NCBI GenBank assembly: GCA_963677925.2 | Contig: CAXXYH010000004.1 | Coordinates: forward strand, 1,152,001 to 1,216,000 | Reading direction: 5' to 3' | From: Spirochaetia bacterium | Lineage (GTDB): Bacteria; Spirochaetota; Spirochaetia; UBA9216 | Length of the DNA stretch: 64,000 nt | Part shown: in pieces, positions 1 to 64,000 of the stretch | Position numbering within the stretch: the stretch's first letter is position 1 | How the letters are laid out: the number at the start of each line of letters is the position of its first letter | Made by a program: the position numbers and the translations under genes | Notes under the pieces: model-generated | What the model was told of the DNA's origin: nothing | What the model saw: only the letters and a program-made list of their open reading frames with translations | Database searches by the model: none

Positions 1-75
1 GCATCGTCGCTATACGCTCCTCGGGCGCGCCACATACGGCTTCGCCGTACGTCACATAACCCCGGGACGTTAGAC
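1..75 (+). repeat. attC site 0 (family A, left-truncated)
   Basis: ...CCACATACGGCTTCGCCGTACGTCACATAACCCCGGGAC-GTTAGAC (core 69-75); near-identical to 792-882. Confidence 0.9.
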
Positions 76-128
76 GAAATCACGAACCTAAGAGAAAGAG
101 GATGCTTGCCATCCTTGGCAAGCAAAGA

Positions 129-161
129 TTGACAAATTTATGTAATTACTATATAATTACA
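129..161 (+). promoter_or_regulatory. sigma70 promoter with palindromic TA operator (mazEF cassette)
   Basis: TTGACA(129-134)-N17-TATAAT(152-157); TGTAATTA-ctata-TAATTACA palindrome 141-161. Confidence 0.85.
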
Positions 162-176
162 ATAAAGAGGTGTATT

Positions 177-425
177 ATGTTAGTTTCAGTGGTTCCTATA
201 GGCAATTCAAAAGGAATACGAATTCCGAAGAGCATTTTGCAACAGTTAAATATTGAAGAAAAAGTTGAATTAGAAGTGCATAATACAGAAATACTGATTA
301 GACCAATAAAGAAAAAGCCAAGGGAAGGATGGTCCGAAGAGTTTATGAAGATGCATCAAAATGGGGATGATTCATTACTTTTAGACAATTTGACTGAACA
401 GGGTGATTTTGAATGGGAATGGTAA
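177..425 (+). CDS. mazE: AbrB/MazE family antitoxin
   Basis: IGNSKGIRIPK AbrB motif; C-terminal EWEW typical of PemI/MazE; start moved to ATG 177 after GAGG. Confidence 0.88.
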   Translation: MLVSVVPIGNSKGIRIPKSILQQLNIEEKVELEVHNTEILIRPIKKKPREGWSEEFMKMHQNGDDSLLLDNLTEQGDFEWEW

Positions 426-742
426 TTCATCAATATGAGGTATATTTAATAAACTTAGATCCAACAGTTGGCCATGAAATAAAAAAGACAAGACCTTGTT
501 TAGTGATTTCACCAAATGAAATGAATGAAACAATCCAGACTATTATTATCGCTCCAATGACAACAAAATCACATACATATCCTACTCGTGTAGCTGTTAA
601 GTTTCAAAATAAAGATGGATGGATTGTTTTAGATCAATTAAGAACTGTTGATAGGAAGAGATTAATTAAAAAGATTGGTAAAATAAATAGAAAAGAAGTA
701 GATCTCGTCAAGAATGTGCTACAGGAAATGTTAATAGATTAA
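413..742 (+). CDS. mazF: PemK/MazF family endoribonuclease toxin
   Basis: LDPTVGHEIKKTRPCLVIS and DQLRTVDRKRL motifs; overlaps the antitoxin (start may be 419). Confidence 0.92.
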   Translation: MGMVIHQYEVYLINLDPTVGHEIKKTRPCLVISPNEMNETIQTIIIAPMTTKSHTYPTRVAVKFQNKDGWIVLDQLRTVDRKRLIKKIGKINRKEVDLVKNVLQEMLID

Positions 743-791
743 AGCCAAACAACATCCATGTTGCTTGGCTTTGAAGAAGGTTCGTGACATC

Positions 792-882
792 GTCTAACAA
801 GGGTTATTCGCTCGTCACTACGCTCCTCGGGCTGCGCCACATACGGCTTCGCCGTACGTCACATAACCCCGGAACGTTATCC
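792..882 (+). repeat. attC site 1 (family A)
   Basis: GTCTAAC(792-798)...GTTATCC(876-882); inner AGGGTTAT/ATAACCCC boxes. Confidence 0.92.
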
Positions 883-938
883 GAAATATTGTGGCTTGAA
901 GAAACTCGCCTTCCTTGGCTCGTTAGAAAGAATTAAGA

Positions 939-972
939 TTGATAAAAATTAAAAAGTGTTGTACAATGTACA
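939..972 (+). promoter_or_regulatory. sigma70 promoter with tandem TGTACA operator (vapC-phd cassette)
   Basis: TTGATA(939-944)-N17-TACAAT(962-967); TGTACA at 960-965 and 967-972, the known YefM/Axe-type operator core. Confidence 0.75.
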
Positions 973-973
973 T

Positions 974-1366
974 ATGAGCATATTGGTAGATGCAAACATA
1001 TATTTAGCAGTAATTCTCGATGAGCCGGAAAAAAGCAAAATTATTGGATTAACTCAGGAAGATGATCTGATATCACCGGTTGTTTTACCTTTCGAAGTGG
1101 GAAACGCTCTATCTGCAATGTATAAAAGAAATAGATTAGATAAAAGTCAAATAATTGATTGTTATTCAATATTTCAGAAAATACCAGTGCGTTTGATTGA
1201 TGTTAATATTCAAAACTCATTAGTAATAGCAGCAGATTATGGAATATATGCCTACGATGCGTATTATTTGGAGATAGCAAAACGATACAAATGCAGTTTG
1301 TTGAGTTTGGATAATAGAATGAAAGAAGTGGCTAATGATTTAGGAGTTCACTTATTGGAGGTCTGA
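974..1366 (+). CDS. vapC: PIN-domain VapC toxin (upstream of its antitoxin)
   Basis: ILVDAN, EVGNAL, YAYDAYYL and LSLD PIN motifs; ATG 974 preferred. Confidence 0.88.
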   Translation: MSILVDANIYLAVILDEPEKSKIIGLTQEDDLISPVVLPFEVGNALSAMYKRNRLDKSQIIDCYSIFQKIPVRLIDVNIQNSLVIAADYGIYAYDAYYLEIAKRYKCSLLSLDNRMKEVANDLGVHLLEV

Positions 1367-1591
1367 ATGAGAGTTTTTAATTATTCAGAAGCAAGGCAGA
1401 ATTTCGCTTCAATATTGAATATGGCAGCAGAAGAAGATGTCATAATAGCAAAGAAGGATGGAAGCAGATTTAAGATTGTACCGCTTACTAAAAATGAAAG
1501 CAAATCACCATTTGATGTTCCAGGAATTAAAAGTAAAGTTACAACCAAAGAAATTCTTGATGTAATTAGAGAAACTCGAGAGTTATCGTAG
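1367..1591 (+). CDS. Phd/YefM family antitoxin
   Basis: YSEARQNFASIL...DVII N-terminal Phd motif; GGAGG RBS. Confidence 0.85.
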   Translation: MRVFNYSEARQNFASILNMAAEEDVIIAKKDGSRFKIVPLTKNESKSPFDVPGIKSKVTTKEILDVIRETRELS

Positions 1592-1643
1592 AGAAGAAAG
1601 CCGTAATTACGTCCTGTAATTACGGCTTAAGCCACAATACTTC

Positions 1644-1725
1644 AGATAACAAGGGTTACACGCTCCGGCCATTCGGCCTACGCCCAAATTGCTGCGCAAC
1701 TTCGCTTAACCCTGGAACGTTAGCT
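1644..1725 (+). repeat. attC site 2 (hybrid A/B)
   Basis: AGATAAC(1644-1650)...GTTAGCT(1719-1725); AGGGTTA/TAACCCT boxes. Confidence 0.88.
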
Positions 1726-1799
1726 GAAATGCAACCGCTAAGAGAAAGACGCCCGGACCTCCGGTCGACGGGCGATCATGAAGAGAAAGAATATAAAAA

Positions 1800-1828
1800 T
1801 TGACATGATATATATCAAGGTATATACT
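1800..1828 (+). promoter_or_regulatory. sigma70 promoter with VapBC-type palindromic operators
   Basis: TTGACA(1800-1805)-N17-TATACT(1823-1828); TGATATATATCA 1806-1817 and GTATATAC 1820-1827. Confidence 0.8.
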
Positions 1829-1846
1829 TAAAATAGAGGTGGGTAT

Positions 1847-2077
1847 ATGCAAACGGCAAAAATTTTTCAAAATGGAAGATCTCAAGCTATTAGGATACCG
1901 AAAGAATATCAGTTTAAAGGTGATGAAGTATACATTCAAAAGCATGGCGATGCTGTACTGTTGATTCCGCATGAAAAAGCTTGGGAAGTCTTTATGGAAG
2001 GCATAAATGAGTTCACAGAAGATTTTATGAAAGATGGAAGAGAACAAGGCGAAGTACAAGAGAGAGAAGCATTTTAA
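1847..2077 (+). CDS. vapB: VapB antitoxin (AbrB-type)
   Basis: TAKIFQNGRSQAIRIPKEY signature. Confidence 0.92.
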   Translation: MQTAKIFQNGRSQAIRIPKEYQFKGDEVYIQKHGDAVLLIPHEKAWEVFMEGINEFTEDFMKDGREQGEVQEREAF

Positions 2078-2475
2078 TGTATTTACTTGATACTAATATT
2101 TGTATATTCGCGATTAAACGTAAGCCTTCAAAAGTATTTGAATTAATAAAAGAAAGATCTAAAGAAGGAATATATATTTCATCATTAACAGTAGCAGAGT
2201 TGGAATTTGGTGTTCAAAATAGTGAACGAGAAGAGCAAAACAGAATAGCTCTTCTAAAATTTCTTTCTGTATTCAATATTTTAAATTTTGATGATTCAGA
2301 CGCAATAGATTATGGGAGGATGAAAGTAGATTTAAGAAAGAATGGTAATGTAATTGGACCAATTGATATGTTATTGGCTGCGCAAGCTTTGAATAAAGAT
2401 ATGATATTTGTAACCAATAATGTAAAAGAATTTGAAAGAGTAAAAGGTTTAAGAATAGAAGATTGGAGTGTTTAG
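2077..2475 (+). CDS. vapC: VapC PIN toxin
   Basis: YLLDTNICI, IGPIDMLLAAQA and VTNNVKEFERV; TAATG coupling to vapB. Confidence 0.93.
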   Translation: MYLLDTNICIFAIKRKPSKVFELIKERSKEGIYISSLTVAELEFGVQNSEREEQNRIALLKFLSVFNILNFDDSDAIDYGRMKVDLRKNGNVIGPIDMLLAAQALNKDMIFVTNNVKEFERVKGLRIEDWSV

Positions 2476-2529
2476 AAGAATCCAGCCCTAACTCCGTCGA
2501 ACGGTCTGGATGAGGAGCGGTGGCACTAC

Positions 2530-2623
2530 AGCTAACAGGGACTATGTGCTCGTCGCTTTATGCTCCTCGGCCTTCGCCACATACGGCTTACGCCGTACGT
2601 CACATAACCCCGGGACGTTATGT
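2530..2623 (+). repeat. attC site 3 (family A)
   Basis: AGCTAAC(2530-2536)...GTTATGT(2617-2623). Confidence 0.92.
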
Positions 2624-2686
2624 TCAATGCCCGGCTTAAGAGCTTAATAGTCCTCGGCAATCCGTGGCCTCGGGAAGGAAGAAGAA

Positions 2687-3676
2687 ATGAAAAGTAATGC
2701 AGAAAAAACAATACAATCTCTTAGAAAGATTAATGATTTCCCTTTTTATATCGCAAAATATTATGGTGACTATAAAATTACTGAATATAAGAATGGAGCG
2801 ATAAAAAGTCCAAATGATATAGTTCCTTTTTTTAAAAATCTTTTTTCAGAATTAGGACAACCAACAGAGTTAAGTTTTCCAAAGCCTCCTGAAATCAATT
2901 TAGGTTGTAGTGCTTTTTTCTGCCGCGATAAAAAAAACTCTGCTATCATTGGTAAAAACAATGACTGGAAAAGAGATCCAATTCTTTTACTCAAGACAAC
3001 ACCAGATGAAGGCTATACATCATTTTCTATGGTTAATTTGAGTTTCTGTGATTTATTTCAATTAGGTTCTTTTGATCACAATCTATTATTATCACCTTAT
3101 GTTCCACTCGATGGTATGAATGAGATTGGGCTTGTTGTAACAACATTGGCTGTTCATGAAGGTTCAGAATATCCGCTAAAATCAAATCATTTATCAGTTG
3201 GTGATTTTAATTTAGTAAGAATTATCCTTGATACATGTGCCAATATAGATGAAGCAATCGTTATAATTGATCAGTATAATATAATGCAAACAGGTCCGCT
3301 TCCAATACATCTTCTTATCGCTGATAAAAGTGACTCTTGTATAGTTGAATTCTTTGATGGAAAGAAACATATAAAAAGAGATCAAGATTTAAACTACTTA
3401 ACAAATTTTCTTAAACTGAAAACTTCTGATTATGAGAATCAAAGGAATCTTTGTAATCGGTATCAGACTATAGAAAGACGGTTTAAGCAAGATAAAATTA
3501 TCATTAAAATTCATGAAGCAAAGAAAATTTTTTCAGAAGTATCAGTTTGTACTGGAAATTTTCAAATTCCAAGTACCATCTATTCAACAATATATTGTCC
3601 GAATGATTTAAGTCTGAAAATAAAGATAGGTGATGAATCAAAATATTACTCGTTATCGCTACAGGAGAGTAAATGA
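2687..3676 (+). CDS. Ntn-hydrolase (linear amide C-N hydrolase / C45-like)
   Basis: Internal nucleophile motif GCSAF, GKNNDW, PLDGMNEIGL, HLLIAD, LTNF. Confidence 0.8.
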   Translation: MKSNAEKTIQSLRKINDFPFYIAKYYGDYKITEYKNGAIKSPNDIVPFFKNLFSELGQPTELSFPKPPEINLGCSAFFCRDKKNSAIIGKNNDWKRDPILLLKTTPDEGYTSFSMVNLSFCDLFQLGSFDHNLLLSPYVPLDGMNEIGLVVTTLAVHEGSEYPLKSNHLSVGDFNLVRIILDTCANIDEAIVIIDQYNIMQTGPLPIHLLIADKSDSCIVEFFDGKKHIKRDQDLNYLTNFLKLKTSDYENQRNLCNRYQTIERRFKQDKIIIKIHEAKKIFSEVSVCTGNFQIPSTIYSTIYCPNDLSLKIKIGDESKYYSLSLQESK

Positions 3677-4239
3677 CAGATATTGAAATCCTGGGGCTAA
3701 ATAATAGCTTCTCTTTTGAAGAATTAAAGAGAGCTTTCAGACAAAAATCAAAACAATTTCATCCTGATAAAAATCAGGATAACTTGAATAGCCATCTTGC
3801 GATGATTCAATTGAATCAAGCATATTCAAATCTTCAGAAGAAAATCAAAGAAAAGCCTGTTTTGAATAATCGGGACCTATCCATAGATACTGCATATTCA
3901 ATATATAAAGATGGAATCTCAAAGTTTCAGAGTATCCATCCTTCCAAATGGAAATCATATTCTATCGATGGACTTTTTGATCCAAGTGCAATTAACACTC
4001 ATTCTGAAACACCTTTAATTTTACAATCTTTAATAACACTGATGGCAGAAGCTTATCATCGTTTTTCAACTGTAGTGAACGAACATGAAAATAGTTCTTG
4101 GTATTCAGATTCAATAACGAAAATGAAAGAAATTGAGAAAATGACACAACGGTATATCAAGATAAAGGAATCATATGAAATAGAAATGAATGATAGAAAG
4201 CGGATCAGAAAATCTGTCCATGGACTTTCTGAAAATTGA
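3673..4239 (+). CDS. J-domain (DnaJ-like) protein
   Basis: ILGL...ELKRAFRQKSKQFHPDKN...LNQAY J-domain with HPD; ATGA overlap with the upstream gene. Confidence 0.85.
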   Translation: MTDIEILGLNNSFSFEELKRAFRQKSKQFHPDKNQDNLNSHLAMIQLNQAYSNLQKKIKEKPVLNNRDLSIDTAYSIYKDGISKFQSIHPSKWKSYSIDGLFDPSAINTHSETPLILQSLITLMAEAYHRFSTVVNEHENSSWYSDSITKMKEIEKMTQRYIKIKESYEIEMNDRKRIRKSVHGLSEN

Positions 4240-4261
4240 AACCAAACCTGCCGGGCAATAA

Positions 4262-4408
4262 ACATAACAGCGAATATGCGGTTGCGCTTCGCTCCACCCA
4301 AATTGCTTCTTTGATAAAATCTGAAAAAAGTATGTTATACTTTTTCCAGATTTTATCAAGCCCCGCAAGGGGGCTGAAGCAACTTCGCATATTCGCGAAA
4401 CGTTATAT
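4262..4408 (+). repeat. attC site 4 (family B, long, 147 bp)
   Basis: ACATAAC(4262-4268) GCGAATATGCG...CGCATATTCGC GTTATAT(4402-4408). Confidence 0.88.
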
Positions 4409-4557
4409 GATATAATTGAGCAGGCGGCAAATAGACACTCGCCGTCCTGGCTTGTGTGTAAGAGAATATAAATGATTTAACAATTAATAAATGATTAAAA
4501 ATTTCAAATAGAATATAAAATCATTTAGGTTTATTTTTAGGAGAAGAAAGAAGAAGA

Positions 4558-5043
4558 ATGAAAAAATATCATTTAAATAATCGTCCAAACCGTGAATTAA
4601 CAAATGAGATTGATATTACAGCAATTTTAGAAAGTGGGAAATATGCTGTAATTGCTATGTGTCGTGATAATGAACCATATATTGTTACTTTAAGTTATGG
4701 TTATGATTCATTAAAAAAATGTTTATATTTTCATTGTTCACCTATTGGGCTAAAGCTCGATTTTATAAAATATAATGCGAAAGTTTGTGCGACAGTAATT
4801 GAAGATGGTGGATATATAGTTGATGAATGTGGTCATAATTATAGAACAGCAGTTTTCTGGGGTAATATAAATATAGTTTTAGATTTAGATGAAAAAAAGC
4901 ATGGAATGAAAATGATACTAAATCATCTTGAGGAAAATCCATCAATAATTAAGGATAAGTTATTAAAGTCAGGCGACTTTTATTCAAAGATGGAAATATT
5001 AAGGCTTGATATTTCTCAGATTCATGGGAAAGCAGGAAGATGA
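4558..5043 (+). CDS. Pyridoxamine 5'-phosphate oxidase-like / NimA-like flavin-binding protein
   Basis: EPYIVTLSYGY, LYFHC...GLKLD, YRTAVFWG motifs. Confidence 0.8.
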   Translation: MKKYHLNNRPNRELTNEIDITAILESGKYAVIAMCRDNEPYIVTLSYGYDSLKKCLYFHCSPIGLKLDFIKYNAKVCATVIEDGGYIVDECGHNYRTAVFWGNINIVLDLDEKKHGMKMILNHLEENPSIIKDKLLKSGDFYSKMEILRLDISQIHGKAGR

Positions 5044-5116
5044 TTTTAAGAGAAGTCGAAAGGCCCAAAAAACGTCCATATATTTGGGGGGGTAAATGAT
5101 AGTGCTCAAGTACGTC

Positions 5117-5211
5117 ATATAACAGGGGCTATGTGCTTCATCGCTGTGCGCTCCTCGGGCTGCGCCACATACGGCTTGCGCCGTACGTCACATATCCCCG
5201 TGAAGTTAGAT
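5117..5211 (+). repeat. attC site 5 (family A)
   Basis: ATATAAC(5117-5123)...GTTAGAT(5205-5211). Confidence 0.9.
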
Positions 5212-5229
5212 TCAATATGTCAATAAACA

Positions 5230-5880
5230 ATGAAAAAGGAGATTCCTATGACACAATTTGGTAAACCAACAGGGAAAATGGGCAAAATACTGGCAAAAGG
5301 ATTTGCTTTTGGTCATAAGGATTTTTATAAGAACACAGCATTCATTGCTGGATTAACAGAATCTGATGAATTGCTGGAAATCGGGTTTGGTTCCGGAATG
5401 TTTATTAATAAATATGCAAAGCATATAAAACATATTGCCGGATTAGATATTTCACCGGATATGGTTGAATTAGCAAAAGAGATTAACAGTAAATTGCTTG
5501 ATGAAAAAAAGCTAGAACTTATAGAAGGAAACATTTTATCATTACCTTGGAATGATAATTCTTTTTCAGTCATCATTAGTATAGAATCATTTTTCTTTTG
5601 GGAAAATGTCGAAAAAGCCGTGTTAGAAATTTATCGTGTTCTAAAACCGGGAGGAAGGATTGTTATAGAAATGGCATTTAATTTGGAAGACGGTCAAGAT
5701 CATACAAAAGATATAAAGAAAATTGGATTTCAACTTTATGAGGAGAAGAATATCCGGAATCTTTTGAACGAATCAGGTTTTATTGATGTTTCTTTCAATT
5801 ATTATAAAGCATTTTGGATTCCTATTAAGGGATATATTGTCACAAAAGGTATGATCTTTAAGGCTTGTAAGCCCCATTGA
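5230..5880 (+). CDS. Class I SAM-dependent methyltransferase
   Basis: LLEIGFGSG, GLDIS, RVLKPGG; start may be 5248. Confidence 0.88.
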   Translation: MKKEIPMTQFGKPTGKMGKILAKGFAFGHKDFYKNTAFIAGLTESDELLEIGFGSGMFINKYAKHIKHIAGLDISPDMVELAKEINSKLLDEKKLELIEGNILSLPWNDNSFSVIISIESFFFWENVEKAVLEIYRVLKPGGRIVIEMAFNLEDGQDHTKDIKKIGFQLYEEKNIRNLLNESGFIDVSFNYYKAFWIPIKGYIVTKGMIFKACKPH

Positions 5881-5888
5881 CATACTAC

Positions 5889-5967
5889 AGCTAACAGGGG
5901 CTATACGCTCCTCGGGCTGCGCCACATTCGGCTGCGCCGAACGGCACATAATCCCGAAACGTTATGT
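5889..5967 (+). repeat. attC site 6 (family A, short)
   Basis: AGCTAAC(5889-5895)...GTTATGT(5961-5967). Confidence 0.88.
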
Positions 5968-5995
5968 GTCATCTGTTGAAATATCTGGAGGTATG

Positions 5996-6472
5996 ATGAA
6001 TATAAATAAGGGAGTTGAATTAAGAAAAGAAGGCAAACTAATAGAATCAAATAACTTCTTTATAAAACTTGCAATTGAATACCCTAATGATGCCATAGTT
6101 CAGTATCAATGTGCATGGAGCTTTGATGTTTTAGAGAAAGAGACAGAAGCGATCTATTATTATGAGAAAGCAATAGAACTTGGTCTGCAAGATAATGATC
6201 TGAAAGAAGCATTGCTAGGTTTGGGTAGTACTTACCGGTCAATTGGTGAATATGAGAAATCAAAACAGACATTTGAGAAGGGAATCTCATTATTCAATGA
6301 TAATTCCTTAAAGGTTTTTTATGCGATGACCTTATACAATTATGGAGAATATTCCAGGTCTATGGATTTATTACTCAATATTATTGCGAACACAACCCAA
6401 GATAAATCTATATTAACATATAAAAAGGCAATAAAGTTTTATTCAGGGAGATTGGATGAGGTATTTAACTAA
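5996..6472 (+). CDS. Tetratricopeptide repeat protein
   Basis: EAIYYYEKAI, ALLGLGSTYRSIGEYEKS; start after GGAGG (5993/5996). Confidence 0.85.
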   Translation: MNINKGVELRKEGKLIESNNFFIKLAIEYPNDAIVQYQCAWSFDVLEKETEAIYYYEKAIELGLQDNDLKEALLGLGSTYRSIGEYEKSKQTFEKGISLFNDNSLKVFYAMTLYNYGEYSRSMDLLLNIIANTTQDKSILTYKKAIKFYSGRLDEVFN

Positions 6473-6484
6473 GGAAAGAATGAC

Positions 6485-6560
6485 ACATAACAGCGAATAT
6501 ACGGTTCCGCTTTGATTCACCCAAACTGGCCGTTGACCAGCTTCGCATATTCGCGGGATG
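6485..6560 (+). repeat. attC site 7 (family B), GTT core site deleted
   Basis: ACATAAC GCGAATAT...CATATTCGCGGGA is followed directly by TGGCAATAAGCAC, with no GTT. Confidence 0.8.
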
Positions 6561-6629
6561 GCAATAAGCACTATATTTATTGAGAAAAGCTGAATCTGCC
6601 ATCCATGGCAGATAAAAGGATTTAAATGC

Positions 6630-7454
6630 ATGATTTATGAATTGGACAAAGCAGATTATTATAGGGCCGAGAATCTTTTTACCAAGTTGAAAACAAACAC
6701 AGCAATTGAGTCAATTTTTAACCATAAAAACGAAGCTCGTCTGTTTGTTGATAATCCAAGTAAACCGAAAAGCATCTTCATTCTTAATTCATGGGCTTAC
6801 TACTATCTGGCTGGTGAATCCGAAAATGAAAAATTTAATTCTTCATTAGTTAAGTTTCTTGAAAATGATTTTTTTCCAGAATGTCTCAAAACAAATTCTA
6901 ATACAGTTTTCGCATTTTATCCCGATAGTAACCAGTGGTGTAAAAAATCTGAAGAAATATTTTCTCATTTGAATATTGAAAAATCGGGAAAAACCTATTT
7001 TAACTATGATGAAAAACGTTTCAATAAAAACTGGAGAGAAAATATTCCTGAAGGTTTCAGTGTAAAAAGAATCAGCTCGGAAATTATTAATTCAATTGAA
7101 AATAATGAAGAATTTGTAAATTACATAAAATTTGCCTGGACAACAACTGATCAGTATTTTGACAAAGGATTGGGATACTGTGCTATTGATGCAAATGATT
7201 TTGCAACAATTTGTATTTCTGTTTTTGCTTCTGAAAATGAGCGAGAAGTGGGGATTAAAACATTTCCTGACTTTCAAAGAAAGGGATTGGCATATGTTAC
7301 AGCCTGTGCCTATATTGAAGAATGTTTAAAAAATAATTTTGTTCCTGTCTGGTCATGTTTTAGCGAAAATAAAGTATCAATAAGATTAGCAGAAAAACTT
7401 GGCTACAAAATCGAAGCCTCGCATCCGATTTATTTTGCGAAGATTGGTGATTGA
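6630..7454 (+). CDS. GNAT family N-acetyltransferase
   Basis: EVGIKTFPDFQRKGLA and NKVSIRLAEKLGY. Confidence 0.88.
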   Translation: MIYELDKADYYRAENLFTKLKTNTAIESIFNHKNEARLFVDNPSKPKSIFILNSWAYYYLAGESENEKFNSSLVKFLENDFFPECLKTNSNTVFAFYPDSNQWCKKSEEIFSHLNIEKSGKTYFNYDEKRFNKNWRENIPEGFSVKRISSEIINSIENNEEFVNYIKFAWTTTDQYFDKGLGYCAIDANDFATICISVFASENEREVGIKTFPDFQRKGLAYVTACAYIEECLKNNFVPVWSCFSENKVSIRLAEKLGYKIEASHPIYFAKIGD

Positions 7455-7514
7455 AGAAAACGTATCGCTGGGCATCCATGCCTCTCTACAGGCTTGCATT
7501 CCTGTGCTTGCTGC

Positions 7515-7663
7515 CTATAACAGAGAATATACACTGCGGCTCGCCTTGGCATTCTGCAAATCGCCTTTGACAAATACCTGATGAAATGTGATACAATTTC
7601 CCATATATTTATTACCCCTATAGGGGTGCCAGGCGACTTTCGTATATTCGAGGAACGTTAGGC
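7515..7663 (+). repeat. attC site 8 (family B, long, 149 bp)
   Basis: CTATAAC(7515-7521) GAATATAC...GTATATTC GTTAGGC(7657-7663). Confidence 0.85.
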
Positions 7664-7682
7664 CATAATTTATGGAGAAAAA

Positions 7683-8141
7683 ATGGATGTACATATAAGT
7701 AAATTAAACTCCAATACGGATGTTCCTATGGATTTATTGCTACTTGCCGATCCATCGGAAGAATTAGTTAAAAGTTATCTTAAAAAGGGAACATGCTATA
7801 TCGCTGAATTTGATGAAGAAACAGTTGGCGTTATTCTTATTGTGGAGACAAAACCACATACTGTTGAAGTTATGAATCTTGCGGTTAAAGAAGAACTGCA
7901 TAATAACGGTATAGGCAAAAAACTCCTCTTGCACGTTATTGAAGAAATAAAAAAAAGTGATACAAAAACAATTGAAATCGGAACTGGAAATCCCGGAGTA
8001 GTACAAATGTTATTGTATCAAAAGTGTGGTTTCCGTATCGTAGGGATAGATTTTGATTTTTTTAGAAGGACGCATCCTGAACCGATATATGAGAATGGAA
8101 TAGAATGCCGTGATATGATAAGAATGAGAATTGAGTTATAG
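7683..8141 (+). CDS. GNAT family N-acetyltransferase
   Basis: LLLLADPS, NLAVKEELHNNGIGKKL, LYQKCGFRI. Confidence 0.9.
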   Translation: MDVHISKLNSNTDVPMDLLLLADPSEELVKSYLKKGTCYIAEFDEETVGVILIVETKPHTVEVMNLAVKEELHNNGIGKKLLLHVIEEIKKSDTKTIEIGTGNPGVVQMLLYQKCGFRIVGIDFDFFRRTHPEPIYENGIECRDMIRMRIEL

Positions 8142-8175
8142 TATGGAGGGTCTTAACGGTTTTATCCATAAACAG

Positions 8176-8257
8176 CCCTAACAGCGAATATGCGGTTCTA
8201 CATGGCTTCAACCAAATTAGCCTGCGGCCAACTTCGCATATTCGCGGGACGTAATCT
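8176..8257 (+). repeat. attC site 9 (family B), core mutated to GTA
   Basis: CCCTAAC(8176-8182) GCGAATATGCG...CGCATATTCGC GTAATCT(8251-8257). Confidence 0.8.
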
Positions 8258-8541
8258 GAAATGCCACCGCGAAGATGTAGCTGCCCGGGTCTCCGGCCGG
8301 CGGGTGATTCTGCAGAGAAAGAATTAAAAACTGTCACGATATATCAAGGTCTATACTTTAAGTAGAGCTGAGTATATGTAAAACTGCAAAAATATTTCAG
8401 AATGGAAGATCTCAAGCCATTCAAATCCCGATAGAATATCAGTTTAAAGGTTATGAAGTATACATTAAAAAACATGGTGATGCTGTATTGCTGATTCCAC
8501 ATGAAAAAGTATGTGAATTAATAAAAGAAAGATCGAAAGAA
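8251..8541 (+). pseudogene. Degenerate, internally deleted copy of the vapBC cassette at 1719-2536
   Basis: Leader, promoter and vapB 5' part align with 1719-1979 (ATG followed by TAA at 8376-8381), then jump to vapC sequence 2135-2166. Confidence 0.88.
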
Positions 8542-8544
8542 TAT

Positions 8545-8865
8545 AATCCGGTTTATGATGGTCCTCAATTTAAAAATATTAATATCAAACCTTTCAGAAT
8601 AAATGAGTCTGCATCTGAAGAACTCTTTAAGATTAGATATTTTTTCAATCAAAATAAAAATACATTTTACTTTCTTTTCAAGAAAAAAGAGTTAATTGGT
8701 GCAACTCTATATCTGTGAAATTATATTCAATCGCTCTGCATTAACCGAAAGTACCAAAGAATGGGATATGGTGCTAAGCTAACAAAATTCGTTGTAAATA
8801 AAATACTATCAGATGGTCATGACAAGGTTACATTAAAAGTTGTAATTGAAAATATTCATAATTAA
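8545..8865 (+). pseudogene. GNAT acetyltransferase remnant
   Basis: After in-frame TGA 8716-8718 the frame continues NYIQSLCINRKYQRMGYGAKL...VTLKV (GNAT motif A). Confidence 0.7.
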
Positions 8866-8923
8866 TGTTATTAATTATAAGTTTGTCTTTTGTGACAGGC
8901 TAATTCAAAAGTAGGAGAAACGT

Positions 8924-9391
8924 ATGAGTTTCAAAAGCAAAAATGAATTAGGTCTATCTGACGTATGTTGTAAGAATTTTTTAAATGATTTAGAAACCGA
9001 AAATGTTTGGAGTTTTTTTCAAAGATTTGAAAAAGATTCAGACCCCACCGATTTAACTGTAGCCGAAGAGTCTTATTTTGATAATTTTCTGTTTTGTGAT
9101 CCAAGTAGTGCTAATTCAATTAAGAAAGAAGATTTCTTGAAATTTTTACCAATTATGACAACTAAATATAAAGAGTTGGGGTACAAAGATAAAAAGTTAA
9201 AAGGACTAGATGTCATCAAATTGAATGATTATTATCTATTAGTCAATGTTACCTGGAATATGATATTTGTAAAGAATGATTTATTAAATGAATATGATGA
9301 TATTAAAGCTACTTATATTTTAAAAAAAGAAAAAAATGGGCATAAAATTATATTTCATTTGGATCATCAAAAATTAAGTGAGATTGTCTAA
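8924..9391 (+). CDS. NTF2/SnoaL-like hypothetical protein
   Basis: AGGAG RBS; YLLVNVTW...ATYILKK...KIIFHLDH NTF2-like C-terminus. Confidence 0.6.
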   Translation: MSFKSKNELGLSDVCCKNFLNDLETENVWSFFQRFEKDSDPTDLTVAEESYFDNFLFCDPSSANSIKKEDFLKFLPIMTTKYKELGYKDKKLKGLDVIKLNDYYLLVNVTWNMIFVKNDLLNEYDDIKATYILKKEKNGHKIIFHLDHQKLSEIV

Positions 9392-9477
9392 AAAAAGATA
9401 AGAAATGAAGATAAATCCGTGACTCTTAATAATTAAAATTTCCTCAATCTTTTAAAGATAAAAAGTGAGAAAAATTC

Positions 9478-9520
9478 TTGCAAATCATGTAATAACATAG
9501 TAAGCTATATGTAATTACAT
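9478..9520 (+). promoter_or_regulatory. sigma70-like promoter with two ATGTAAT(T/A)ACAT operators
   Basis: TTGCAA(9478-9483)-N17-TAAGCT(9501-9506); palindromes at 9487-9498 and 9509-9520. Confidence 0.65.
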
Positions 9521-9538
9521 CAATATTTAGGGGCCTCA

Positions 9539-9952
9539 ATGCGTATACCAATAATTAATATCGGAAATTCTAAGGGGATAAGGATTCCTCAGGCAATTCT
9601 TAAACAGGTTAGCTTTAGTGGTGAGATTGACTTAGAAATTGATAATGGAAAAATTGTTTTAAACAGATCCAATAGTCCCGATATAGTACCGGATTTTGAT
9701 TCAATACCGGAAATGGATGATATTACTATACAAAGAATGTTAAGAAAAATAACCGGTATGGATCTGATCACTTCCTTAATAGATGCAGATCAAAGTATTA
9801 AAGAAGCTGTCTATAGAAATCTATCAGAACGCGTTAGAAATTATGTGGTTTTAAAAGTAGAAAAGTTGGAGAAGGGAGATGCTAAAGATTTAATTATTGA
9901 GCAAAGCCGTAATGCTATAAGTGAAGCCTTTATGGATTTAAAAAATGAATAA
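9539..9952 (+). CDS. AbrB/MazE DNA-binding domain fused to a FliG C-terminal-like domain
   Basis: N-term IGNSKGIRIPQ; C-term FDSIPEMDDITIQRMLRKI...DL...IKEAVYRNLSER resembles FliG_C (FEDI..LDDRSIQ..LRE...RNMSKR). Confidence 0.78.
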   Translation: MRIPIINIGNSKGIRIPQAILKQVSFSGEIDLEIDNGKIVLNRSNSPDIVPDFDSIPEMDDITIQRMLRKITGMDLITSLIDADQSIKEAVYRNLSERVRNYVVLKVEKLEKGDAKDLIIEQSRNAISEAFMDLKNE

Positions 9953-9968
9953 AGTAAAGGAGGCTTTA

Positions 9969-10148
9969 ATGGAGAATTTGAATAAGATAATGGAAATGAG
10001 TGACGGGCAAATTCAGGAATCTTTCGACTTATGCAAGGTCTGCAATTGAAAATTCTGTTAATAAATTTAAAAAAGCAGAAATAAAGATTTAGAGATACAA
10101 ACGAGTATTCAATTAATTAAAAGTTTAATTGAAAAAAAGGCAATTGCT
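9969..10148 (+). pseudogene. Broken stand-alone FliG_C-like gene
   Basis: GGAGG RBS; MENLNKIMEMSDGQIQ / RNLSTYARSAIENSVNKFKKAEIK / DLEIQTSIQLIKSLI read across two frame changes and align with the upstream FliG_C domain. Confidence 0.65.
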
Positions 10149-10505
10149 ATGGATATTTTTAAAGCCATAAAAAATGGAAATATAGAATTTATTCGCAATT
10201 ACATTAAAAGTGGAAATGATTTAAGCATAAGAGATTAATATGAAATGACTCCACTGATTGTAGCAACTGATGAAGGTAGATTAGAGCTTGTTAAATTGCT
10301 GATAGAAGCCAAGGCTGATATAAATGATCAAGACACAGTCGGGCAGACTGCTTTGCATTTAGCTGCAGGCAGAAATTACACTGAAATCATAAAACTTTTA
10401 ATAAAAGCAAAAGCAAGAATAGATATTAAAGCTGTTAATCGTTTGACAGCATTTGAATATGCTACGGAAAATGGAATGAAAGAAGCTGCACTGCTTTTAA
10501 AGTAG
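10149..10505 (+). pseudogene. Ankyrin repeat protein with internal stop
   Basis: MDIFKAIKNGNIEFIRNYIKSGNDLSIRD*(TAA 10236-10238)YEMTPLIVA...GQTALHLAA. Confidence 0.75.
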
Positions 10506-10662
10506 GTAGAGAAAATGAGAAATATGTGTATTCATTCCTTGGAACGGTTTATAATATGAGTCGGGATAAATTGATATCAGGCACTATTTAGAATTGTTAA
10601 AAAAAGAGGAATCCATAGCCGTATAGAAAGCTCTTGTTGTATATGCGGTTTTGAGTTATCTA

Positions 10663-11454
10663 ATGAAGATTGAAAACTTAATAAATTCATATGATTCAAC
10701 AGCTGAAGTTTATGATGAAGAAACAAGTACTTTTCATCATAAAATTTGTGAATTTCTCACAATAAAAAACATGCTTTTAGAATTACCTGAAGATACAAAT
10801 ATAAAAATATTAGATGCTGGCGGCGGCACGGGTAAATATTCAATTATTCTGAATGATTATGGATACTCTCCTGAACTAATTGATATAAGCAGTAAAAGTG
10901 TCGAGGTATTTAATAAGAAAATGGAACAAAGAGGACTGGCTCTCAAGTCGTTTGTATGCAATGCAGAATCAACTCCTTTTAAAAGAGAACGGTTTGATTT
11001 TATTATGATGAACGGCGGGGTGATTGGTTATACTCTTAATCCTTCAATGTTGCTCAAAGAAGTTCATAGAATTTTAAAAGCAGATGGTAAGCTCTGGTTT
11101 GATTTTCCTAACACATTAGGCTGGGCAATTGAAGTACAAGATCCGGGTTTGAAAATTGAATTATCTAAGGCTGATGATAAAATGATTCAGATGCCTGACT
11201 GGGATTATCCAGTAAGACTGTTTAGCTTGAGGAAGATTGAAAAGATGCTGAATGATGCAGGATTTGAGATAAAATCAAAATACGGATTAATTTTTTTGTC
11301 TAATTCCCTTCCTTTGAAAGAAAGATATTCAAAAAAATATAATCTTGAGTTGCTTGAAAAATATAAAATAGCCGAGCTGGAATTAAGCAGAAAAAAAGAT
11401 TGCGTAAGGGCCTCTTGGGCGTGTTCCATTTGTGCAAAAAAAATATTCCATTGA
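10663..11454 (+). CDS. Class I SAM-dependent methyltransferase
   Basis: ILDAGGGTG, IDIS, EVHRILK. Confidence 0.85.
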   Translation: MKIENLINSYDSTAEVYDEETSTFHHKICEFLTIKNMLLELPEDTNIKILDAGGGTGKYSIILNDYGYSPELIDISSKSVEVFNKKMEQRGLALKSFVCNAESTPFKRERFDFIMMNGGVIGYTLNPSMLLKEVHRILKADGKLWFDFPNTLGWAIEVQDPGLKIELSKADDKMIQMPDWDYPVRLFSLRKIEKMLNDAGFEIKSKYGLIFLSNSLPLKERYSKKYNLELLEKYKIAELELSRKKDCVRASWACSICAKKIFH

Positions 11455-11486
11455 ATCACCTTGCGTTTCAGTAAAAGAGAGGTCTT

Positions 11487-11969
11487 ATGAGTAATGCAGT
11501 TTTAATTTTTTTTGCAATAGCAATAATAATGATTGTTGGTTTTTATAAAAATAAAAAATCAAAAAGCATCAGTACCCATGAAAGATTAGAGGATGAAGCG
11601 CTTGATTATAATCAGGAATTTATTGAAAATTCAGAGGGTAAAGATATTATCCCGTTTGTTCGAATTTTTGCACAATCAGATAAACTGATGCTCCGATCTC
11701 TGCTTTCTTCAGAAGGTGTATGCACATACATTACAAATGAAAACACAAACAATCTGTTTCCAGGCAGAATGGTACAGGGCTATACTGATACTGTAATATA
11801 TATTTTCAAAGAGGATCAGGCTATGGCTCGACCAATAATTGAAGACTATATTTTGAATCTTATTGAAAATATAAATCCGGAAATTAAAACAAAGGCAATA
11901 GATTTGGTTGCGGCAATGGCTTTGCTGCCTACCAGTATGAATCAGATATTACCGGAGTTTATTGATTGA
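11487..11969 (+). CDS. Membrane-anchored hypothetical protein (DUF2007-like)
   Basis: N-terminal TM helix; MLRSLLSSEGV...ENTNNLFP...IYIFKEDQAMARPII. Confidence 0.55.
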   Translation: MSNAVLIFFAIAIIMIVGFYKNKKSKSISTHERLEDEALDYNQEFIENSEGKDIIPFVRIFAQSDKLMLRSLLSSEGVCTYITNENTNNLFPGRMVQGYTDTVIYIFKEDQAMARPIIEDYILNLIENINPEIKTKAIDLVAAMALLPTSMNQILPEFID

Positions 11970-12826
11970 GTACTGAAATTTATTATTTTTCCGGTACAGG
12001 AAACTGTCTGTACACAGCCAGAATGATAGGGACAGAAAATAATTTTAAAGTAATCTCAATACCTCAGTTCCTGAAGAGCTCTGATAATACTGTACAGGCC
12101 GAACGGATAATTATTGTCTTTCCGTCATATCTGGCTGCTGCTTGCGGAGTTCCTCTGATTGTAGAAAGGTTCGTTAGGGCAATTGAGGATATTGAACTGA
12201 AAAAGATAACCGCTGTCTGTACATGCGGGGGGTATGAAATAGTAAACGCCAATCCTTCATTGATAAAGCTGAAAAAAATAATTGAATCGGCTGGGGGCAG
12301 GTTGGAAACAAGGTTTTCACTGCGGCTTCCGATGAATAACCTTGATTATGAACATATCCCGGTTCCTATAGAAAAAAGAACCGAGCATATATTAACGCAA
12401 GCCGAGTCAAAATTACAAAAAATCAGTAAACAAATTGGAAGCAGCACAGGGGGGCAATTTGAAATTTCGAATACATTATTCAATTTTATAATACAACCCC
12501 TTTTTAAAATAATGAAAAATGCTACATTAAACAGCTTGAGAGGATATGCAGAAGAGGTTAACCCTTCTTTAAGCTGTAATGAATTATTACCTCTGACAGA
12601 TAGAAGAATTAAAGTTAAGGAAAATTGTAACGGCTGTGGAGTCTGTGCAAGGATATGTCCTGTAGAAAATATTGAATTAATAAATGGAAGTCCCCAATTC
12701 ATGCACAAGTGTGAAGTGTGTTTTGCCTGTGATGAATGGTGTCCGCAGGGCGCTATACAGCACTGGGGCAGATCCCGCGGCGTTAAATACCATCATCCAA
12801 AGATAAAAATAAACGATATGTTTTAG
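11966..12826 (+). CDS. EFR1-family flavodoxin/4Fe-4S ferredoxin
   Basis: YYFSGTGN; CNGCGVCARICP; CEVCFACDEWCP. Confidence 0.9.
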   Translation: MSTEIYYFSGTGNCLYTARMIGTENNFKVISIPQFLKSSDNTVQAERIIIVFPSYLAAACGVPLIVERFVRAIEDIELKKITAVCTCGGYEIVNANPSLIKLKKIIESAGGRLETRFSLRLPMNNLDYEHIPVPIEKRTEHILTQAESKLQKISKQIGSSTGGQFEISNTLFNFIIQPLFKIMKNATLNSLRGYAEEVNPSLSCNELLPLTDRRIKVKENCNGCGVCARICPVENIELINGSPQFMHKCEVCFACDEWCPQGAIQHWGRSRGVKYHHPKIKINDMF

Positions 12827-12872
12827 TTTCCTGCGAAGCAGGAACTTAGTATTATTCAATCAGGAGTGAATT

Positions 12873-13166
12873 ATGGGAATGCATTGTGTTGTCTTTCATT
12901 ATCCAGGACCAAAATGGCAGGATGAATATGATTTTAGAAATCAGCCTGGAATTATGGAACATGTGGAGCATTATTCAAAACTGATGGAGTCAGGGAAACT
13001 TCGAATGGGTGGACCCTTTTCTGATGCAGATTCCGGAGGGATGATGATTGCAGAAGATGGTGTTTCCATGGAAGAAATTGAAAAGTTTGCCTCCGACGAT
13101 CCAGCTGTAAAGAAAGGCCTGCTTACTTTTAAAGTAAGATTGTGGTATGTTCCTATGAGTAAATGA
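12873..13166 (+). CDS. YciI family protein
   Basis: EHVEH...GKLRMGGPF...DDPAVKKG. Confidence 0.85.
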   Translation: MGMHCVVFHYPGPKWQDEYDFRNQPGIMEHVEHYSKLMESGKLRMGGPFSDADSGGMMIAEDGVSMEEIEKFASDDPAVKKGLLTFKVRLWYVPMSK

Positions 13167-13906
13167 AAAGAATAATTATCGCCGGTCTTCTGACTGTATT
13201 TGTTCTCGTAATAGCTGCAGCTGCTTCATTTCAGTACAGCAGGTCTTGGCAGAATGCCCTGTTTGTACACCCATTGTACCGGCTTCCGGGAGATGAAAAA
13301 GTTGTGGCACTTACCTTTGATGACGGGCCGTCTGAGAAAAGAACGCCGGCTCTTTTAGCTATGCTTGAAGAAAATAATGTTAAAGCTTCTTTTTTTATGC
13401 TTGGCGAAAATATTGAAAGATATCCTGATATCGCCCGGCAGGTGTATGAAAAGGGACATCTCATAGGAAATCACTCTTATGACCATCCGCGAATGATTTT
13501 TAAATCTTTCAGTTTTGTCAGAAATCAGATAACCAGGACCGACGGTCTTATTAAATCAGCAGGCCAGATTAATATTCAGTATTTTCGGCCGCCATATTCT
13601 TCAAAATATATTGTTCTGCCGCTGGTTCTTAAAGCAATGGATAAAACTCTTGTGACCGGTTCCTATGATCCGCCCTCTGAATATATCAGACCGTTTGATG
13701 CGGAAAAAGTTGCAGCCGAGGTTATTGAAAATGCAGAACCAGGTGCTGTGATCTATCTTCATGACGGCAAAGATTCTGATGTGCAAGAGTTTATTGAATC
13801 CGTTAGACTAATCATAAGCGGTCTTCGAGCTGAAGGTTATAGATTTGTAAGGCTTGATTATCAGAATGAGCATTTAAAAGAAAGCTTTGCACTTGAGATA
13901 CACTAA
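13163..13906 (+). CDS. Polysaccharide deacetylase (NodB/CE4)
   Basis: ALTFDDGP, GNHSYDHP, FRPPY, YLHDG. Confidence 0.92.
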   Translation: MKRIIIAGLLTVFVLVIAAAASFQYSRSWQNALFVHPLYRLPGDEKVVALTFDDGPSEKRTPALLAMLEENNVKASFFMLGENIERYPDIARQVYEKGHLIGNHSYDHPRMIFKSFSFVRNQITRTDGLIKSAGQINIQYFRPPYSSKYIVLPLVLKAMDKTLVTGSYDPPSEYIRPFDAEKVAAEVIENAEPGAVIYLHDGKDSDVQEFIESVRLIISGLRAEGYRFVRLDYQNEHLKESFALEIH

Positions 13907-13947
13907 GCAGAACCGTATACTGGAGCCGGCAATCAAGGAGTACAATT

Positions 13948-14193
13948 ATGAAAATAGATAAAAATGAAATAATCAGACTGCTTAATGAAAAAAAGGCACT
14001 GCTTCCATGTCATAGATGTGGAACAGAAAACTTTACTGTAATGAACAGTTTTTCAAAGGTAATATTGCAGGATGATATAAACAGCGAGACTGATATAGAA
14101 GGAGCCTCTGTGCCCGTGGCAATAATTGCGTGCAGGAACTGTGGTGCTATTACTTTTCATGCCCTCGGCGCTCTCGGTGTTCTTCAGGGTTAA
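13948..14193 (+). CDS. Small zinc-ribbon-like protein
   Basis: CHRCG...CRNCG; AAGGAG RBS. Confidence 0.7.
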   Translation: MKIDKNEIIRLLNEKKALLPCHRCGTENFTVMNSFSKVILQDDINSETDIEGASVPVAIIACRNCGAITFHALGALGVLQG

Positions 14194-14202
14194 TAACTTT
14201 AA

Positions 14203-14643
14203 GTGATGATAAAAACAGCAGGAAAGGATGACCTGCATGATGTCCTGAAACTGTATTCACAGCTGCATCCTGATGAGGATTATTCTATTCCAGACCATTA
14301 TGCAGATACCTGGCTGCAGATTATTAAAGACCCTAAAATCAGCTGCCTGATAGCCTATTCTGATGAACAGCCGGTTTCCTCCTGTACGGTCTCTGTTATT
14401 CCCAACATCACCAGAAGCCAAAGACCCTTCGCTGTAATTGAGAATGTGGTAACCGACCAAGCTTTCCGCAGACAGGGCTACGCCCGGAGCATAATAATAA
14501 AAGCTGTTGAGCTTGCCCGTGAACAGAACTGCTATAAGGTTATGCTTCTCAGCAGTTCGGAACGTGAAGATGCACACCGGTTTTATGAGAAAATAGGATT
14601 TGACGGAAACTCCAAGAAGGGCTATCAGATGCGTCTTGCCTGA
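14203..14643 (+). CDS. GNAT family N-acetyltransferase
   Basis: IENVVTDQAFRRQGYA; CYKVMLLS; AHRFYEKIGF. Confidence 0.9.
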   Translation: MMIKTAGKDDLHDVLKLYSQLHPDEDYSIPDHYADTWLQIIKDPKISCLIAYSDEQPVSSCTVSVIPNITRSQRPFAVIENVVTDQAFRRQGYARSIIIKAVELAREQNCYKVMLLSSSEREDAHRFYEKIGFDGNSKKGYQMRLA

Positions 14644-14664
14644 AAACACTAAAAAGGTTATTTC

Positions 14665-15177
14665 ATGGAAAAAGTTATATTTCATAAAGAAGGATTAAAT
14701 GTTGACGGGAAGGGGCATATAAGAACAGCAGTCAGGGCCGTAATTGTTCGGAACCGCAGTATCCTTGTGATTCACTCCGGCGTTAACGGAGATTATAAAT
14801 TTCCAGGCGGAGGACTGGAAACAGGTGAGAGCCATGAGCAGGCACTTACTCGGGAAGTAAGTGAAGAGTGCGGACTTGACGGCACTGAAGTTGGCGAACT
14901 GCTCGGGCATATTGCCGAGTATGATGCTCCTGTGGAAGAAGCCCTTGATTTTTTCAGGATGGATTCTTTCTATTACCGCTGCGGTATATCAAATACAATG
15001 ACCTCAGGACAAAATCTGGACCAATACGAAAAAGAGCTGGAGTTTACTCCGATCTGGGTGGATATTGAAACAGCCGTTAAAAACAATAAAAGAATAATTG
15101 AATCAAAAAACGATTTCCCCCGCTGGGTCATCAGAGATACTATGTTTCTAGAGTATCTTTTAAAACAGATAATTTAA
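14665..15177 (+). CDS. NUDIX hydrolase
   Basis: PGGGLETGESHEQALTREVSEECG Nudix box. Confidence 0.9.
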   Translation: MEKVIFHKEGLNVDGKGHIRTAVRAVIVRNRSILVIHSGVNGDYKFPGGGLETGESHEQALTREVSEECGLDGTEVGELLGHIAEYDAPVEEALDFFRMDSFYYRCGISNTMTSGQNLDQYEKELEFTPIWVDIETAVKNNKRIIESKNDFPRWVIRDTMFLEYLLKQII

Positions 15178-16134
15178 AAGGTAAATCATCGCTGTCGAGA
15201 ATACGATCTGTCCGCCGAAAGTTATGAATCCTGTAAGCAGGGCTTTTTTGCCGCTTGTAAGCAGTGTCTTAAACCTGATATTCATTCCTGTCGCCGCCAT
15301 TGCAGTTATCAGGCTAAACTCCGAAATCCACTTTAAAATTGAAATTAACCGGGCAGGAATTATTCCGGTTGACGATACAATGGAAAATATTATAAACAAA
15401 ATGATGTAAACAGGAATTCCCGGAATCCTGCCTGTAGTTTTTGTTTTACCGGTTTTTCGAAAATTGAGAAGAATAACTATCGGAGATATCAGCAGAACCC
15501 TGCCCATTTTAACTATAGTTGCAATCTTGCCCGGTTCATCACCTATCGAAAATCCGGCAGCAGTAACCTGGCCTACCGCCTGAAGTGTATTGCCGATCAG
15601 CATTCCTGATTCCCTGTCGGAAAAACCCGGAAGTATAAGAGCAAGGAATGGCAGCAGGAAGATGCCAAGGGTTCCAAGCAGATTAATGATTCCTATCGAT
15701 ATGCCTGCGTACTCATCTTTTGTTTTAATGACGCCCTGGGCCGCCGCAATTGCAGAGCTCCCGCAGACTGCGTTGCCGATTCCTACCAGAAGGTTAAGCT
15801 CTCTATCCATTCCAAGCAGTTTTCCTGTAAACATTGAAAAGCTTATGGTAAAGGCAACACCGCATATAATCATGATGATGACCGGCAGTCCAAGTTCTAT
15901 GAGTATTGTGTAATTAAGACTGAAGCCCATTAGGGCAATTGCCACAGGAAGGAGTTTTTTTTCAGAGAATTTTATTCCGCCTGAAAGAGCATCAGGTATC
16001 TTTATCAGGTTTCCGATTATAATTCCTGCCAGTATGGCAATTGTGACACCGCCGATAATAAAAAAATCTGAGGTGATAAGCGCAAGCAGGGCAATGACAA
16101 GACAAAGGCCAAGCCCCGGCAGTATATTCAGCAT
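15160..16134 (-). CDS. YeiH/UPF0324 putative sulfate exporter
   Basis: Multi-TM; GNAVCGSSAIAA; ATIVKMGRV. Confidence 0.88.
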   Translation of the reverse strand: MLNILPGLGLCLVIALLALITSDFFIIGGVTIAILAGIIIGNLIKIPDALSGGIKFSEKKLLPVAIALMGFSLNYTILIELGLPVIIMIICGVAFTISFSMFTGKLLGMDRELNLLVGIGNAVCGSSAIAAAQGVIKTKDEYAGISIGIINLLGTLGIFLLPFLALILPGFSDRESGMLIGNTLQAVGQVTAAGFSIGDEPGKIATIVKMGRVLLISPIVILLNFRKTGKTKTTGRIPGIPVYIILFIIFSIVSSTGIIPARLISILKWISEFSLITAMAATGMNIRFKTLLTSGKKALLTGFITFGGQIVFSTAMIYLLNYLF

Positions 16135-16170
16135 GTATGTCTCCTCTCTGCATTATGATATAATTTTTAA

Positions 16171-16695
16171 ATGAAATATACAGCACTCTTAAGAGGAATA
16201 AATGTTGGCGGGAAACGTAAAGTTGATATGAAGATTCTCCGCAAACTTTTTGAAGAGGCATCGCTTAACGATGCCGAGACATATCTTAACTCGGGGAATG
16301 TGATTTTTAACTCTGACAGGGAAGCCTGTGAACTTACCGGGATTATTATGAAGCTGATTGAGGACGGGTTCGGCTTTGAGGTGCCGACTCTGGTTATTTC
16401 ACAGGATGAGATTAAGCGCATTGTGTCTCAAATTCCGGAATCATGGCAGAATGACTCAGAGCAGAAAACAGATGTAGCCTTTCTTTTCTCAGCTATCGAT
16501 TACCCGGAGATTATTGATGAACTTCCGGTTAAGAAGGATTATCTTGATATCTGCTACACGCCCGGCGCAGTTATCTTGCATGTGGAGCGTCAGGATCAGA
16601 ATAAAAGTCAGCTCAGCAAGCTGGCCGGTCACAAACATTACCGGCAGATGACTGTACGCAATATCAACACTGCAAGATATCTCTCCGGATTGTGA
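16171..16695 (+). CDS. DUF1697 family protein
   Basis: ALLRGINVGG; TYLNSGNVIF; TVRNINT. Confidence 0.9.
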   Translation: MKYTALLRGINVGGKRKVDMKILRKLFEEASLNDAETYLNSGNVIFNSDREACELTGIIMKLIEDGFGFEVPTLVISQDEIKRIVSQIPESWQNDSEQKTDVAFLFSAIDYPEIIDELPVKKDYLDICYTPGAVILHVERQDQNKSQLSKLAGHKHYRQMTVRNINTARYLSGL

Positions 16696-16729
16696 TATTA
16701 TTATATCAAATGAAAACGGAGGATTAAAA

Positions 16730-17686
16730 ATGAGGATTAAAAATGTAGTATCACTATGCCTGCTTGCCGTGACTACGGTCTCAGCTTTCGGCACTGATGT
16801 ATTTTCATCGAAGGATTCGTTTCTGTTTGAATGCGGAACGGGAATGAACTATACATTTGATCAGAGTTCCGGTGAGTTTAATACCAATCCTGATTTTACT
16901 TTTTACTTTGGCAGGGTTGAACGGAATGGAGCCCCTTCGGAAGAAGCCGCCTTTCTCAACCAGATCGGATGGGCTGATATTCAGGCGCAGTTTTTTACCA
17001 ATCTCAAACAGACTTCAATCGATGGTACCGTCAACAGCCTGGACAATACAACAGTCGGTTTTGATCTTGATCTGCGGTGGGTCTATGACGGCTTTCCTTT
17101 AATTATTGAAATACCCCTGGAAGACAAGCGGATAAGGTGGAAAACAGATGAAACCACTGTAGCTGTCCTAAGGTATCATATCCTTGCTCTTAGGGCCGGG
17201 TATTATATCTTTCCGGAAACCGAAATTTCTCTTGGATGGGGATATCTGCAGCCTGATCTTTTTTACAAGACAGACTGGGATTCGACCATATATTCCTACC
17301 TTGCCGCCGACGTGGGTATAATCACAGCAAGGATGAAATCTGTAATGGATCTCTCAAACGGAATGTGGCTTTCGACAACCCCCGAAATTGCAGTTCTCTA
17401 TGATGATAACGGAAACCTCCTTTATAACTATGCAGCAGAACTTGCTTTTTATCCGGTAGACTCACTGCGTATAGGTTTGAATGCTTCCTCCTCCGACTTT
17501 GTTGAAGGGGATTCTTCGGTTAATCCATTTATTGAAGTTCTTGGTGCAAGCAGTCTTGCCGCCTCGGTGAAAACTGACCTCTTTGATATTTTTTCGCTTG
17601 AAGTTATGGGTTCTGTAAAGATTGCAGCGGATCCGGAATATGATCCGGTATTTGAAGCCGGGGGAGTAATTTCGGCAAGATACTGA
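16730..17686 (+). CDS. Secreted protein, probable outer-membrane beta-barrel
   Basis: Signal peptide; alternating aromatic beta-strands; C-terminal aromatic residue (ISARY). Confidence 0.55.
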   Translation: MRIKNVVSLCLLAVTTVSAFGTDVFSSKDSFLFECGTGMNYTFDQSSGEFNTNPDFTFYFGRVERNGAPSEEAAFLNQIGWADIQAQFFTNLKQTSIDGTVNSLDNTTVGFDLDLRWVYDGFPLIIEIPLEDKRIRWKTDETTVAVLRYHILALRAGYYIFPETEISLGWGYLQPDLFYKTDWDSTIYSYLAADVGIITARMKSVMDLSNGMWLSTTPEIAVLYDDNGNLLYNYAAELAFYPVDSLRIGLNASSSDFVEGDSSVNPFIEVLGASSLAASVKTDLFDIFSLEVMGSVKIAADPEYDPVFEAGGVISARY

Positions 17687-17712
17687 GATATTTTTCTGGT
17701 ATACTTTTAGCC

Positions 17713-19062
17713 ATGAGAAAGAATGTTTTTGCCGGTTGTTTTGTCCTGGCCTGTGTAATAATTTTAAGCGCCTGCGCCGGCTTTCAGTGGCAGGTTTACA
17801 GCCTTCCTGTTGATGCAGATCTGAGTGTTTCTCCGGAGGCTGCTCCGCTTGATAACCCGCTTAAAGGTTTCATGCCTTATTACGACCAGGATTTTAACTT
17901 CCCCTGCAGCCTTGAGTGGTTTTATGTTCCAATGAATGCCATCATGGACGGGCCGTCAAGCTTTACATTTGACAGCGGAATAGAACCGCTTCTTGATGAT
18001 ATTGCAGGCCGGGGACATCAGGCGGTTTTCAGGGTTTATCTTGATTATCCTGATCTTGAAACCGGTATCCCTGCCTTTATTCTTTCTGATATTGCAACAA
18101 ATACCTACACTGATTACGGCGGAGGAATTTCTCCGGATTATGATGATGAAGATTTAATTGGACCTGTGGAGGATTTAATTGAGGAACTGGGCCGGGTATA
18201 TAACGGCGACCCGCGTATAGGGTTTATCACAATTGGAATTCTTGGTTTCTGGGGAGAATGGCACACCTATCCGCATGATGACTGGTTTGCTTCACGGGAT
18301 ACCCAGCTCAGGGTCATTACCGCCATGAATGACGCTTTTCCTGATACTGAGATCCTGCTGCGGTATCCAGGGCATAAGGCTGACGGCATATCAACCGGTT
18401 ACCACGATGACAGCTTTGCTTATGAAACACTCCCGGAGGAGGACTGGAGTTTTCTTCAGATAATGGCTGATTCAGGTGAGATTAATGCATGGAAAACAAA
18501 ACCAATCGGGGGCGAACTTTACCCTGATATTCAGGCTGATATATTTAACCTGCTGCCGCCGCTCAACTCAGAAAATTATACGAAATGTGTTGAACAGACA
18601 CATGCTTCCTGGCTTCTCAATTATGAAGTATTTGAAAGTTTCCCGTCCTGGAGTTCTGCAAAGCAGGAGAGGGCGGAGAATGGTGCGGCTAAGCTCGGAT
18701 ATACAATATCAGTCAAGCATATACAGATAGGTAACTCAGGCACGGGGCTGTCGGTTGCCTGCAGATTTATAAACACAGGTGTCGCTCCGTTTTACTACCG
18801 GTGGCCGGTTACAATTAAGGTTTTAGATGCTGCCGGAAATACAGTTGCAGAAAAAAACGCTGACTGGGATATAACAACAATCCTGCCCGGGGATTCAGGT
18901 TATGATTTTTCTGCTGAAATAGAATGGGATATTCCTGCTTCCGGAGAATATACTCTGGGAATCTCCGTGGATAACCCGATGGAAGGCGGAAAGCCCCTTG
19001 TTTTTGCGAATGATGAGTCTACAAGGGACGGTAAAACACTGATGATAGATTTTACACTTTAA
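17713..19062 (+). CDS. Lipoprotein glycoside hydrolase (DUF4832-type)
   Basis: LSAC lipobox; NPLKGF; GFWGEWH; GYHDDSF; N-GVAPFYY. Confidence 0.75.
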
Positions 19063-21136
19063 AGCGTCCGATTACATCTTCCATTTCGCTGATGTTTCTG
19101 TTCATTTCATCCGAAAGTGTTGATACTTCCTGCGATGACTGATTTATCTGCTGGGTCCCGGTAGCCATTTCATCCATACTGCCAAGCACTGTCGATGAAG
19201 TCTGCTTAAGATCCTGCATTGCACTGAGTGCTTCTCCGGCACTGCTGTTTACTCTTCCGGCCATGGTTTTAACTTCCTCGCCGATATCATTTATCTCGGT
19301 CAGAGCAATAAGGACCTGCTTTGAGCCTTCCCGCTGTTCGGCCATCGCTCTCTCAATCTGCTTTACAAGAATATCTGTCGTGTCTATTTCTGAGGTTATT
19401 GAAGCAAAGACTGTCTCCGACTCTCTGGAGGTTTCAACAACTTCGGCAATAGTTTCTGATATCTTGCTAAGCTCCGCCCCGATGCTTCTGGACTGTTCCG
19501 CAGAGGTTTCAGAGAGTCTTCTTATCTCATCTGCAACAACAGAGAATCCCTTTCCCGCCTCGCCGGCATGCGCAGCTTCAATTGCTGCATTCATTGCCAG
19601 CAGGTTCGTCTGTGAGGCTATTCCGGCAATAACTTCATTTGCTTCCATCAGCAGCTCGGACTGACTGGCAATCTCACGGACGCTTGAATCGACTGCGGAT
19701 TGTTTTACCTTGCCGATTGATGCTTCTTCTGTCAGCTTGCTGAACTTTGCAGCCATCTTCTCGACTGTATCGGTAACTGAGGCGATATTGCTCACCATCT
19801 GCTCAACGGCTGCGGATGATTCCACACTGCCGGAAACCTGACTGTCGATCATTGATTCAAGGCTGCTGATACTGTTTGCCATCTCACTGACAGCCTCCGA
19901 AGCTGAATTGGTGCTCTCTGCCTGGTGAGAGGACTGTCTTCTTACTCCTTCAATATTTGCAAGAATCTCACTGATTGCACTTGCGGTGTCATAGGAGCTG
20001 TTAGCAAGCCTTTCTCCTATACCTCCAAGCGCCTCCTGTGTCTGTTTGAGTGAGCTGACAATTTTATGGAGATTTTCAACAAAATGGTTGAAGCCGCCCG
20101 CAAGTCTGCCGATTTCATCCTTGCGGTCAATTTCAATTCTCTTTGTAAGATCTCCTTCCCCGCTGGCAATGCCCTTAATAGTCTCGGCGATGGTTTGCAC
20201 CGGTTTAGCAAATGCTGTTCCGACAAGAACAGAGATAAGTATGCCGGCGATTACCATAGTAAGTGATATTCCAATAAAAATATTCTTTAATCCGTCAACC
20301 GGAGCAAAAGCAACATCCTGGGGTGACCCTATTGATACACTCCAGTTATATTTCGGGATGGGGGAATATGCAGAAATTATAGAGATGCCGCTCATTTTAA
20401 TGGTCAGGATCCCCCGTTCTCCGGCTGTCATCTTTTCAGCCAGCTGGGACAGGGGCTGCATTGTGCTGTTTTCATCCGCTAGTTCAAAAATTGATTTCTG
20501 CAGCTGAACCATCTCCATGTCAGTACTGGCAATGGGTATTCCTTCCTCTGTAAGTACCATGTTGAGAGTCTCGTCGCCGTAGAAGATCGTATTTATTTTT
20601 TCACTGAGATATTCAGCGTTGCGCTGTCCTATAAGTGCTCCGAACAGTTTTCCGTCCTTATAGATTGGCGCTGCAAACAGAACGGTCAGAAGATCTTCTT
20701 CGCCCTTTACAGCACTGAATACCGGATTTGAAACAACTGATTTTCCGGTACTGAACAGTTTCTGAAGATAGGCACGATTGGAAATATCAATTACCGGACC
20801 TCCGGAAACATGGAGTTTTCCGAAAATATCTGCTGCCGACATTGAGTTGAAACCTAATCGTTCTGCCTCCTGAAGCAGTTTCTGTTCAATCTCAGGACTG
20901 AAGTCAAAATCAAAATTTGCGGCTACAACTTCAAGCTGCCCAAGCTGAAGGTCTACCCATGATTCATAGGTTTGTGCCATAAGGTCGGCTTCCCGCTGAA
21001 GGGTATTGCTTACTTCACTTTCCAGAATACGAATTGAACCGATATAAGCTGCTGTGCTCATTATCAGGCTTATGACTACCGCCATGCCTGCATACGAAAA
21101 TATGTGTTTATTTTTAACAGATGATGATAAAAACAT
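19052..21136 (-). CDS. Methyl-accepting chemotaxis protein (dCache-HAMP-MA)
   Basis: [36 protein letters not shown]; two TM helices; HAMP. Confidence 0.95.
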
Positions 21137-21212
21137 CTTTTCTCCTATTTATTCCTTTCTAATTAAATCTTAGTAAAGGCCCAGGAGAATAGCAAATTCC
21201 AGAATTGGAAAA

Positions 21213-23453
21213 TTATTTTCTATGTTTTATTTTCCAGCTTCTGTGGATGCGGTAATTCCTTTTAAAATCCGGATCTATGGTCTGTTCCGAGATCTCTTTT
21301 ATGTCCAAATCGGAGGAAAGCTCCTCATCCATTTGAAATTTTCGATAATTATTGCAGAAGATCAGGGTTCCGTCAGAACTGAGCCGTGATGCAGTCAGCC
21401 GTATAAGATTTACGTGATCTCTTTGAATGTCGAATATATCATCCCTGTCCTTGGAGTTGGAGAAAGTTGGAGGATCCAGAAATATTAAATCATACTCTCC
21501 TATACTCGATTCAAGCCATTTCATACAGTCTTCCCGCACAAAACTGTGATTTCCTGAATCAAATTTGTTGAGTTTCATGTTCTCTTCCGCCCAGTCCAGA
21601 TATGTCCTTGAGGTGTCTACTGATGTTGTTGCGTAAGCTCCGCCTGCAGCTGCATACACAGAAGCTGTCCCTGTATAGCAGAAAAGATTCAGAAAGGTTT
21701 TACCATCGGCCAGTTCTCTGATACGCATACGGAGAGGCCGGCTGTCCAGGAAAATACCGGTATCAAGGTAGTTGTTCAGATCTATTAGAAACTTTAGTCC
21801 ATGTTCCTTTATAATGAGTTTTTGACTGCCGTATCGATTTTCATCTTTTTTGGTGTACTGGCTTGAGCCCTTCTGTCTTTTTCGCTGTTTCAGAATAACT
21901 GATTTCTCGGGCAGTTCAAGGTAGGCTGATACTGCGGAAAGCGCCTCACGCAGACGTCCGGCAGCTGCCACAGGATCGATTGTTTTCGGAGGTGCATATT
22001 CCTGAACAACAGCATTCGGCGGATATATATCAACCGCTACCGAATATTCGGGCATATCAGCGTCATACAGCCGGTAGCATTCAAGTCCTGTGTTCTTAAG
22101 CCACTTTTTCAGGTTCTTTGAGTTCTTTTTCAGCCGGTTGTACAGCATCTGTGCTCCGGGACTGAGCTCTTCAAATGAAGGCCAGGCAGTCTTTTTGGTG
22201 TTATTTTCCGGCTTTTTTGAGGCTGATTCAGCACCATCGGCAATCTGTGTGTCTTCCTGCTTTTCGTAAATCCTGAAATGCGAAAGAGAGCATCGGATTC
22301 CGCCGTTATACACAGTATTGATTTTATCAGCCTTTAGGCCGGTGGCTTCTGAAAGCTGTCTGTCTCCTGTCAGGATTGAAATGTTCCAGCCGGGAAAGCT
22401 GTTTTTAATATGTTCGCCAAGCCGTCCGTAGAACATCAGCATGTTCTGGTCTTTGCCCAGTCTTTCGCCATACGGCGGGTTTACCGCAAGAAGTCCGGGA
22501 TGCAGTATTACCGGTTTATCATCCTTGAAAAAATCTGCCTTTGATATGTCAAAATATCCGTCATTCCAGAGATCCGCAGCAGGGCTTGCCTTTATATTGT
22601 TGATTGCAGTCCGTACCGCAAAGCCCTCACTGTCCCTGCCGTAAAAAAGAGGAGTGCTGCATTTGCGAACAAATTCAAGTCCCTCGGCTCTTCGTTTCTG
22701 AGCAGCTGCTTTAATCTTTTCCCAGAGCGGGGCCTGGAAATTTTTAAGTTTCATGAATCCGAAGTATTTCCGGTCAATTGCCGGCGCCATGTCCGCCGCT
22801 ATCATCGCAGCTTCAATAAGCAGGGTTCCCGAGCCGCACATGGGATCAAGAAAGGGGCGGCATGATTCTTCTGCAGTGAAGGTGTTCCATCCTGCACGCA
22901 TAAGTACTGCGGCGGCTGTATTTTCACGTACAGCAGCCTTTGCGGCGCTGAGCCGGTAGCCGCGTCTGTGCAGCGGTTCGCCTGAAAGGTCTATGCTCAC
23001 TGATGCCTGCTTCAGTCTTATATGAAGGTGGAGGCGGGCATCCGGATTTTTTGTATCAACTGCGGGCCTGGTCCCTGTAAGGTTTCTTGCCCTGTCAACT
23101 ATTCCGTCTTTTACAAGCAGGGCGGAGTAATCGGGTGTACAGATTTTTGATTTTGATATTGTAGATGTAACGGCAATACTTGAAGTGAGATTAAAAAAAT
23201 CCTCCCATGCAAACTCTTCAACAGCCTTTTTAATGTCTTCAGGAGCAATCGCTTCAAAATCAAGAACAGGAAGCAGAAGCCGGTTGGCAGTCCGAGACCA
23301 CAGGCATATGCTGTATGCACTTTCAAGGCTTCCCTGAAACTCTACACCGCCGTGTACGACCTTTGGCTCTTTGCCGCCGAAGGTCAGAACTTCTTCTTTG
23401 AGCAGTTCCTCCAGGTAAACCGGGCAGGTTGCAAATAATCTGTGTTCACTCAT
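21213..23453 (-). CDS. rlmKL: Bifunctional 23S rRNA methyltransferase RlmKL
   Basis: THUMP; DPMCGSGT; NPPYGER; FLNLFCYTG; DPPTFSNSK. Confidence 0.95.
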   Translation of the reverse strand: MSEHRLFATCPVYLEELLKEEVLTFGGKEPKVVHGGVEFQGSLESAYSICLWSRTANRLLLPVLDFEAIAPEDIKKAVEEFAWEDFFNLTSSIAVTSTISKSKICTPDYSALLVKDGIVDRARNLTGTRPAVDTKNPDARLHLHIRLKQASVSIDLSGEPLHRRGYRLSAAKAAVRENTAAAVLMRAGWNTFTAEESCRPFLDPMCGSGTLLIEAAMIAADMAPAIDRKYFGFMKLKNFQAPLWEKIKAAAQKRRAEGLEFVRKCSTPLFYGRDSEGFAVRTAINNIKASPAADLWNDGYFDISKADFFKDDKPVILHPGLLAVNPPYGERLGKDQNMLMFYGRLGEHIKNSFPGWNISILTGDRQLSEATGLKADKINTVYNGGIRCSLSHFRIYEKQEDTQIADGAESASKKPENNTKKTAWPSFEELSPGAQMLYNRLKKNSKNLKKWLKNTGLECYRLYDADMPEYSVAVDIYPPNAVVQEYAPPKTIDPVAAAGRLREALSAVSAYLELPEKSVILKQRKRQKGSSQYTKKDENRYGSQKLIIKEHGLKFLIDLNNYLDTGIFLDSRPLRMRIRELADGKTFLNLFCYTGTASVYAAAGGAYATTSVDTSRTYLDWAEENMKLNKFDSGNHSFVREDCMKWLESSIGEYDLIFLDPPTFSNSKDRDDIFDIQRDHVNLIRLTASRLSSDGTLIFCNNYRKFQMDEELSSDLDIKEISEQTIDPDFKRNYRIHRSWKIKHRK

Positions 23454-24061
23454 ACAAGATTTGTCTTTATAAAGGCAGTAAGTACTTCAAGTGCTGTCTG
23501 GTTATATCCGCCTTCGGGGATTATGAGGTCCGCAAAGGTTTTTGTCGGTTCGATGAACTCTATATGTCCCGGACGGACCACTTCCATGTACTGGGTGATT
23601 ACTGATTCCATTGTACGGCCGCGTTCTTCTATGTCGCGCTTCATTCTGCGTATAAATCGGATGTCGCTCGGGGTATCAACAAAAAGCTTCAGATCGATAA
23701 GGTCCCGGACTTTTCTGTCGGAATAGATCATGATTCCTTCAAAAATAATTACTTTCCGCGGTTCAACCCTTACTGTTTCATCGGCTCTGCGGTGATGAAC
23801 AAAGTCATACTGGGGCATGTCCACGGCCTTGCCCTTTTTCAGATCTTTTAACTGGCTTATCAGCAGATCGTTGTCAAAGGCGTCGGGGTGGTCGAAATTG
23901 AAGGCTGTAATATTCTGGTTGTTGATATATTCAGCCGATTTATAATAATTATCCTGAGGTATAAAAACAAAATCCGGTACAATTTTCTCAATCTGTTTAA
24001 CGATTGTAGTCTTTCCGGAGCCTGAGCCTCCGCATATTCCAATAAGGTAAACTTTGTCCAT
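23450..24061 (-). CDS. udk: Uridine kinase
   Basis: GGSGSGKTT; NFDHPDAFD; RDIEERGR. Confidence 0.95.
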   Translation of the reverse strand: MDKVYLIGICGGSGSGKTTIVKQIEKIVPDFVFIPQDNYYKSAEYINNQNITAFNFDHPDAFDNDLLISQLKDLKKGKAVDMPQYDFVHHRRADETVRVEPRKVIIFEGIMIYSDRKVRDLIDLKLFVDTPSDIRFIRRMKRDIEERGRTMESVITQYMEVVRPGHIEFIEPTKTFADLIIPEGGYNQTALEVLTAFIKTNLV

Positions 24062-24161
24062 ATATGAAATATAGAATAATTAACATCCGGTTGTCGAGGG
24101 GAGAACTCATATATAGTCAATTTCATTTCGTTGTTGATTTTTTTTCACACTGAGCTTAATA

Positions 24162-24186
24162 TAATCCTGACCGTTTAGTCGGATTA
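24162..24186 (+). promoter_or_regulatory. Probable TetR operator overlapping a -10 element
   Basis: TAATCCTGAC-N6-GTCGGATTA imperfect palindrome; TATAAT 24160-24165. Confidence 0.5.
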
Positions 24187-24199
24187 ATCAATAAACTAT

Positions 24200-24847
24200 A
24201 TGAAATCTACTTTCGAAAGGCTCCCCCGGGAGAAAAAACAGCGTATCATAAACGCCTGTGTGAACGAGTTCGGCAGTTATTCCTACGAGAAAAGTTCTAC
24301 CGACAGAATCATTAAAAAGGCGGGCATCTCAAAGGGCGGCCTTTACGAGTATACCTCCAGCAAGGAAGAGCTTTTTCTTTACATCGTTAAATACGGTTAT
24401 GAGAGAATTTCAGCCCACCTTGCCTGGGAAGCCAGACATGAAGGAAAGGAACTTCCGGCGTCGCTGATTGACCGTATGTTTCTATATGCCAGCCTTGCCA
24501 TAGATTTCTATATCAGTAATCCCAAGTATGTATCGCTGATCGTAAATACCCATAAGATCAGCGACCGGAAGCTTGAGAAAAAGGTTCTCGAAATAGGCAG
24601 TACCCACTTCAGCCGGCTTTTCGACGACTGCGACTTTTCTTCGATAAATATACCGAAGAGACGGGCGATGGATTTAGTATCATGGTTCATTATGAAAACA
24701 AGGTATGATTTTATATCCGAAATCGAAACCGAAACGGATATCGAGAAGATAAAGGAAGATTACCTTAATGACTGGACCTACGTTGTTAGAATACTGCGTT
24801 ACGGAATAACCGGAATGACAGAAGGAGTAAGATATGATTTGGAATGA
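24200..24847 (+). CDS. TetR/AcrR family regulator
   Basis: [28 protein letters not shown]. Confidence 0.92.
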
Positions 24848-26135
24848 AAAAATGGAGACTATGCCCCAGGCTGAGCTTGAAAAAGTACAGACTGAAAGTC
24901 TCGCAAAACTTGCAGAGAACCTTTACGCAAAGGTTCCTTTCTATAAAAAGAAATTTGATGAACTTGGTGTTAAACCTTCTGACATCCAGGATATTAAGGA
25001 TATTTCAAAACTTCCTTTTACTACTAAGGATGAAATGCGTGAGACATACCCCTATGGGCTTCTTGCCGTAGATGAATCAGAAATTGTTGAGATACATCAG
25101 TCCTCCGGAACCACAGGAACTCCCGTTGTTGATGCCTACACACAGAAGGATATTGATATCTGGGGTGAATGCATGGCCCGCTGTCTTACCATGGCCGGTG
25201 CCGGAAAGAATGATGTAATTCAGAATGCCTACGGATACGGTCTTTTTACCGGCGGTCTCGGTGTGCACTACGGAGCAAGAACAATTGGTGCTAATGTTAT
25301 TCCCATCTCAGGCGGTAATACCGGACGGCAGCTTACCGTAATGAAAGACTTCGGAACGACCTTTCTTACCTGTACTCCGTCCTACTCGCTGTATATTGCC
25401 GAGTTTGCTGCAGAGAACGGCTTTTCAATGAAGGACATGAAGGTTAAGGCCGGATGTTTCGGAGCCGAGCCCTGGACTGAGGAAATGAGAAAGGAAATGG
25501 AGGCTCAGCTTCACCTGGATGCCTTTGATATCTACGGACTTACTGAAATTATCGGCCCGGGTGTTGCAAATGAATGCGAATGCAAGGACGGTCTCCACGT
25601 AAATGAAGACCTCTTTTATCCTGAAATTATCGATCCGGTAAGCGGAGAGGTTCTTCCCGACGGTGAGAAGGGTGAACTGGTTTTTACAACCCTTACAAAG
25701 CAGGGTACTCCCATTCTCCGTTACCGAACACGCGACATCACCTACCTTAGCAGAGGGAAATGTGCCTGCGGCAGAACATCGGTAAAAATGCATAGACTTA
25801 TGGGCAGGACCGATGATATGCTGATTATCAGGGGTGTGAATGTGTTCCCGACCCAGATCGAGGAAATCCTTGTTCAGATGGAGGAAACACAGCCGCATTA
25901 CCAGATAGTTGTTGACCGGGGACAGAAGCATCTTGATGAAGTTGAAGTCTGGGTGGAAGTGAAGGAACAGTTCTTCTCGGATGAAACCAAAAATATGGAA
26001 AGTCTTCGTTCAAAGATCAAGGGAGAGATGAAGAACAGGCTTGGGGTGAATGCGACAATCAAACTTGTTGAACCAAAGACTATTGAAAGAAGCATCGGTA
26101 AAGCCAAAAGAGTCATCGACAAGAGAAATCTATAG
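24834..26135 (+). CDS. paaK: Phenylacetate-CoA ligase family protein
   Basis: SSGTTGTP; YGLFTGGLG; DIYGLTEI; [16 protein letters not shown]. Confidence 0.9.
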
Positions 26136-26158
26136 GACAGCATATTTTAGGAGGCATT

Positions 26159-26575
26159 ATGGCTTTAAAGCAGATATCAGTTTTTCTTGAAAATAAATCA
26201 GGCCGTCTGGCCGAGGTATCCGGATTACTCGGAGAAGCGGGATTCAATCTTCGTGCAATAAGTATAGCCGACACCGCTGATTTCGGAATTCTCAGGATAA
26301 TTATAGACAAACCGGATGAAACCCTGGCTCTTCTTGAAAAGAACGGTTTCACAGCCAAGGAAAACCTTGTTTTAGGGGTTGAGGTCGGCGACACTCCGGG
26401 CGGACTTGCCCATGTTATGAAGATTTTCGATGAAAACGGGGTAAACATCGAGTACCTTTATTCATCACTTGAGAGTAATTCGGACAAGGCTGTGATTATC
26501 TTCAAGGTTGAGGATGTACAGCATGGTATTAAAATTCTTGAAAAATACAATGTAAGCAGGATTTCCCGGTTTTAA
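26159..26575 (+). CDS. ACT domain protein
   Basis: QISVFLENKSGRL; DTPGGL; NIEYLY. Confidence 0.9.
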   Translation: MALKQISVFLENKSGRLAEVSGLLGEAGFNLRAISIADTADFGILRIIIDKPDETLALLEKNGFTAKENLVLGVEVGDTPGGLAHVMKIFDENGVNIEYLYSSLESNSDKAVIIFKVEDVQHGIKILEKYNVSRISRF

Positions 26576-26576
26576 A

Positions 26577-27275
26577 ATGAAGCCGGGACTGCTTTTACTT
26601 TTAGTTTCCTTTCTTTTGCTGAGCTCCTGTTCGCTTGCGCCTGATTATTCCGATTCGGACCTTGCGGCAGGAGTTTCTGTTTCCGAACTCTCAGATTATT
26701 ACCTCATTGAACCTGACAGCGGTGCCGTTGATTCAAAGCTTCTCATCTTCTATCCCGGCGGACTTGTCGACGAGACTGCCTATCTGCCTGTTCTGACTAT
26801 GATTGCTGCTGAAGGTATAAGCATTGTACTTGTGAAGATGCCCTTCGACCTGGCTGTCTTTAAGCAGAATGCTGCCCTTGATGTTATAGAAGATTTTCCC
26901 GGAAGGGATTACTGGATAGCCGGACATTCACTTGGCGGTGCAATGGCTTCGGGGGTGGTTTTCCGCAATCCAGAGCTGTTCACAGGTATTGCCTTCTGGG
27001 CTTCCTACCCGTCAGCTGACTGGGACTTAAGCGGTAATACAGTTATTGATGTTCTTTCACTCCGGGGCAGCCTTGATGGTGTTGCTGCTCCGGAAGAAAT
27101 TGAAGATGCCGACTATCTTCTTCCCGAAGGATTTACTACTATAGTTATAGAAGGCGGAAATCACTCCGGCTTCGGTTCATACGGTCCGCAGAACGGCGAC
27201 AATGTGGCCTCTATAACAAAGGAAGAGCAGCACCTGCAGATTACTGAAGCTATGATTACTTTTCTTGGAGAATAA
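26577..27275 (+). CDS. Alpha/beta hydrolase lipoprotein
   Basis: LSSC lipobox; GHSLGG; GGNHSGFG. Confidence 0.88.
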   Translation: MKPGLLLLLVSFLLLSSCSLAPDYSDSDLAAGVSVSELSDYYLIEPDSGAVDSKLLIFYPGGLVDETAYLPVLTMIAAEGISIVLVKMPFDLAVFKQNAALDVIEDFPGRDYWIAGHSLGGAMASGVVFRNPELFTGIAFWASYPSADWDLSGNTVIDVLSLRGSLDGVAAPEEIEDADYLLPEGFTTIVIEGGNHSGFGSYGPQNGDNVASITKEEQHLQITEAMITFLGE

Positions 27276-27276
27276 A

Positions 27277-28638
27277 ATGAATATTGAAAAAATAATGCAC
27301 AATGACGCCAGAGAAATCTTTATGGCGGGGCTTGATGTTGTAGATCCGGAAAAGCTGATCCATGACAGAATGAAACTTGAAGACGGTATTCTGAAGATTA
27401 CTGCTGACGGCAGGGAACTGAGCATTAATCTTGATGATTATTCCAGACTGCTGCTGCTTGGTGTGGGGAAGGCTTCGGCAAGAATGGCTCTTGCAGCGGA
27501 GGCGGTGCTCGGATGCCGGATAAGCGGCGGGCTGATTGTTGTAAAATACGGTCATACTGAAGAACTGAAATATGTGAGGCTTATTGAGTCCGGTCATCCG
27601 GTTCCCGATGAGAACAGTATTCAGGCTGCTGATGAGATAATAAAGCTCTGCTCCGATGCTGATGAAAATACCCTCATAATCAATCTTATATCCGGCGGAG
27701 GTTCAGCCCTGCTGTGCAAACCGTATAAGGATGAGGAATTCGCACTCAGCCTTGCTGAAAAGCAGGAAGTCACAAAGCAGCTTCTTGCCTGCGGAGCCGA
27801 GATCCAGGAGATTAACTGCTTCAGAAAGCACCTGTCCGGGGTTAAGGGCGGAAGACTTGCCGCTCTTATGTATCCTGCAAGATCTGTTAATCTGATCCTC
27901 TCCGATGTTGTCGGTGATGACCTGAGTTCAATAGCATCCGGAATGACGGCTCCGGATAATACTGCATATGATGATGTTTTTGATCTCATAAAAAAATATG
28001 ATCTTGAAGACGATCTTCCGAAGTCGGTTATCCGTTTTCTGCTGTCCGGACAGGCCGGGAACACTCCGGATACTCCAAAAGCCGGAGATGAGGTTTTCAG
28101 CAAAACCGATAATGTGCTTGTGGGTTCGAATTATCTTGCACTTAAAGCCGCATATAATAAGGCGGAGGAGCTGGGATACAATACTACAATCCTCTCTTCG
28201 AGGATTACCGGTGAAGCCCGGGAGGCCGCAAAATTCTACTTCGGAATAGCCTCTGATCTCACTGCTCATGATAATATCAGCGGTCTGCCTGCCTGCATTA
28301 TTGCCGGAGGTGAAACAACCGTAATTCTCCACGGAACAGGTCTCGGAGGACGCAATCAGGAGATGGCCCTTGCTTTTATGACAGAACTGAAGCAGAAACC
28401 CGAGCTGTGGAACAGGATTGCCTTTCTCTCCGGAGCAACTGACGGAAATGACGGTCCTACTGATGCGGCAGGCGGTCTTGTCTGCAGTGATATCCTTCAT
28501 AATGCTGAGCAGGTTGATCTTCTTTCCTTTTTGAAAGACAACGACAGCTACCATGCACTTGAACTTACGAATTCACTGCTTAAAACCGGTCCTACAAATA
28601 CAAACGTCTGTGATATTCAGGTTATTCTAGTAATCTAA
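27277..28638 (+). CDS. Glycerate 2-kinase (MOFRL family)
   Basis: GHPVPD; ISGGGSAL; GGETTV; GGRNQE; TNTNVCD. Confidence 0.92.
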   Translation: MNIEKIMHNDAREIFMAGLDVVDPEKLIHDRMKLEDGILKITADGRELSINLDDYSRLLLLGVGKASARMALAAEAVLGCRISGGLIVVKYGHTEELKYVRLIESGHPVPDENSIQAADEIIKLCSDADENTLIINLISGGGSALLCKPYKDEEFALSLAEKQEVTKQLLACGAEIQEINCFRKHLSGVKGGRLAALMYPARSVNLILSDVVGDDLSSIASGMTAPDNTAYDDVFDLIKKYDLEDDLPKSVIRFLLSGQAGNTPDTPKAGDEVFSKTDNVLVGSNYLALKAAYNKAEELGYNTTILSSRITGEAREAAKFYFGIASDLTAHDNISGLPACIIAGGETTVILHGTGLGGRNQEMALAFMTELKQKPELWNRIAFLSGATDGNDGPTDAAGGLVCSDILHNAEQVDLLSFLKDNDSYHALELTNSLLKTGPTNTNVCDIQVILVI

Positions 28639-28785
28639 GTTACTCCTAATAAAATTAATCTTTAGCTTTACAGATATGATCTCCTGTTGTAAACTGTATA
28701 TATAAATCAATATATATCGATATAACATTATTAAAACACTAATATATGAGTGATTCTAATAAACTTATATCAGCAGGAGGCAGAA

Positions 28786-30480
28786 ATGTCAGGACCATAT
28801 GTAATAGTCGGCGGATCAGCTGCCGGCCCGAAGGCCGCTTCCAAGATCAGGAGAATGGACCCTGAAGCGGAAATAGTAATGATTCAGAAAGGAAATTTTC
28901 TTTCAATGGCATCATGCGGTTACCCGTATTTTGTCGGCGGAGTATTCGACGATCCGGGCCAGCTTATTGCAACGCCTACCGGAGTTCCCAGAGATCCGGG
29001 ATTTTTTATGAATGTGAAGAACATCAGGGCCATTACCGGAACCGAAGTTACCGATATTGACCGGAAGGCAAAAAAGCTCAGAATGATGAATGTTACCACC
29101 GGAGTTGAATCTACACAGGAGTATTCGAAACTTTTTCTTGCTACCGGAGCAAATCCGGTTGTTCCGCCTCTGCCCGGGAAGGAGCTTGAGGGGGTTACAA
29201 CACTTCAGAGCATGGAAGATGCAATGTATCTCAAAAAGCGTCTGAATGAAGGCAGCCTGAAAAAAGCTGTTATCGTCGGCGGCGGTTTGATCGGTATAGA
29301 AACATGTGAAGCCCTGGAACTTGCCGGAGTAGAGATAACTGTGGTTGAGATGATGGATCAGATTCTATCCTTCCTTGACTGGGAAATGGCAAAGCATGTT
29401 GAAAACCACATAAAAACAAAGGGCAGTGAGGTTATAACAGGAATCGGTGTTTCAGAGTTTCTTGGAGATGACGGAAAATTAACCGGTGTAAAACTGTCAA
29501 ACGGTGAGGAGCTTGAATGCGATCTTGCTGTTGTTTCAATCGGTGTACGGCCTAACTCTGCACTTGCTGCATCCGCCGGCCTTGAAGTAGGGCTTCGGGG
29601 CGGAATATCAGTTAATTCTTTCATGCAGACCTCTGATCCTGACATTTATGCCGGCGGCGACTGTGTTGAGGTGACAAACCTGGTTACGCATAACAAGTCG
29701 CACTGGCCGATGGGCGACGCGGCAAACCTTCAGGGCAGGGTGGCCGCCCAGAACATGGTGCTTGGAAACAATGCTGAATACAAGGGAATGATCGGTACCG
29801 GTATCTGCAAGGTTTTTGACTACACAGCCGGAAGCTCCGGCCTTTCTGTGAGTCAGGCGAAAAAACTCGGCTACTCAAACATCCTCACAGCCATTCAGGC
29901 TTCACCCGATAAGCCGGGATTCATGGGAGCGCTTCCTGTAATTATCAAGCTTGTTGCTGATAAGACAACCGGAAAGCTGCTTGGAATTCAGGCCGTGGGA
30001 ACCGGCGATGTTTCCAAGCGTATTTCAACGGGCGCCATGGCTATTCAGGCAGGGATGTGCGTGCATGATCTGGTCAATCTGGATCTTCCCTATGCACCGC
30101 CTTTCTCACCGGCAATCGATAACTTTATAGCGGCGGCCCATGTTCTTCAGAATAAATTTCTGGGCAGGATGACTGGCATCTCCGCCACAGAAGTTTATGA
30201 ACGCAGAAATGCAGGAGAAAAACTATACCTGCTCGACGTGAGAGGTCCCGATGAGTTTGAGCAGATGCGCCTGGGAATAGGCGAGACCCTTCTGCCGCTT
30301 GGAATGATCAGAAAGAAGGCTGATAGTCTCCCGAAAGATAAAAACCAGGAGATTATCCTCTACTGCAAGATTTCTCTGAGAGGTTATGAGGGAGCATGCA
30401 TACTTAAGGGGCTTGGATACACCAACGTAAAGGTTCTTGAAGGCGGTGTGATCGGATGGCCTTATCCGAGAGAAAAATAA
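28786..30480 (+). CDS. CoA-disulfide reductase-like FAD oxidoreductase with rhodanese domain
   Basis: GGSAAG; SMASCG; YAPPFS; C-terminal rhodanese (LDVR, YCKISLRG). Confidence 0.88.
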   Translation: MSGPYVIVGGSAAGPKAASKIRRMDPEAEIVMIQKGNFLSMASCGYPYFVGGVFDDPGQLIATPTGVPRDPGFFMNVKNIRAITGTEVTDIDRKAKKLRMMNVTTGVESTQEYSKLFLATGANPVVPPLPGKELEGVTTLQSMEDAMYLKKRLNEGSLKKAVIVGGGLIGIETCEALELAGVEITVVEMMDQILSFLDWEMAKHVENHIKTKGSEVITGIGVSEFLGDDGKLTGVKLSNGEELECDLAVVSIGVRPNSALAASAGLEVGLRGGISVNSFMQTSDPDIYAGGDCVEVTNLVTHNKSHWPMGDAANLQGRVAAQNMVLGNNAEYKGMIGTGICKVFDYTAGSSGLSVSQAKKLGYSNILTAIQASPDKPGFMGALPVIIKLVADKTTGKLLGIQAVGTGDVSKRISTGAMAIQAGMCVHDLVNLDLPYAPPFSPAIDNFIAAAHVLQNKFLGRMTGISATEVYERRNAGEKLYLLDVRGPDEFEQMRLGIGETLLPLGMIRKKADSLPKDKNQEIILYCKISLRGYEGACILKGLGYTNVKVLEGGVIGWPYPREK

Positions 30481-30502
30481 AAGCTGTTTTTGATTAAATG
30501 CA

Positions 30503-30536
30503 GGGCTGAGACGGTTTCTTCCTCTCAGCCTTTTTT
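30503..30536. terminator. Intrinsic terminator between convergent genes
   Basis: GGCTGAGA...TCTCAGCC followed by a T-tract. Confidence 0.7.
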
Positions 30537-31506
30537 AATCTGTTATGGAGTTTACACGTATCATCAGCTGCAGTTTTCCCGAGACTTTCATCTTCTTGTA
30601 TATGTTCTGCAGATGAGTTTTAACCGTGTTGACGGAAATGAACAGTTTATCAGCAATGTTCTTGTGATCCTCTCCCTGTATAACCAGGTTGAGTACATCT
30701 TTTTCCCTGTCTGAAATACCGAACTTTTCACATATATGATCAAGGCGGTCGCTGTTTTGTATTTCCGATGCTTCCTTTGTTCCGGGTTTAGCCCTGAAAT
30801 CAAGAAAACTGATAATTACAAGAGGCATTATGGCTAAGTAGGAAAAACGTACATAAGCCTGAGCACTGCTGTTGGCAAGGACAATAATGTCAACGAGCGA
30901 CAGTATCAGATATGGAGCCAGAATTATCAGGCCTTTAAGGTTTTCCTTTTTCTTTTCGGGATCCTTTGTAACAAGGAAGGTTATAAAAAGGGTAACAGCC
31001 TGTGACCCGGCAACAAGACATGCAAGCGGGAATATGAACCCGTCTGTTACAGCTCCGGCGTTGAGGAACAGCTGGTCGGAAGCCTGTCTTTTAATAATTA
31101 TCAGGAAAATAAGCAGAAGAACAAAGATTACAAGAATAAATAGAAGTACAAGCTTGTTTCGGCGTTTGACCTGAATAGGCAGGAAATGCACTGTAAGGTG
31201 GTTTATTCCGTAAAGCATTATTGCAATAAGAGCCAGTTTGAAGAACGCGAATACAAGACTCCAGTAAGTATCATCATTAAAAAGTTTGAGACTGCTGTCG
31301 GCAAAGACTATATTGGCAAGCTGAAGGTAGTTTCCCAACAGTATTCCTGCTATGTATACAATTGTTGCGCTGCTTACAATCATAGTCCAGAAAAGTCTGG
31401 GGTGCTGTTGTCTTCTCCATGAGTTGATGCTTGAAATAATCACTGCGAACAATGTGGAAAAGATCAGTACTAAGGCTATGTCATAAATCATTCTGGTCTG
31501 GATCAT
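30535..31506 (-). CDS. Membrane-bound LuxR-type regulator
   Basis: About 7 TM helices then SDREKDVL...IADKLFISVNTVKTHLQNIYKK. Confidence 0.88.
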   Translation of the reverse strand: MIQTRMIYDIALVLIFSTLFAVIISSINSWRRQQHPRLFWTMIVSSATIVYIAGILLGNYLQLANIVFADSSLKLFNDDTYWSLVFAFFKLALIAIMLYGINHLTVHFLPIQVKRRNKLVLLFILVIFVLLLIFLIIIKRQASDQLFLNAGAVTDGFIFPLACLVAGSQAVTLFITFLVTKDPEKKKENLKGLIILAPYLILSLVDIIVLANSSAQAYVRFSYLAIMPLVIISFLDFRAKPGTKEASEIQNSDRLDHICEKFGISDREKDVLNLVIQGEDHKNIADKLFISVNTVKTHLQNIYKKMKVSGKLQLMIRVNSITD

Positions 31507-31628
31507 GTACCCCCATTCTACAGTCTGAGTTATGCTTAGTCTACAATTGTATTGAAGAAATAATAGTGAATACAATATATAAAGTATGTTATTATTGAAT
31601 GCAGTCTATCAAAAAGGCGGATTTATAA

Positions 31629-32165
31629 ATGAATTTTCTTATCAAGCCTCTGGCGAAGCTTATTGCAGCTCTTAATTCAAACTCAAAACCTCAGTCTGTA
31701 GCCGCTGCGGTATCATTCGCGCTCCTTCTTGCAATGATGCCCGCATTTAACCTGACCTGGCTCTGCCTGTTTATTATCACAATGCTGTTCAGAATCAACT
31801 ATGGTCTGGAGTTTGCATTTCTAATACTGTTCAAGCTGATTATTCCCCTTGCAGATCCGCTTATTGAACCTGTCGGATGGAAGATAATGAATATTCCCGC
31901 TGTCTCGGCTCTTATATATGACTCGCTTGATATCCCGGTACTGATTCTTTTTGATTTTAATAATTCACTGCTTATCGGAGGCTTCGCCGCCGGTCTTGCG
32001 CTCTGGATTCCTGTGTTTGTTATCGTTCTGCTGCTTGCAAAGCTCTTCAGGGCAAAGATTGCTCCCGCTCTTGCAAAAAGCAGGCTGATGATTCTTATCA
32101 GGAAGGCTCCCTTCGTCAACCGCTTTGCCGGCGCCGTTAATCAGTACGGCGGAATGTTTCAGTAG
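31629..32165 (+). CDS. TIGR03546-like membrane protein
   Basis: ALNSNSKP; FNNSLLIGG; paired with the downstream long protein. Confidence 0.75.
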   Translation: MNFLIKPLAKLIAALNSNSKPQSVAAAVSFALLLAMMPAFNLTWLCLFIITMLFRINYGLEFAFLILFKLIIPLADPLIEPVGWKIMNIPAVSALIYDSLDIPVLILFDFNNSLLIGGFAAGLALWIPVFVIVLLLAKLFRAKIAPALAKSRLMILIRKAPFVNRFAGAVNQYGGMFQ

Positions 32166-32173
32166 GGGGCTGT

Positions 32174-34315
32174 ATGAAAAAGAAAACGGTTAAGCTTCCT
32201 TCAATCTTCAGAAAACCGGTCTCATTAAAAGCCTGGGAAAAAAAGTATCTGGGAAAGATATATCTTAAGGATGATCTGGAATTTTTAAAGCGGATTGCAG
32301 TTACCGAGGGCGATACCGTCCAGATAAATGCTGAACTGGTAGAAAAAAAAGATATTGCAAGGCTTAAGGATCTTGGAAAGGTAATCAAGGCAAACCGGAA
32401 GGCTGTCAGCTTTATTCTTCTGATAATAATTGTCCTGATAGCTGCAGCCGCAGCAGTATTTACCCTGTTTTTCAAAAATCCGCTTATCGAACGTTTTATT
32501 GAGAACAGTCTGGGCTCTGTATTTGAAACCGAGGCTGACATCAGCGGCGTTGATTTGAATATTCTCAACGGAGAATTCCGGGCAGACAGTCTGGTTATTG
32601 CAAATCCTGATAACACAATGATGAATCTGGCGGAGATCCGCGGAATAAGCGCCTCTGTCGATATTGCCGGGCTGCTGAAGGGGCGGGTTCTTATTACTGA
32701 AATGGGCTTCAGTGAGCTTCTGCGCAATACCCCGAGAGATAGCGCTGCAGTTATTCCGCAGTCTGACTCTGCACCTGCTGATTCCGCCGATGCTGATGGC
32801 TCATCTGGAGAAGGCGCCTTCTCCGAAGGCGGTGAAGGCATAGCGGGTTCAATAAAAGACGCCGGTTCTAATATCATCAGTAAAATGTCTGCAGGCTTTC
32901 AGGCTGTCAGCGGCGAAATTGATGCTGAGGCTATCCTTGATGAACAGCTTGATAAGCTGGCTTCAATACAGGCGGCCGGAACCGCAGCCGATGAGATTAA
33001 AAGCGATATTGAAAAATGGAAGGATTCGGCTGATGAGTGGGGTTCAAAGCTAGATGAATGGTCCCCGAAGGTTAAATATCTTACATCAATTAATAAAAAC
33101 AGCTTCAGTACTGCGGCCAAGGCTACGGAAAGCCTGAAAGAACTCAATACAATCTACAATAAGAGCGTATCCGATTATAAGGAAATTGAAACCCTGACTG
33201 CAGAAGCCGGCAGGCAGATTTCCGAGCTGAAAGAAATGTCGGACAGCCTTATTGCCAGTGTTCAGGATGACTACAGCTATGTAGAGTCCCTGATCCAGCT
33301 TCCGAAAGATCAGGGGCTGGACTGGATATCATCACTTATTGAAGACAGCCTGGGGCTTCCAATCAGTTCATATCTCGAGAAAATAAATACCGGCCTTGAA
33401 TACTACAGACGCTTCAAGGCTATAACCGACAGGGAAAGAGAAGAGAAACCACAGAGACGCAATCCGCGGAGGCTTGCAGATCCCGATGCTGATCAGCCTT
33501 TTTTCAGACTGGTAAGCGCATATGCCGCCGGGGTTGAGGATGATTTTTACTACAATGCCGTGCTCAGCAATATAAGCAGCGGTGACGGTAAAACGCAGGA
33601 AGTTCCGACACTTGAGCTGGGCTGGGAAATGCAGAACGGCGCTGAAACCCTAGTAAGGCTATCAACCGAGGATATGGCTTTTAGTACAGACCGGCTTGCC
33701 CTTTCTTCTCCGATTGATCTTACAGGAATCGGAATAAGCTCAATTTCGGGAAATGCAGCAGTTTTATCTTCAGCCGTCTATTCCGGAGGAAACTACTCCG
33801 GCAGCATAAGTCTTGATTCAGAGGATCTTGCTTTCAAACCGGTAGATGAGAACAATATAGCGTACAAACTCCTTCTTAGCAGTCTTGATAAGGTAAGACC
33901 CTTTGCAGTAGAGGGCGGCTTTTCATATTCCGAGGCCGGCGGCCTGGATTTGAGTCTGACGACAGGCATGGACGATGTCCTGGGTGATACTTTAAAGGAT
34001 CTGCTTGATGAAGGCGCCGGAGAAGCTGTGACACTTTTGCGTGAGGAACTGGATAAACGCCTGAAGGCGCCCCTTGCCGAGGTTGACAAGTACCGGGCGG
34101 AGATTGAGAGCTATGTTTCTCAGCTTGAAGATATTAAAAAGGATATCGGATCCTATCGGCAGCTTGCAGATACAAAGATTAAGGAAACCGAGGCTCAGAT
34201 AAAAAAGATTGCCGAGGAAAAGGCAAAGGCTGAGGCTCAAAAGCAGCTGGACGCAGCAAAAGACGCGGCAACTGATGCTGTTAAACAGGGTGTGGGTAAT
34301 CTGCTTAATTTTTAA
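32174..34315 (+). CDS. TIGR03545-like AsmA-related membrane-anchored protein
   Basis: TM helix, IANPDNTMMNL, coiled-coil regions; follows the TIGR03546-like gene. Confidence 0.65.
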   Translation: MKKKTVKLPSIFRKPVSLKAWEKKYLGKIYLKDDLEFLKRIAVTEGDTVQINAELVEKKDIARLKDLGKVIKANRKAVSFILLIIIVLIAAAAAVFTLFFKNPLIERFIENSLGSVFETEADISGVDLNILNGEFRADSLVIANPDNTMMNLAEIRGISASVDIAGLLKGRVLITEMGFSELLRNTPRDSAAVIPQSDSAPADSADADGSSGEGAFSEGGEGIAGSIKDAGSNIISKMSAGFQAVSGEIDAEAILDEQLDKLASIQAAGTAADEIKSDIEKWKDSADEWGSKLDEWSPKVKYLTSINKNSFSTAAKATESLKELNTIYNKSVSDYKEIETLTAEAGRQISELKEMSDSLIASVQDDYSYVESLIQLPKDQGLDWISSLIEDSLGLPISSYLEKINTGLEYYRRFKAITDREREEKPQRRNPRRLADPDADQPFFRLVSAYAAGVEDDFYYNAVLSNISSGDGKTQEVPTLELGWEMQNGAETLVRLSTEDMAFSTDRLALSSPIDLTGIGISSISGNAAVLSSAVYSGGNYSGSISLDSEDLAFKPVDENNIAYKLLLSSLDKVRPFAVEGGFSYSEAGGLDLSLTTGMDDVLGDTLKDLLDEGAGEAVTLLREELDKRLKAPLAEVDKYRAEIESYVSQLEDIKKDIGSYRQLADTKIKETEAQIKKIAEEKAKAEAQKQLDAAKDAATDAVKQGVGNLLNF

Positions 34316-34374
34316 CGTGAACAAATAAACCGTATGATGTATATTATAGCTCATATCCACCAGGAGGAAGTAAT

Positions 34375-35085
34375 TTGAGACTTAACAAAACAAAACTGCT
34401 CTGCCTGCTAGCAGGCCTGGCAATAATTTTTACAGCTGTATCCTGCAGCATGGACGATAACGGCGACACTGTTTTTTCCGGATATATTGCAAGATGGAAT
34501 TTTGACAGCAATATAGATGATGAAACCGGAAACTATGATCTTGCTGTTACTGAACCGGTCTCCGGAACCCCGGCTTATGATACTGTAAATTATAAAGAAG
34601 GTACTGCAAGCGGATTATTCGACGAAGGTACGACTCTTTCCTCGCCGGATATATCATTTGCCGGTAATGAGTTTTCTGTGGCTTTCTGGGCATATGTGGA
34701 TCCAGAGTATAACGAAGAAACTCCCGAGTTCATTAACTGGGCAGACTACGGATTTTTTGTTTATCCGGATCTTGAATTCGGATTTATCTGCTACGGTGTG
34801 AATGACGGAAATCATGAAGATTCCGAAATTATAAGCGCGCACTTCACCGAAGACACCTGGTATCACTTTGTTCTGACATATGACGGATATCATCTGATGC
34901 TTTACATCAACAATGAGAGGGAACTCATCTCAGGATGCAGCGCCGATATCCGTGATCTTGCAGGTCCTATTCTGTTCGGTTCTGGCGATGATGATTACTT
35001 TCTCAACGGCTGTATTGATGATGTAATCCTTTATGACCGGACACTGACAGCCGCTGAAGTCAACACGCTTTACAGCAGCTATTAA
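34375..35085 (+). CDS. LamG-like domain lipoprotein
   Basis: AVSC lipobox; WYHFVLTYDG; GCIDDVILYDRTL. Confidence 0.85.
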   Translation: MRLNKTKLLCLLAGLAIIFTAVSCSMDDNGDTVFSGYIARWNFDSNIDDETGNYDLAVTEPVSGTPAYDTVNYKEGTASGLFDEGTTLSSPDISFAGNEFSVAFWAYVDPEYNEETPEFINWADYGFFVYPDLEFGFICYGVNDGNHEDSEIISAHFTEDTWYHFVLTYDGYHLMLYINNERELISGCSADIRDLAGPILFGSGDDDYFLNGCIDDVILYDRTLTAAEVNTLYSSY

Positions 35086-35086
35086 C

Positions 35087-36136
35087 TCAATAAACTGCTG
35101 AGTAAATCTCGGTAATTAAATCTCCGTCCTGCTGCGGGAGCACTGCTCTTGTTGTCGAGTAGTCCTCGTAGGTATGGTCGGAGAAACTATCCTTCCAGAA
35201 ATAAGTATATTTAAGGTTTTCCCCGTCCGGAAAATCGCTTGTCCCGCTGTTCGGATGTCCGTAGATATATGCAATAGGATCATCCCAGGTAGTGTCGATT
35301 TCCTTCCATACGGTTCCGTTACAGACCCTTGTCCATGCATGATTTCCGCCGCTTATGTATTGGGCCGGAATCCCTCTGGCCCGAAGCAGTGCCATAAACA
35401 GGTTTGAATAGCCGTCACAGACTGCTGCCTTATAGTCAAGAACAGTCAGGGCGTCCTGCAGCCGGCGTATTGAATTGTCTGTGGAAGCAGAATCGTATTT
35501 AAGTGAGAGAACTATATAATCATGAATCTCTTTTATCAGTTCATCAGCTGTTTCTCCGCTGAAGCTTTCGGCTATGGAAAGTATTTCGGATTCATCAGAC
35601 TGAACCTCCGGGGAGGGGTAGATGAAAGTTCCGTCCTCGCTGTTTGTGTTTGTGACAGTAAAGGATGCTGCAGCTGTCCCTGAATATGTAAAGCTGTATA
35701 TTACACCGAAGGAGCTCATGGAATAAATATCCACTATTTTATAGATCGATACGTTATACTGACCTTCACCCTGCCTTAGCCATATTCTTAATGTGCGGCT
35801 GCCTTCAGTCAGATAATAATTGATAGTGTCGGAACCCTTGGTTATTCTGAGCAAAAAGTATGGAGGAAGCATTCCGTCGTCGGTAAACACATAGGGCAGA
35901 TCAAAATAGGCATCGGCTTCAAAGTTGTCAGTATAACTGCAGTCGAGATCAAGTCTTGAGTCGCTGGAAACCACCGGTATTGATGATATATTTCTGCCGG
36001 GTCCGCTGTATGCTGCCGGAGTAAAGAGTTCGGTAATTTTCGGATAATCAGTTGAAAGTTCCGGAGCGGGGTTCGGATCGCAGGCGAGCGAGATCAGTAT
36101 CCATGCTGTAAGGATTAAAATAAGGCAATGTTTCAT
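35087..36136 (-). CDS. Transglutaminase-like lipoprotein
   Basis: SLAC lipobox; AVCDGYS, HAW and IDTTWD catalytic triad. Confidence 0.85.
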   Translation of the reverse strand: MKHCLILILTAWILISLACDPNPAPELSTDYPKITELFTPAAYSGPGRNISSIPVVSSDSRLDLDCSYTDNFEADAYFDLPYVFTDDGMLPPYFLLRITKGSDTINYYLTEGSRTLRIWLRQGEGQYNVSIYKIVDIYSMSSFGVIYSFTYSGTAAASFTVTNTNSEDGTFIYPSPEVQSDESEILSIAESFSGETADELIKEIHDYIVLSLKYDSASTDNSIRRLQDALTVLDYKAAVCDGYSNLFMALLRARGIPAQYISGGNHAWTRVCNGTVWKEIDTTWDDPIAYIYGHPNSGTSDFPDGENLKYTYFWKDSFSDHTYEDYSTTRAVLPQQDGDLITEIYSAVY

Positions 36137-36226
36137 TTTTTCGGCTCCATGCTTTTATGTAATTATATCATGCTATACTCCAGAAATAAAAAGTTTAGTA
36201 TAATTACCTGATTGCGAGGGGTGGGA

Positions 36227-37207
36227 ATGAATGTATCTAACTATCTGGATGATCTGGATCGCTTTTTAAATTTGGAAGATTTTCAGCAATTTCAGGATGA
36301 CATTTCAAAATTAACAGGATTCGCGATAATTACCTCGGATTATACAGGTAAACCTGTTACAAGACATAGTAACTGTACCGAGTTCTGTACCATGATTAGA
36401 AGAAACGCCTCTTTCAGTAAACTTTGTGAAAAATGTGATGCCCGTGGCGGATTGGAAGCCGCCAGATTAAAAAAACCTTATATCTATTTATGCCATATGG
36501 GCATTATAGATCTCGCGGTTCCCATTGTGGTCAATAATCATTATCTGGGAGCTATTATGGCAGGACAGGTTTTTCTTGATGATATACAAAGCTCCAAAGG
36601 GCTGGAAAAAATGCTTTTTGAAGAGAGCAGGCTGAAGATTCTGGAATATAATGATGAACTTAGAAATGCTTATTACAAGCTTCCCAGATATTCCCTCGAG
36701 TTTATTGTTGACCTTTCGTATACAATTCTGGGGTTTATTGAATATAAAATTAAAACATTTCAGAAGATCTCTGAATATTTTAATTCCCGGATGACTGATA
36801 ATACAATAAATCAGCAGAACGATGATAAAAAAGTTGATTCAAGGAGAATACATAAGCTCCCCGGCGATGTTGATGAAAGTCTCTCTCCTGCTGTTAAATA
36901 CATAAAGGAAAATATCAGAGGAAAAATTGAGATAGAAAAGCTTGCAGAATTATGCAACTACAGTACAGGTTATTTCAGCAGGCAGTTTCGGAAAAAACTG
37001 AACTGCACTGTTCCTCAATATGTTAACCTTGTAAAGATTGAAGAAGCCTGCAGTCTGCTGGAGGTAACAGATATGCAGATAAATGAAATCGCGTACCATC
37101 TGGGCTATGAAGAATGCGGATACTTCAATAAAATCTTTAAGAATTTGAAGGGAATAACTCCCAAAAAATACCGTGAGGACTTTCGCGCAACGATCATGGA
37201 TATTTAA
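36227..37207 (+). CDS. PocR-domain AraC family regulator
   Basis: FCTMIR...CEKCD...YLCHMG PocR sensor; C-terminal AraC HTH. Confidence 0.9.
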   Translation: MNVSNYLDDLDRFLNLEDFQQFQDDISKLTGFAIITSDYTGKPVTRHSNCTEFCTMIRRNASFSKLCEKCDARGGLEAARLKKPYIYLCHMGIIDLAVPIVVNNHYLGAIMAGQVFLDDIQSSKGLEKMLFEESRLKILEYNDELRNAYYKLPRYSLEFIVDLSYTILGFIEYKIKTFQKISEYFNSRMTDNTINQQNDDKKVDSRRIHKLPGDVDESLSPAVKYIKENIRGKIEIEKLAELCNYSTGYFSRQFRKKLNCTVPQYVNLVKIEEACSLLEVTDMQINEIAYHLGYEECGYFNKIFKNLKGITPKKYREDFRATIMDI

Positions 37208-37377
37208 ACCAGCATAATAATTTCATATCCTGAATTGATGTCATAAAATTACTATTAATAATTTACATTAAACGGTTTTTTCCAATAATGACAATTGCAA
37301 ATTTCCAGCCATATAATATTCCAGAATTATTAAGCGCTTAATAAATTTACACAAATGGTTTTATCTGGAGGAAAATA

Positions 37378-38520
37378 ATGAGAAAAGCATTTATATGCCC
37401 ATCTAAATATATTCAGGGTGAAAACGAGCTGTTGAATCTTGGCTACTTTGTCAAGGAACATGGAAAATCCGCCCTGCTCATCGCACACAGGGAAGATGTG
37501 GAAAGAGTAAAGGATAAACTTGAAGCAACAGCTGAGAAATATGATATTGAGCTTGTACAAAGTGATTTTAAGGGCGAGTGTTCCAGGAGTGAAATAAAAA
37601 GACTTGAAACACTGGCTAAAGAAAAAAACTGCAGCTGTACTATAGGGCTGGGAGGCGGAAAAGCAATTGATACAGCAAAATGTGTTGCCAAAGGCGATGC
37701 CCTGATTATTGTTCCTACAATTGCCGCAACAGATGCCCCAACCAGCCATTCTGCAGTGATATATACAGAAGACGGTGCCTTTGAAGATTATGCATACTTC
37801 AAACAGAATCCCGGAGTTGTTTTAATTGATACAACAATTATAGCCAATGCTCCTGCAAGATTTCTTGTCTCAGGAATGGGAGATGCACTCTCAACCTATT
37901 TTGAAGCAAGGGCTACACTTCGTTCAAATTCTAATGTAAATGCAGGATTGCCCTGCGGAGCCCGGCAAGACAGCCGCCTGGGTGCCAAGGGAACAAAGGC
38001 GGCATTTGCCCTTGCCTCGCTGTGTTATCAGACCCTGCTTGAAGATGGCCTGAAAGCAAAAAAAGCCTGTGATAGTAATGTGGTGACATCGGCTCTGGAA
38101 AATGTTGTTGAGGCAAATATTCTTCTTTCCGGTCTTGGTTTTGAGAGCGGGGGGCTGGCCGGAGCTCATGCAATACATGACGGTCTAACAATAATCGAAG
38201 AAACACACAGGTATTACCATGGTGAAAAGGTAGCCTTCGGGACTATCGCGCAATTAATTCTTGAAAATGCTCCGACTGAAGAAATTGAAGATGTTCTTGA
38301 ATTCTGTCTCTCTGTTGGTCTTCCGGTCTGTCTGGCAGATCTGGGTGTGAATAAGATTTCCGGGGAAACACTGGCAGCGGTTTCGGAAAAAGCATGTATT
38401 TCTGAGGAATCTGTGCATTCCATGCCTTTTACTGTTAGTTCTGAAATGGTTGCAGGAGCAATTATCACTGCGGACAGCATCGGCTCCGATTTTAAAAGAA
38501 AAAACAGCCTTCAGGAGTAA
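37378..38520 (+). CDS. gldA: Glycerol dehydrogenase
   Basis: PSKYIQG; GGGKAIDTAK; GLAGAHAIHDG; HGEKVAFG. Confidence 0.93.
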   Translation: MRKAFICPSKYIQGENELLNLGYFVKEHGKSALLIAHREDVERVKDKLEATAEKYDIELVQSDFKGECSRSEIKRLETLAKEKNCSCTIGLGGGKAIDTAKCVAKGDALIIVPTIAATDAPTSHSAVIYTEDGAFEDYAYFKQNPGVVLIDTTIIANAPARFLVSGMGDALSTYFEARATLRSNSNVNAGLPCGARQDSRLGAKGTKAAFALASLCYQTLLEDGLKAKKACDSNVVTSALENVVEANILLSGLGFESGGLAGAHAIHDGLTIIEETHRYYHGEKVAFGTIAQLILENAPTEEIEDVLEFCLSVGLPVCLADLGVNKISGETLAAVSEKACISEESVHSMPFTVSSEMVAGAIITADSIGSDFKRKNSLQE

Positions 38521-38523
38521 AAA

Positions 38524-40287
38524 GTGAAAAAAATTATAAATAACCCTGAAGATGTTGTAATGGAAATGTGCAGAGGCATCGCCGTTGCGCATCCGGAGCT
38601 GGAATTAAATCAAAAGTACAAAATTATATCGAGACGAAGAAAGAATATAAATAAGGTCAGTCTGATAAGCGGCGGCGGCAGCGGGCATGAGCCGGCCCAT
38701 GCCGGTTTCGTCGGAGAAGGGCTTCTTGATGCTGCCGTCTGCGGCGATGTTTTTGCCTCTCCTTCGCAGATACAGGTCTATCAGGCTATCAGGGAATCGG
38801 CAGGAGACAAAGGAACACTGCTTATAATAAAAAATTACAGCGGCGATATAATGAATTTCAAGAATGCCGCTTTTCTGGCGCAGGAAGACGGCATTAACGT
38901 TGATTATGTTGTAGTGGATGATGATGTTGCCGTGAATGACAGTTTATATACTGTCGGCCGCAGAGGAGTTGCAGGTACTTTTTTCGTTCATAAAATATCC
39001 GGGGCTGCAGCGGAAGATGGTAAAACCCTTTCAGAGGTAAAGGATATTGCTGAAAAAGTAATAAGTAATGTAAAGAGTCTGGGTTTTGCTTTAAGTTCGT
39101 GTACTGTTCCTGCCAAGGGCAGCCCTACATTCAGTCTTCTGGAGGATGAAATAGAATTCGGGGTTGGTATACACGGTGAGCCCGGAATAAAAAGGGAAAA
39201 ATTAGCTACTTCAGATACCCTTGCTAAACGTATTGTTGATCAGCTTGCAGGTGAACTTAACTTATCTGAAAATGACGAAGTAGCAGTTCTGATTAATGGA
39301 TTCGGCAGCACCCCGCTGCAGGAATTATACGTTCTGAACTATTCAATCCAGTGCCTGCTGTCTGAAATGAACCTGAAGGTTTTAAAAATCTTTGTAGGTA
39401 ATTATATGACCAGTATTGATATGGAAGGGGCTTCAATTTCCATTTTGAAACTGGATGATGTGATGAAGCAGTATCTTTTCAGTCCCTGTAATGCTCCCGG
39501 GTTCAAAATTTTAGATGCTTTTGAAGCTGATTCTACCGGATTAAGTGAGCTTAATAAAAGTCAGGATAGAGCAAAAGGTAAATATTCCATTGAAACAAGT
39601 TCTGATTTTGCGGTTATCAGCGGCGGGAAGATCAGCCTGAATAATATTATTTATATGGTTGATTGCATAAGTGAGTGTATAATAAAAAACGAGGTTGCTT
39701 TTTGCGAACTGGATTCACATGCCGGTGACGGTGATTTCGGAATGAGTGTTTCAAAGGGCTTTCGTCAGTTAAAAAATGAATGGCATGAAATACTTAATGA
39801 AGAAGCAGTCAGCATCGGGTCCTTTTTAAATGCATCTGCGCTGATAATCATGGAATACTGCGGAGGTGCTTCCGGCCCGATATGGGGCAGTGCTTTCAGA
39901 GCCGCGGGGAAATTTGCAGGTGATAAAACTGAAATGGATATCAGGATCTTTTCGCAGATGATGGCTGCAGCTGTTGCAGGTATACAGAAAACGGGCGAAA
40001 GATCATTCGGCCGCGGGGCTGTTGTCGGTGACAAAACTTTAATCGATGCATTGGTTCCTGCTGTAGACAGTCTGGCCGTGTCGGCTGAAAATAAAATGAA
40101 TCTGGAACCTGCTCTGAAAAAATTTGCCGAACAGGCAGTAGAAGGCGCAGAAAAAACCGAGAAAATTACCGCCAGGATGGGCAGGGCAGGAACTGCAGGT
40201 GAGCGAAGTCTCGGTTATCCGGATGCCGGTGCACATGCTCTGGGTGTTATATTCACATACGTATATGACCATTTGGAATTTGTTTAG
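38524..40287 (+). CDS. dhaK: Dihydroxyacetone kinase, fused DhaK-DhaL
   Basis: SGGGSGHEPAH; GIHGEPG; GDGDFG; GDKTLID. Confidence 0.92.
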   Translation: MKKIINNPEDVVMEMCRGIAVAHPELELNQKYKIISRRRKNINKVSLISGGGSGHEPAHAGFVGEGLLDAAVCGDVFASPSQIQVYQAIRESAGDKGTLLIIKNYSGDIMNFKNAAFLAQEDGINVDYVVVDDDVAVNDSLYTVGRRGVAGTFFVHKISGAAAEDGKTLSEVKDIAEKVISNVKSLGFALSSCTVPAKGSPTFSLLEDEIEFGVGIHGEPGIKREKLATSDTLAKRIVDQLAGELNLSENDEVAVLINGFGSTPLQELYVLNYSIQCLLSEMNLKVLKIFVGNYMTSIDMEGASISILKLDDVMKQYLFSPCNAPGFKILDAFEADSTGLSELNKSQDRAKGKYSIETSSDFAVISGGKISLNNIIYMVDCISECIIKNEVAFCELDSHAGDGDFGMSVSKGFRQLKNEWHEILNEEAVSIGSFLNASALIIMEYCGGASGPIWGSAFRAAGKFAGDKTEMDIRIFSQMMAAAVAGIQKTGERSFGRGAVVGDKTLIDALVPAVDSLAVSAENKMNLEPALKKFAEQAVEGAEKTEKITARMGRAGTAGERSLGYPDAGAHALGVIFTYVYDHLEFV

Positions 40288-40356
40288 GAAGATTGCCGGC
40301 AGATTTTTGATTTGAAATCTGCTGTTGATCAAATATTGACTTATTATGGAGGGATT

Positions 40357-42408
40357 ATGAAGAGTACGGTTAAAAAACCGCAAACATGGCTGGCTATTGC
40401 ACTCATGTTGATCTTGGTTGGAAGTTTCTTTGCACATTTATTCAACACATCAGGATATAAGGTACAGGTGACGGAAATTTCTTTCAGAACTGATAAGGGA
40501 TTACTTAACGGCTTGCTTTATATGCCTAAAGGTGCCGGCCCGGGCGATCCCCGCCCTGCAATCGTAACCACGCACGGTTACCTTAATGCAAAAGAAATGC
40601 AGGATGCTCCGGCTATTGAAATGTCAAGAAGAGGCTATGTAGTTCTCGCACTTGATATGTACGCTCACGGTGATTCATATCTTGACAGCGTTCCGCTGGG
40701 AAATCCGTTTTTTTCTTTCTGGACTACAGCAGTTTATGATGCTGTTCAATACATATATAAACAGCCTTATGTCTTAAAAGATGAAGCCGGCAACGGAATA
40801 ATAGGTGTAAGCGGACATTCCATGGGCGGCTTTTCCTCTACTATGGCAGCTTTCTCAGACGAACAGGCATATCAAAAAGACCTTGCTGAAGGAAAGCCGG
40901 CAGTACGCAAGATACATGCAGTCCTTACAGCAGGTTCCGATTACCGCTGGTCCTCTTATCTTGGTGTAAACGCTGAAGCCATTGACTTGAGTCTAGGCAG
41001 CCGGGTTGCGGGAGCCATTGCCGGGCAGTATGATGAATTCTTCTTTGATGAAACCGCCTATGCAACCGGTGAAACAATGGTAAAAAAGAATTATTCACAG
41101 ACCGCAACCGGCAAACAGTTTCTGGGAAATCCTGCAAATCCCGATAAAGGGACCTTTTTTACAACAGCAGCGGGCGGAAAGCGGATTATCTATGAACCAA
41201 ATGAAACACACCCATGGAACCATTTTTCAAAAGAATCAACCAGGTACCAGATTCAGTTCTACACAGAAGCTTTTAAAGATTATACTCCAGCATCAACTGT
41301 TAAGGGTGAGGGGCAAATTTGGCGCTTAAAGGAATATGCAGAGTTTATTGCTTTAATAGGTTTTTTCATGCTTTTTGTTCCGCTTGTACAGCTTCTGCTT
41401 AAAATTCCTTTCTTCAGTTCAGTAAAATCAGAATCTATCAAAGAGTTTGCCGGACCTGACACCAAAAACAGAAAAGTTGTCTTCTGGCTGATAACAGCAT
41501 TCAGTGCTCTTTTCCCTGCTGTATACTATGCGACCCTGATGGGAAAACTGCCCCTGGGCCTTTCTCAGATAAGAGTAGCCGCACTTATAATATTTGCTGC
41601 CGCAATTATTATAGCTGTTGTGACAATAGCTGTAAGAAAGGATGAGAAATCATTTTTCGGGTGGATTATTGCCGCTGCAGCTGCATTTATAGTATTCGGT
41701 TTAACGATTGGTGCAGGAAACCTTTTCAAGCTGAGTCCGTATTTCAATGAACCGCAGACAAATGCAGTTGTTTTCTGGGCATTATTTGTGGCTGCTGTGA
41801 CCTTTCTGATTCTGGCTGTTGTATACCTCACCATCAATAAACCGGCTGGAATGGATCTGAAGCAGTATGGAATTGCGGTCAATTTAAAGAACATCTTAAA
41901 AGCCTTATTAGTTGCAGTTATATCAGCAGCTGTCGGGTTTATTATTCTATTCATTATTGATGCGTTATTAAAAACAGACTTCAGACTGTGGCTTGTTGCT
42001 GTAAGGGCTTTTAACTCCGATCATTTCTTCTCGGCATTAAGATATATGCCGTTCTTCTTTCTCTATTACTTCTTCAACGGTATAGCATTGCAGGTGAACA
42101 CAAACAGCAGTTACCTTAAAGGAGTAAAGGGTTACCTTACATCCTATGCAATTAATATCGGCGGACTTTTACTGTTTCTGATTGGCGAGTACGGGGGAAT
42201 TTTTCTGTTTGGAAAAGCAGCCTGGCCAACCGTTGCATTAAACAGTATTGTACTGCTTGGTTTTGTAGTAATGCTTTTTATAGCAACTATCATAACAAAG
42301 AAGATGCTGGAAAAGACAAACAATGTTTTTACCGGTGCATTTCTGAATACTATAGTGTTCACACTGATGGCAGTTGCAAGTTCAACCATGTATATCAATC
42401 TGGTATAA
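40357..42408 (+). CDS. Alpha/beta hydrolase with multi-pass membrane domain
   Basis: N-terminal TM helix; GHSMGG; HPWNHFS; about 10 C-terminal TM helices. Confidence 0.8.
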   Translation: MKSTVKKPQTWLAIALMLILVGSFFAHLFNTSGYKVQVTEISFRTDKGLLNGLLYMPKGAGPGDPRPAIVTTHGYLNAKEMQDAPAIEMSRRGYVVLALDMYAHGDSYLDSVPLGNPFFSFWTTAVYDAVQYIYKQPYVLKDEAGNGIIGVSGHSMGGFSSTMAAFSDEQAYQKDLAEGKPAVRKIHAVLTAGSDYRWSSYLGVNAEAIDLSLGSRVAGAIAGQYDEFFFDETAYATGETMVKKNYSQTATGKQFLGNPANPDKGTFFTTAAGGKRIIYEPNETHPWNHFSKESTRYQIQFYTEAFKDYTPASTVKGEGQIWRLKEYAEFIALIGFFMLFVPLVQLLLKIPFFSSVKSESIKEFAGPDTKNRKVVFWLITAFSALFPAVYYATLMGKLPLGLSQIRVAALIIFAAAIIIAVVTIAVRKDEKSFFGWIIAAAAAFIVFGLTIGAGNLFKLSPYFNEPQTNAVVFWALFVAAVTFLILAVVYLTINKPAGMDLKQYGIAVNLKNILKALLVAVISAAVGFIILFIIDALLKTDFRLWLVAVRAFNSDHFFSALRYMPFFFLYYFFNGIALQVNTNSSYLKGVKGYLTSYAINIGGLLLFLIGEYGGIFLFGKAAWPTVALNSIVLLGFVVMLFIATIITKKMLEKTNNVFTGAFLNTIVFTLMAVASSTMYINLV

Positions 42409-42445
42409 AAGTTCTTATTTTTTAAAAACAAAAAAATACATTAAC

Positions 42446-42472
42446 CCGCTCTATTATTTAATAGTAGAGCGG
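42446..42472 (+). terminator. Hairpin terminator after the glycerol cluster
   Basis: CCGCTCTATTATT-T-AATAGTAGAGCGG. Confidence 0.65.
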
Positions 42473-42572
42473 TCTTATTTATTAATGGTTAAATAGATTA
42501 AGTTTATTGCTTTGCTGAAAAAGCGGTAGTATCATTAATACAGGGAATATCTTTCTTTTTAAGGAGGCTTCT

Positions 42573-43925
42573 ATGTCAAATGAAACTATCGAAAAGAACG
42601 GTAAAGACAGCAGAAAATCCGGTGATTCAGTTAAAACTTTCGTAATAGACACGAACGTGTTTATTCACAAGCCTGATGCAATCCTCTCATTCAAGGATAA
42701 CGAGGTTGTCATTCCGCTTGCAGTACTTGAGGAACTGGACAGCCTGAAGCGTTTCAGTGATGAAAAAGGCCGCAGCGCAAGGCATGCAATACGCTTCCTC
42801 GACGCCCAGGCCGCCCGGGGCGGCTCCCTCAGTAACGGAATTAAAATGGAAAACGGTTCCATACTCAAGGTTCTCAGAGCCGGGGCGTCCACAATGCCTC
42901 CCGAACTTACTGCCCAGAAGGCGGATAACCGTATCATTCAGACAGCGCTCGATCTTCAGGCTCAGGGGCGGCGGGTTTTCCTTGTATCGAAGGATATAAA
43001 CGCCCGTGTAAAGGCTGAGGCTCTCGGACTTAAAGCTGTTGACTATGAAAAACAGAAAATTGATATAAAATCGCTCTATCAGGGCTGGCGTGAAGTCCAG
43101 GTTTCGAGGGATACATTTGAAAAATTCAGAAACGATAAGCGGATTGAGTGGCGCGATTCTCTGCGAAGTAACGAGTTTGTGGTGATGAAGGCTTCCGATG
43201 ACGGCGAGACGCTTATCGGCCGGTACTTCAGTCAGAATAATGAGCTGAGAATGCTACCCGCCAGGCGGCATTCAGTTTACGGTATAAAACCTCTTAACCC
43301 TGAACAGAAGATGGCATTTGAGCTTCTGCTTGATGAGTCTGTATCTCTGGTTACCCTGGTAGGTCAGGCCGGAACAGGAAAAACCCTTCTGGCGCTGGCC
43401 TCCGGGCTTGCCAAGGTCATCGATGAAGCAAAGTATAACCGGATGCTGGTTTCGCGGCCGGTAATTCCAATGGGTAAGGACATCGGCTATCTGCCCGGAG
43501 ACAAGGGTGAAAAACTGTCCCACTGGATGCAGCCGATATTCGATAATCTTGAGTACATACTCGGAATCAACCGGAAAAAGGATGACGAGAAGGGCGTTGA
43601 CTGGTTTATAAAGAACAATCTTCTCGAAGTTGAAGGGCTTACATATATCCGCGGCCGTTCGCTTCCGGAGCAGTATATAATCATAGATGAGGCACAGAAT
43701 CTTACACCTCATGAGATTAAAACCATCGTCAGCCGGGCTGGAAAGAATACCAAGGTTGTTCTTACCGGCGACCCCTACCAGATTGACAGCCCCTATCTTG
43801 ATACAAACTCAAACGGTCTTTCATACCTGGTTGAAGCGTTCAAGGGCCAGCAGATTTACGGGCATGTTACTTTGACTCATACCGAGCGAAGTGATCTGGC
43901 GGAACTTGCAGCGCAATTGCTTTAG
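42573..43925 (+). CDS. PIN-PhoH (PhoH2/YlaK-type) protein
   Basis: VIDTNV PIN; GQAGTGKT; GYLPG; RGRS; DEAQN. Confidence 0.93.
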   Translation: MSNETIEKNGKDSRKSGDSVKTFVIDTNVFIHKPDAILSFKDNEVVIPLAVLEELDSLKRFSDEKGRSARHAIRFLDAQAARGGSLSNGIKMENGSILKVLRAGASTMPPELTAQKADNRIIQTALDLQAQGRRVFLVSKDINARVKAEALGLKAVDYEKQKIDIKSLYQGWREVQVSRDTFEKFRNDKRIEWRDSLRSNEFVVMKASDDGETLIGRYFSQNNELRMLPARRHSVYGIKPLNPEQKMAFELLLDESVSLVTLVGQAGTGKTLLALASGLAKVIDEAKYNRMLVSRPVIPMGKDIGYLPGDKGEKLSHWMQPIFDNLEYILGINRKKDDEKGVDWFIKNNLLEVEGLTYIRGRSLPEQYIIIDEAQNLTPHEIKTIVSRAGKNTKVVLTGDPYQIDSPYLDTNSNGLSYLVEAFKGQQIYGHVTLTHTERSDLAELAAQLL

Positions 43926-43993
43926 TTTTAGATGAAGCTCTCTTGCATCTGTATTTTGAATTTTCTATATTTTATATAGAGAGGATAACTGAG

Positions 43994-44221
43994 ATGAAAT
44001 GTACGGAATGTGACGGTCAGTTGGAAGAAGGTTATAATTTCTGTCCGCATTGCGGAAACCCAGTCAGCTCTATTGATGAGCTCAGACAGAGTATTGGTGA
44101 GTCTTTTGACAAACTTGAAGAGGTTGTATATGGAGATGCTCTGCTCAGGCTGGAAAATCTGTCCCTCAGACTTATTGATATTGAGTCTGAACTTGATACC
44201 TTCATACTCTCAAAGAAGTGA
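43994..44221 (+). CDS. Zinc-ribbon domain protein
   Basis: CTECD...FCPHCG; GAGG RBS. Confidence 0.75.
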   Translation: MKCTECDGQLEEGYNFCPHCGNPVSSIDELRQSIGESFDKLEEVVYGDALLRLENLSLRLIDIESELDTFILSKK

Positions 44222-44222
44222 T

Positions 44223-44250
44223 CAGCCGCTGTTAAAAGGCGGCTGCTTTT
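44223..44250 (+). terminator. Intrinsic terminator
   Basis: CAGCCGC...GCGGCTG followed by TTTT. Confidence 0.65.
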
Positions 44251-44310
44251 GAAAGAAGATCACATTTTTTACTGTACACAAAGCCTAAGCATGCCGAAAA
44301 TTTCATAGAT

Positions 44311-46584
44311 ATGAAGAAATCCTTTTTTCTGCTGCCTTTTCTTATAATTATTGCTGTTTCTCTGAATGCCCAGGTGCTTTTCAAGACTCCTGTTTTCGGT
44401 GAAGGAGAGAATCTGCTTTTCAGCGCAGAGCTTGAATGCCCCGGTTTCGGACGCTACTCAACCTTATTTGATGTAAATCTTGATGACAGAGATTTTTCCC
44501 AGCTGACAATCTTCCCCGAAGAAGCTGTAATGCTTGACGGCGGCAATACACTGCAGATCCGCAACAGATATGGTTTATTCAGGACTAAGAGCGATTTCTC
44601 CGGTTTTGAAGTTATAAAATCATATCCCGGATTCATTGAAGGCAAACAAATAAAGGAAGGAAAGATGTTTCCTTCGCATCCGTCACCGGACGGCCGCTAC
44701 CTTGCATATCTGCAGCCTGTTTCCCATGGCTATGCATCGCTTATTCTATATGATGTAGCTGAAGGAACGGAAACCGTAATATCAGATAATCTCGATCTCA
44801 CTTACAGCGATGAAGTAGTTCTCTGGGCTCCGGATTCTGAGTTTTTCGTCTACAGCAAGGGCGGAGAGGTTTTCTATTACTCGCTTGAACAATACTATGC
44901 GGGCAAGACTCTGGCCGAAGAGTTCAGAAAGATCGGCAAGGGCCTCATTTCAAATGTGCGATGGTCGGCCGGCAAAGAGCTTTTTTATCTGTCAGACTCC
45001 ATCATATACAAGATAATCCCTGCTCAGCTGTTCACAACATCCCTGTACCGTGAGCTGATGGAGATCGGTGAGATCTCCGGCAAGATTCCCTTTGATTTCG
45101 ATCCCGCTTTCGACAGTTTTTATGTATCTCCCGATGGTGAAAAGATTATCTTCAATAAAGCAGGAAGCAATATCTTCCTTTACTTTCTTAAAAACTCCAA
45201 CTACATCTCAACTGGCGATGTGGTTTCTCTGCCCTACCTTTACCTGCCCAGGAATACAAGGCTTAAAAAGGTTGTATGGCCCACAAGCGATATAGTTACA
45301 ATACTTACGACCCGAATTGAGGGAGGAACTCAGAAGACCTCTGTTTTCAGATTCGACCTTCGATATACCGATAAACCTCTTGAATTCAAACAGATTCCGG
45401 AAGAGAATGTAACAGATCTTGAGCTGTCCATGAATTCCGAGACTGTTGCGGTTCTCTACAACGACAGAATAGCCTTCAAGGATTATAAGACCTGGAGTAC
45501 ATCGAGCACACTGAAGTTCGACAGTCCTATTAAATCTTTCTGGGTTTCAGACTCCGAGCTTCTGATTACCGGAAAATATTCTACAGAAAAATATGATATT
45601 TATACCGACAGTTCTGCCGTCCTTACTGTTTCACAGGCAGATACCTCCGGGTACACAAAATCCGGTTCCGTGTATGCCTCTTCAAACGGAAACCTGTTTA
45701 TCCTCGATAAGGAAACAGGATGGAAGCGTGTTTTCAGTCTTGATGAGGAAGTTCCGGTCTCAGTGTCGGATAAATACCGCGTTTATACTCAGGATCAGAC
45801 AGCAGGACCCTATCAGAATATGATAATGATGAGGAAACTGGACAGCTTCGGCACCGAAGCCCTCTTTCCATATCCTGAAACCGAATATGAAGCCTTCCCG
45901 GCCAGGGATGACGATATAAACTTCGACAACTTCTCTCATGGGTCCCGAATCCGCAGGAGAGAAATTTCAATAGTATTCAACGCTATTGATTCGGCAGAGG
46001 GCCTCACCGAAGTTCTTAATGTGCTTGATCATTATGATATAAGCGCAACTTTCTTTGTTAACGGTAACTTTATGCGGAGAAACCCGGAGGCTGTGCAGGA
46101 ACTAGCCAATTCTTCTCATGAAATCGGATCACTTTTTTATTCATATTTTAACATGACTGATGCAAGATACCGGCTTGATAAAGAATTTATCAAGAGAGGC
46201 CTTGCCCGGAACGAGGATGACTACTATGCTTTAACTGGGGAGGAGCTTGCATTACTTTGGCATGCACCTTATTATGTCGTGAGCAGCGATATTATTGATG
46301 CATCCAAGGAAATGAACTATACCTATATCAACCGTGATATTGATCCGCTTGAATGGGTATGGGATGTAAGAGGCCTGAGCAGCCAGGGTCTGAGTGTTGC
46401 TGAAATGATCGAAACCATTATGAATAAGAAGAAACCCGGTTCGATCATCCCAATCAGACTCGGTGAATCCACCGACGGAACCGAACCATTATTTGCCAGT
46501 CTTGAACTGCTTCTGAACGACCTTATTGAACAGGGATATTCGGTTGTTCCGGTAAGCGTGCTAATTGACCGGGCAAGAAGGTGA
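44311..46584 (+). CDS. Secreted beta-propeller plus polysaccharide deacetylase-like protein
   Basis: Signal peptide; SPDG repeats; C-terminal ATFFVNG, HEIGS and WHAPY (degenerate CE4). Confidence 0.75.
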   Translation: MKKSFFLLPFLIIIAVSLNAQVLFKTPVFGEGENLLFSAELECPGFGRYSTLFDVNLDDRDFSQLTIFPEEAVMLDGGNTLQIRNRYGLFRTKSDFSGFEVIKSYPGFIEGKQIKEGKMFPSHPSPDGRYLAYLQPVSHGYASLILYDVAEGTETVISDNLDLTYSDEVVLWAPDSEFFVYSKGGEVFYYSLEQYYAGKTLAEEFRKIGKGLISNVRWSAGKELFYLSDSIIYKIIPAQLFTTSLYRELMEIGEISGKIPFDFDPAFDSFYVSPDGEKIIFNKAGSNIFLYFLKNSNYISTGDVVSLPYLYLPRNTRLKKVVWPTSDIVTILTTRIEGGTQKTSVFRFDLRYTDKPLEFKQIPEENVTDLELSMNSETVAVLYNDRIAFKDYKTWSTSSTLKFDSPIKSFWVSDSELLITGKYSTEKYDIYTDSSAVLTVSQADTSGYTKSGSVYASSNGNLFILDKETGWKRVFSLDEEVPVSVSDKYRVYTQDQTAGPYQNMIMMRKLDSFGTEALFPYPETEYEAFPARDDDINFDNFSHGSRIRRREISIVFNAIDSAEGLTEVLNVLDHYDISATFFVNGNFMRRNPEAVQELANSSHEIGSLFYSYFNMTDARYRLDKEFIKRGLARNEDDYYALTGEELALLWHAPYYVVSSDIIDASKEMNYTYINRDIDPLEWVWDVRGLSSQGLSVAEMIETIMNKKKPGSIIPIRLGESTDGTEPLFASLELLLNDLIEQGYSVVPVSVLIDRARR

Positions 46585-46618
46585 TTTGTAAAATCTTTAA
46601 AAAAAGAGAAAAGATCTC

Positions 46619-46645
46619 TAAAGGGTCTTTTGAAATCACCGATAA
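46619..46645 (+). promoter_or_regulatory. sigma28 (FliA) promoter
   Basis: TAAA(46619-46622)-N15-ACCGATAA(46638-46645) upstream of fliS. Confidence 0.75.
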
Positions 46646-46694
46646 TTATAAATAATCTGTCCTTGGGCAGTAAATCAGACAGGGAGATGGAATC

Positions 46695-47120
46695 TTGAGC
46701 AATCTAAATCCGTTGAATGCGTACCGTGAGACTAACATTAAGACAGCCAGTCAGGGCAAACTGGTATTAATGCTGTACACGGAGGCAGTGCGGCAGATGG
46801 AAACAGCAGTTTCCGCCCTTGAATCGGCCAAGCCGCAGATCGACCAGATTAATAATGCCCTTATTAAGGCCCAGGATATTATCACCGAACTTATGGTATC
46901 CCTGGATTTTGACCGGGGCGGTGAGATTGCCAAGAATCTGTACAGCCTCTACATCTTTTTCAACCGTGAGCTGATGCTTGCAAACGTCAAAAAAGATCCT
47001 GAACCCGTTAAATCAATCATTATTATGATGAAGGATCTAAAGGATGCCTGGCAGCAGGTTTTTCAGAAGGCAGGTGCGAATGTACCTCAGGCCTCAACCG
47101 GTATTAATATCGCAGGTTAA
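46695..47120 (+). CDS. fliS: Flagellar chaperone FliS
   Basis: TASQGKLVLMLY; KAQDIITELMVSLD...GGEIAKNLYSLY. Confidence 0.95.
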   Translation: MSNLNPLNAYRETNIKTASQGKLVLMLYTEAVRQMETAVSALESAKPQIDQINNALIKAQDIITELMVSLDFDRGGEIAKNLYSLYIFFNRELMLANVKKDPEPVKSIIIMMKDLKDAWQQVFQKAGANVPQASTGINIAG

Positions 47121-47557
47121 TGTCTGACCCCGGCAGTTTTCTGCTTAATCTCTTAAAATATCTTGAAGAATTAAAAAAAAGCTATCTCACACTCATGGAT
47201 ATTCTGTCCTTTGAACAGGAGGATATTCTTTCAGGTGACCAGGAAAAACTATGCATTCATACAGATCTGGAAAAATCACAGGTAGAAAAAATCATCTCGT
47301 ATACAAAGACCTGCAATGCCCTGCTATTTGACTATGAAGAGGAACGCTCTCCTCAAAACAGCGAAATAAGCCGCCTTTACGGGGAGATAGATAGTCTGAG
47401 AAAACAGGCTGCCGAACGCGGAGAAGCGAATATAGTGCTTCTTTCTGAAAAGATGTCGGCATTAAAGAACCGTATTGAGAGGTCCAGACTTCCTAAATTT
47501 GCCCGAAGGATATATTATTCTGGGGATAACCCTAACCAATTGGATATAAAGATATGA
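47120..47557 (+). CDS. flgN: FlgN-like flagellar export chaperone
   Basis: Helical 145-aa protein after fliS, C-terminal LDIKI; spirochaete synteny. Confidence 0.6.
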   Translation: MSDPGSFLLNLLKYLEELKKSYLTLMDILSFEQEDILSGDQEKLCIHTDLEKSQVEKIISYTKTCNALLFDYEEERSPQNSEISRLYGEIDSLRKQAAERGEANIVLLSEKMSALKNRIERSRLPKFARRIYYSGDNPNQLDIKI

Positions 47558-50370
47558 AAGAAAACAACAGGGCCGTCTACCTTCTCGACGGGTACAGCCT
47601 TATTTACCGTTCCTATTTTGCATTTATCAACAGACCGCTTATCAACTCGAAGGGGGAAAATACATCCGCAGTCTTCGGTTTTTTCAGAAGCATTGCAAAT
47701 CTCTTTGAGACATTCAAACCGGAATACTTTGCTGTTGTGCTTGATTCAAGAGTTCCGACATTCAGGCATGAACAGTATCCCGAATACAAGGCCAACCGTG
47801 AAAAAGCTCCGGACGATCTTCATGCACAGATTCCGGTAATTGAAAAGATTCTTGAAGCCATGAATCTGAAGATAGTCCGCAAGGACCGCTTTGAGGCTGA
47901 TGATATCATTGCCTATTTTGCCGGGATGGCCTCTTCCGAGGAGAGGCCCTGCTATATAATAACCGGCGATAAGGACCTGCTTCAGCTTGTTGATGATAAG
48001 GTCAGGATAATGAAGCCGGACAAGGGAGAGTATAAAATACTCGGACTTCCCGAGGTTGAAGAAGAATGGGGCGTCGGGCCTGAAAAGATCATAGACTACC
48101 TTGCCCTGACCGGCGACCAGGCTGATAATGTTCCCGGTGTACGCGGAATAGGTCCGAAAACTGCAGTCAAGCTTCTTTCCGAGTTCGGCGATCTTGACGG
48201 TGTTTATGCCAACCTCGATTCTCAGACCGCCTCGGTTAAAAAGAAACTTGAAGAGAGCAGGGAAAACGCCTACCTCAGCCGTGAACTTGTAACACTCAAG
48301 CCTGACTGCGGTCTGGAGCTTGGAATCGAATCACTTTCAGCTTCGGACTGGAAGCCTGCTGACGGAGCTGTACTTCTTCGTGAATACGAGGTTACAAGCG
48401 TTGCCGACAAGCTTTCCGGAGAAAACGGCGATTTTGCAGGCTCCGCAGGAACTGAAAGCAAGGCCGGTGGAAAAAAGGAAGCGGCAAAATCGCCCGAGCG
48501 GCTGTACGGCGGAGATCCTCTGTTTACAGGAATCTCAGGACTTGCACAGAAGCACTCAGTCTTTGCCGGCAAGGGAAAGTATGAGGCGGTTACCGATACT
48601 GATGCACTTGAAAAGCTTGCCCGGCAGGTCAGGAAGGCTGGTCTGTTTGCCTTTGACTGTGAAACTGACAGCCTTGATTCTGTTGCAGCGGTGCCCATAG
48701 GATTCTCAATCACTATTGAAGCAGGCTCGGGCTGGTATATTCCGCTTCGCGCTGCCGATGAATCAGGTGAAGTAAAAGATTACTTTGCTGATGAGCATGT
48801 CAGAAAGGTTCTGAAACCGCTTCTTGAAGATGAAGGTATTAAAGTCGTCGGGCAGAATATTAAATACGACTACAAGGTTCTTAAACGCTGGGGCATTCAG
48901 ATTAAGGGAATCTGCTTTGATACTATGACCGCTGCCTGGATGCTGGACAGCAGTCTCGGTCAGTTTAACATGGACCTGCTTGCTGAGCGTGCAATCGGCT
49001 ACCAGACAGTACACTACGATGATGTTGTACCTAAGAACGAGATTTTCGACAAGGTTGCTCTTGAAAATGCCGTGAACTATGCAGCCGAGGATACCGATAT
49101 TACATTCCGGCTCTATAAATGCTTTGAACCTGAACTCAAAGAACGGGGCATGATGAAGCTCTATAATGATATTGAACTTCCCCTGGTAACTGTTCTTGCC
49201 GAGATGGAGCTGCGGGGCATTATCATAGATGCTAAGCTTCTTTCAGACTTCGGAGTTGTCCTGGGTGAACAGCTTGAGACCATTAAGAATGAAATATATG
49301 AACTCTGCGGGATGGAGTTCAACATAAACTCGACAAAACAGCTGCAGGAAGTCCTTTTTGAAAAGCGGGGACTCAAGCCGATTAAGAAGACGAAAACCGG
49401 ATATTCTACCAATGTACAGGTCCTTGAAATACTTGCTGAGCAGGATCCTGTTCCGGAGAAAATACTCGAGCACCGAAGCCTTTCAAAGCTCAAGTCAACC
49501 TATGTTGATACCCTTCCTGCCCTTGTTAACAGCGAAACAGGACGCATTCATACCCAGTTTATACAGACGGGAACTGCAACCGGCCGCCTTTCTTCGAAGG
49601 ACCCGAACCTGCAGAATATTCCGGTAAAAACTGATAACGGCAGAAAGATAAGGGAAGCATTCATTCCTGCCGAAGGCTGCAGATTCCTCAGTGCCGACTA
49701 TTCCCAGATAGAGCTGGTTGTTCTGGCACATCTTTCCGGGGATGAGGGGCTTAAAAGGGCCTTCCTTGAGGGAGAGGATGTCCATAAGCAGACCGCCGCG
49801 CTTATATTCGATGTATTTCCGGAGTTTGTTACCCCCGATCAGCGCCGTGTGGCCAAGACAATCAACTTCGGCGTTATGTACGGTATGTCGGCATTCAGGC
49901 TGTCGAGGGAACTCAAGATTCCCCGAAAGACAGCAGATGAGTTTATAGGCGCCTACTTTGCCAGATACAAGCGGATAAAGGAATATATAGAAAAAATTGC
50001 CGATGAAGCAGGCTCCACAGGGATTGTTCACACAATAATGGGACATGAACGCTATATTCACGGCATAAACAGCAGAAACGCTACCGAAAGGGCAGGAGCT
50101 GAGCGGATTGCGCTGAATACTCCGATACAGGGTTCTGCTGCCGATATAGTCAAGATGGCAATGCTGGCTCTCGACAAGGAACTTGAACAGCGAAAGCTGA
50201 AATCCAGACTGCTGCTTCAGGTGCATGATGAACTCATATTTGAGGTTCCCGAAGATGAAATTGCCGAGATGGAAACACTTGTGAAATCGGTTATGGAATC
50301 AGTTTATAAGCTTGATATTCCGCTGCGGGTCAATGTTGAGATCGGTGCCTGCTGGGGAGACATGCATTAA
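47554..50370 (+). CDS. polA: DNA polymerase I
   Basis: 5'-3' exonuclease (YKANR, EADD); DYSQIEL; KTINFG; QVHDEL. Confidence 0.97.
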   Translation: MKENNRAVYLLDGYSLIYRSYFAFINRPLINSKGENTSAVFGFFRSIANLFETFKPEYFAVVLDSRVPTFRHEQYPEYKANREKAPDDLHAQIPVIEKILEAMNLKIVRKDRFEADDIIAYFAGMASSEERPCYIITGDKDLLQLVDDKVRIMKPDKGEYKILGLPEVEEEWGVGPEKIIDYLALTGDQADNVPGVRGIGPKTAVKLLSEFGDLDGVYANLDSQTASVKKKLEESRENAYLSRELVTLKPDCGLELGIESLSASDWKPADGAVLLREYEVTSVADKLSGENGDFAGSAGTESKAGGKKEAAKSPERLYGGDPLFTGISGLAQKHSVFAGKGKYEAVTDTDALEKLARQVRKAGLFAFDCETDSLDSVAAVPIGFSITIEAGSGWYIPLRAADESGEVKDYFADEHVRKVLKPLLEDEGIKVVGQNIKYDYKVLKRWGIQIKGICFDTMTAAWMLDSSLGQFNMDLLAERAIGYQTVHYDDVVPKNEIFDKVALENAVNYAAEDTDITFRLYKCFEPELKERGMMKLYNDIELPLVTVLAEMELRGIIIDAKLLSDFGVVLGEQLETIKNEIYELCGMEFNINSTKQLQEVLFEKRGLKPIKKTKTGYSTNVQVLEILAEQDPVPEKILEHRSLSKLKSTYVDTLPALVNSETGRIHTQFIQTGTATGRLSSKDPNLQNIPVKTDNGRKIREAFIPAEGCRFLSADYSQIELVVLAHLSGDEGLKRAFLEGEDVHKQTAALIFDVFPEFVTPDQRRVAKTINFGVMYGMSAFRLSRELKIPRKTADEFIGAYFARYKRIKEYIEKIADEAGSTGIVHTIMGHERYIHGINSRNATERAGAERIALNTPIQGSAADIVKMAMLALDKELEQRKLKSRLLLQVHDELIFEVPEDEIAEMETLVKSVMESVYKLDIPLRVNVEIGACWGDMH

Positions 50371-50978
50371 TGGTTATCGGACTTACCGGTAAATACTGTG
50401 CCGGGAAGAATGCTGTATCTGCAGTTCTTGAAGAAGCAGGCGCTGCTGTTATCGATGTTGATAAGCTGGGACATCAGGCCCTTGCTGAAAACAGCTTAAA
50501 AATTGCAGATGTATTCGGAAAGGATATTATTGATCCTGACGGCAGTGTTAACCGCCGGAAGCTCGGGGCTGTGGTTTTCTCGGACCCGTCTATGCTTGCC
50601 AAGCTTGAATCCATAAGCCATCCGTGGATGGTGGAAAAGACCCGCCGGCTGATAACAGAATATCAGACTGCCGGAAAAGAGAATGTGATTATCAATGCGG
50701 CAATCCTTCTTCATATGAAACTGCATGTTCTGTGTTCAGCGGTTATCTGGGTTGATGCACCGTTTTTTACCAGAATCGACAGAGGCATGAAGCGCGATAA
50801 TATGGGGCTGTCGGCCGTACTCAAAAGAATTTGGTCACAGCGTTCACTCAAAGCTCAACCATTAAGGAAATATGTCGATACTTATACTATAAGGAATTCT
50901 GACGGAACTGATCTTCTGAACAGTAAAGTCAGAACTTTGCTTGAGGAAATAGAACAGAAGGGACGAAATGGAAGATAG
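50370..50978 (+). CDS. coaE: Dephospho-CoA kinase
   Basis: IGLTGKYCAGK; NRRKLGAVVF; LESISHP. Confidence 0.92.
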   Translation: MVIGLTGKYCAGKNAVSAVLEEAGAAVIDVDKLGHQALAENSLKIADVFGKDIIDPDGSVNRRKLGAVVFSDPSMLAKLESISHPWMVEKTRRLITEYQTAGKENVIINAAILLHMKLHVLCSAVIWVDAPFFTRIDRGMKRDNMGLSAVLKRIWSQRSLKAQPLRKYVDTYTIRNSDGTDLLNSKVRTLLEEIEQKGRNGR

Positions 50979-51675
50979 AAAAACCCTGTGGATAATTTTT
51001 GCACTTGGCGTGATGGTACTTGTTGTTGTCGGAATCGGATTCTTCTGGTTTCTGCCTGATGACAGAGCAACTGCCGGTGCCGGAGCCGCCAATAATAATG
51101 CTTCATTAGCTGGTAAATCGGGTTTTGACCCGGTCGAATGGGTCAGAAAGGATGAGGTTTTTACCGACCTTGAAGACAACAAGGATGCATCAGAAGACTT
51201 CGTTGTAACATCCGAAGAGCTTGTTTACGGTATGCCGGAGAATACCGGGATCGAAGGCACGGGAACTGCTGAAGGAACTGCTGCCGACAGGGAAATCACC
51301 CTTGAGCTTCCCCAGGTTGTTCAGGATAAGCAGGCTGTCGCCGCAAGACCGGTTGTCAGTACACCTGCTGCAGCTGCTCCTGTTAAGGCTCCCGAACCGA
51401 AGACGACAGAGAGACAGGCTGTCAGAACAACCGAGTACTGGATTCAGGCCGGTTCATTTTCTTCACTTGGAAAGGCTACCGATGTTAAGGAAAGGCTTTC
51501 TGAAGAAGGTATAACCTGCACAATAACTACCACTGAAGTTAACGGAAGCAGTTATTACCGTGTAAGGCTCGGACCTTACACCGAAAAGCAGGAAGCAGGT
51601 AAGTTTCTTGAATGGATCAAGGCGATCCGGGGCTTTGAAAGCAGCTACATTTCAGAGGTTTACGTTACTAAATAG
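50968..51675 (+). CDS. SPOR domain cell-division protein
   Basis: TM helix; YWIQAGSF...YYRVRLGPY. Confidence 0.88.
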   Translation: MEDRKTLWIIFALGVMVLVVVGIGFFWFLPDDRATAGAGAANNNASLAGKSGFDPVEWVRKDEVFTDLEDNKDASEDFVVTSEELVYGMPENTGIEGTGTAEGTAADREITLELPQVVQDKQAVAARPVVSTPAAAAPVKAPEPKTTERQAVRTTEYWIQAGSFSSLGKATDVKERLSEEGITCTITTTEVNGSSYYRVRLGPYTEKQEAGKFLEWIKAIRGFESSYISEVYVTK

Positions 51676-51727
51676 GTAAAAAGGGCACTGCCGGTAACCC
51701 GCCGCAGAGGCTCATAAAATTGGGTTC

Positions 51728-51760
51728 TATCGGTTCCGCGCAAGCGGGCCGATTTTTTTT
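51728..51760 (+). terminator. Intrinsic terminator
   Basis: ATCGG-TTCCGC-GCAA-GCGG-GCCGAT followed by a long T-tract. Confidence 0.8.
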
Positions 51761-51855
51761 GTTTTTGTAATCAGCTGGAATCCTGAATAAAAGTACCTGA
51801 AGATTGTACTTATAGCTGTATATTGTCTATCATAGAAACAATAAGGAGATTAACT

Positions 51856-52800
51856 ATGAAAAATAATTTCGAGGCGGAAATCAGGGGTAAGGGCTTTTTC
51901 AAAACCTTCATCCTTTTTTATATTCCGATTTTGATACTGGCTGCCGGTTCGACGGCTCTGAATGAATCAGTACCTGCCCTGTCGGTTATTATGGAGATAA
52001 TTTATTCCTTTCTGTCAGCACTCCTTGGCTTTGCCTTTGTAGCATACGCGGTAGGTCAAGTCAGATTTCTGGGTTCCAATTTTGAGTTTACCGGAAGTAT
52101 AAAAGAGTTTGCTCCTAAACTGATAAAGTGGCTGCTTCTCACAATGATAACTCTTGGAATCTATTCGCCCTGGTACCTTAAGGGTTATATGAATTATTAC
52201 CTTTCAAATATTCATCTGAATGGAAAAGACGGAGAACTGTTAAGCAGACCGGGGAAACTCTTAAAATATTTTATTCTGGCCTTTCTGCTTCCGGTGCTTG
52301 TTCTGACAGGTATTTATGTCTTTTTCATGGCCCGTTCATACGACCCCTACTTCTACAGCGGTACTGTTGCCGTTTCAACCTTCATGTTTGTAATATTCAT
52401 CTTCCTGGTGATGATTCCTTTTATCTACTATTACGCCGCATGGATTGTGAATATCCGCTACAGCGGTCTTAATGTCCGTTTTGAAAGATCCATGGGTTCA
52501 TTTGCCGGTTTCCTTGTATCCCAGATACTTCTTACCATAATAACTGCAGGTATCTACTATCCTGCAGCAATTGTTAAGATTTACCGCTATATAGTTTCGG
52601 GTTCGAATATCTACAACAGTGAAGGTGAGCTTGTCGGCAACGGAGGCTTTGAAGGAACAGCCGGAAAGGGCTTTCTTCTGCTCTGGGGGCAGGGGCTTTT
52701 ATGTATCATCACTATAGGTATTTATTCACCCTGGGCAATGAGTAAGGTTTCCAACTGGTATTTGAATAATACCTACACCGAAGGTGAAATAAGCATTTAA
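51856..52800 (+). CDS. DUF898/YjgN family membrane protein
   Basis: Repeated LLTxITLGIYSPW motifs. Confidence 0.82.
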   Translation: MKNNFEAEIRGKGFFKTFILFYIPILILAAGSTALNESVPALSVIMEIIYSFLSALLGFAFVAYAVGQVRFLGSNFEFTGSIKEFAPKLIKWLLLTMITLGIYSPWYLKGYMNYYLSNIHLNGKDGELLSRPGKLLKYFILAFLLPVLVLTGIYVFFMARSYDPYFYSGTVAVSTFMFVIFIFLVMIPFIYYYAAWIVNIRYSGLNVRFERSMGSFAGFLVSQILLTIITAGIYYPAAIVKIYRYIVSGSNIYNSEGELVGNGGFEGTAGKGFLLLWGQGLLCIITIGIYSPWAMSKVSNWYLNNTYTEGEISI

Positions 52801-52850
52801 TCTGCAGTCTAAGAGCTTCTTTCAAAACTCGGTTATTTTTGAAATTACCT

Positions 52851-53228
52851 CTATGAAATAATTTTTAATATTAGCATTGTTATCAGGGCAGCCCAGAGCA
52901 GTATTATTACTGCCGCGGCTGCCTTGTTTTTTTTAAGCTCAGGCGGATTTTCATCAGCCTGCTTTTCAGCTTCAGCCAGTACATGCTCCGGAATCAGCTT
53001 TATTGTAAGCATTATGAATAAAGGCAGCAGGATTAGGTCATCAAGCAGGCCGAGTACCGGTATGAAGTCCGGAATCAGATCTACAGGGCTCATTGCATAG
53101 GCTATTGTGATTACTGCCATTATTTTTGCAGGAAGCCCTGTATCAGGAGACTGCAGTGCAATATAGAGCACTGCAGTCTTTTTTTTAATGTCTGAAGCCT
53201 TCTGTTTAAGGCTGCTTAAAAGACTCAT
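52851..53228 (-). CDS. DUF1232/YkvA family protein
   Basis: YAMSPVDLIPDFIPVLGLLDD. Confidence 0.92.
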   Translation of the reverse strand: MSLLSSLKQKASDIKKKTAVLYIALQSPDTGLPAKIMAVITIAYAMSPVDLIPDFIPVLGLLDDLILLPLFIMLTIKLIPEHVLAEAEKQADENPPELKKNKAAAAVIILLWAALITMLILKIIS

Positions 53229-54565
53229 TTGTCTTTCAGTGTTTCGGGCTCTCCCTTATTTACCTTGCCCATAACCAGGAAGGCAATGGCCATGAATACA
53301 GCTGCATTGATAAAAATAATCCTGTCTCCGAAGAGGTCTCTGAGCCCTCCGGTCAATACAGGGGCTACAATACCTGCGGCCTGTGAGAAGAAATAATAAA
53401 GTCCTGTGTAAATTCCCATGTCCTTGTATGTGGCCATCTGCCAGAGCATGGGAAATGAGTTGGTTACAATCGAAACCCAGAACATTCCGAAAAGGAAGAG
53501 AAGTACCCAGAAGCTGAGATAGCTTGCGGTCTGCGAAAATCCGAGTGCTGTAGTAATTGGATGGTGAAGGAAGCAGAGAAGAAGTACGACAGCAATCACT
53601 ACAAGCGAGAACCTGATAGCCTTCTTTCTTCCAACCTTATGGGCTATAACCCCGGAGGGGATTGCAAACAGAGCGTAGGCAATTCCTACCATGCCTGAGG
53701 AGAGAGCCGCGGTTCCGGGTGAAAGGCCGAGGTATTCCTTCGAGTAGATACCGACCCAGGGAAGCACGCCCTGGTAGCCTATGAACCACAGAAGCAGTGA
53801 TATTAGTATGAACAGCGCACTTTTATCTTCCGCTGCAAGAATCAGTTTCAGAGATTTGAATACCGGTGCGCTTTCCTCTTCCGAGCCTTCAGGATTTTTT
53901 TTCTCCTTTACGAAGAAGAAAAGCAGGAGAACCGCAACAATTACCAGTACTCCGGCAAGTACAAAGGGCAGTTTGCCGATGTAGGTTGATTCCCTGCCGG
54001 CAACTGTTGTCTCAAAGGGGACTACGCTGTCGCCGAAGAGCGGTATTCTTACTTTCACATCGTAGAGCTTTGCAAGAGCGACTGTGCCGACTATTGCTGC
54101 TATTCCGCCCATGGTGTTGATAACGCCGTTTGCCTCCGAACGGTATTCTCCGGGGATTATATCCGGCATAAGAGCTACAACCGGTCCTCTTGCCGCCTGC
54201 TTGAAAAGGTTCAGGAAGAATATACAGATGATGAGGAACATCATTGATTTAAGAGCTGCAGTCGGCATCAGCGAAAACAGAATTGCGGTTGCCGGCAGGG
54301 TTACGATGATGAAGGGCATCCTCCGCCCAATCGGAGTCCTTGTCCGGTCGGACATGGCTGAAAAAATCGGGATCAGCAGGATTGCGAAGAAATTATCAAT
54401 TCCCATAATTCCGCCGACAAGCCCGTCGGATGAGAGATAGTTCCGCAGGAACATCGGAACGTAGGTATCGTAAAGGGGATCCATAAGGCCCATGGTGAAG
54501 AACCCAAGGCCGATTAGAAAGGTGATGCCGTAATAGGCTTTCATTCCTTCTTTTTTACTGTCCAT
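53225..54565 (-). CDS. MFS sugar transporter (SLC45/maltose-like)
   Basis: SDRTRTPIGRRMPF; ALMPD; about 12 TM helices. Confidence 0.85.
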   Translation of the reverse strand: MDSKKEGMKAYYGITFLIGLGFFTMGLMDPLYDTYVPMFLRNYLSSDGLVGGIMGIDNFFAILLIPIFSAMSDRTRTPIGRRMPFIIVTLPATAILFSLMPTAALKSMMFLIICIFFLNLFKQAARGPVVALMPDIIPGEYRSEANGVINTMGGIAAIVGTVALAKLYDVKVRIPLFGDSVVPFETTVAGRESTYIGKLPFVLAGVLVIVAVLLLFFFVKEKKNPEGSEEESAPVFKSLKLILAAEDKSALFILISLLLWFIGYQGVLPWVGIYSKEYLGLSPGTAALSSGMVGIAYALFAIPSGVIAHKVGRKKAIRFSLVVIAVVLLLCFLHHPITTALGFSQTASYLSFWVLLFLFGMFWVSIVTNSFPMLWQMATYKDMGIYTGLYYFFSQAAGIVAPVLTGGLRDLFGDRIIFINAAVFMAIAFLVMGKVNKGEPETLKDK

Positions 54566-54684
54566 AATTACCTTCTTTTATAATGATGATTAACCTTAAA
54601 ACCATGGATAAGGTTTGTCAAGAATTGATTTTAAAGCGGTTAGGATAGAGTTAATATTACCCTTTGTGATATTATCTGCTGTAT

Positions 54685-55815
54685 ATGCTTAAAGATAATT
54701 CCGACTGGAAAAAAGCTCTGCAGAACCGGATTGACGATCTTTCCGGACTGATTGATGCACTGAAAGAATACGAATCCGGCTCAATAGAAGCCTTCTCACC
54801 TGTATCAGAATTTAAAGGCTGGCTAGCTGAAAACCCGGAGCGAGGGCGTTCCCATCTTCCCTTTGCGGTCACCCGGTATTATCTTGGGCTTGCATTCAGA
54901 GCGGGGCTTCAGGAGGCTGACAGGCTGGCGGTTATGCGGCAGGCAATACCCTCAAAACGGGAGTTCAGTACTGCTGCTTATGAACTTAAGGATCCGCTTG
55001 GTGAAACCAAATATTCTCCATGCAGCCGCTTTATCCACCGCTACCCTGACCGTGCGCTTATACTTACTGCCGACAGCTGCGGAGTTTTTTGCCGCCACTG
55101 TTTTCGCCGTGAGTTTTCAGGTCAGCTTTCCGGAGCGCTGAAGCCTGCAGAACTTAAGACTATCTGCGAATATATTGCCGCTCATTCTGAAATTGGGGAG
55201 ATACTGCTTTCAGGCGGTGATCCGATGACACTCTCAGATGAAAAGCTATTTGAGATAATAAACAGCATTAAGGCTGTCCGTCCCGGCATGATCATCAGAC
55301 TCTGCAGCAGGATGCCGGTAGTGCTTCCATCACGGATCACGCCGAAGTTTACCACTATGCTCAGCAGTTTCAGCGGTATATGGATGGTTACCCATTTCAA
55401 TACAGCTGCCGAGGTAACAGCTGAAGCAGCCGCCGCTGTTAAAGAGATGATAAAAGCCGGCGTTCCTGTCCTTAACCAGACGGTGCTGTTATGCGGTGTA
55501 AACGATTCTCCGGAGCATCTTGCCAGCCTTTTCAGGATGCTTCTCGCAGCCGGAGTGAAGCCTTATTATCTTTTTCAGGGAGATCTTGCCGCGGGAACCT
55601 CGCATCTCCGGGTTCCTTTGAAAAAGTCACTGCAGATAGTAGCGGAGCTGCGGACTATGGTTTCAGGAATGGCAATGCCGAAGTTTGCAGTCGATCTTCC
55701 AGGCGGCGGAGGGAAGGTGACACTTCCCGACGGATGTGAGATTATAAGGAAGGACGATAACTACTACTATTTCAGGGGTACAGATGATAGAGAATACTCT
55801 TATCCAGCAGATTGA
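54685..55815 (+). CDS. KamA family radical SAM protein (lysine 2,3-aminomutase-like)
   Basis: HRYPDR; CGVFCRHCFRR; LSGGDP; PGGGGK. Confidence 0.9.
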   Translation: MLKDNSDWKKALQNRIDDLSGLIDALKEYESGSIEAFSPVSEFKGWLAENPERGRSHLPFAVTRYYLGLAFRAGLQEADRLAVMRQAIPSKREFSTAAYELKDPLGETKYSPCSRFIHRYPDRALILTADSCGVFCRHCFRREFSGQLSGALKPAELKTICEYIAAHSEIGEILLSGGDPMTLSDEKLFEIINSIKAVRPGMIIRLCSRMPVVLPSRITPKFTTMLSSFSGIWMVTHFNTAAEVTAEAAAAVKEMIKAGVPVLNQTVLLCGVNDSPEHLASLFRMLLAAGVKPYYLFQGDLAAGTSHLRVPLKKSLQIVAELRTMVSGMAMPKFAVDLPGGGGKVTLPDGCEIIRKDDNYYYFRGTDDREYSYPAD

Positions 55816-57130
55816 GGACTGGTTTAAAACATATTCGGAAAGTTTCTGCTCCGGCGGGGAAAGCCTTGTTCATAATATCAGACTCAAAATTAACCACACA
55901 TACAAGGTTGTTGATGCTGCAGCTCAGCTTGCTGATGCCCTGAAGCTTGAAGGACGTCAGAGGCAGATTGCCGTTCTTTGTTCCCTTCTTCATGACTGCG
56001 GCCGTTTTGAGCAGTTTAAGAAATACGGCACATATATGGATATAAAATCCGAGGACCACGGCGATCTGGGAGTGAAGGTTCTGAAACAGGAGAAAGTTCT
56101 TGAATCTATAGAAGAAAAAGATCGTGATATTATTTTCTCTGCCGTTGCACATCATAACGCGAAGATTGTTCCCGGCGGACTCACCCCCGAACAGCTGTTT
56201 TTCACCGAGCTGACACGGGATGCCGACAAGATTGATATCTACCGGGTCTTAAGTGAGTACTACAGTAATAATGATCCGGATAAGGACCAGTCGGTTACAT
56301 TTTATCTGCCCGAAGCTGCTGATATATGTGATGCCGTTTTCAATGAATACACAGAAAGCGGCAGAATATCCTTTAAAAACCTTGCTAGTGTTCAGGATTT
56401 TGTCTTTGTTCAGCTCAGCTGGATCAAGGATCTTAACCATCGTGAGTCTTTGCGCATAATACATAAAAGCGCTTATCTTGATGATATTGCTGCAAAGCTT
56501 CCCGATACTGACCGGGGGCGGAGGGTTCGTAAAGACTGTCTGGGAGTATTTGAGTCCATAGAAAATGAAAAGCACCTCGACTGGACTGAGAATTCCAGGG
56601 AAGAGATGGTGGACTGCAGGATATTCAAGATACATACCTCTATGCGGACATCAAGCGATCAGAATGTATCAAAGGCCTATCTGCTTGAAGCCCCGGGCTG
56701 GGTGACGGTGATTCCGGTAATTGAGAAATCTGACGGTAAGTATTTTCTTATGGTCAGGCAGTACCGGCACGGCTCAAAGGAAATTACCACGGAGTTTCCC
56801 GCGGGAACAGTGGAGCCGGGAGAGGAACCGGAAACCGCAGCGGCAAGAGAGCTTCTTGAGGAGACCGGCTACAGTTCGGATAAACTTACCTGGCTGGGAA
56901 GCGTTAACCCCAATCCTGCCTTTTTTATGAATAAATTCACCGTGTTTCTCGCGGAGGAGCTTGTACATAAGGGCGAACAGGAACTTGATGATACTGAATT
57001 TGTGGACTTTGAAATGGTTCCGGCTGAAACTGTGATTAACCGTATGGGAAGCTCAGAGTACGGCAACGGTACTATGATGATTGCTCTGGCATATTATCTG
57101 AGGGCGGAAGGCCGCTTTGGAGGAAAATGA
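55784..57130 (+). CDS. HD-domain / NUDIX hydrolase fusion
   Basis: LKINH...LLHDCGRFEQ...RDADKID, then EFPAGTVEPGE...AARELLEETG. Confidence 0.85.
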   Translation: MIENTLIQQIEDWFKTYSESFCSGGESLVHNIRLKINHTYKVVDAAAQLADALKLEGRQRQIAVLCSLLHDCGRFEQFKKYGTYMDIKSEDHGDLGVKVLKQEKVLESIEEKDRDIIFSAVAHHNAKIVPGGLTPEQLFFTELTRDADKIDIYRVLSEYYSNNDPDKDQSVTFYLPEAADICDAVFNEYTESGRISFKNLASVQDFVFVQLSWIKDLNHRESLRIIHKSAYLDDIAAKLPDTDRGRRVRKDCLGVFESIENEKHLDWTENSREEMVDCRIFKIHTSMRTSSDQNVSKAYLLEAPGWVTVIPVIEKSDGKYFLMVRQYRHGSKEITTEFPAGTVEPGEEPETAAARELLEETGYSSDKLTWLGSVNPNPAFFMNKFTVFLAEELVHKGEQELDDTEFVDFEMVPAETVINRMGSSEYGNGTMMIALAYYLRAEGRFGGK

Positions 57131-57564
57131 TGAAAGTAATTGAAGGTTTTAGGATTTTTCTGCATCTTCTTGTCGGGCTGGGTGCATGCGGCGGAGGTTT
57201 CGGTGCATTGATGGATCCCTTTGCACCAATGGGGCTGTCCTCTGAAGCTCTTAAAACAGGACCCTTTGAAACCTTTCTGGTTCCCGGACTCTTTCTGTTT
57301 ATAGTGCTGGGTCTGGGGAACCTGCTGGTGCTTTTTCTTACCAGACTGCTTCCTGAGTTCAAAGGTTACGGCACTGCCGCTATAGGCGCAGTACTTGCTC
57401 TCTGGATCATTATTCAGTGCATTTTTCTTCAGGGAGTAGTTTCCCTGCATGTCATATTTTTTATCATCGGAGCTGTTCAGGCTGTAATCGGTATTCTTTA
57501 TATCAACCGGCTGGAACAGTGGCCTGTTTACGGACTTGCCTGTGCAGTGAGGATGAAAAAATGA
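57127..57564 (+). CDS. Membrane hypothetical protein
   Basis: Four TM helices; PFETFLVPGLFLF motif. Confidence 0.7.
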   Translation: MMKVIEGFRIFLHLLVGLGACGGGFGALMDPFAPMGLSSEALKTGPFETFLVPGLFLFIVLGLGNLLVLFLTRLLPEFKGYGTAAIGAVLALWIIIQCIFLQGVVSLHVIFFIIGAVQAVIGILYINRLEQWPVYGLACAVRMKK

Positions 57565-58457
57565 AATACAGATTTCATACATGTGATGTATTTACAGACA
57601 GGATGTTCGGAGGCAATCAGCTTGCGGTTTTTCCCGAGGCTGAGGGCCTGAGCACGGATCAGATGCAGCAGCTTACGCGTGAGTTTAACTTTTCCGAATG
57701 CACCTTTGTTTTGCCTCCGGAAAAAGGCGGCAGCAGAAGGGTCAGAATCTTCACTCCCGAGAGGGAAGTCCCCTTTGCCGGACATCCGAATGTCGGCACC
57801 GCCTTTGTCCTGCTCACCGAGGGCTATGCAGAATCTGATGAATCAAAGCCTCTTTTTTTTGAAGAACCGGCCGGAATGGTCCCGGTTTCCTTCAGGAAAA
57901 ACGGCGGCAGTTATATCTGCGAGCTTGAAGCCCCTGAGGCTTTCAGCACAGGCATCAGGCTTGATCCGGCACAGGTTGCTCCTTCCGTCGGCCTGTCGCC
58001 TGATGATATAAAAACCTCGGTTCATATGCCTGAGCAGGCTTCGGTCGGTTTTCCCTTTCTGATGACGGAGCTTGTTTCTGTTGATGCCCTCCGCCGTGCC
58101 GAACCGGATCTGTCCGCCATGAAGCAGCTTAAGGCTGTGGATGAACATCTGAATATTCATCTCTATGTGCGGTCCAGCGATGAATACGATCTGCGAACGA
58201 GGATGTTCGCGCCGCTGGACGGCATCTTTGAAGACCCGGCCACCGGAAGCGCGAACTGTGCACTTGCGGCATATCTTGCAAGCCTGGAACCGGATGACAG
58301 CTGCAGTCTTGATCTCCGTATAGGGCAGGGGATAGAAATGGGACGGCCGAGTCTTCTGCAGGCAAGGGCTCTGAAAGAACAGGGTAGGGTCGTCTCCGCG
58401 CATATAGGCGGAAACTGCGTTATGGTCACATCCGGAACGGTTGATTTACAGGAGTAG
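57561..58457 (+). CDS. PhzF family isomerase
   Basis: DVFT...GGNQLAV; FSECTF; PFAGHP; EDPATGSA. Confidence 0.93.
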
Positions 58458-58459
58458 AG

Positions 58460-59056
58460 ATGCAGAACGAACTTTTCAGTGAGCCGGAGGACAGTGGGGA
58501 AGGCGTCCCCGGTGAGCTTCCGGAAGAAGGTCCGGCAGTTATCCCCGGCGAGGCTTACTACAACCGTGAGTTTCTGAATATTGATTTTTCAAATGCCGAT
58601 TTCGGAGGCTGCGAATTTGAAAGCTGCCGCTTCACAGGCTGCAACCTTTCCAATGTGAACATCAGCGACGCCAAATTCTGTGATGTTAAATTTATTGATT
58701 CAAAGCTGATGGGAATTCCTTTTTTCAATTCAAACCCCTTCGCATTTGAAGTCAGTTTTTCCGGCTGCCGGCTTGTAAGCTGTAATTTTACAGGTATGAA
58801 AATAAGGGATACGGAATTTCTCCGCTGTGAAATAAGCGAGAGCTACTTTCAGGATACAGTGCTCAGCGGTTCTGATTTTTCGGGGTCATCCTTCAGGGAA
58901 ACGCTGTTTCATAATACCAATCTTGAACGCTGCAGTTTTGTTAAGGCTTCGGGGTATGCAATAAGCCCTCTTAACAACAATATTAAAAAGGCCGTCTTTG
59001 ATGCGCCGGAGGTTCTGAATCTTCTGAACGACTTCGGGATTAAGATTATAGACTGA
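58460..59056 (+). CDS. Pentapeptide repeat protein
   Basis: Repeating F/L-x-x-x-x units. Confidence 0.88.
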   Translation: MQNELFSEPEDSGEGVPGELPEEGPAVIPGEAYYNREFLNIDFSNADFGGCEFESCRFTGCNLSNVNISDAKFCDVKFIDSKLMGIPFFNSNPFAFEVSFSGCRLVSCNFTGMKIRDTEFLRCEISESYFQDTVLSGSDFSGSSFRETLFHNTNLERCSFVKASGYAISPLNNNIKKAVFDAPEVLNLLNDFGIKIID

Positions 59057-59125
59057 AGCCGGGCCTGATTTAAAATTTGACCGCCCGATCCGGCAGTGCT
59101 AATATTCTGCTATAAGGAACTGTTT

Positions 59126-60613
59126 ATGGCTGTGATACTGGGTATTGATCTCGGAACCTCAAATGTTAAAGCAATGCTGCTTGACTCAGACCGGGGGATC
59201 ATTTCATCAGCCTCACGGGGCTATGATGTTGATATTCCGCAAATCGGCTGGGCGGAGCAGTCTCCCGAACTGTGGTGGCGGCGTATACTGGAATGTCTGG
59301 CCGAGCTTAAGGCCGGTTTCAGAAAAGACTTTGATGCAGTGGCTGCAATCGGATTTGCTTCACAGATGCATGGTCTGGTGATGCTCGGCCGGGACGGAAG
59401 GCCGCTGTATCCGGCGGTTATCTGGCTGGATCAGCGTGCCGCTGCTGAGGCCGCTGAAATAGAATCTGTCTATCCTCCGGAAAAAACCGCTGAACTCTTC
59501 CGTAATTCTGTGCCGGTCGGATTCGCCCTGCCGAGCCTCCTGTGGATGAAAAGAAACAGGCCTGAAATCTACTTAAAAATTGATAAAATAATGCTTCCCA
59601 AAGATTATATCCGGTTCAGGCTGACCGGGCTTGCCGGCTGTGAGTATTCCGACGCCTCTGCTTCGGCGGCATTTTCCATGCCTGATAAAAACTGGGCCTT
59701 TGACCTGCTGGAAAGGCTTGATATAGACAGTTCGATGTTCCCGCCGCTCTCCGGTTCTTCTATGGTCGCAGGTACGGTAACTAAAGGCGCTGCCGCAGAA
59801 ACCGGGCTGTGTGAGGGAATCCCTGTTGTCCACGGCTCGGGTGATCAGCAGGCTCAGAGTATAGGCAACGGAGCTGTTAAGGAGGGGATAGTCACCTCTA
59901 ATATCGGAACCTCCGGACAGGTAGCCGCATTCAGCGGAAGCGGTATATATGACCCGCAGCTTAGAACCCACACCTTCTGCCACGCGGCGGATAATGCATA
60001 TTCGGTCTTCGGTGCAATTCTCTGCGGAGGCATATCTCTGAAATGGCTTAAAAACGGAATCCTAAGAACCTCCGCCTCCTATGAACAGCTTATCAGTTCC
60101 GCCGCTGAAGTGACTCCGGGAAGCGGCGGAGTCATATTTCTGCCCTATCTTACCGGGGAGAGGACTCCGCATATGGACCCGGCGGCAAGCGGCATGTTTT
60201 TCGGCCTTAAGCTCGGACATGAGCAGAATACCCTCTGCCGCGCAGTGATGGAGGGGGTTGTCCTCAGCCTTAATGATTCCCTGGTAATACTGAAGGAAAT
60301 CGGTGTTAAGCCGGATAGACTGATAGCTGCGGGAGGCGGAACCGCGAGTCCGCTCTGGCTGCAGATGCAGGCGGATATCTTCAATACTGAGATTGAGATA
60401 TGTACAACTCCGGAACAGTCGTGTATGGGTGCCTGTATTGTTGCCGGAAGCGGAACGGGGATCTTTTCATCGATAGAGGAAGCCTGTTCAAGGCATGTAA
60501 AATATTCTGAAAAGACATATTCTCCGAATCCGGTAAATGCAGAGCTCTATGCAGAGCAGTTTCTGAAATACCGGAAGCTGTATGAGAACAATAAAGAGCT
60601 GATGCATACCTGA
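59126..60613 (+). CDS. xylB: Xylulokinase (FGGY family)
   Basis: GIDLGTS; QMHG; WLDQR; LPKDY; PYLTGERTP. Confidence 0.85.
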   Translation: MAVILGIDLGTSNVKAMLLDSDRGIISSASRGYDVDIPQIGWAEQSPELWWRRILECLAELKAGFRKDFDAVAAIGFASQMHGLVMLGRDGRPLYPAVIWLDQRAAAEAAEIESVYPPEKTAELFRNSVPVGFALPSLLWMKRNRPEIYLKIDKIMLPKDYIRFRLTGLAGCEYSDASASAAFSMPDKNWAFDLLERLDIDSSMFPPLSGSSMVAGTVTKGAAAETGLCEGIPVVHGSGDQQAQSIGNGAVKEGIVTSNIGTSGQVAAFSGSGIYDPQLRTHTFCHAADNAYSVFGAILCGGISLKWLKNGILRTSASYEQLISSAAEVTPGSGGVIFLPYLTGERTPHMDPAASGMFFGLKLGHEQNTLCRAVMEGVVLSLNDSLVILKEIGVKPDRLIAAGGGTASPLWLQMQADIFNTEIEICTTPEQSCMGACIVAGSGTGIFSSIEEACSRHVKYSEKTYSPNPVNAELYAEQFLKYRKLYENNKELMHT

Positions 60614-60621
60614 CATCTTAT

Positions 60622-60656
60622 AAAAAAAGAGCTGAACGCACTGCGTCAGCTCTTTT
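60622..60656. terminator. Bidirectional terminator
   Basis: AAAAGAGCTGA...TCAGCTCTTTT between convergent genes. Confidence 0.8.
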
Positions 60657-60678
60657 GGGTATAAAGGGACTCCGGTAC

Positions 60679-61851
60679 TCAGCTTGCCAGACTCTTCTTC
60701 TTTGTCGCAACATCAAAGATAACCGCCAGTAGCAGTACAACGCCCTTGATGGTCTGCTGCCAGTCAACGCTGACGCCCATGATGGACATTCCGTTGTTGA
60801 GAATTCCCATAACAAGACCTCCGATAATGGCGCCTATAATGGTTCCCACTCCGCCGGATGCGGACGCGCCGCCTATGAAGCAGGAGGCGATAGCGTCAAG
60901 CTCGAAATTGGTTCCGGCCTTCGGTCCGGCTGCGTTGAGCCTTCCGGCTACGATTATGCCTGCAAGAGCAGACAGCAGCCCCATGTTTGTATAAACAAGG
61001 AACATAACCCTCTGGGTCTTTACCCCTGAAAGTCTTGCAGCCTTCTCGTTTCCTCCAAGGGCATATATATGTCTTCCGATTATTGTCCTCTGGGTAATGA
61101 ATGTGTACAGCAGGATCAGTCCGACCAGAAGGATCAGGACAATGGGAATACCGTTGTAGTCTGCCAGGCTGAAGGTGAGCAGGTTTATAGCAAGAATTAT
61201 AAAACCGATCTTTATCAGCTCTATCCAGAATGAGACGACTTCGAAACCGTATTTTATCTTATTCTTTCTCGAACCTATCAGATTTATGATAAAGAGAATT
61301 GAAACAACAATACCGAGTATTATTGCAATTGCGTTGAATCCGCCGAAGTGCAGGTTGCCTCCCGGCAGATACCCTGCTGCAAGGGCCTGGAAGCTTGTTT
61401 CAAAGGGTGATTTTGTCTGACCCTTCAGAATTACCATGGTCAGTCCGCGCCAGATAAGCATTCCGGCAAGGGTAACAATAAAGGCCGGAATCCGCATGTA
61501 GGCAATAAAGTAGCCGTGAAAGGCTCCGACAAGGATACCGATAATCAGTGCTACGAGAATTGTCAGTGGAACAGGAAATCCCCAGTCAACCATCATTACT
61601 GCTGCAACGGCGCCGACGAAAGCTACTACCGAACCTATGGAAAGGTCAATATTGCCGGTCAGAATACACAGAAGCATTCCTGTGGCCAGTATCATTACAT
61701 ATGCATTCTGAAGCACAAGGTTATTTACGTTCATTGATCTGAACAGAATGCCGCCGGTCAGGATCTGGAACAGAATCATAATAAAGATAAGAGCCATAAC
61801 CATTCCGTTCTGCCGGAGGTTGTTCTTAAAATATGCTGTTAACTGGTTCAT
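60679..61851 (-). CDS. gguB: Multiple monosaccharide ABC transporter permease (GguB/MmsB)
   Basis: IDLSIGS; GRHIYALGGNEKAARLSG; FELDAIA. Confidence 0.88.
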   Translation of the reverse strand: MNQLTAYFKNNLRQNGMVMALIFIMILFQILTGGILFRSMNVNNLVLQNAYVMILATGMLLCILTGNIDLSIGSVVAFVGAVAAVMMVDWGFPVPLTILVALIIGILVGAFHGYFIAYMRIPAFIVTLAGMLIWRGLTMVILKGQTKSPFETSFQALAAGYLPGGNLHFGGFNAIAIILGIVVSILFIINLIGSRKNKIKYGFEVVSFWIELIKIGFIILAINLLTFSLADYNGIPIVLILLVGLILLYTFITQRTIIGRHIYALGGNEKAARLSGVKTQRVMFLVYTNMGLLSALAGIIVAGRLNAAGPKAGTNFELDAIASCFIGGASASGGVGTIIGAIIGGLVMGILNNGMSIMGVSVDWQQTIKGVVLLLAVIFDVATKKKSLAS

Positions 61852-63405
61852 TTAAATATTTCCCCCTTTTCTTTTCATTTTCTGGTGAGCCATAATTGCC
61901 TTCATTATGCTCTCCTGTGAAGCGTTCTCCCTGTCTATGCAGTCAGCCACCTCTCCTTCGTTGATTACATAGATTCTGTCGCACATACCCAGAAGCTCCG
62001 GAAGCTCGGAACTTATCATGAGTATTGATTTGCCTTCCGAGGCAAGTTTATTGATAATAGTGTAGATTTCATATTTTGCTCCTACATCGATGCCCCTTGT
62101 CGGTTCATCAAGCATAAGCACATCAGGCTGAGCCATAAGCCATTTGCTCAGCACAACCTTCTGCTGGTTTCCACCGGAAAGACTCTCGACAGTCTGTTCA
62201 AGTCCGGTACAGCGGAGGGCTAGTTTTTTGCGGTAATCGTCCGACTGAACGATTTCCTCGTTAAGATTCAGAACTCCGTTCTGTGATATCCGTTTCAAAT
62301 TTGCAAGACAGATATTTGTTTTTATATCGTTAATCAGCACAAGGCCATAATTCTTACGGTCTTCAGTCAGATAAACAACTCCCTGGTCTATAGACTCATT
62401 GACGGTGTTCAGTCTTATTTCTCTGCCCTGTTTGAATATCCTTCCGGAGTGTTTCTGTCCGTATGATTTGCCGAACAGGCTCATTGCTATTTCGGTTCTG
62501 CCCGCCCCCATGAGTCCGGCAAATCCGACGACCTCACCGGCTCTGATATTGAATGACGCAGAGTTGACTACTTTCCTGCTCTCCTGCTGAGGGTGGTATA
62601 CCGTCCAGTCTTCAACTCTGAATACTTCATCACCGATTGTGTTGCTGCGTTCAGGCCAGCGGTCGGTAATTTCACGGCCGACCATGCTTTTGATTATCCT
62701 GTCTTCGTTAAAGTCGTGTTCTTTTCTGTTCAGGGTTTCGATAACTTTTCCATCGCGTATTACGGTAATCTGATCTGCAATCTGTTCTACCTCATTAAGC
62801 TTGTGGCTTATCAGGATGGATGTAACCCCATGGGATTTTAAGTCGATCAGCAGTTTCAGAAGTTTCTGTGATTCCTCGTCGTTCAGGGCTGCTGTAGGTT
62901 CATCAAGAATAAGCAGCTTTACATCCTTGGAAAGAGCCTTCGCTATTTCAACAAGCTGCTGTTTTCCAACTCCGATGTTCCCGATCAGAGTGGTAGGATT
63001 TTCATCCAGTCCAACTTTTTTCAGCAGGGCCGCCGCCTTGCTTATCGTGTGATTCCAATCGATAACACCGGCATTGTTCACCTCGTTCCCGAGGAAGATG
63101 TTCTCTGCGATTGACAGGTATGGTATAAGGGCAAGCTCCTGATGAATAATAACTATTCCCAGTTTTTCACTGTCCTTAATATTCTTAAAAGTGCATTCAC
63201 TGCCTTCAAGCAGTATTTCGCCTTCATAACTTCCATGCGGGTGAACTCCGGAAAGTACCTTCATCAGGGTTGATTTACCCGCACCGTTTTCTCCAACCAG
63301 GGCATGGATTTCATCATCCATAACTGTAAGTCCGACATTATTAAGAGCAGTTACCCCTGAGAACTTTTTTGTTATGTTGCGCATTTCCAGAATGGTATTT
63401 GCCAT
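61852..63405 (-). CDS. gguA: Multiple monosaccharide ABC transporter ATPase (GguA/MmsA)
   Basis: GENGAGKST; LSGGNQQK; [12 protein letters not shown]. Confidence 0.9.
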
Positions 63406-63438
63406 TGTTCCTATGATTCTCCCGATCTGTACAGATGG

Positions 63439-63466
63439 ATATCGCCGGCTTTATGACCGGCGATAT
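63439..63466 (-). other. Intercistronic hairpin after the binding-protein gene
   Basis: ATATCGCCGG-N8-CCGGCGATAT. Confidence 0.6.
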
Positions 63467-63519
63467 ATACTGTCATACTATTGAATTATAAAATCTCCAG
63501 ACATCAAACTCAAGAAATA

Positions 63520-64000
63520 TTACATTCCCAGATCAGCCTTGGTGTAGTAACCTGTGTCGATCAGTGCTGCTTCCCAGTTGCTGATGTCTACAGAAACCGG
63601 AGTTTCAAGAAATGATGGAACTATGCCGGTACCGTTGTCGTAGGTTTTTCTGTCGTTGATTTCAGGTTCTTTTCCCTGCAGTACGGCATCAACCATGTCT
63701 GAAGCGCGTTTTGCGAGAGTTCTTGTATCCTTGAATACTGTTGAAGCCTGCTCTCCGGCAAGTATTGATTTTACTGAAGGGATTTCAGCGTCCTGTCCTG
63801 TTACAATAGGAAGATCTTTTGTTTTACCGTATCCAACAGACTTAAGAGCCGAAAGGATACCGATTGAAAGACCGTCATACGGAGAAAGAACTGCGTCAAC
63901 GTTTTTATCTGTGTAAAAAGCGGCAAGCAGGTTATCCATTCTCTGCTGAGCGACAATACCGTCCCATCTGAGTGTTGCAACCTGATCGAAGTTTGTCTGG
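63520..64000 (-). CDS. chvE: Sugar-binding protein ChvE-like (partial; 5' end beyond the window)
   Basis: [11 protein letters not shown]; VTGQDAE; FKDTR; YDNG; ORF runs to the window edge. Confidence 0.88.

Follow-up and report, generated by a model that had tools for sequence, protein, structure and literature searches.

[quoted passage not shown] Surveys of integrons, so far as the sections drawn on here describe them, take the IntI-specific domain as the defining mark of the system, and the portion of Escudero 2016 used here raises the question of IntI's origin from Xer-like enzymes. We analyzed a stretch of 64,000 nt of a Spirochaetia bacterium (the ‘window’; contig C4, CAXXYH010000004.1, positions 1,152,001 to 1,216,000) that opens with an array of cassettes, each of whose two ends typically pair over roughly twice that length.

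Cassette array and pairing of cassette ends

The array runs on upstream of the window to C4:1139182, where it adjoins a recombinase gene that lies outside the window (C4:1138043-1139116; product P0001). Together, the window and C4:1139182-1152000 hold 22 cassettes. We curated 22 attC-like sites, each following a cassette and all in a single orientation, with the R'' (..AAC) and R' (GTT..) boxes and the inner L''/L' pairing that define integron sites. The features within the window are as follows (all on the plus strand):

1..75, +: attC-like site type A, 3' part; G of the R' GTT at 69
69..798, +: MazE-like + PemK/MazF-like gene cassette; arms 69-89 / 778-798, 19/21, mismatches at positions 10 and 11
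792..882, +: attC-like site type A; R'' 792-798, R' 876-882; the R arm in the array pairs over only ~4-5 bp
876..1650, +: PIN + Phd/YefM cassette; arms 876-897 / 1629-1650, 20/22, A.C at position 11
1719..2536, +: MazE/AbrB-like + PIN cassette; arms 1719-1739 / 2516-2536, 18/21; attC-like site 2530-2623
2617..4268, +: two-gene cassette (AAT/choloylglycine-hydrolase-like; DnaJ domain); arms 2617-2635 / 4250-4268, 17/19, A.A at position 11
4262..4408, +: type B attC-like site of the AAT/DnaJ cassette
4402..5123, +: pyridoxamine-phosphate-oxidase-like cassette; arms 4402-4422 / 5103-5123, 18/21
5205..5895, +: methyltransferase cassette; arms 5205-5224 / 5876-5895, 16/20
5961..6491, +: TPR cassette; arms 5961-5972 / 6480-6491, 12/12, where pairing stops; closure of ordinary length
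6485..6560, +: type B attC-like site with degenerate R'; six bases gone (GTTATA expected from the partner arm)
6560..7521, +: GNAT cassette; arms 6560-6571 / 7504-7515, 10/12, shifted by the 6-nt deletion; mismatches at positions 11 and 12 in the right-arm register
7657..8182, +: second GNAT cassette; arms 7657-7676 / 8165-8182, gapped pairing only
8251..8270, +: orphan left arm (GTAATCT...); remnant of the decayed last cassette, which is paralogous to that at 1719

The cargo of the window—toxin-antitoxin pairs, acetyltransferases and a methyltransferase—is typical of chromosomal integrons. Loss of GTTATA from R' (~6556-6560) joins two cassettes into one. For the last cassette (from 8251), a right arm or attC was sought downstream within the window and none was found. 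The MazEF cassette (window 69-876) has an identical copy in a canonical integron at C3:126551-125824, amid different neighbors, and a further copy in genome G001. Identity starts at GTTAGAC and stops within the GTTAT of the next site, placing the cassette boundary between the G and TT of GTT at a resolution of ~5 nt and indicating that cassettes move as units.

The first-pass annotation had proposed that every cassette is closed by an inverted repeat of its own, reaching ~13 bp past the 7-bp core and joining both ends of one cassette. Recomputation reproduced the match counts of all eight ungapped pairs as listed above, and the ninth (7657-7676 / 8165-8182) was gapped as claimed, matching at only 9/18 positions without a gap. 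The irregularity it had reported at position 11, counted from the G of GTT, recurred as well: the left base is A in 8/8 ungapped pairs and is mispaired in seven, facing C in six and A in one, with 5961/6480 the one pair in which it is matched. For the 6560 pair, whose degenerate R' box has lost GTTATA, the count holds only when read in the right-arm register.

Comparing native with mismatched ends across all 22 cassettes, the local score over positions 8–30 averaged 9.5 for native pairs and 3.73 for the 462 non-native ones, so that the shuffled-pair check that had been suggested came out in favor of native pairing. A left end ranked its own right end first in 20/22 cases, and the summed native score of 209 was reached by 0 of 20,000 permutations (87.7 ± 8.7). 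The two low-ranked cassettes were the one with the deleted R' and the one with the 12-nt closure. The claim that pairing is cassette-specific thus stands with regard to native partners, but needs qualifying in that cassettes form families with related ends.

To place these arms in a wider context, attC-like sites were detected, without use of the closure, in five related genomes (G000, G001, G004, G006 and G007), the latter four contributing further sites. Among the resulting 64 cassettes with 55 unique end pairs, the median paired arm was 20 nt, with at least 15 nt in 48/55 and at least 18 nt in 36/55. The canonical sample comprised 80 IntI loci from many phyla, with no Vibrio array. Heuristic attC detection returned 72 adjacent candidate pairs, of which the 41 (from 18 loci) with at least six consecutive matches were kept; their median arm was 9 nt, reaching at least 15 nt in 1/41 and at least 18 nt in 0/41. 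In G000, G001 and G007, those cassettes of canonical IntI arrays that are bounded by type C sites (n = 18) had a median arm of 9.5 nt (at least 15 nt in 2/18, at least 18 nt in 0/18), and the genome's own true IntI array, which has a different, canonical attC type, shows the ordinary 9–10 nt closure. The 7/55 unique cassettes below 15 nt, among them the one with the 12-nt closure in the window, imply that the long arm is not obligatory.

The signature also surfaced in metagenomes. Out of 80 loci of P0001-like recombinases, 16 carried signature closures, 23 in all; in 20 of these, spread over 13 loci, the A at position 11 faced C. The 80 canonical IntI loci yielded none, nor did shuffles of either set. 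The other 64/80 P0001-like loci had no such closure; as many of them are short contigs, this lack neither supports nor refutes the association. The long closure is hence not generic to integrons, contrary to one possibility the first-pass annotation had raised, but associated with a distinct site class and recombinase family.

Stem anatomy, site class and neighboring recombinase

Counting base pairs position by position in 33 long closures without gaps resolved a three-part stem: an R arm of 9–10 bp, a position 11 that never pairs, and a further 9–10 bp helix of free but covarying sequence. Watson-Crick pairs occupied position 10 in 54% of these closures, position 11 in 0/33 (A.C in 23, A.A in 10) and positions 12–19 in 90–100%. 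At positions 13–19, all four pair types occurred at each position, and 93–100% were paired. The helix stops near position 21, and further out purine opposes purine. Its G+C content is 52%, compared with 29% in cassette interiors. The mismatch is thus systematic and, as had been noted from the window, mostly corresponds to T.G wobble pairing in the bottom strand.

In its array context, a site has an R arm paired over a median of 5 nt. Predicted bottom-strand folds of the circle junction gained a mean of 10.9 kcal/mol (sd 4.9, n = 15 cassettes), in line with the earlier expectation that the stem would lengthen in the excised circle, and in these nearest-neighbor predictions the bottom-over-top bias rose from 3.6 to 5.6 kcal/mol. 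The premise that the standard description demands only core pairing needs correcting: self-pairing over 9–11 nt is already in the cited passages of PMC2727003, and only the part of the arm beyond position 11 is unusual. Our literature search turned up no description of the second helix or of the fixed mismatch.

Predicted folds set the sites themselves apart. No single-nt bulge interrupted the outer stem in 41/43 distinct A/B sites, and all 8 A/B folds displayed had a one-sided 4-nt bulge, while in the canonical arrays 21/21 type C sites had two single-nt bulges 5 bp apart. The A/B folds hence lack the extrahelical bases and the two-sided unpaired central spacer of integron sites. As modeled, the long-stem sites are a distinct attC-like class with a one-sided 4-nt bulge, an 11-bp unbroken inner stem and no extrahelical bases. 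The canonical IntI array of contig C3, however, contains type A sites as well, together with one identical cassette, and loops of type A sites harbor nested type C sites. The separation of the two systems is thus incomplete, and A/B sites might also be substrates of IntI.

The first-pass annotation had assumed IntI to be the acting enzyme, which does not agree with a site lacking extrahelical bases or with a neighboring recombinase lacking the IntI-specific insertion. On the integron integrase profile TIGR02249, P0001 scored 194.2 bits, below the cut-off of 265. It aligned to VchIntIA in two pieces, with ~41 VchIntIA residues missing, and the spacing from KDR to HxLRH was 60 residues in P0001 versus 100 in 16/16 IntI proteins. 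The corresponding region measured 58–59 residues in all 13 metagenomic recombinases of the A-opposite-C loci. The best family match of P0001 was the XerA-type NF040815 (232.5 bits, above the cut-off of 220), and its closest solved structures were archaeal XerA proteins; on the XerC and XerD profiles it fell under the cut-offs. Its C-terminal SPLD motif is common to IntI. The genome encodes a separate Xer-like (XerC/D-like) pair at C4:2273242 and C4:2277961, and a true IntI on another contig (C3:128526-129455; 382.9 bits), divergent from its own array. An IntI-profile search returned no passing protein on the contig of the array.

In all five genomes with usable contigs, the array starts 0.07–2 kb downstream of the recombinase, on the same strand. 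Direct repeats resembling attI lie just past the P0001 stop codon. In a tree of 46 proteins, with the two Xer-like proteins of the host as the root (200 bootstraps), IntI (100/100) branched from within the insert-less, array-linked enzymes, and the latter formed a single group in 0/200 bootstrap trees. These enzymes might therefore be similar to the form that gave rise to integron integrases.

Proposed role of the closing stem and alternative explanations

We consider it probable that the repeats are the outer stem of a cassette recombination hairpin, belonging to a distinct site class with an insert-less recombinase, and that the extra helix promotes recombination of a cassette's own ends. 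Since the crossover falls between the G and TT, an integrated cassette bears half of the stem at either end. The halves would meet only in the circle, or when both cassette ends pair as single-stranded DNA. In this lineage the stem comprises the R arm of 9–10 bp, as in ordinary integrons; the conserved irregularity at positions 10–11, where a top-strand A faces C or A and the bottom strand accordingly has T.G or T.T; and the further 9–10 bp helix, which is free in sequence but maintained in its pairing by compensatory change. By stabilizing the folded bottom-strand site when a cassette's own ends meet, the helix would promote recombination of a free or looped-out cassette, and it may substitute for the stabilization and strand choice that canonical IntI derives from extrahelical bases.

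Could the arms instead be passive relics—a footprint of cassette genesis, complementary by descent from a longer palindrome or shared flanking module, and devoid of present function? Cassettes with unrelated genes do share end modules of ~55–60 nt that include the arms, such as the GTTATGAGCAATGAGCCCGACA...CGCCCGGACCTCCGG family, whose ends recur in G001, G006 and G007, and non-native pairs reached at least 15 nt in 57/600 samples. Yet the arms diverge inside this one family (GGACCCGACA, AAGCCCGACA, GAGCCTGACA, GAGCCCAACA), every one with a matched partner. This covariation, with all four pair types at positions 13–19, and the recurrence of the same design across recombinases only 34–57% identical argue for maintained pairing, as do the G+C-rich helix inside A+T-rich cassettes and the A opposite C in 20/20 closures of the metagenomic loci described above, beside recombinases with just 34–55% identity, which renders descent alone an unlikely account. 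Concerted evolution without selection, through quasipalindrome correction or template switching that copies one arm onto the other, would account for near-perfect pairing of arbitrary arm sequences, and such arm-to-arm correction is known for short quasipalindromes. However, correction should also remove the mismatch at position 11, which is never Watson-Crick in the 33 closures and is uniformly A opposite C in those 20 metagenomic ones, and the arms lie 400–1650 nt apart in the chromosome, far for template switching; we regard this route as equally improbable.

That the pairing is an ordinary integron property, namely an extension of established R'/R'' pairing, draws on the 9–11 complementary nt of the cited part of Bouvier 2009. 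Arms of at least 18 nt were nevertheless missing from both canonical samples, as were signature closures from the 80 IntI loci, so that this explanation is largely refuted for the sampled integrons and is very unlikely overall. Just as hard to credit is a role outside recombination, with the arms serving as insulators or terminators between cassettes or as double-stranded binding sites of regulators. It would fit the G+C-rich hairpins and the apparent promoters, read by eye, just inside the arms. Arm sequence is unconserved past position 12, however, which makes a sequence-specific binder unlikely; partners at opposite ends of a gene cannot form a local terminator; and the arms keep an exact position relative to the GTT/AAC crossover triplets.

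Beyond the hairpin reading, which we prefer, we tentatively raise the possibility of a sister system to the integron: an insert-less IntI-like recombinase and hairpin sites devoid of extrahelical bases, with an own-end helix of ~20 bp and a fixed T.G/T.T one helical turn from the cut, widespread in metagenomes, found beside and nested in a canonical integron, with enzymes resembling a state ancestral to integron integrases. If stem and insert-less recombinase do cooperate, they would represent a second way to recombine folded single strands, with base pairing taking over from the contacts of IntI to flipped-out bases. The closing stem would then be a simple sequence signature for locating such cassettes and their true boundaries, and the origin of IntI from Xer-like enzymes could be tested with natural intermediates.

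Comparison with known systems

Judged by published criteria, as given in the part of Cury 2016 used here, the array would probably be classed as a CALIN, a cluster of attC sites without an integron integrase: the contig carries at least two attC sites and no IntI nearby. Surveys keyed to the IntI-specific domain would file such arrays as integrase-less clusters and ignore the adjacent enzyme. The same part of Cury 2016 mentions an IntI encoded elsewhere in the genome in 29/50 cases, and likewise here. Unlike a CALIN, the present arrays are syntenic with one recombinase family, branching next to IntI, in five genomes and 13 metagenomic loci. Co-directional integrons of the Treponema type provide another parallel, as the recombinase reads toward the array, the host is a spirochaete, and attI-like repeats follow the stop codon. 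Treponema integrases are reported as IntI in the portion of Wu 2013 consulted, whereas in our case the co-directional enzyme is insert-less and the true IntI diverges from its own array. With Xer recombinases, which act at dif sites, the locus shares the match of P0001 to XerA-type family and structures, but P0001 heads a cassette array, and the genome has its separate XerC/D-like pair.

With the classical attC, these sites share one-way cassette arrays, an imperfect palindrome after each gene, AAC...GTT triplets, a GTT boundary, an outer R-arm half that moves with the cassette, and own-end pairing of 9–10 bp. The self-pairing given in the cited passages of Bouvier 2009 corresponds to the first 9–10 nt of the arms here and agrees with the median of 9 measured in other integrons; that published figure ends at the mismatch, and positions 12–21 are extra. 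What sets the present sites apart from classical attC is this second 9–10 bp helix past a fixed unpaired position 11, together with outer stems predicted to be free of extrahelical bases, a one-sided 4-nt bulge in place of a two-sided spacer, and a recombinase without the IntI insertion.

Layout of the cassette array and its sites

Positions 1-8251 of the window form the distal portion of a cassette array that begins 13 kb upstream of it on the same contig (C4). Taking as attC-like a site with an R'' box ending in AAC, an R' box starting with GTT and inner complementary boxes (L''/L'), we curated 22 sites, which define 22 cassettes with both ends known across the window and the upstream array. 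These cassettes encode MazEF and PIN toxin-antitoxin pairs, GNAT acetyltransferases, a methyltransferase, and TPR and DnaJ-domain proteins, a cargo of the kind typical of chromosomal integrons. Searching the window 3' of 8251 returned one further left end and no further attC-like site.

Features of the array and its surroundings
C4:1138043-1139116, reading into the array: gene for P0001, a tyrosine recombinase of 357 aa
C4:1139117-1139190 (locus L001:5117-5190), between the recombinase stop codon and the first cassette boundary: a direct repeat, roughly AGKTTTATA, present three times in an attI-like layout
C4:1139182: start of the array
Window 104-123, 744-771, 1596-1628 and 1750-1775, with equivalents elsewhere: G+C-rich hairpins with TCC in the loop, just inside each arm
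Window 6556-6560: R' box short by six bases, as judged from the partner arm
Window 8251-12000: A+T-rich array tail without recognisable sites, its first unit a decayed paralogue of cassette 1719-2536

The direct repeats recall those of an attI site, and the six bases missing at 6556-6560 imply that two cassettes have fused. The TCC-loop hairpins, one near the 5' end and one past the stop codon, are modules common to unrelated genes and have purine-rich runs, AAGAGAAAGA for example, on their flanks. Rfam at gathering threshold gave no match in window 1-13000.

In this array the sites are of types A and B, predicted to fold into a short R stem, a one-sided bulge of 4 nt, 11 uninterrupted pairs and a branched top; 41 of 43 distinct sites show no single-base bulge in the predicted fold. 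All 21 sites of the type found in canonical IntI arrays (type C) are predicted to contain an internal loop plus two bulges of a single base each, separated by 5 bp, which is the textbook attC arrangement with two extrahelical bases.

The closing stem of a cassette

The first-pass annotation held that every cassette is closed by pairing between its own left and right ends, with a recurrent mismatch at position 11, counted from the G of GTT. Recomputed, all nine of its end pairs match as claimed, and its position-11 count is borne out once the pair at 6560 is read in right-arm register, as is necessary because its R' box lost six bases. The same end-pairing pattern recurs in the cassettes upstream of the window. 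Scored locally over positions 8-30, native pairs of the 22 cassettes reached a mean of 9.5 versus 3.73 for non-native ones; 20 of the 22 left ends ranked their own right end first, and no permutation out of 20,000 attained the native score sum. This makes the ends specific to their own cassette, as had been proposed, with the qualification that families of cassettes share related ends. Transposon-like terminal repeats were rejected as the identity of the arms, since arm sequence is free beyond position 12.

Pairing was counted position by position in 33 ungapped long closures. Positions 1-4 were paired in all 33 and positions 5-9 in 87-96%, while position 10 was paired in 54% and otherwise mostly held A.A. 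Position 11 was never paired (0/33), its left base always being A and facing C (23) or A (10). Pairing resumed at positions 12-19 (90-100%), with all four pair types found at each of positions 13-19; it stops near position 21, with purine opposite purine further on. Mismatches at positions 8-21 comprised 31 bottom-strand wobbles, 6 top-strand wobbles and 46 that were neither, and G+C content was 52% in the distal helix (beyond position 11) versus 29% in cassette interiors. As long as a site stands in the array, its flanks come from different cassettes and pair over a median of 5 nt only. Joining a cassette's own ends improved the predicted bottom-strand fold by a mean of 10.9 kcal/mol (n=15) and raised the predicted bottom-over-top advantage from 3.6 to 5.6 kcal/mol. 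Only the two ends of a single cassette form the stem; pairing, not sequence, is conserved, and one position is kept unpaired.

Some cassettes elsewhere bear variants. In an array on contig C9 of a related genome, G001 (loci L002 and L089), a 400-nt cassette (GTTATGCGGACATCGCC...) is present about ten times with slight differences between copies, and another small cassette (GTTATACTCCATCAC...) occurs about five times; closures are shorter in both, at 15-17 nt, and the A.C mismatch of the 400-nt cassette has moved by one base. A close relative of the MazEF cassette, matched over window 57-879, occurs in a plastisphere metagenome (run X1) with 27 differences, none among those listed lying in either arm, and 41 further differences.

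A passage in Bouvier et al. 2009 (PMC2727003) describes self-pairing past the 7-nt boxes, over 9-11 consecutive nt in most cassettes. We compared anchored paired-arm length across four sets. Finders based on unconstrained or constrained minimum-energy attC folds missed many true sites of this array and lacked specificity in G+C-rich loci, where the two strands gave similar counts; sites of this lineage were found instead by L''/L' complementarity, those of the five genomes being detected without use of the closure. For the 80 IntI loci, an extra R-box consensus filter was applied and the search limited to the array side, yielding 72 candidate cassettes, 41 of which, from 18 loci, had credible boundaries.

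Anchored paired-arm length in four sets of cassette ends
Set; n; median arm; at least 15 nt; at least 18 nt
A/B site class, five related genomes; 55 unique cassettes; 20 nt; 48/55; 36/55
Canonical IntI loci, many phyla; 41; 9 nt; 1/41; 0/41
Type C-bounded cassettes, canonical integrons of this genome (G000), G001 and G007; 18; 9.5 nt; 2/18; 0/18
Non-native pairs of the A/B set; 600 sampled; 5 nt; 57/600; 32/600

That the extension might already be generic in all integrons, an objection raised with the original observation, is largely contradicted for the integrons sampled by the arms of at least 18 nt, which occur in 36/55 A/B cassettes versus 0/41 from IntI loci and 0/18 bounded by type C sites. 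From the four sets it follows that the closure is ordinary, and already published, over its first 9-10 nt, and that pairing beyond them is peculiar to the A/B site class.

Nested sites and two recombinases

The two site classes occur inside one another.

Nested elements
L001:8524-8838, 9766-10082 and 11044-11362, and C4:1149163-1149473: long type A sites
C3:126648-124415 (minus strand, this genome): unit bounded by type C sites, 9-nt closure

The four long type A sites measure ~315 nt because a complete type C site (~126 nt) with A+T-rich inverted flanks sits in the apical loop; the closure of the nested site is 9 bp (GCATTTAAC/GTTAAATGC), and each whole A/C site is predicted as one long hairpin of -48 to -62 kcal/mol. 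The C3 unit holds a type A right half, two complete A-type cassettes (one an exact copy of window 69-876) and a type A left half, and is in effect a cassette of cassettes within a canonical integron. Finding the same cassette in two contexts fixes its boundary at GTT, to within ~5 nt. The A/B and canonical systems are not fully isolated from one another, and IntI might, judging from these arrangements, act on A/B sites.

P0001, which heads the array, best matched a XerA-type profile and failed the integron-integrase profile; relative to VchIntIA and to the IntI encoded in this genome, it is missing the IntI-defining insertion of ~40 residues. It shares a C-terminal SPLD motif with IntI. The gene for the canonical IntI is on contig C3 and is divergent from its own array, in which type C sites predominate. 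In each of four related genomes (G001, G004, G006 and G007), an insert-less gene is followed by an A/B array on the same strand and IntI is encoded elsewhere, the G004 copy in two pieces. Residues 17-48 of P0001 weakly match the HARP domain (22.3 bits; cut-off 25), and precomputed Pfam lists place PF07443 and PF22823 in the N-terminal 75 residues of many homologues.

In a tree of 46 proteins, rooted on two Xer-like proteins of the host and otherwise comprising 16 IntI and 28 array-linked enzymes without the insertion, IntI formed one clade (100/100) branching from within the insert-less enzymes, which formed a single group in 0/200 bootstrap trees; the immediate sister relation of IntI is weak (89/41), the outgroup consists of two long branches and sampling is thin. 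The apparent nesting of IntI among insert-less array-linked enzymes is a lead.

An independent comparison drew on 80 metagenomic loci encoding relatives of P0001 (32-55% identity) and the 80 IntI loci. A closure counted as a signature if 8/9 bases matched at positions 1-9, position 11 was mismatched and 8/9 matched at positions 12-20. Such closures numbered 23, in 16 of the 80 metagenomic loci; the IntI loci contained none, nor did shuffled sequences of both locus sets. In 20 of the 23 closures, from 13 loci, position 11 places A opposite C, most of these 20 sharing a GAAAT/GATGT form. The insertion is absent from the recombinases of all 13 loci, whose arrays lie downstream on the same strand (7) or upstream and divergent (6); in one, sites read by eye resemble type B. 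Recombinases of ~270-280 aa without the N-terminal domain also stand beside signature closures, for which reason the idea that this domain of P0001 reads the distal helix was set aside. Among public sequencing runs, the contigs of one cover the stretch and those of a metagenome cover parts of it, and the joints seen in them are repeats of shared sites and modules.

Proposed role of the stem and relation to known integrons

A recombinase that has no insertion with which to grip flipped-out bases would need a site that holds itself shut. In the free cassette, the extra helix and the long inner stem may serve to keep the site shut; an alternative role for the helix, when array DNA is single-stranded, could be to unite two neighbouring sites around a looped-out gene. 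The one-sided bulge, together with the T.G-versus-A.C asymmetry, would set strand choice.

In the literature searched, we found no description of the second helix, the fixed mismatch or arrays tied to an insert-less enzyme; the supplementary recombinase lists of Cury et al. 2016 may include the family. An account in that paper covers 50 recombinases that lie close to attC sites and lack the IntI domain, judged not to be IntI, and a statement in Smyshlyaev et al. 2021 calls the insertion 'not fully conserved' within the integron-like subgroup. In the arrays described here, the long stem accompanies one class of site and one family of enzyme, neither of which has the hallmarks of IntI.

Follow-up and report, generated by a model that had tools for sequence, protein, structure and literature searches.

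In the integron of a Spirochaetia genome, short hairpins with a TCC loop flank the cargo of many gene cassettes, and the question that they raise is whether they constitute a genuine signal and, if so, on which strand and by what they might be read. Positions 1-13000 of the window (the whole stretch of DNA analysed, 64,000 nucleotides) form the distal part of this chromosomal array. The genome (G000) holds two arrays, together 1.3% of its sequence; the C3 array adjoins an IntI match of 383 bits, and the C4 array a co-oriented tyrosine recombinase scoring below the IntI cut-off. ORFs are separated by attC sites with an integron integrase alongside, as expected of integron cassettes, and the cargo is typical for integrons, including toxin-antitoxin pairs. 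Within positions 1-8300 covariance model R1 gave ten attC matches, and all cassette ORFs here lie on the top strand.

All 13 stretches listed in the first-pass annotation carry the letters given there. Folding of the single stretches as ssDNA, compared with 200 shuffles apiece, showed four hairpins to be strong, two moderate and seven at chance level, with 11 to 102 of the 200 shuffles as good (Table 1). The annotation had called 8284-8306 a decayed copy, which it is, although as an independent example it falls away, being the decayed 1750-1774 box within a decayed version of the same vapBC cassette. As a class, the hairpins exceed chance. The scan for enrichment and strand bias that the annotation had proposed found, for stems of at least nine pairs with a TCC loop, 12 hairpins in the arrays, all in array orientation and none opposite, and 65 elsewhere on both strands; with about 0.5 expected in the arrays, this is an approximately 24-fold enrichment. 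A generic REP-like repeat, equally common and randomly oriented genome-wide, is thus not what was observed. The claim that the hairpins share one strand also held in related arrays, where 61 TCC-loop hairpins compare with 13 short AT-rich GGA-loop hairpins, none of more than nine pairs. Hairpins recur with differing stems in related genomes and metagenomes.

Table 1. Features along positions 1-8306 of the window; fold strengths are for ssDNA against 200 shuffles
Feature	Position	Strand	Evidence and remarks
attC preceding cassette 1, 3' part	1..75	+	Model R1, 49 bits; cut by window start
R' box GTTAGAC, attC before cassette 1	69-75	+	
Cassette 1 5' terminal inverted repeat, R' box + 13 nt	69..88	+	Pairs with 779-798; agrees with own 3' end at 12/15 positions beyond R box (non-self mean 4.5)
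mazEF cassette 5' hairpin, 9-bp perfect stem, loop TCCT	103..124	+	Strong: -10.7 kcal/mol, z -5.0, 0/200 shuffles as good; bottom strand GCC-AAGGAT-GGC; begins 27 nt past end of attC model match; identical hairpin in C3 array
Promoter-like site TTGACA-17-TATAAT	129..157	+	12/12 consensus matches; directly 3' of hairpin 103-124
mazEF cassette 3' hairpin, 13 pairs, one A.C mismatch, loop TCCA	741..772	+	Strong: -10.9 kcal/mol, z -5.2, 0/200; begins at stop codon, ends 19 nt short of attC; mismatch retained in genus relative G001, loop there TCCG
Cassette 1 3' terminal inverted repeat incl. R'' box	779..798	+	End-to-end comparison
attC, cassette 1	792..882	+	Model R1, 86.6 bits
GCC-TTCCTT-GGC, weak 5' motif copy, 3-bp stem	908..919	+	Chance level: z -0.15, 80/200; fits 5'-type GCCNTCCNTGGC motif, alone not significant
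PIN/Phd cassette 3' hairpin, 13-bp perfect stem, loop GTCCT	1598..1628	+	Strong: -13.5 kcal/mol, z -8.6, 0/200; bottom strand C-AGGAC-G; ends 15 nt short of attC; identical copy in G001
attC, cassette 2	1644..1725	+	Model R1, 66.8 bits
box5 copy, 25-nt family-wide element, consensus CGCCCGGACCTCCGGCCGACGGGCG	1750..1774	+	Moderate: z -2.4, 5/200
box3, 3' element ATCCAG.CC-T..CTCCG....AC-GGTCTGGAT	2478..2512	+	Pattern matches; single-copy fold weak, z -1.6
attC, cassette 3	2530..2623	+	86.9 bits
Weak hairpin GGCaA-TCCG-TgGCC	2656..2669	+	Chance level: z -0.6, 51/200
Weak hairpin within DnaJ-domain ORF end	4205..4232	+	Chance level: z -1.8, 11/200; TCC inside GTCCATGGAC palindrome
attC model match	4262-4408		
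Decaying 5' hairpin ACACtcGCC-GTCCT-GGCttGTGT	4435..4457	+	Moderate: z -2.2, 6/200; begins ~27 nt past end of attC match 4262-4408
Decayed 3' hairpin, CCCAAA..GTCCA..TTTGGG type	5064..5088	+	Chance level: z -1.0, 32/200; resembles intact hairpins cccaaagtacGTCCTgtactttggg of L139 and relatives
attC match before GNAT cassette	6485-6566		
GNAT cassette 5' hairpin, 8-bp perfect stem, loop TCCA	6594..6613	+	Strong: -7.7 kcal/mol, z -4.7, 0/200; begins 27 nt past attC match 6485-6566
Weak motifs GGCA-TCCA-TGCC and GCA-TTCCTG-TGC	7471..7507 (7471-7482, 7496-7507)	+	Chance level: z -1.5, -0.1
Decayed box5 copy heading decayed vapBC cassette copy	8284..8306	+	Chance level: loose pattern; fold lost, z +0.2

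The hairpins sit 15-44 nt from attC. In 81 kb containing 56 attC matches, the positions of 23 hairpins were compared with attC: for ten, the distance from their end to the next attC is 15-34 nt, for nine, the distance from the previous attC to their start is 27-44 nt, and none lies inside an attC model match. With neither R nor L boxes, the hairpins are not attC sites themselves. Their placement just inside the terminal repeats was confirmed, the two ends of the same cassette agreeing, in six of eight cassettes, at 10-14 of the 15 positions that lie beyond the R box, compared with a mean of 4.5 and a maximum of 7 matches for non-self pairs (n = 64). The proposed order of inverted repeat, hairpin, gene, hairpin, inverted repeat and attC is real in some 6-7 of ten cassettes, but it is optional and not universal.

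Variable stems, likewise part of the original description, characterize most of the class but not 1750-1774, which belongs to the near-invariant box5: 244 of 331 copies, retrieved by exact match to the central 21 bases, are identical. A loose pattern for box5 gave 15 matches in G000, every one within the two arrays and oriented with them; of 41 genomes of relatives, seven have the box, all of them from the same family, and it further occurs in 112 stretches from GTDB genomes and 95 from metagenomes. Its pairs 1-25 and 8-16 covary, and in the 1750-1774 copy a T at position 16 restores an A-T pair. All ten G000 matches to the box3 pattern fall within the arrays and share their orientation; the copy listed in Table 1 had been missed earlier.

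The claim of a fixed loop on varying and covarying stems was examined in related arrays totalling 577 kb, which yielded 61 distinct near-perfect hairpins with a TCC loop; 58 of these share the loop motif. Loop conservation is therefore upheld, but TCC was too narrow a definition: the conserved unit is C-N-TCC-(N)-T-G, whose complement, CA(N)GGANG, matches a known motif that had been overlooked on that strand. In G000 the motif is present in 12/12 array hairpins versus 10/65 outside arrays. Stem covariation, a fixed loop, a single strand, restriction to arrays and the spacing from attC together argue for a sequence-specific reader of the single-stranded form. The earlier interpretation thus stands as regards a strand-specific, array-restricted signal with a fixed loop, but not for its HUH (Y1 type) and reverse transcriptase candidates, as neither Y1_Tnp (PF01797) nor RVT_1 found a match in this genome, which is 99.6% complete.

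As to the strand, stems are 8-14 bp long, 98% Watson-Crick and almost devoid of wobble pairs, and the 648 stem positions of the 61 hairpins include four A.C on the top strand (G.T on the bottom) and no G.T on the top. At pair 8-16 of box5 the consensus has A.C, six copies have G-C and one has A-T; on the bottom strand these read G.U, G-C and A-U. These mismatch patterns favour the bottom strand as the one that would fold, the wobble evidence amounting to a few events. The bottom strand is complementary to the cassette mRNAs, and it is also where attC recombination takes place.

Read on that strand, the loop resembles the sites of CsrA/RsmA. The published CsrA/RsmE hairpin consensus is 5'-A/U-CANGGANG-U/A-3' (PMC6849547) and the SELEX consensus is RUACARGGAUGU with GGA within a hairpin loop (PMC4347634); the 3'-type hairpins, reading (R)UACA-NGGA-UGU, agree with the latter at 11-12 of 12 positions. 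The genome has 12 copies of the sequence RTACANGGATGT, five on the arrays' bottom strand and none on their top strand. Of the 12 genomic hairpins that combine a C-ANGGAN-G loop with six or more further pairs, nine are likewise on the arrays' bottom strand. Judged by motif, with GGA in the loop and the core CA(N)GGANG closed by C-G, the array hairpins are thus candidate CsrA sites; against the match, the box5 loop (CGGAG) has no A preceding GGA, and the consensus derives from proteobacterial proteins. The genome carries a csrA gene (PF02599, 90.8 bits, C4:2339507-2339662). Hairpins are also present in the genome's three best flagellin-gene leaders: GGGAC-AAGGAT-GTCCC, GGGC-AAGGAT-GCCC and GAAGGC-AAGGGAT-GCCTTC. 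Downstream of each, a further site covers the Shine-Dalgarno sequence, and by analogy with Bacillus hag and Borrelia flaB these leaders may contain CsrA sites. Flagellin leaders and the bottom strand of 103-124 have the identical loop, AAGGAT with a closing C-G pair.

We tentatively suggest, as the likeliest of the readings considered but one that we hold with some doubt, that the array hairpins are sites for a CsrA-type reader on antisense RNA. They would then be cassette-borne, strand-specific structured signals, formed when the bottom strand is single-stranded, with the loop as a candidate A(N)GGAN site closed by C-G. Bottom-strand transcription, CsrA as the reader and the effect of its binding are what we infer beyond this: the AT-rich cassettes would yield antisense transcripts in which high-affinity CsrA hairpins mark every cassette border, flanking attC on both sides; these hairpins would be bound by CsrA itself or by another protein of that specificity, and binding might limit, end or destabilise the antisense RNA and so insulate the cassettes. 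Alternatively, the array could serve as a reservoir of CsrA sites, resembling CsrB/RsmZ-type sponge RNAs in its many copies in one locus. If true, this hints at an undescribed control layer over integron gene stores. Several observations weigh against it. Known CsrA sites usually lie in sense 5' leaders or in dedicated small RNAs, whereas the motif here is antisense to every cassette ORF and placed relative to the recombination site and not to a start codon. Stems of CsrA/RsmA hairpins measure 3-6 bp against 8-14 perfect bp in the arrays; such length and perfection exceed what CsrA binding requires and look more like a constraint on DNA. A source of bottom-strand RNA was not found downstream of box5, where promoter-like sites were enriched on the top strand only (segments scoring at least 10/12: top 17%, bottom 9%, shuffles 7%; n = 239 segments).

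The DNA-like stems fit an accessory role to attC, a reading that we consider less probable than a CsrA-type reader, and doubtful. Here the hairpins would fold while the bottom strand is single-stranded, as it is when attC recombines, giving an extended recombination site of 3' hairpin, outer stem, attC, outer stem and 5' hairpin, and would aid or regulate attC folding or recruit a factor that binds ssDNA hairpins. Their attC-tied positions, the near absence of wobble expected of DNA pairing and the mismatch patterns that point to the recombined strand agree with this, as does the bottom strand of 1592-1780, which folds as three separate domains (box5, attC and 3' hairpin; z -5.6 as DNA). Moreover, the hairpins lie just within cassette-specific terminal repeats that would lengthen the attC stem in the excised circle, they are downstream of the crossover point and hence travel with the cassette, and the first cassette past the recombinase gene also has the leader. 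Like attC sites, they are cassette-borne, strand-specific and structure-conserved with bottom-strand mismatch patterns, but they conserve loop sequence and not stem geometry, and they are optional. Indeed, three of the ten cassettes within positions 1-8300 have no hairpin at either end yet keep attC and terminal repeats, so that a cassette can exist without the hairpins. A purely structural role would leave the conserved 6-of-8-base loop motif unexplained, reading of a hairpin loop by any integron component is not known, and no candidate reader gene was found beside the recombinases, where a 164-aa ORF upstream has no Pfam match.

It is rather unlikely that the hairpins act in top-strand RNA, marking or protecting the ends of cassette transcripts in read-through mRNA as exonuclease barriers or processing sites. 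The 3' hairpins do begin at, or a few nucleotides from, stop codons of ORFs that are all on this strand, and top-strand promoters follow the 5' elements; in three cassettes with strong promoter matches, however, the 5' hairpin is upstream of the promoter and is therefore missing from the cassette's own transcript. In a variant of this reading, anti-Shine-Dalgarno-like loops (AUCCUU, ACCUCC) would pair with sequences that contain GGA, for instance in the purine tract that lies immediately upstream: a GGA-containing tract, AAGAGGAAGA, precedes most copies of box5, and at 99-115 AGGATG pairs with the CATCCT of the loop in an alternative hairpin. The mismatches stand against both versions, with four A.C and no G.U in the top-strand stems and a dominant state of box5 pair 8-16 that is unpaired there, and we know of no reader of C-NUCCNU-G loops.

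Intrinsic terminators or insulators, for sense read-through or antisense transcription, are improbable. Under a loose rule two hairpins passed, on the minus strand only, 1598-1628 and 103-124 being the two best minus-strand sites in 13.5 kb, with the tails TCTTCTCTAC and TCCTCTTTCT, and the top-strand sequence upstream of hairpins is somewhat purine-rich (A+G 0.67 vs 0.56 background). Over 45 hairpins, however, a G+C-rich stem with a U-tract was not the rule: as had been noted, the U-tract is absent, here on both strands, with 28% T in the 10 nt past the stem on the top strand and 41% in the bottom-strand tail versus 37% background. The genome uses canonical U-tract terminators elsewhere, e.g. 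after the gene at C4:10263, and termination leaves the fixed loop sequence unexplained. Least probable, and largely refuted, is that the hairpins are the ends of a nested mobile element of the IS200/IS605 or REP/RAYT kind, which depends on hairpins, or that they belong to a generic repeat spread through the genome: the short imperfect palindromes on one strand at both cargo ends do resemble the subterminal hairpins of IS200/IS605 elements, but stems are not conserved and are unrelated even within one cassette (103-124 vs 741-772), the hairpins are not dispersed, and a Y1 transposase match is lacking.

Two further systems invite comparison. Single-strand origins (sso) of rolling-circle plasmids are likewise orientation-specific ssDNA hairpins with a conserved loop, but show no sequence likeness to those described here and, to our knowledge, integron cassettes do not require complementary-strand priming. 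An Rfam search of window positions 1-13500 gave no match at E values up to 5. The DUF1874 motif (Weinberg et al. 2017, PMC5737381) is a structured motif recurring in consecutive intergenic regions that has been discussed as an unusual and more complex attC-like ssDNA; the array hairpins share this recurrence across consecutive intergenic regions but differ in that they come in addition to canonical attC sites.

In the pool of integron cassettes of one spirochaete family, TCC-loop hairpins at cassette ends form a real, strand-specific family. Bases 1 to ∼13 000 of the window are rich in A+T, with a G+C content of 31-39% where the contig has 43%. Their open reading frames (ORFs) lie on one strand, and between them stand imperfect, G+C-rich palindromes that follow the pattern RYYYAAC...GTTRRRY. 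A covariance model trained on seven of them located 10 attC sites in window 1-8300, and many more upstream on the same contig (C4) and in relatives; it picks up few sites of the second array of this genome (G000), on contig C3, which uses other attC types. The window array has cargo of a kind usual for integron cassettes: mazEF; PIN and Phd; MazE-like and PIN; an Ntn-hydrolase with a DnaJ-domain protein; a pyridoxamine-oxidase-like protein; a methyltransferase; a TPR protein; and two GNAT acetyltransferases. The recombinase adjoining the C4 array matched the integron-integrase model in two pieces only (positions 2-180 and 236-315, 97 and 99 bits, below the 265-bit cut-off). The mazEF cassette occurs in both G000 arrays with matching end regions and both hairpins, and with small changes in a genus relative (G001). 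Two attC sites of the window are ∼60 nt longer than the others owing to AT-rich loop inserts, which contain promoter-like hexamers and are palindromic at least in the first. Several type-A attC sites hold, inside their central loop, a ∼330 nt insert with its own ATTTAAC...GTTAAAT attC-like palindrome and A/T-rich ends, which looks like a small mobile element targeting attC loops.

Coordinates of hairpins, cassette features and related loci (window positions unless a contig or fetched stretch, L, is named)
Feature	Position	Orientation	Remarks
Listed hairpins, strong fold	103-124, 6594-6613, 741-772, 1598-1628	array	z −4.7 to −8.6; 0/200 shuffles as good
Listed hairpins, moderate fold	1750-1774, 4435-4457	array	z about −2.3 (200 shuffles)
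Listed hairpins, no better than shuffles	908-919, 2656-2669, 8284-8306, 4205-4232, 5064-5088, 7471-7482, 7496-7507	array	200 shuffles each
Second conserved element	2478-2512	array	fold uncertain (ssDNA fold against shuffles)
Terminal inverted repeats	69-88 with 779-798		equivalent ends in cassettes 2-6
mazEF cassette	70-875; G000:C3:125740-126550		
vapBC cassette and decayed copy	1719-2536; 8251-8720		
Long attC sites	4262-4408, 7515-7663		
C4 array	C4:1139100 to ∼1165000	+	directly 3′ of co-oriented tyrosine recombinase
C4 recombinase	G000:C4:1138043-1139116 (L003:1258-2328)	with cassettes	
C3 array	C3, about 88-128 kb	−	divergent from full integron integrase (383 bits)
Third, small attC-like cluster	G000:C3, about 53400-56600	−	5′-type TCC hairpin at C3:54072
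Weak tyrosine-recombinase match	C3:62023		
∼330 nt attC-loop insert	L139, about 4750-5130, 10240-10430, also about 3600-3900, 6100-6400; C3, about 126560-126800		
ORF-poor repeated cassette	L139, about 10400-11540		many copies in L130, L131
∼386-aa ORF, four copies	L132, L133 (G007:C1:4476001-4516000)	opposite to cassettes	
Flagellin leaders	G000:C4, upstream of 2599057, 2348802, 2347727		C-AAGG(G)AT-G hairpin and CA(A/T)GGAGG over ribosome-binding site

The whole of G000 was scanned for hairpins with TCC in a loop of 3-6 nt. With nine or more paired positions, the two arrays contain 12, every one of them in array orientation, and the rest of the genome 65, counting both strands. As the arrays make up 1.3% of the genome, ∼0.5 hairpins would be expected there, so that the 12 observed represent a roughly 24-fold enrichment, a conservative contrast since at least one of the 'outside' hits (C3:54072) itself adjoins an attC in the third small cassette cluster. 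The complete strand bias bears out the statement of the first-pass annotation that the hairpins share one strand, and together with the enrichment it shows that they are not a generic, randomly oriented repeat, the refuting case named there. Their position was determined in 81 kb of array DNA from G000, G001 and a further relative (G007), which contained 56 hits of the attC model and, with a minimum of seven pairs and at most one mismatch, 23 TCC-loop hairpins. Ten of the 23 end 15-34 nt 5′ of the next attC, nine start 27-44 nt 3′ of the previous attC and four lie elsewhere, at least one of these preceding an attC missed by the model; none of the 23 lies inside an attC. In the three toxin-antitoxin cassettes, the 5′ element is located upstream of a strong promoter-like site (10-12 of 12 consensus positions).

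End-to-end match comparison confirmed that the hairpins lie just inside cassette-specific terminal inverted repeats, as had been proposed. In six of eight cassettes, the first 15 nt beyond the 7-nt R box match the complement of the cassette's own last 15 nt at 10-14 positions, against a mean of 4.5 and a maximum of 7 matches for non-self pairs of cassette ends (n = 64); flanks of the same attC in the array agree at no more than 2-7 positions. Thus, the ends match within a cassette and not across an attC, indicating a crossover at the canonical G|TT after which everything downstream moves with the next cassette. Once a cassette is excised as a circle, these repeats are predicted to prolong the R''/R' pairing, and with it the attC stem, to ∼20 bp.

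When each of the 13 listed hairpins was folded as single-stranded DNA (ssDNA) and compared with 200 shuffles, the reported letters were present in all 13, four folded strongly, two moderately and seven no better than chance, and the original observation is thus right in kind and over-counted. Decay plausibly accounts for some of the weak ones: the hairpin at 8284-8306 is a decayed copy of the box at 1750-1774 and heads a decayed copy of the same vapBC cassette, in which the leader box, promoter region and antitoxin remnants are recognizable, and that at 5064-5088 resembles intact CCCAAA...TTTGGG hairpins seen elsewhere. Likewise, the claim that hairpins stand at both cassette ends describes a real class and not every cassette, as both ends of three of the ten cassettes (methyltransferase, TPR and second GNAT) lack one.

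In order to define the conserved part, regions of family relatives were combined with 112 stretches of GTDB genomes and 95 metagenome stretches (217 sources, 577 kb), all fetched through, and oriented by, a conserved 25-nt box described below. These arrays contained 78 distinct TCC-loop hairpins with at least eight Watson-Crick pairs, 61 of them with at most one non-pair. Stems were very diverse (e.g. gagaacttgtaca, ttaagctacgcca, aatcaatctgcc and tgcttgcca), with compensated changes between related ones (cccaaaaTac/gtAtttt and cccaaaaGac/gtCtttt), and the loops found were TCCA, GTCCT, GTCCAT, TCCT, TCCG, TCCC and TTCCGT. The two closing pairs were ca/tg in 34 hairpins, cc/gg in 12 and ac/gt in 11, and the loop-adjacent pairs differed by end, with GCC(A)/(T)GGC at 5′ ends and TAC(A)/(T)GTA at 3′ ends. 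The conserved unit is therefore wider than TCC and reads C-N-TCC-(N)-T-G; it fits 58 of the 61 hairpins and, in G000, all 12 array hairpins against 10 of the 65 outside the arrays. Top-strand hairpins with GGA in the loop were found 13 times in the collected arrays, AT-rich and none with more than nine pairs. The description of a conserved TCC loop on a variable stem accordingly holds for the class, and fails for 1750-1774, which is a copy of a near-constant box.

This box (box5, CGCCCGGACCTCCGGCCGACGGGCG) lies in a leader with the order GTTAYNNN(C/G)AAT, 8-10 cassette-specific nucleotides, AAGAGRAAGA, box5 and CGAAGA. All 15 loose matches in G000 fall in the two arrays in array orientation, and box5 is present in seven of 41 genomes searched, namely G000 and six of ten others in the family, and in none of 30 from other families of the class. 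Among 331 copies, which were retrieved by exact match to the central 21 nt and so under-represent variation there, pair 1-25 covaries (mostly C-G, A-T in 22, T-A in one) and some of its changes are one-sided; pair 8-16, A.C in the consensus, is G-C in six copies and A-T in one, that of the window; and the predicted bulge at position 18 varies freely (16 copies). A second element, ATCCAG.CC-T..CTCCG....AC-GGTCTGGAT, absent from the first list, precedes the attC in 10 G000 cassettes.

The strand that folds was deduced from imperfect pairs. The 61 hairpins comprise 648 stem positions with 10 non-pairs, of which the transition-type ones are four A.C and no G.T on the top (ORF) strand; all four read as G.T on the bottom strand. 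Examples are an A.C in 741-772 that the genus relative shares and, in that relative's copy of 103-124, a change from G to A. Similarly, pair 8-16 of box5 reads on the bottom strand as G.U, G-C and A-U, a normal covarying pair, and on the top strand its most frequent state is unable to pair. These events are few and mutually consistent, and favour the bottom strand as the putative folding strand. The bottom strand is also that on which attC recombines. The near absence of wobble pairs on either strand appears unusual for an RNA helix and would fit DNA pairing.

Read on the bottom strand, the unit becomes C-A(N)GGAN-G, and as far as sequence comparison goes the only known match of this loop motif is a CsrA site, on the strand opposite the genes. 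The optimal RsmE/CsrA target is given as 5′-A/U-CANGGANG-U/A-3′ in an excerpt of PMC6849547, and the CsrA SELEX consensus as RUACARGGAUGU, whose ACA and GGA do not vary and whose GGA occupies a hairpin loop, in an excerpt of PMC4347634. The 3′-type hairpins read (R)UACA-NGGA-UGU on the bottom strand. The SELEX 12-mer RTACANGGATGT occurs 12 times in G000, five times on the bottom strand of the arrays, never on their top strand and seven times outside, where most copies appear by eye to lie in ORFs (three-frame translations). The exact 12-mers CCGGACCTCCGG at C3:696927 and C4:1172794 lie in what appears, by eye, to be ordinary non-array sequence and were attributed to chance. Hairpins with a C-ANGGAN-G loop and at least six further pairs number 12 in G000, nine of them on the arrays' bottom strand. 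A csrA gene is present, and in the three best flagellin-gene leaders a hairpin loop closed by C-G, either AAGGAT, as on the bottom strand of 103-124, or AAGGGAT, is followed by a second site over the Shine-Dalgarno sequence. By analogy, these leaders share the classic two-site layout of CsrA control of flagellin known from Bacillus subtilis hag. Excerpts of the literature on integrons, attC and spirochaetes, hairpins and terminators, CsrA and antisense transcription contain no link of CsrA to integron cassettes and no description of such hairpins.

The suggestion of a protein-read single-strand signal thus gains support from a sharply defined loop motif on one strand. A CsrA-type reading of bottom-strand RNA is possible, and we put it forward tentatively. 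Cassettes would then carry high-affinity CsrA-binding hairpins at both ends, opposite their genes, and the array would act as a large bank of CsrA sites. More tentatively still, such a bank would tie a master regulator of post-transcriptional control to integrons along one of three routes, by silencing antisense RNA at cassette borders, by soaking up CsrA like a sponge or by controlling the folded recombination strand. Evidence against a CsrA site in RNA is that all cassette ORFs lie antisense to the motif, that the stems exceed what CsrA requires in length and perfection, and that among 239 distinct 130-nt segments 3′ of box5 bottom-strand promoter-like sites are not enriched (9% reach 10 of 12 consensus positions against 7% of shuffles); on this last ground, a divergent small RNA beside box5 was also rejected. 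The main rival is therefore a role at the DNA level, in which the hairpins fold together with attC in its single-stranded bottom-strand state and, with the terminal repeats, form an extended multi-hairpin site. This accounts for the position and the perfect stems, and a fold of the 1592-1780 bottom strand shows three domains and no more, namely box5, attC and the 3′ hairpin; it leaves the six fixed loop and closing bases unexplained. We rate it slightly less probable than the CsrA-type reading. A role in top-strand RNA, the strand on which promoter-like sites 3′ of box5 are enriched in the same segments (17% against 7%), is somewhat less probable again.

Terminators, mobile-element ends and absence of function jointly share the remaining probability. 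As stated in the first-pass annotation, no U-tract was found on either strand of 45 hairpins, which excludes terminators; two hairpins pass a loose terminator rule on the minus strand, and G000 does use canonical terminators. REP or IS200-type ends were excluded by the lack of a Y1 transposase, by stems that are unrelated within a cassette and by hairpins that are not dispersed. The reader types proposed gained no support; an HUH-type factor finds no Y1 transposase match in G000 and an RT-type factor is excluded, with no RVT_1 match there. A FokI-type site (GGATG), tetraloop stability and a primase site each misfit some loop variants. Rfam gave no credible family in window 1-13500 at E up to 5, including the DUF1874 motif, which an excerpt of Weinberg et al. 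(PMC5737381) discusses and which is attC-like.

Besides cassette-specific terminal repeats by which the attC stem is lengthened, many cassettes of the family's shared pool have a conserved leader and strand-specific hairpins with a loop under selection, which argues for an additional sequence-specific reader acting on cassettes. In the standard integron model, a cassette consists of an ORF and its attC. Should CsrA be the reader, a global RNA regulator would for the first time be tied to integrons, and the systematic placing of its sites on the antisense strand would be a rarity. With a reader of ssDNA, attC would here be part of a larger multi-hairpin recombination site, with a bearing on how cassettes fold, are excised and are first made. 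Whichever the reader, the motif is short, sharply defined and can be tested with oligonucleotides.

In relatives, most apparent bottom-strand ORFs are either spurious frames of a non-coding cassette that is repeated or genes resembling those of transposases. The four copies of a ∼386-aa ORF in the G007 array are probably an insertion sequence. A repeated cassette lacking a convincing ORF, which starts with GTTATACTCCATCACTTTGGGCAAGG in a relative, recurs several times in the G000 and G001 arrays and could encode an RNA.

Follow-up and report, generated by a model that had tools for sequence, protein, structure and literature searches.

An AbrB-FliG_C fusion in spirochaetes: a conserved, uncharacterised architecture beside decaying partner genes beyond an integron array

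What is the role of a gene in which a DNA-binding head of antitoxin type is fused to a piece of the flagellar rotor? Such a gene (hereafter gene 1) lies at positions 9539-9952 of a 64,000-nt stretch of a Spirochaetia contig, which we refer to as the window; the parts of the module, the mazEF promoter and the last attC described below are on its + strand unless stated otherwise. The C-terminal domain of FliG is the torque-generating, stator-facing part of the flagellar rotor, and an earlier note on this DNA had read gene 1 as an AbrB-FliG_C fusion heading a two-gene module of toxin-antitoxin (TA) type, with a broken free FliG_C gene in the place of the toxin.

Gene 1 is an intact open frame of 137 aa with an AbrB/MazE-type N-domain (residues 1-45) and a FliG_C-type C-domain (residues 52-135). 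Searched against Pfam, as the note had proposed, only one half passes: residues 52-135 match FliG_C (PF01706) with 38.2 bits against a cut-off of 23.3, whereas residues 8-41 reach 16.4 bits with MazE_antitoxin (PF04014), under its cut-off of 24.7. A relative at locus L027 does exceed the latter cut-off (28.5 bits), PF04014 is present in 8 of the 120 gene 1 homologues listed, and a profile of 33 family members matches both the solved AbrB/MazE/SpoVT protein 7d2n_E (E 3.3e-4) and FliG C-domains (E 3e-9). The motif IGNSKGIRIP, said to be shared with the MazE of the first cassette of the window (ATG 177), was found in both proteins, which are 44% identical over 41 aa. In the predicted structure of gene 1 the C-domain has a pLDDT of 84-93 and the AbrB domain, modelled as a monomer, of about 50. 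The best 16 Foldseek matches of this model are all FliG, in agreement with the fold expected earlier, and by VIA the C-domain superposes on residues 236-298 of T. maritima FliG with Z 9.6 and an rmsd of 1.6 A over 63 residues. Gene 1 is thereby confirmed as a FliG C-terminal domain fused to a probable AbrB/MazE-type DNA-binding domain, and the fusion is real and conserved.

The likeness to FliG (PF01706; 1lkv, 1qc7, 8ucs) concerns the helical domain downstream of the hinge, and F53, which is conserved, the R.LS.R motif and R98 of gene 1 align with FliG; the cytoplasmic domain of MgtE is likewise similar to the C-domain (Z 7.1). By contrast, gene 1 possesses neither the N and M domains nor ARM_C, most charged positions of the torque helix appear to be lost, and the last helix packs otherwise, so that residues 51-114 alone superpose at 1.6 A. 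The proposed link to FliG ARM-ARM polymerisation finds no support, since the part present is the post-hinge domain and not ARM_C. A full FliG rotor protein was considered for gene 1 and rejected: TIGR00207, which requires N, M and C domains and about 330 aa, is matched with 33.4 bits against a cut-off of 226.7, and only at model positions 241-310. The real FliG of this genome is encoded elsewhere, in an open frame of 355 aa at C4:2284703.

Gene 1 is preceded by a promoter with two ATGTAATWACAT boxes as putative operators. As read from the sequence, this promoter comprises a -35 element TTGCAA (9478-9483) and, 17 nt after it, a -10 element TAAGCT (9501-9506); the first operator-like box, ATGTAATAACAT, is situated in the spacer (9487-9498), and the second, the perfect 12-nt palindrome ATGTAATTACAT, at 9509-9520 (no strand assigned). 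The -10 element is absent from the consensus-scan list because only three of its six positions match. At eight other loci TTGCAA or TTGACA stands at the equivalent site 5' of the homologue. TATACT, TATGCT or TACACT takes the place of the -10 element in homologous loci. Box 1 has counterparts at the same position in other loci, box 2 recurs across loci, and the order -35, box, -10, box, RBS is found 5' of gene 1 in the window, at L016 and at L023-L029; it also occurs upstream of a stand-alone FliG_C-only gene in genome G177.

A related layout precedes true MazE genes in the window and on contig C3. The promoter of the mazEF cassette of the window (129-179; -35 TTGACA at 129-134, -10 TATAAT at 152-157) contains at 140-149 a box, ATGTAATTAC, of the same motif as those of gene 1. 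Within the window, ATGTAATWAC was found four times against an expectation of 0.19, and the perfect ATGTAATTACAT 12-mer has just two copies in the 5.04-Mb genome, one of them box 2; the other (C3:103986) lies inside a coding frame and was taken as chance. The box alone is not specific, since its TGTAATTACA core is also present in the promoter of a BrnTA cassette and occurs in excess in the genome (27 copies versus about 10 expected), mostly within genes. The earlier description of a TA-like promoter with palindromic putative operators nevertheless holds, as the boxes recur both in the homologous loci and at the mazEF cassette promoter. Sequence comparison thus supports the view that the 5' half of gene 1, i.e. 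promoter, putative operators and AbrB domain, is akin to the true mazEF cassette of the window.

Downstream, an RBS GGAGG (9959-9963) stands 5 nt before the ATG at 9969, in the same arrangement as at L026, and introduces the remnant of a FliG_C-only gene (gene 2, 9969-10170), in which a deletion joint at 10007-10018 is followed by stops in every frame. Three collinear pieces of it match the intact FliG_C-only proteins of other loci (E 0.003, 0.001 and 0.057 against a 700-nt target). Gene 2 is hence a broken FliG_C gene, as had been supposed, with the size of the lesion to be revised: 95 nt, corresponding to about 32 codons plus a frame shift, are missing instead of about 27 codons. The deletion took place between two copies of a 12-nt repeat, one of which the window retains (10007-10018), and at the joint 83 additional letters are present in the contigs of two relatives (runs X1 and X2). 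In the last third of gene 2, frame 0 of the window ('DLEIQTS...') resembles the C-termini of the family; as judged from the listed differences only, a different frame is open there in the relative of run X2, up to the stop at 10168-10170.

Intact relatives of gene 2 (L026, 6429-6686; L029, 2097-2372) measure 82-98 aa and score 33.5-41.2 bits against Pfam FliG_C. By hhalign, gene 2 and the gene 1 C-domain are homologous (97.3%, 30% identity), and by profile score gene 2 is no closer to this domain than to FliG. A FliG_C domain tree was calculated from 182 domains and 82 columns, with 120 AbrB-type rows thinned to 29 beforehand; one side of it, which lacks support, gathers 72 of the 85 small proteins, and seven changes are required for the AbrB-fused ones. 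The tree is silent on a sister relationship of gene 2 and the gene 1 C-domain.

The module is moreover not restricted to the two genes first recognised, because a third gene, at 10149-10505, had been missed. It matches ankyrin-repeat (Ank) families and is 59% identical to the ankyrin neighbour of gene 1 at L023 and 45-47% to three others, but is interrupted by an in-frame TAA at 10236-10238; on its sequence it is either a pseudogene or the source of a putative truncated product from the ATG at 10245. Both relatives read TCA (Ser) where the window has TAA, and neither the gene 2 deletion nor the ankyrin nonsense codon is present in their contigs, which shows that both lesions are lineage-specific and fresh. 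Neither gene 2 nor the window ankyrin gene has a further copy in the genome. Between the window and these relatives, all 11 of the listed differences in gene 1 are synonymous, as against one of nine in the ankyrin gene. The earlier observation of a broken second gene beside an intact first one is thus borne out, and the comparison supports the interpretation that gene 1 has been kept intact by purifying selection while its partners decay. That gene 1 is itself a functionless leftover, spared by mutation so far, would suit the two broken neighbours and the other decayed cassettes nearby, but is very improbable in view of the exclusively synonymous differences, the intact promoter and boxes, and the conservation of the family.

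This family comprises about 300 proteins, with 60-100% identity among the homologues listed and a mean column identity of 75% across both domains in 33 members. Its annotation in the source records is inconsistent ('MazE antitoxin' or 'FliG'), and PHROGs yields only an N-domain family of unknown function (1.4e-5). Full-text literature searches, in which subscription journals are largely absent, gave no publication on the architecture; one Leptospira paper has no more than a gene product name in a table. It is, in short, a conserved but uncharacterised family. Hosts whose name or phylum is recorded belong to Spirochaetota, plus one species of Bacillota, all of them flagellated lineages. Among 400 other genomes of the phylum six contain a gene 1 homologue, and among 40 relatives none does, which shows the module to be accessory and patchily distributed. 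A single-protein scan of the genome contigs recovered one gene 1 locus, and the class and order of G318 held no additional one. An alignment scan of metagenome contigs gave four full-length loci among the 80 matches listed; the other matches were rejected as ordinary MazE genes caught by the N-domain pattern. No full-length gene 1 was found in 72,556 plasmid records, 50,697 phage records or viral contigs.

Nine gene 1 loci have downstream sequence from which neighbours can be counted. An ankyrin gene follows in five and a FliG_C-only gene in three (six thus have gene 1 without gene 2), while two have none of the recurrent neighbours. Where present, the neighbours are spaced as in an operon, with gaps of 13-46 nt, and fall into ankyrin, FliG_C-only, LCM methyltransferase or DUF4180 families, or into no family; a search of the Atlas with a 127-aa membrane neighbour returned nothing at 0.9 or above. 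Intact pairs of gene 1 with a FliG_C-only gene do exist (L026, L029), as do intact trios, e.g. at L029, so the postulated pair is real. It is not obligate, given these frequencies and the position of the two genes on different contigs in G177, and the partnership of gene 1 is a loose one.

The surroundings of the locus were likewise part of the earlier proposal, which envisaged intact versions flanked by attC sites. The module is located in low-GC DNA close behind an integron array, 1.2 kb beyond the last recognisable attC (8178-8264). A profile built from five attC sites of this array detects sites between window positions -11212 and 8264 but not in 8265-20000, so that gene 1 has no flanking attC here, and the homologous loci L024 and L026 are not bordered by any repeat family. 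Rfam finds nothing in window 1-20000. A partly deleted copy of a VapB/PIN cassette occurs near gene 1, at 8229-8541.

We consider it about evenly balanced whether gene 1 is a small autorepressor derived from MazE, in which a FliG_C domain that binds a partner has replaced the toxin-binding tail and which is an orphan in this genome; this is the reading we prefer. The AbrB-fold head would dimerise, bind the two ATGTAATWACAT boxes that overlap its sigma-70-type promoter and so repress its own operon. As in MazE/ChpS/PemI (PF04014), the N-terminal domain is probably of the swapped-hairpin type and has the GNSKGIRIP motif, the gene is the first of a tight operon, and palindromic boxes of the same sequence type overlap the promoter. 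Unlike in these antitoxins, the genes downstream are variable (ankyrin, FliG_C-only, small membrane protein or none) with no MazF/PemK or other known toxin among them, and the protein ends in a folded FliG_C domain of 85 aa, not in a short acidic toxin-binding tail. The helical domain may accordingly have taken the place of the disordered MazE tail as a protein-binding module.

Precedents for the two parts of this arrangement are found in other regulators. SpoVT combines an AbrB-fold head with a separate folded C-domain that sets the oligomeric state or senses a signal. Gene 1 similarly joins such a head to a folded C-domain, which is FliG_C-like and not GAF-like; it has no link to sporulation and is accessory, not core. 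In Bacillus subtilis, the repressor SinR carries a helical C-terminal interaction domain, and the adjacent small protein SinI is homologous to it. Gene 1 and its small neighbour homologous to the C-domain are analogous, with the differences that SinR has an HTH and gene 1 an AbrB fold, and that a recent origin of gene 2 from the C-domain is not evident. The likely partners of gene 1 would be the co-transcribed ankyrin-repeat protein and/or the free FliG_C mini-protein, and partner binding might modulate repression as SinI does for SinR. A complex prediction for the L029 gene 1 C-domain (46-137) with the FliG_C-only protein scored 0.02 (mark 0.32), which speaks neither for nor against binding. 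Since partners vary and two of the nine loci have none, the C-domain may instead bind a product encoded elsewhere or a small molecule. The orphan repressor of the window could also act on other promoters with the same box, e.g. those of mazEF cassettes.

Alternatively, the locus could be a TA-like module in the functional sense, in which the free FliG_C and/or ankyrin protein inhibits growth or motility, gene 1, by means of its FliG_C domain, neutralises this effector and also shuts down the operon, and the effector decayed first, leaving an orphan antitoxin. We regard this as unlikely, even though the 5' half with its boxes resembles a true mazEF cassette, the regulator comes first and the partner second with the tight spacing of TA operons, decayed and intact TA cassettes surround the locus at the integron end, and the partners are broken while gene 1 is intact. 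Pfam detected a known toxin family beside gene 1 at none of the nine loci; gene 2 is missing from six of these loci and on a separate contig in G177, and in being folded and highly conserved the C-domain differs from the usual antitoxin tail. The lack of full-length copies among plasmid and phage records or viral contigs also tells against it, as does PADLOC-DB 2.0, in which neither gene 1 nor gene 2 nor the membrane protein matches a defence model and the ankyrin neighbours match generic ankyrin-containing models only.

A direct connection to the motor is more doubtful still. FliG_C domains might bind the MotA stator or the C-ring, so that transcription senses the motor or the free domain tunes it. 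The fold match is indeed to the stator-facing part of FliG, and the named hosts are flagellated. The charged stator-facing residues of E. coli/Salmonella FliG we take to be K264, R281, D288, D289 and R297. An ungapped profile alignment (offset 183) places family positions 52-105 on Salmonella FliG 235-288, and R281 then corresponds to R98, which is invariant in the family; K264, however, meets I/V81 and D288 the variable position 105, and the aligned range ends before D289 and R297, of which D289 would meet a mostly lysine position. FliG_C also occurs fused to MotA_ExbB in other proteins, and the free FliG_C gene of G177, which has a promoter of the gene 1 type, is situated directly upstream of flgN-flgK-flgL-fliW-csrA. 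It reached this position by an insertion specific to its lineage, since all five sister genomes lack it in front of flgN, and other loci have no flagellar neighbours. The wider proposal of a mobile mini-module in spirochaetes and some Bacillota (DNA-binding fusion, free 82-98-aa domain, ankyrin protein) that engages the stator or C-ring, either as a transferable brake or decoy restrained by the fusion protein or as a switch through which transcription learns the state of the motor, appears to us equally doubtful.

Whichever partner gene 1 has, the FliG C-domain is reused here, once as the effector part of a putative repressor of antitoxin type and once on its own, in a mini-protein behind the same kind of operator-like boxes. 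The window also provides a dated example of module decay, in which partners were lost to a slippage deletion and a nonsense mutation with the regulator under purifying selection. If the C-domain only mediates partner binding, as in our preferred reading, gene 1 would show clearly how a TA antitoxin can become a regulator when its tail is exchanged. Should the C-domain still contact the motor, accessory DNA would here encode a novel form of motility control, and the free FliG_C mini-proteins, which make up 76 of the best 150 clusters at 50% identity, would be an unrecognised class of motor modulators.

An open frame of 137 amino acids at 9539-9952 (plus strand), here gene 1, probably encodes a MazE-derived regulator with a FliG_C domain as its putative effector half. 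The window is C4:1152001-1216000 of a genome of 5.04 Mb in 4 contigs, whose relatives' names place it in the spirochaete phylum. Residues 52-135 match Pfam FliG_C with 38.2 bits (curated cut-off 23.3), whereas residues 8-41 score 16.4 bits against Pfam MazE_antitoxin, under its cut-off of 24.7; these are the two domains named in an earlier note on this DNA. NCBIfam gave fragmentary matches only (positions 241-310 of the fliG model, 33.4 bits versus a cut-off of 226.7; ChpS, E 0.031). Against the PDB, the 33-member family profile matched FliG C-domains (E 3e-9) and, over residues 3-43, 7d2n_E, a solved AbrB/MazE/SpoVT protein (E 3.3e-4); the single sequence without profile gave 8.7e-5 and 0.075, respectively. 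An AlphaFold2 model built from an alignment has pLDDT values of 84-93 in the C-domain and about 50 in the N-domain, the latter, low value being expected for a domain that forms an obligate swapped dimer. FliG occupied all 16 top Foldseek matches of this model, and VIA-align superposed it on Thermotoga maritima FliG 236-298 with Z 9.6 and an rmsd of 1.6 Å over 63 residues, followed by further FliG structures and then the MgtE cytoplasmic domain (Z 7.1). In sequence alignments F53 pairs with the second F of the FliG hinge motif. Taken together, these matches identify the C-domain as the helical domain after the hinge; ARM_C, the part of FliG concerned with the polymerisation that the earlier note had invoked, is absent from gene 1. 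The AbrB-FliG_C fusion is real and beyond chance.

The promoter of gene 1, as read from the sequence, consists of a -35 (TTGCAA, 9478-9483), box 1 (ATGTAATAACAT, 9487-9498) between it and the -10 (TAAGCT, 9501-9506), the perfectly palindromic box 2 (ATGTAATTACAT, 9509-9520) downstream, and an AGGGG ribosome site ahead of the ATG. This order is conserved in the homologous loci L016 and L023-L029, whose surrounding DNA is otherwise unrelated, and is weakly present in L031. The motif ATGTAATWAC occurs four times in the window (0.19 expected), three times at this promoter and once at 140-149, in the MazE promoter of the mazEF cassette at the window start (TTGACA 129-134, TATAAT 152-157, ATG 177; plus strand). 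That MazE and gene 1 have IGNSKGIRIP in common, as had been noticed before, and are 44% identical over 41 amino acids; in its 5' half, including the control region, gene 1 is thus related to a genuine antitoxin gene. A second copy of the mazEF cassette (window 129-425) lies at C3:126320-126450; it shares the promoter, is flanked by an attC-like sequence, and may belong to a second array or be a stray cassette. The boxes are putative binding sites of the AbrB domain. The palindromic operators claimed earlier hold as regards their recurring layout and relation to the MazE promoter, but the box core is not specific: TGTAATTACA occurs 27 times in the genome, where base composition predicts about 10, and most of these copies are within genes; the same palindromic core is found in ACAATGTAATTACAGT, the box of a BrnT/BrnA cassette promoter, although BrnA is not known to be an AbrB-fold protein. 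This promoter (C4:1150480-1150545, about -1520 to -1455 relative to the window) reads TTGACA, ACAATGTAATTACAGT, TATAAAT. The only other perfect ATGTAATTACAT of the genome, at C3:103986, sits in the 5' part of an open frame, immediately 3' of a TIR-like gene (FFSYAHEDE motif), and is taken as chance.

Upstream of gene 1 lies a chromosomal integron, in which an integrase-type gene (C4:1138043-1139116) is followed by attC sites and cassettes on the same strand, the last attC site reaching window position 8264. The tyrosine recombinase scores 232.5 bits (cut-off 220) against NF040815, 'site-specific tyrosine recombinase/integron integrase', and is under the cut-off for TIGR02249. At least 26 attC profile matches are spread over about 19.5 kb (window -11212 to 8264), and the cassettes encode MazE/MazF, PIN/Phd, MazE-like/PIN, BrnT/BrnA, GNAT acetyltransferases and methyltransferases. 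Directly past the last attC, 8229-8541 is a degenerate copy of the start of cassette 3 (MazE-like/PIN, 1697-2166; 75-95% identity), missing about 155 nt, so that the antitoxin gene lacks its end and the PIN gene its start. Every gene up to 15.2 kb is on the plus strand, and G+C is 31-32% up to about 12 kb versus about 43% in the genome. A profile search found no attC from 8265 to 20000, so that the gene 1 module is not bounded by such sites; given this, the low G+C and the degenerate cassette copy, gene 1 therefore lies in cassette-like, partly decayed DNA shortly beyond the recognisable end of the array.

The family is uncharacterised yet visible in databases. A word-indexed protein search with gene 1 returned 295 proteins at E <= 0.001; among the 120 matches listed, nearly all homologues have 137 amino acids, with identities of 61-100%; across 33 aligned members the mean column identity is 75%, with conservation in both domains. 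The family is patchily distributed: 40 relatives from the genus, family and class yielded no full-length match, only matches of the N-domain (to MazE-like genes) and of the C-domain (to FliG itself). Full-length matches were present in six of 400 further genomes drawn from the phylum, and within genera in two of five, one of two and one of two genomes. More distant AbrB-FliG_C proteins (132-137 amino acids, <50% identity) are L027, P0170, P0191, P0200 and P0202, one such version coming from Sporosalibacterium faouarense (Bacillota). No full-length copy was present on 72,556 plasmid records, where only the N-domain matched Leptospira plasmid antitoxins (49%), nor in 50,697 phage records or viral contigs.

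Gene 1 is what survives here of a three-gene module that has decayed recently. Gene 2 starts at ATG 9969, 16 bases past gene 1, behind a GGAGG ribosome site (9959-9963), and its frame soon breaks; it is followed by an ankyrin-repeat gene (10149-10505) with an in-frame TAA at 10236-10238, all on the plus strand. Window 9300-10700 was compared with Logan contigs of the public runs X1 and X2. One X1 contig is identical throughout; it may derive from the same sample, so that it shows only the agreement of two assemblies. Two further contigs are relatives, one from X1 (about 88% identity) and one from X2 (about 94%, syntenic on both flanks). Both have 83 extra letters, and window 10007-10018 (GCAAATTCAGGA) matches either side of the joint; the window therefore lost 95 nt between 12-nt repeat copies, which removed about 32 codons of the domain core and shifted the frame. 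Both also have C at 10237, turning the TAA into TCA (Ser), and thus the two lesions are recent and specific to the window's lineage. X2 further differs in two A-runs, by +2 and -2 letters, and by substitutions that hit all three stops of one frame; if the listed differences alone (40 of 133) are applied, its gene 2 would stay open from the FRNLS motif up to 10168-10170, where a stop follows, 99 codons in all. The third gene 2 piece proposed earlier is in another frame. The earlier note had thus seen a real deletion in gene 2, underestimated it at about 27 codons, and missed the broken ankyrin gene beside it. All 11 listed differences in gene 1 are synonymous third-position changes, which indicates purifying selection, and eight of nine listed in the ankyrin gene change a residue. 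Neither gene 2 nor this ankyrin gene has a further copy in the genome.

These neighbours recur loosely. Nine distinct loci with at least 400 nt downstream of gene 1 were counted (the window, L023, L024, L025, L026, L016, which shares a contig with L018, L027, L029 and L030); L028 and L031, whose contigs end within 240 nt, were left out. An ankyrin gene follows in five (window, L023, L024, L029, L030), a FliG_C-only gene in three (window, L026, L029), a 127-amino-acid membrane protein of no family in two (L016, L026), and no recurrent neighbour in two (L025, L027). The window's ankyrin gene is 59% identical to its counterpart in L023 and 45-47% to those in L024, L029 and L030. The gene 2 pieces match intact FliG_C-only proteins of 82-91 amino acids located 3' of gene 1 in L026 (genome G223; 85 amino acids, FliG_C 33.5 bits) and L029 (a metagenome contig; 91 as called, 82 from the conserved start). 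Intact pairs, as sought by the earlier note, hence exist but are not obligate. No repeat family flanks the homologous loci L024 or L026. The genes are spaced by 13-46 nt; those for the ankyrin and FliG_C-only proteins of L029 share 4 nt. In L026 the membrane-protein gene (6718-7096), 3' of the FliG_C-only gene, has an in-frame TAA at a site that is a sense codon in L016 and L111, and is a further broken partner alongside an intact gene 1. Two loci have a methyltransferase gene next to the module, of a different family in each: that of the window (10651-11454) is class I SAM-dependent, and that of L023 (6532-7350), which separates gene 1 from the ankyrin gene, is LCM-type.

Free FliG_C genes also occur apart from gene 1. 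Among the best 150 representatives (50% identity) matched by the free FliG_C profile, 76 have at most 100 amino acids, and Atlas clusters comprise 142 and 52 members. In genome G326 one accompanies a DinB gene and the 127-amino-acid membrane protein; in G177 one stands on a contig other than that of gene 1, with the same -35/box/-10/box promoter. In the region around the latter (L129, G177:C2, 5640-10930), an AEP primase gene and an IS21-type element (IstB, Mu-transposase-like) are located 2-4 kb upstream of it. In a representative library, FliG_C appears in many non-FliG architectures (P0218, P0245, P0247, P0207, P0222, P0175, P0189 and others), with tandem copies, DUF4116 repeats, MotA_ExbB, an adenylate/guanylate cyclase domain or DnaB_C, and in one FliM-FliG fusion.

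We propose that the AbrB head of gene 1 would dimerise and repress its own promoter via both boxes, in the manner of MazE and AbrB, and that the FliG_C domain, in place of the toxin-binding tail of MazE, could bind a co-expressed ankyrin and/or free FliG_C protein, which would in turn modulate the repression. The closest working parallel is SinR/SinI, in which a small protein is homologous to the interaction domain of the repressor. Gene 2 and the C-domain of gene 1 are likewise homologous (hhalign 97.3%, 30% identity), although by profile score gene 2 is about as close to FliG proper, and a domain tree gave no resolution. One might speculate that the orphan gene 1 is kept here for cross-regulating promoters with the same boxes, such as those of mazEF cassettes.

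The earlier interpretation, a toxin-antitoxin-like module with a FliG_C effector and gene 1 as its antitoxin-like member, is partly supported: the antitoxin ancestry of the 5' half and the pattern in which the partner breaks first agree with it, but no known toxin family lies 3' of gene 1 at any of the nine loci and pairing is facultative. A truly new motor-linked function, the most interesting alternative, has a small chance. In its favour, FliG_C is the stator-facing part of FliG, R98 is invariant in the family and aligns with FliG R281, and the free FliG_C gene of G177 lies directly upstream of flgN-flgK-flgL-fliW-csrA. Against it, the gene is inserted there in that lineage only, five of five sister genomes lacking it upstream of flgN, and the equivalents of K264 and D288, residues with a functional role in FliG, are hydrophobic or variable.
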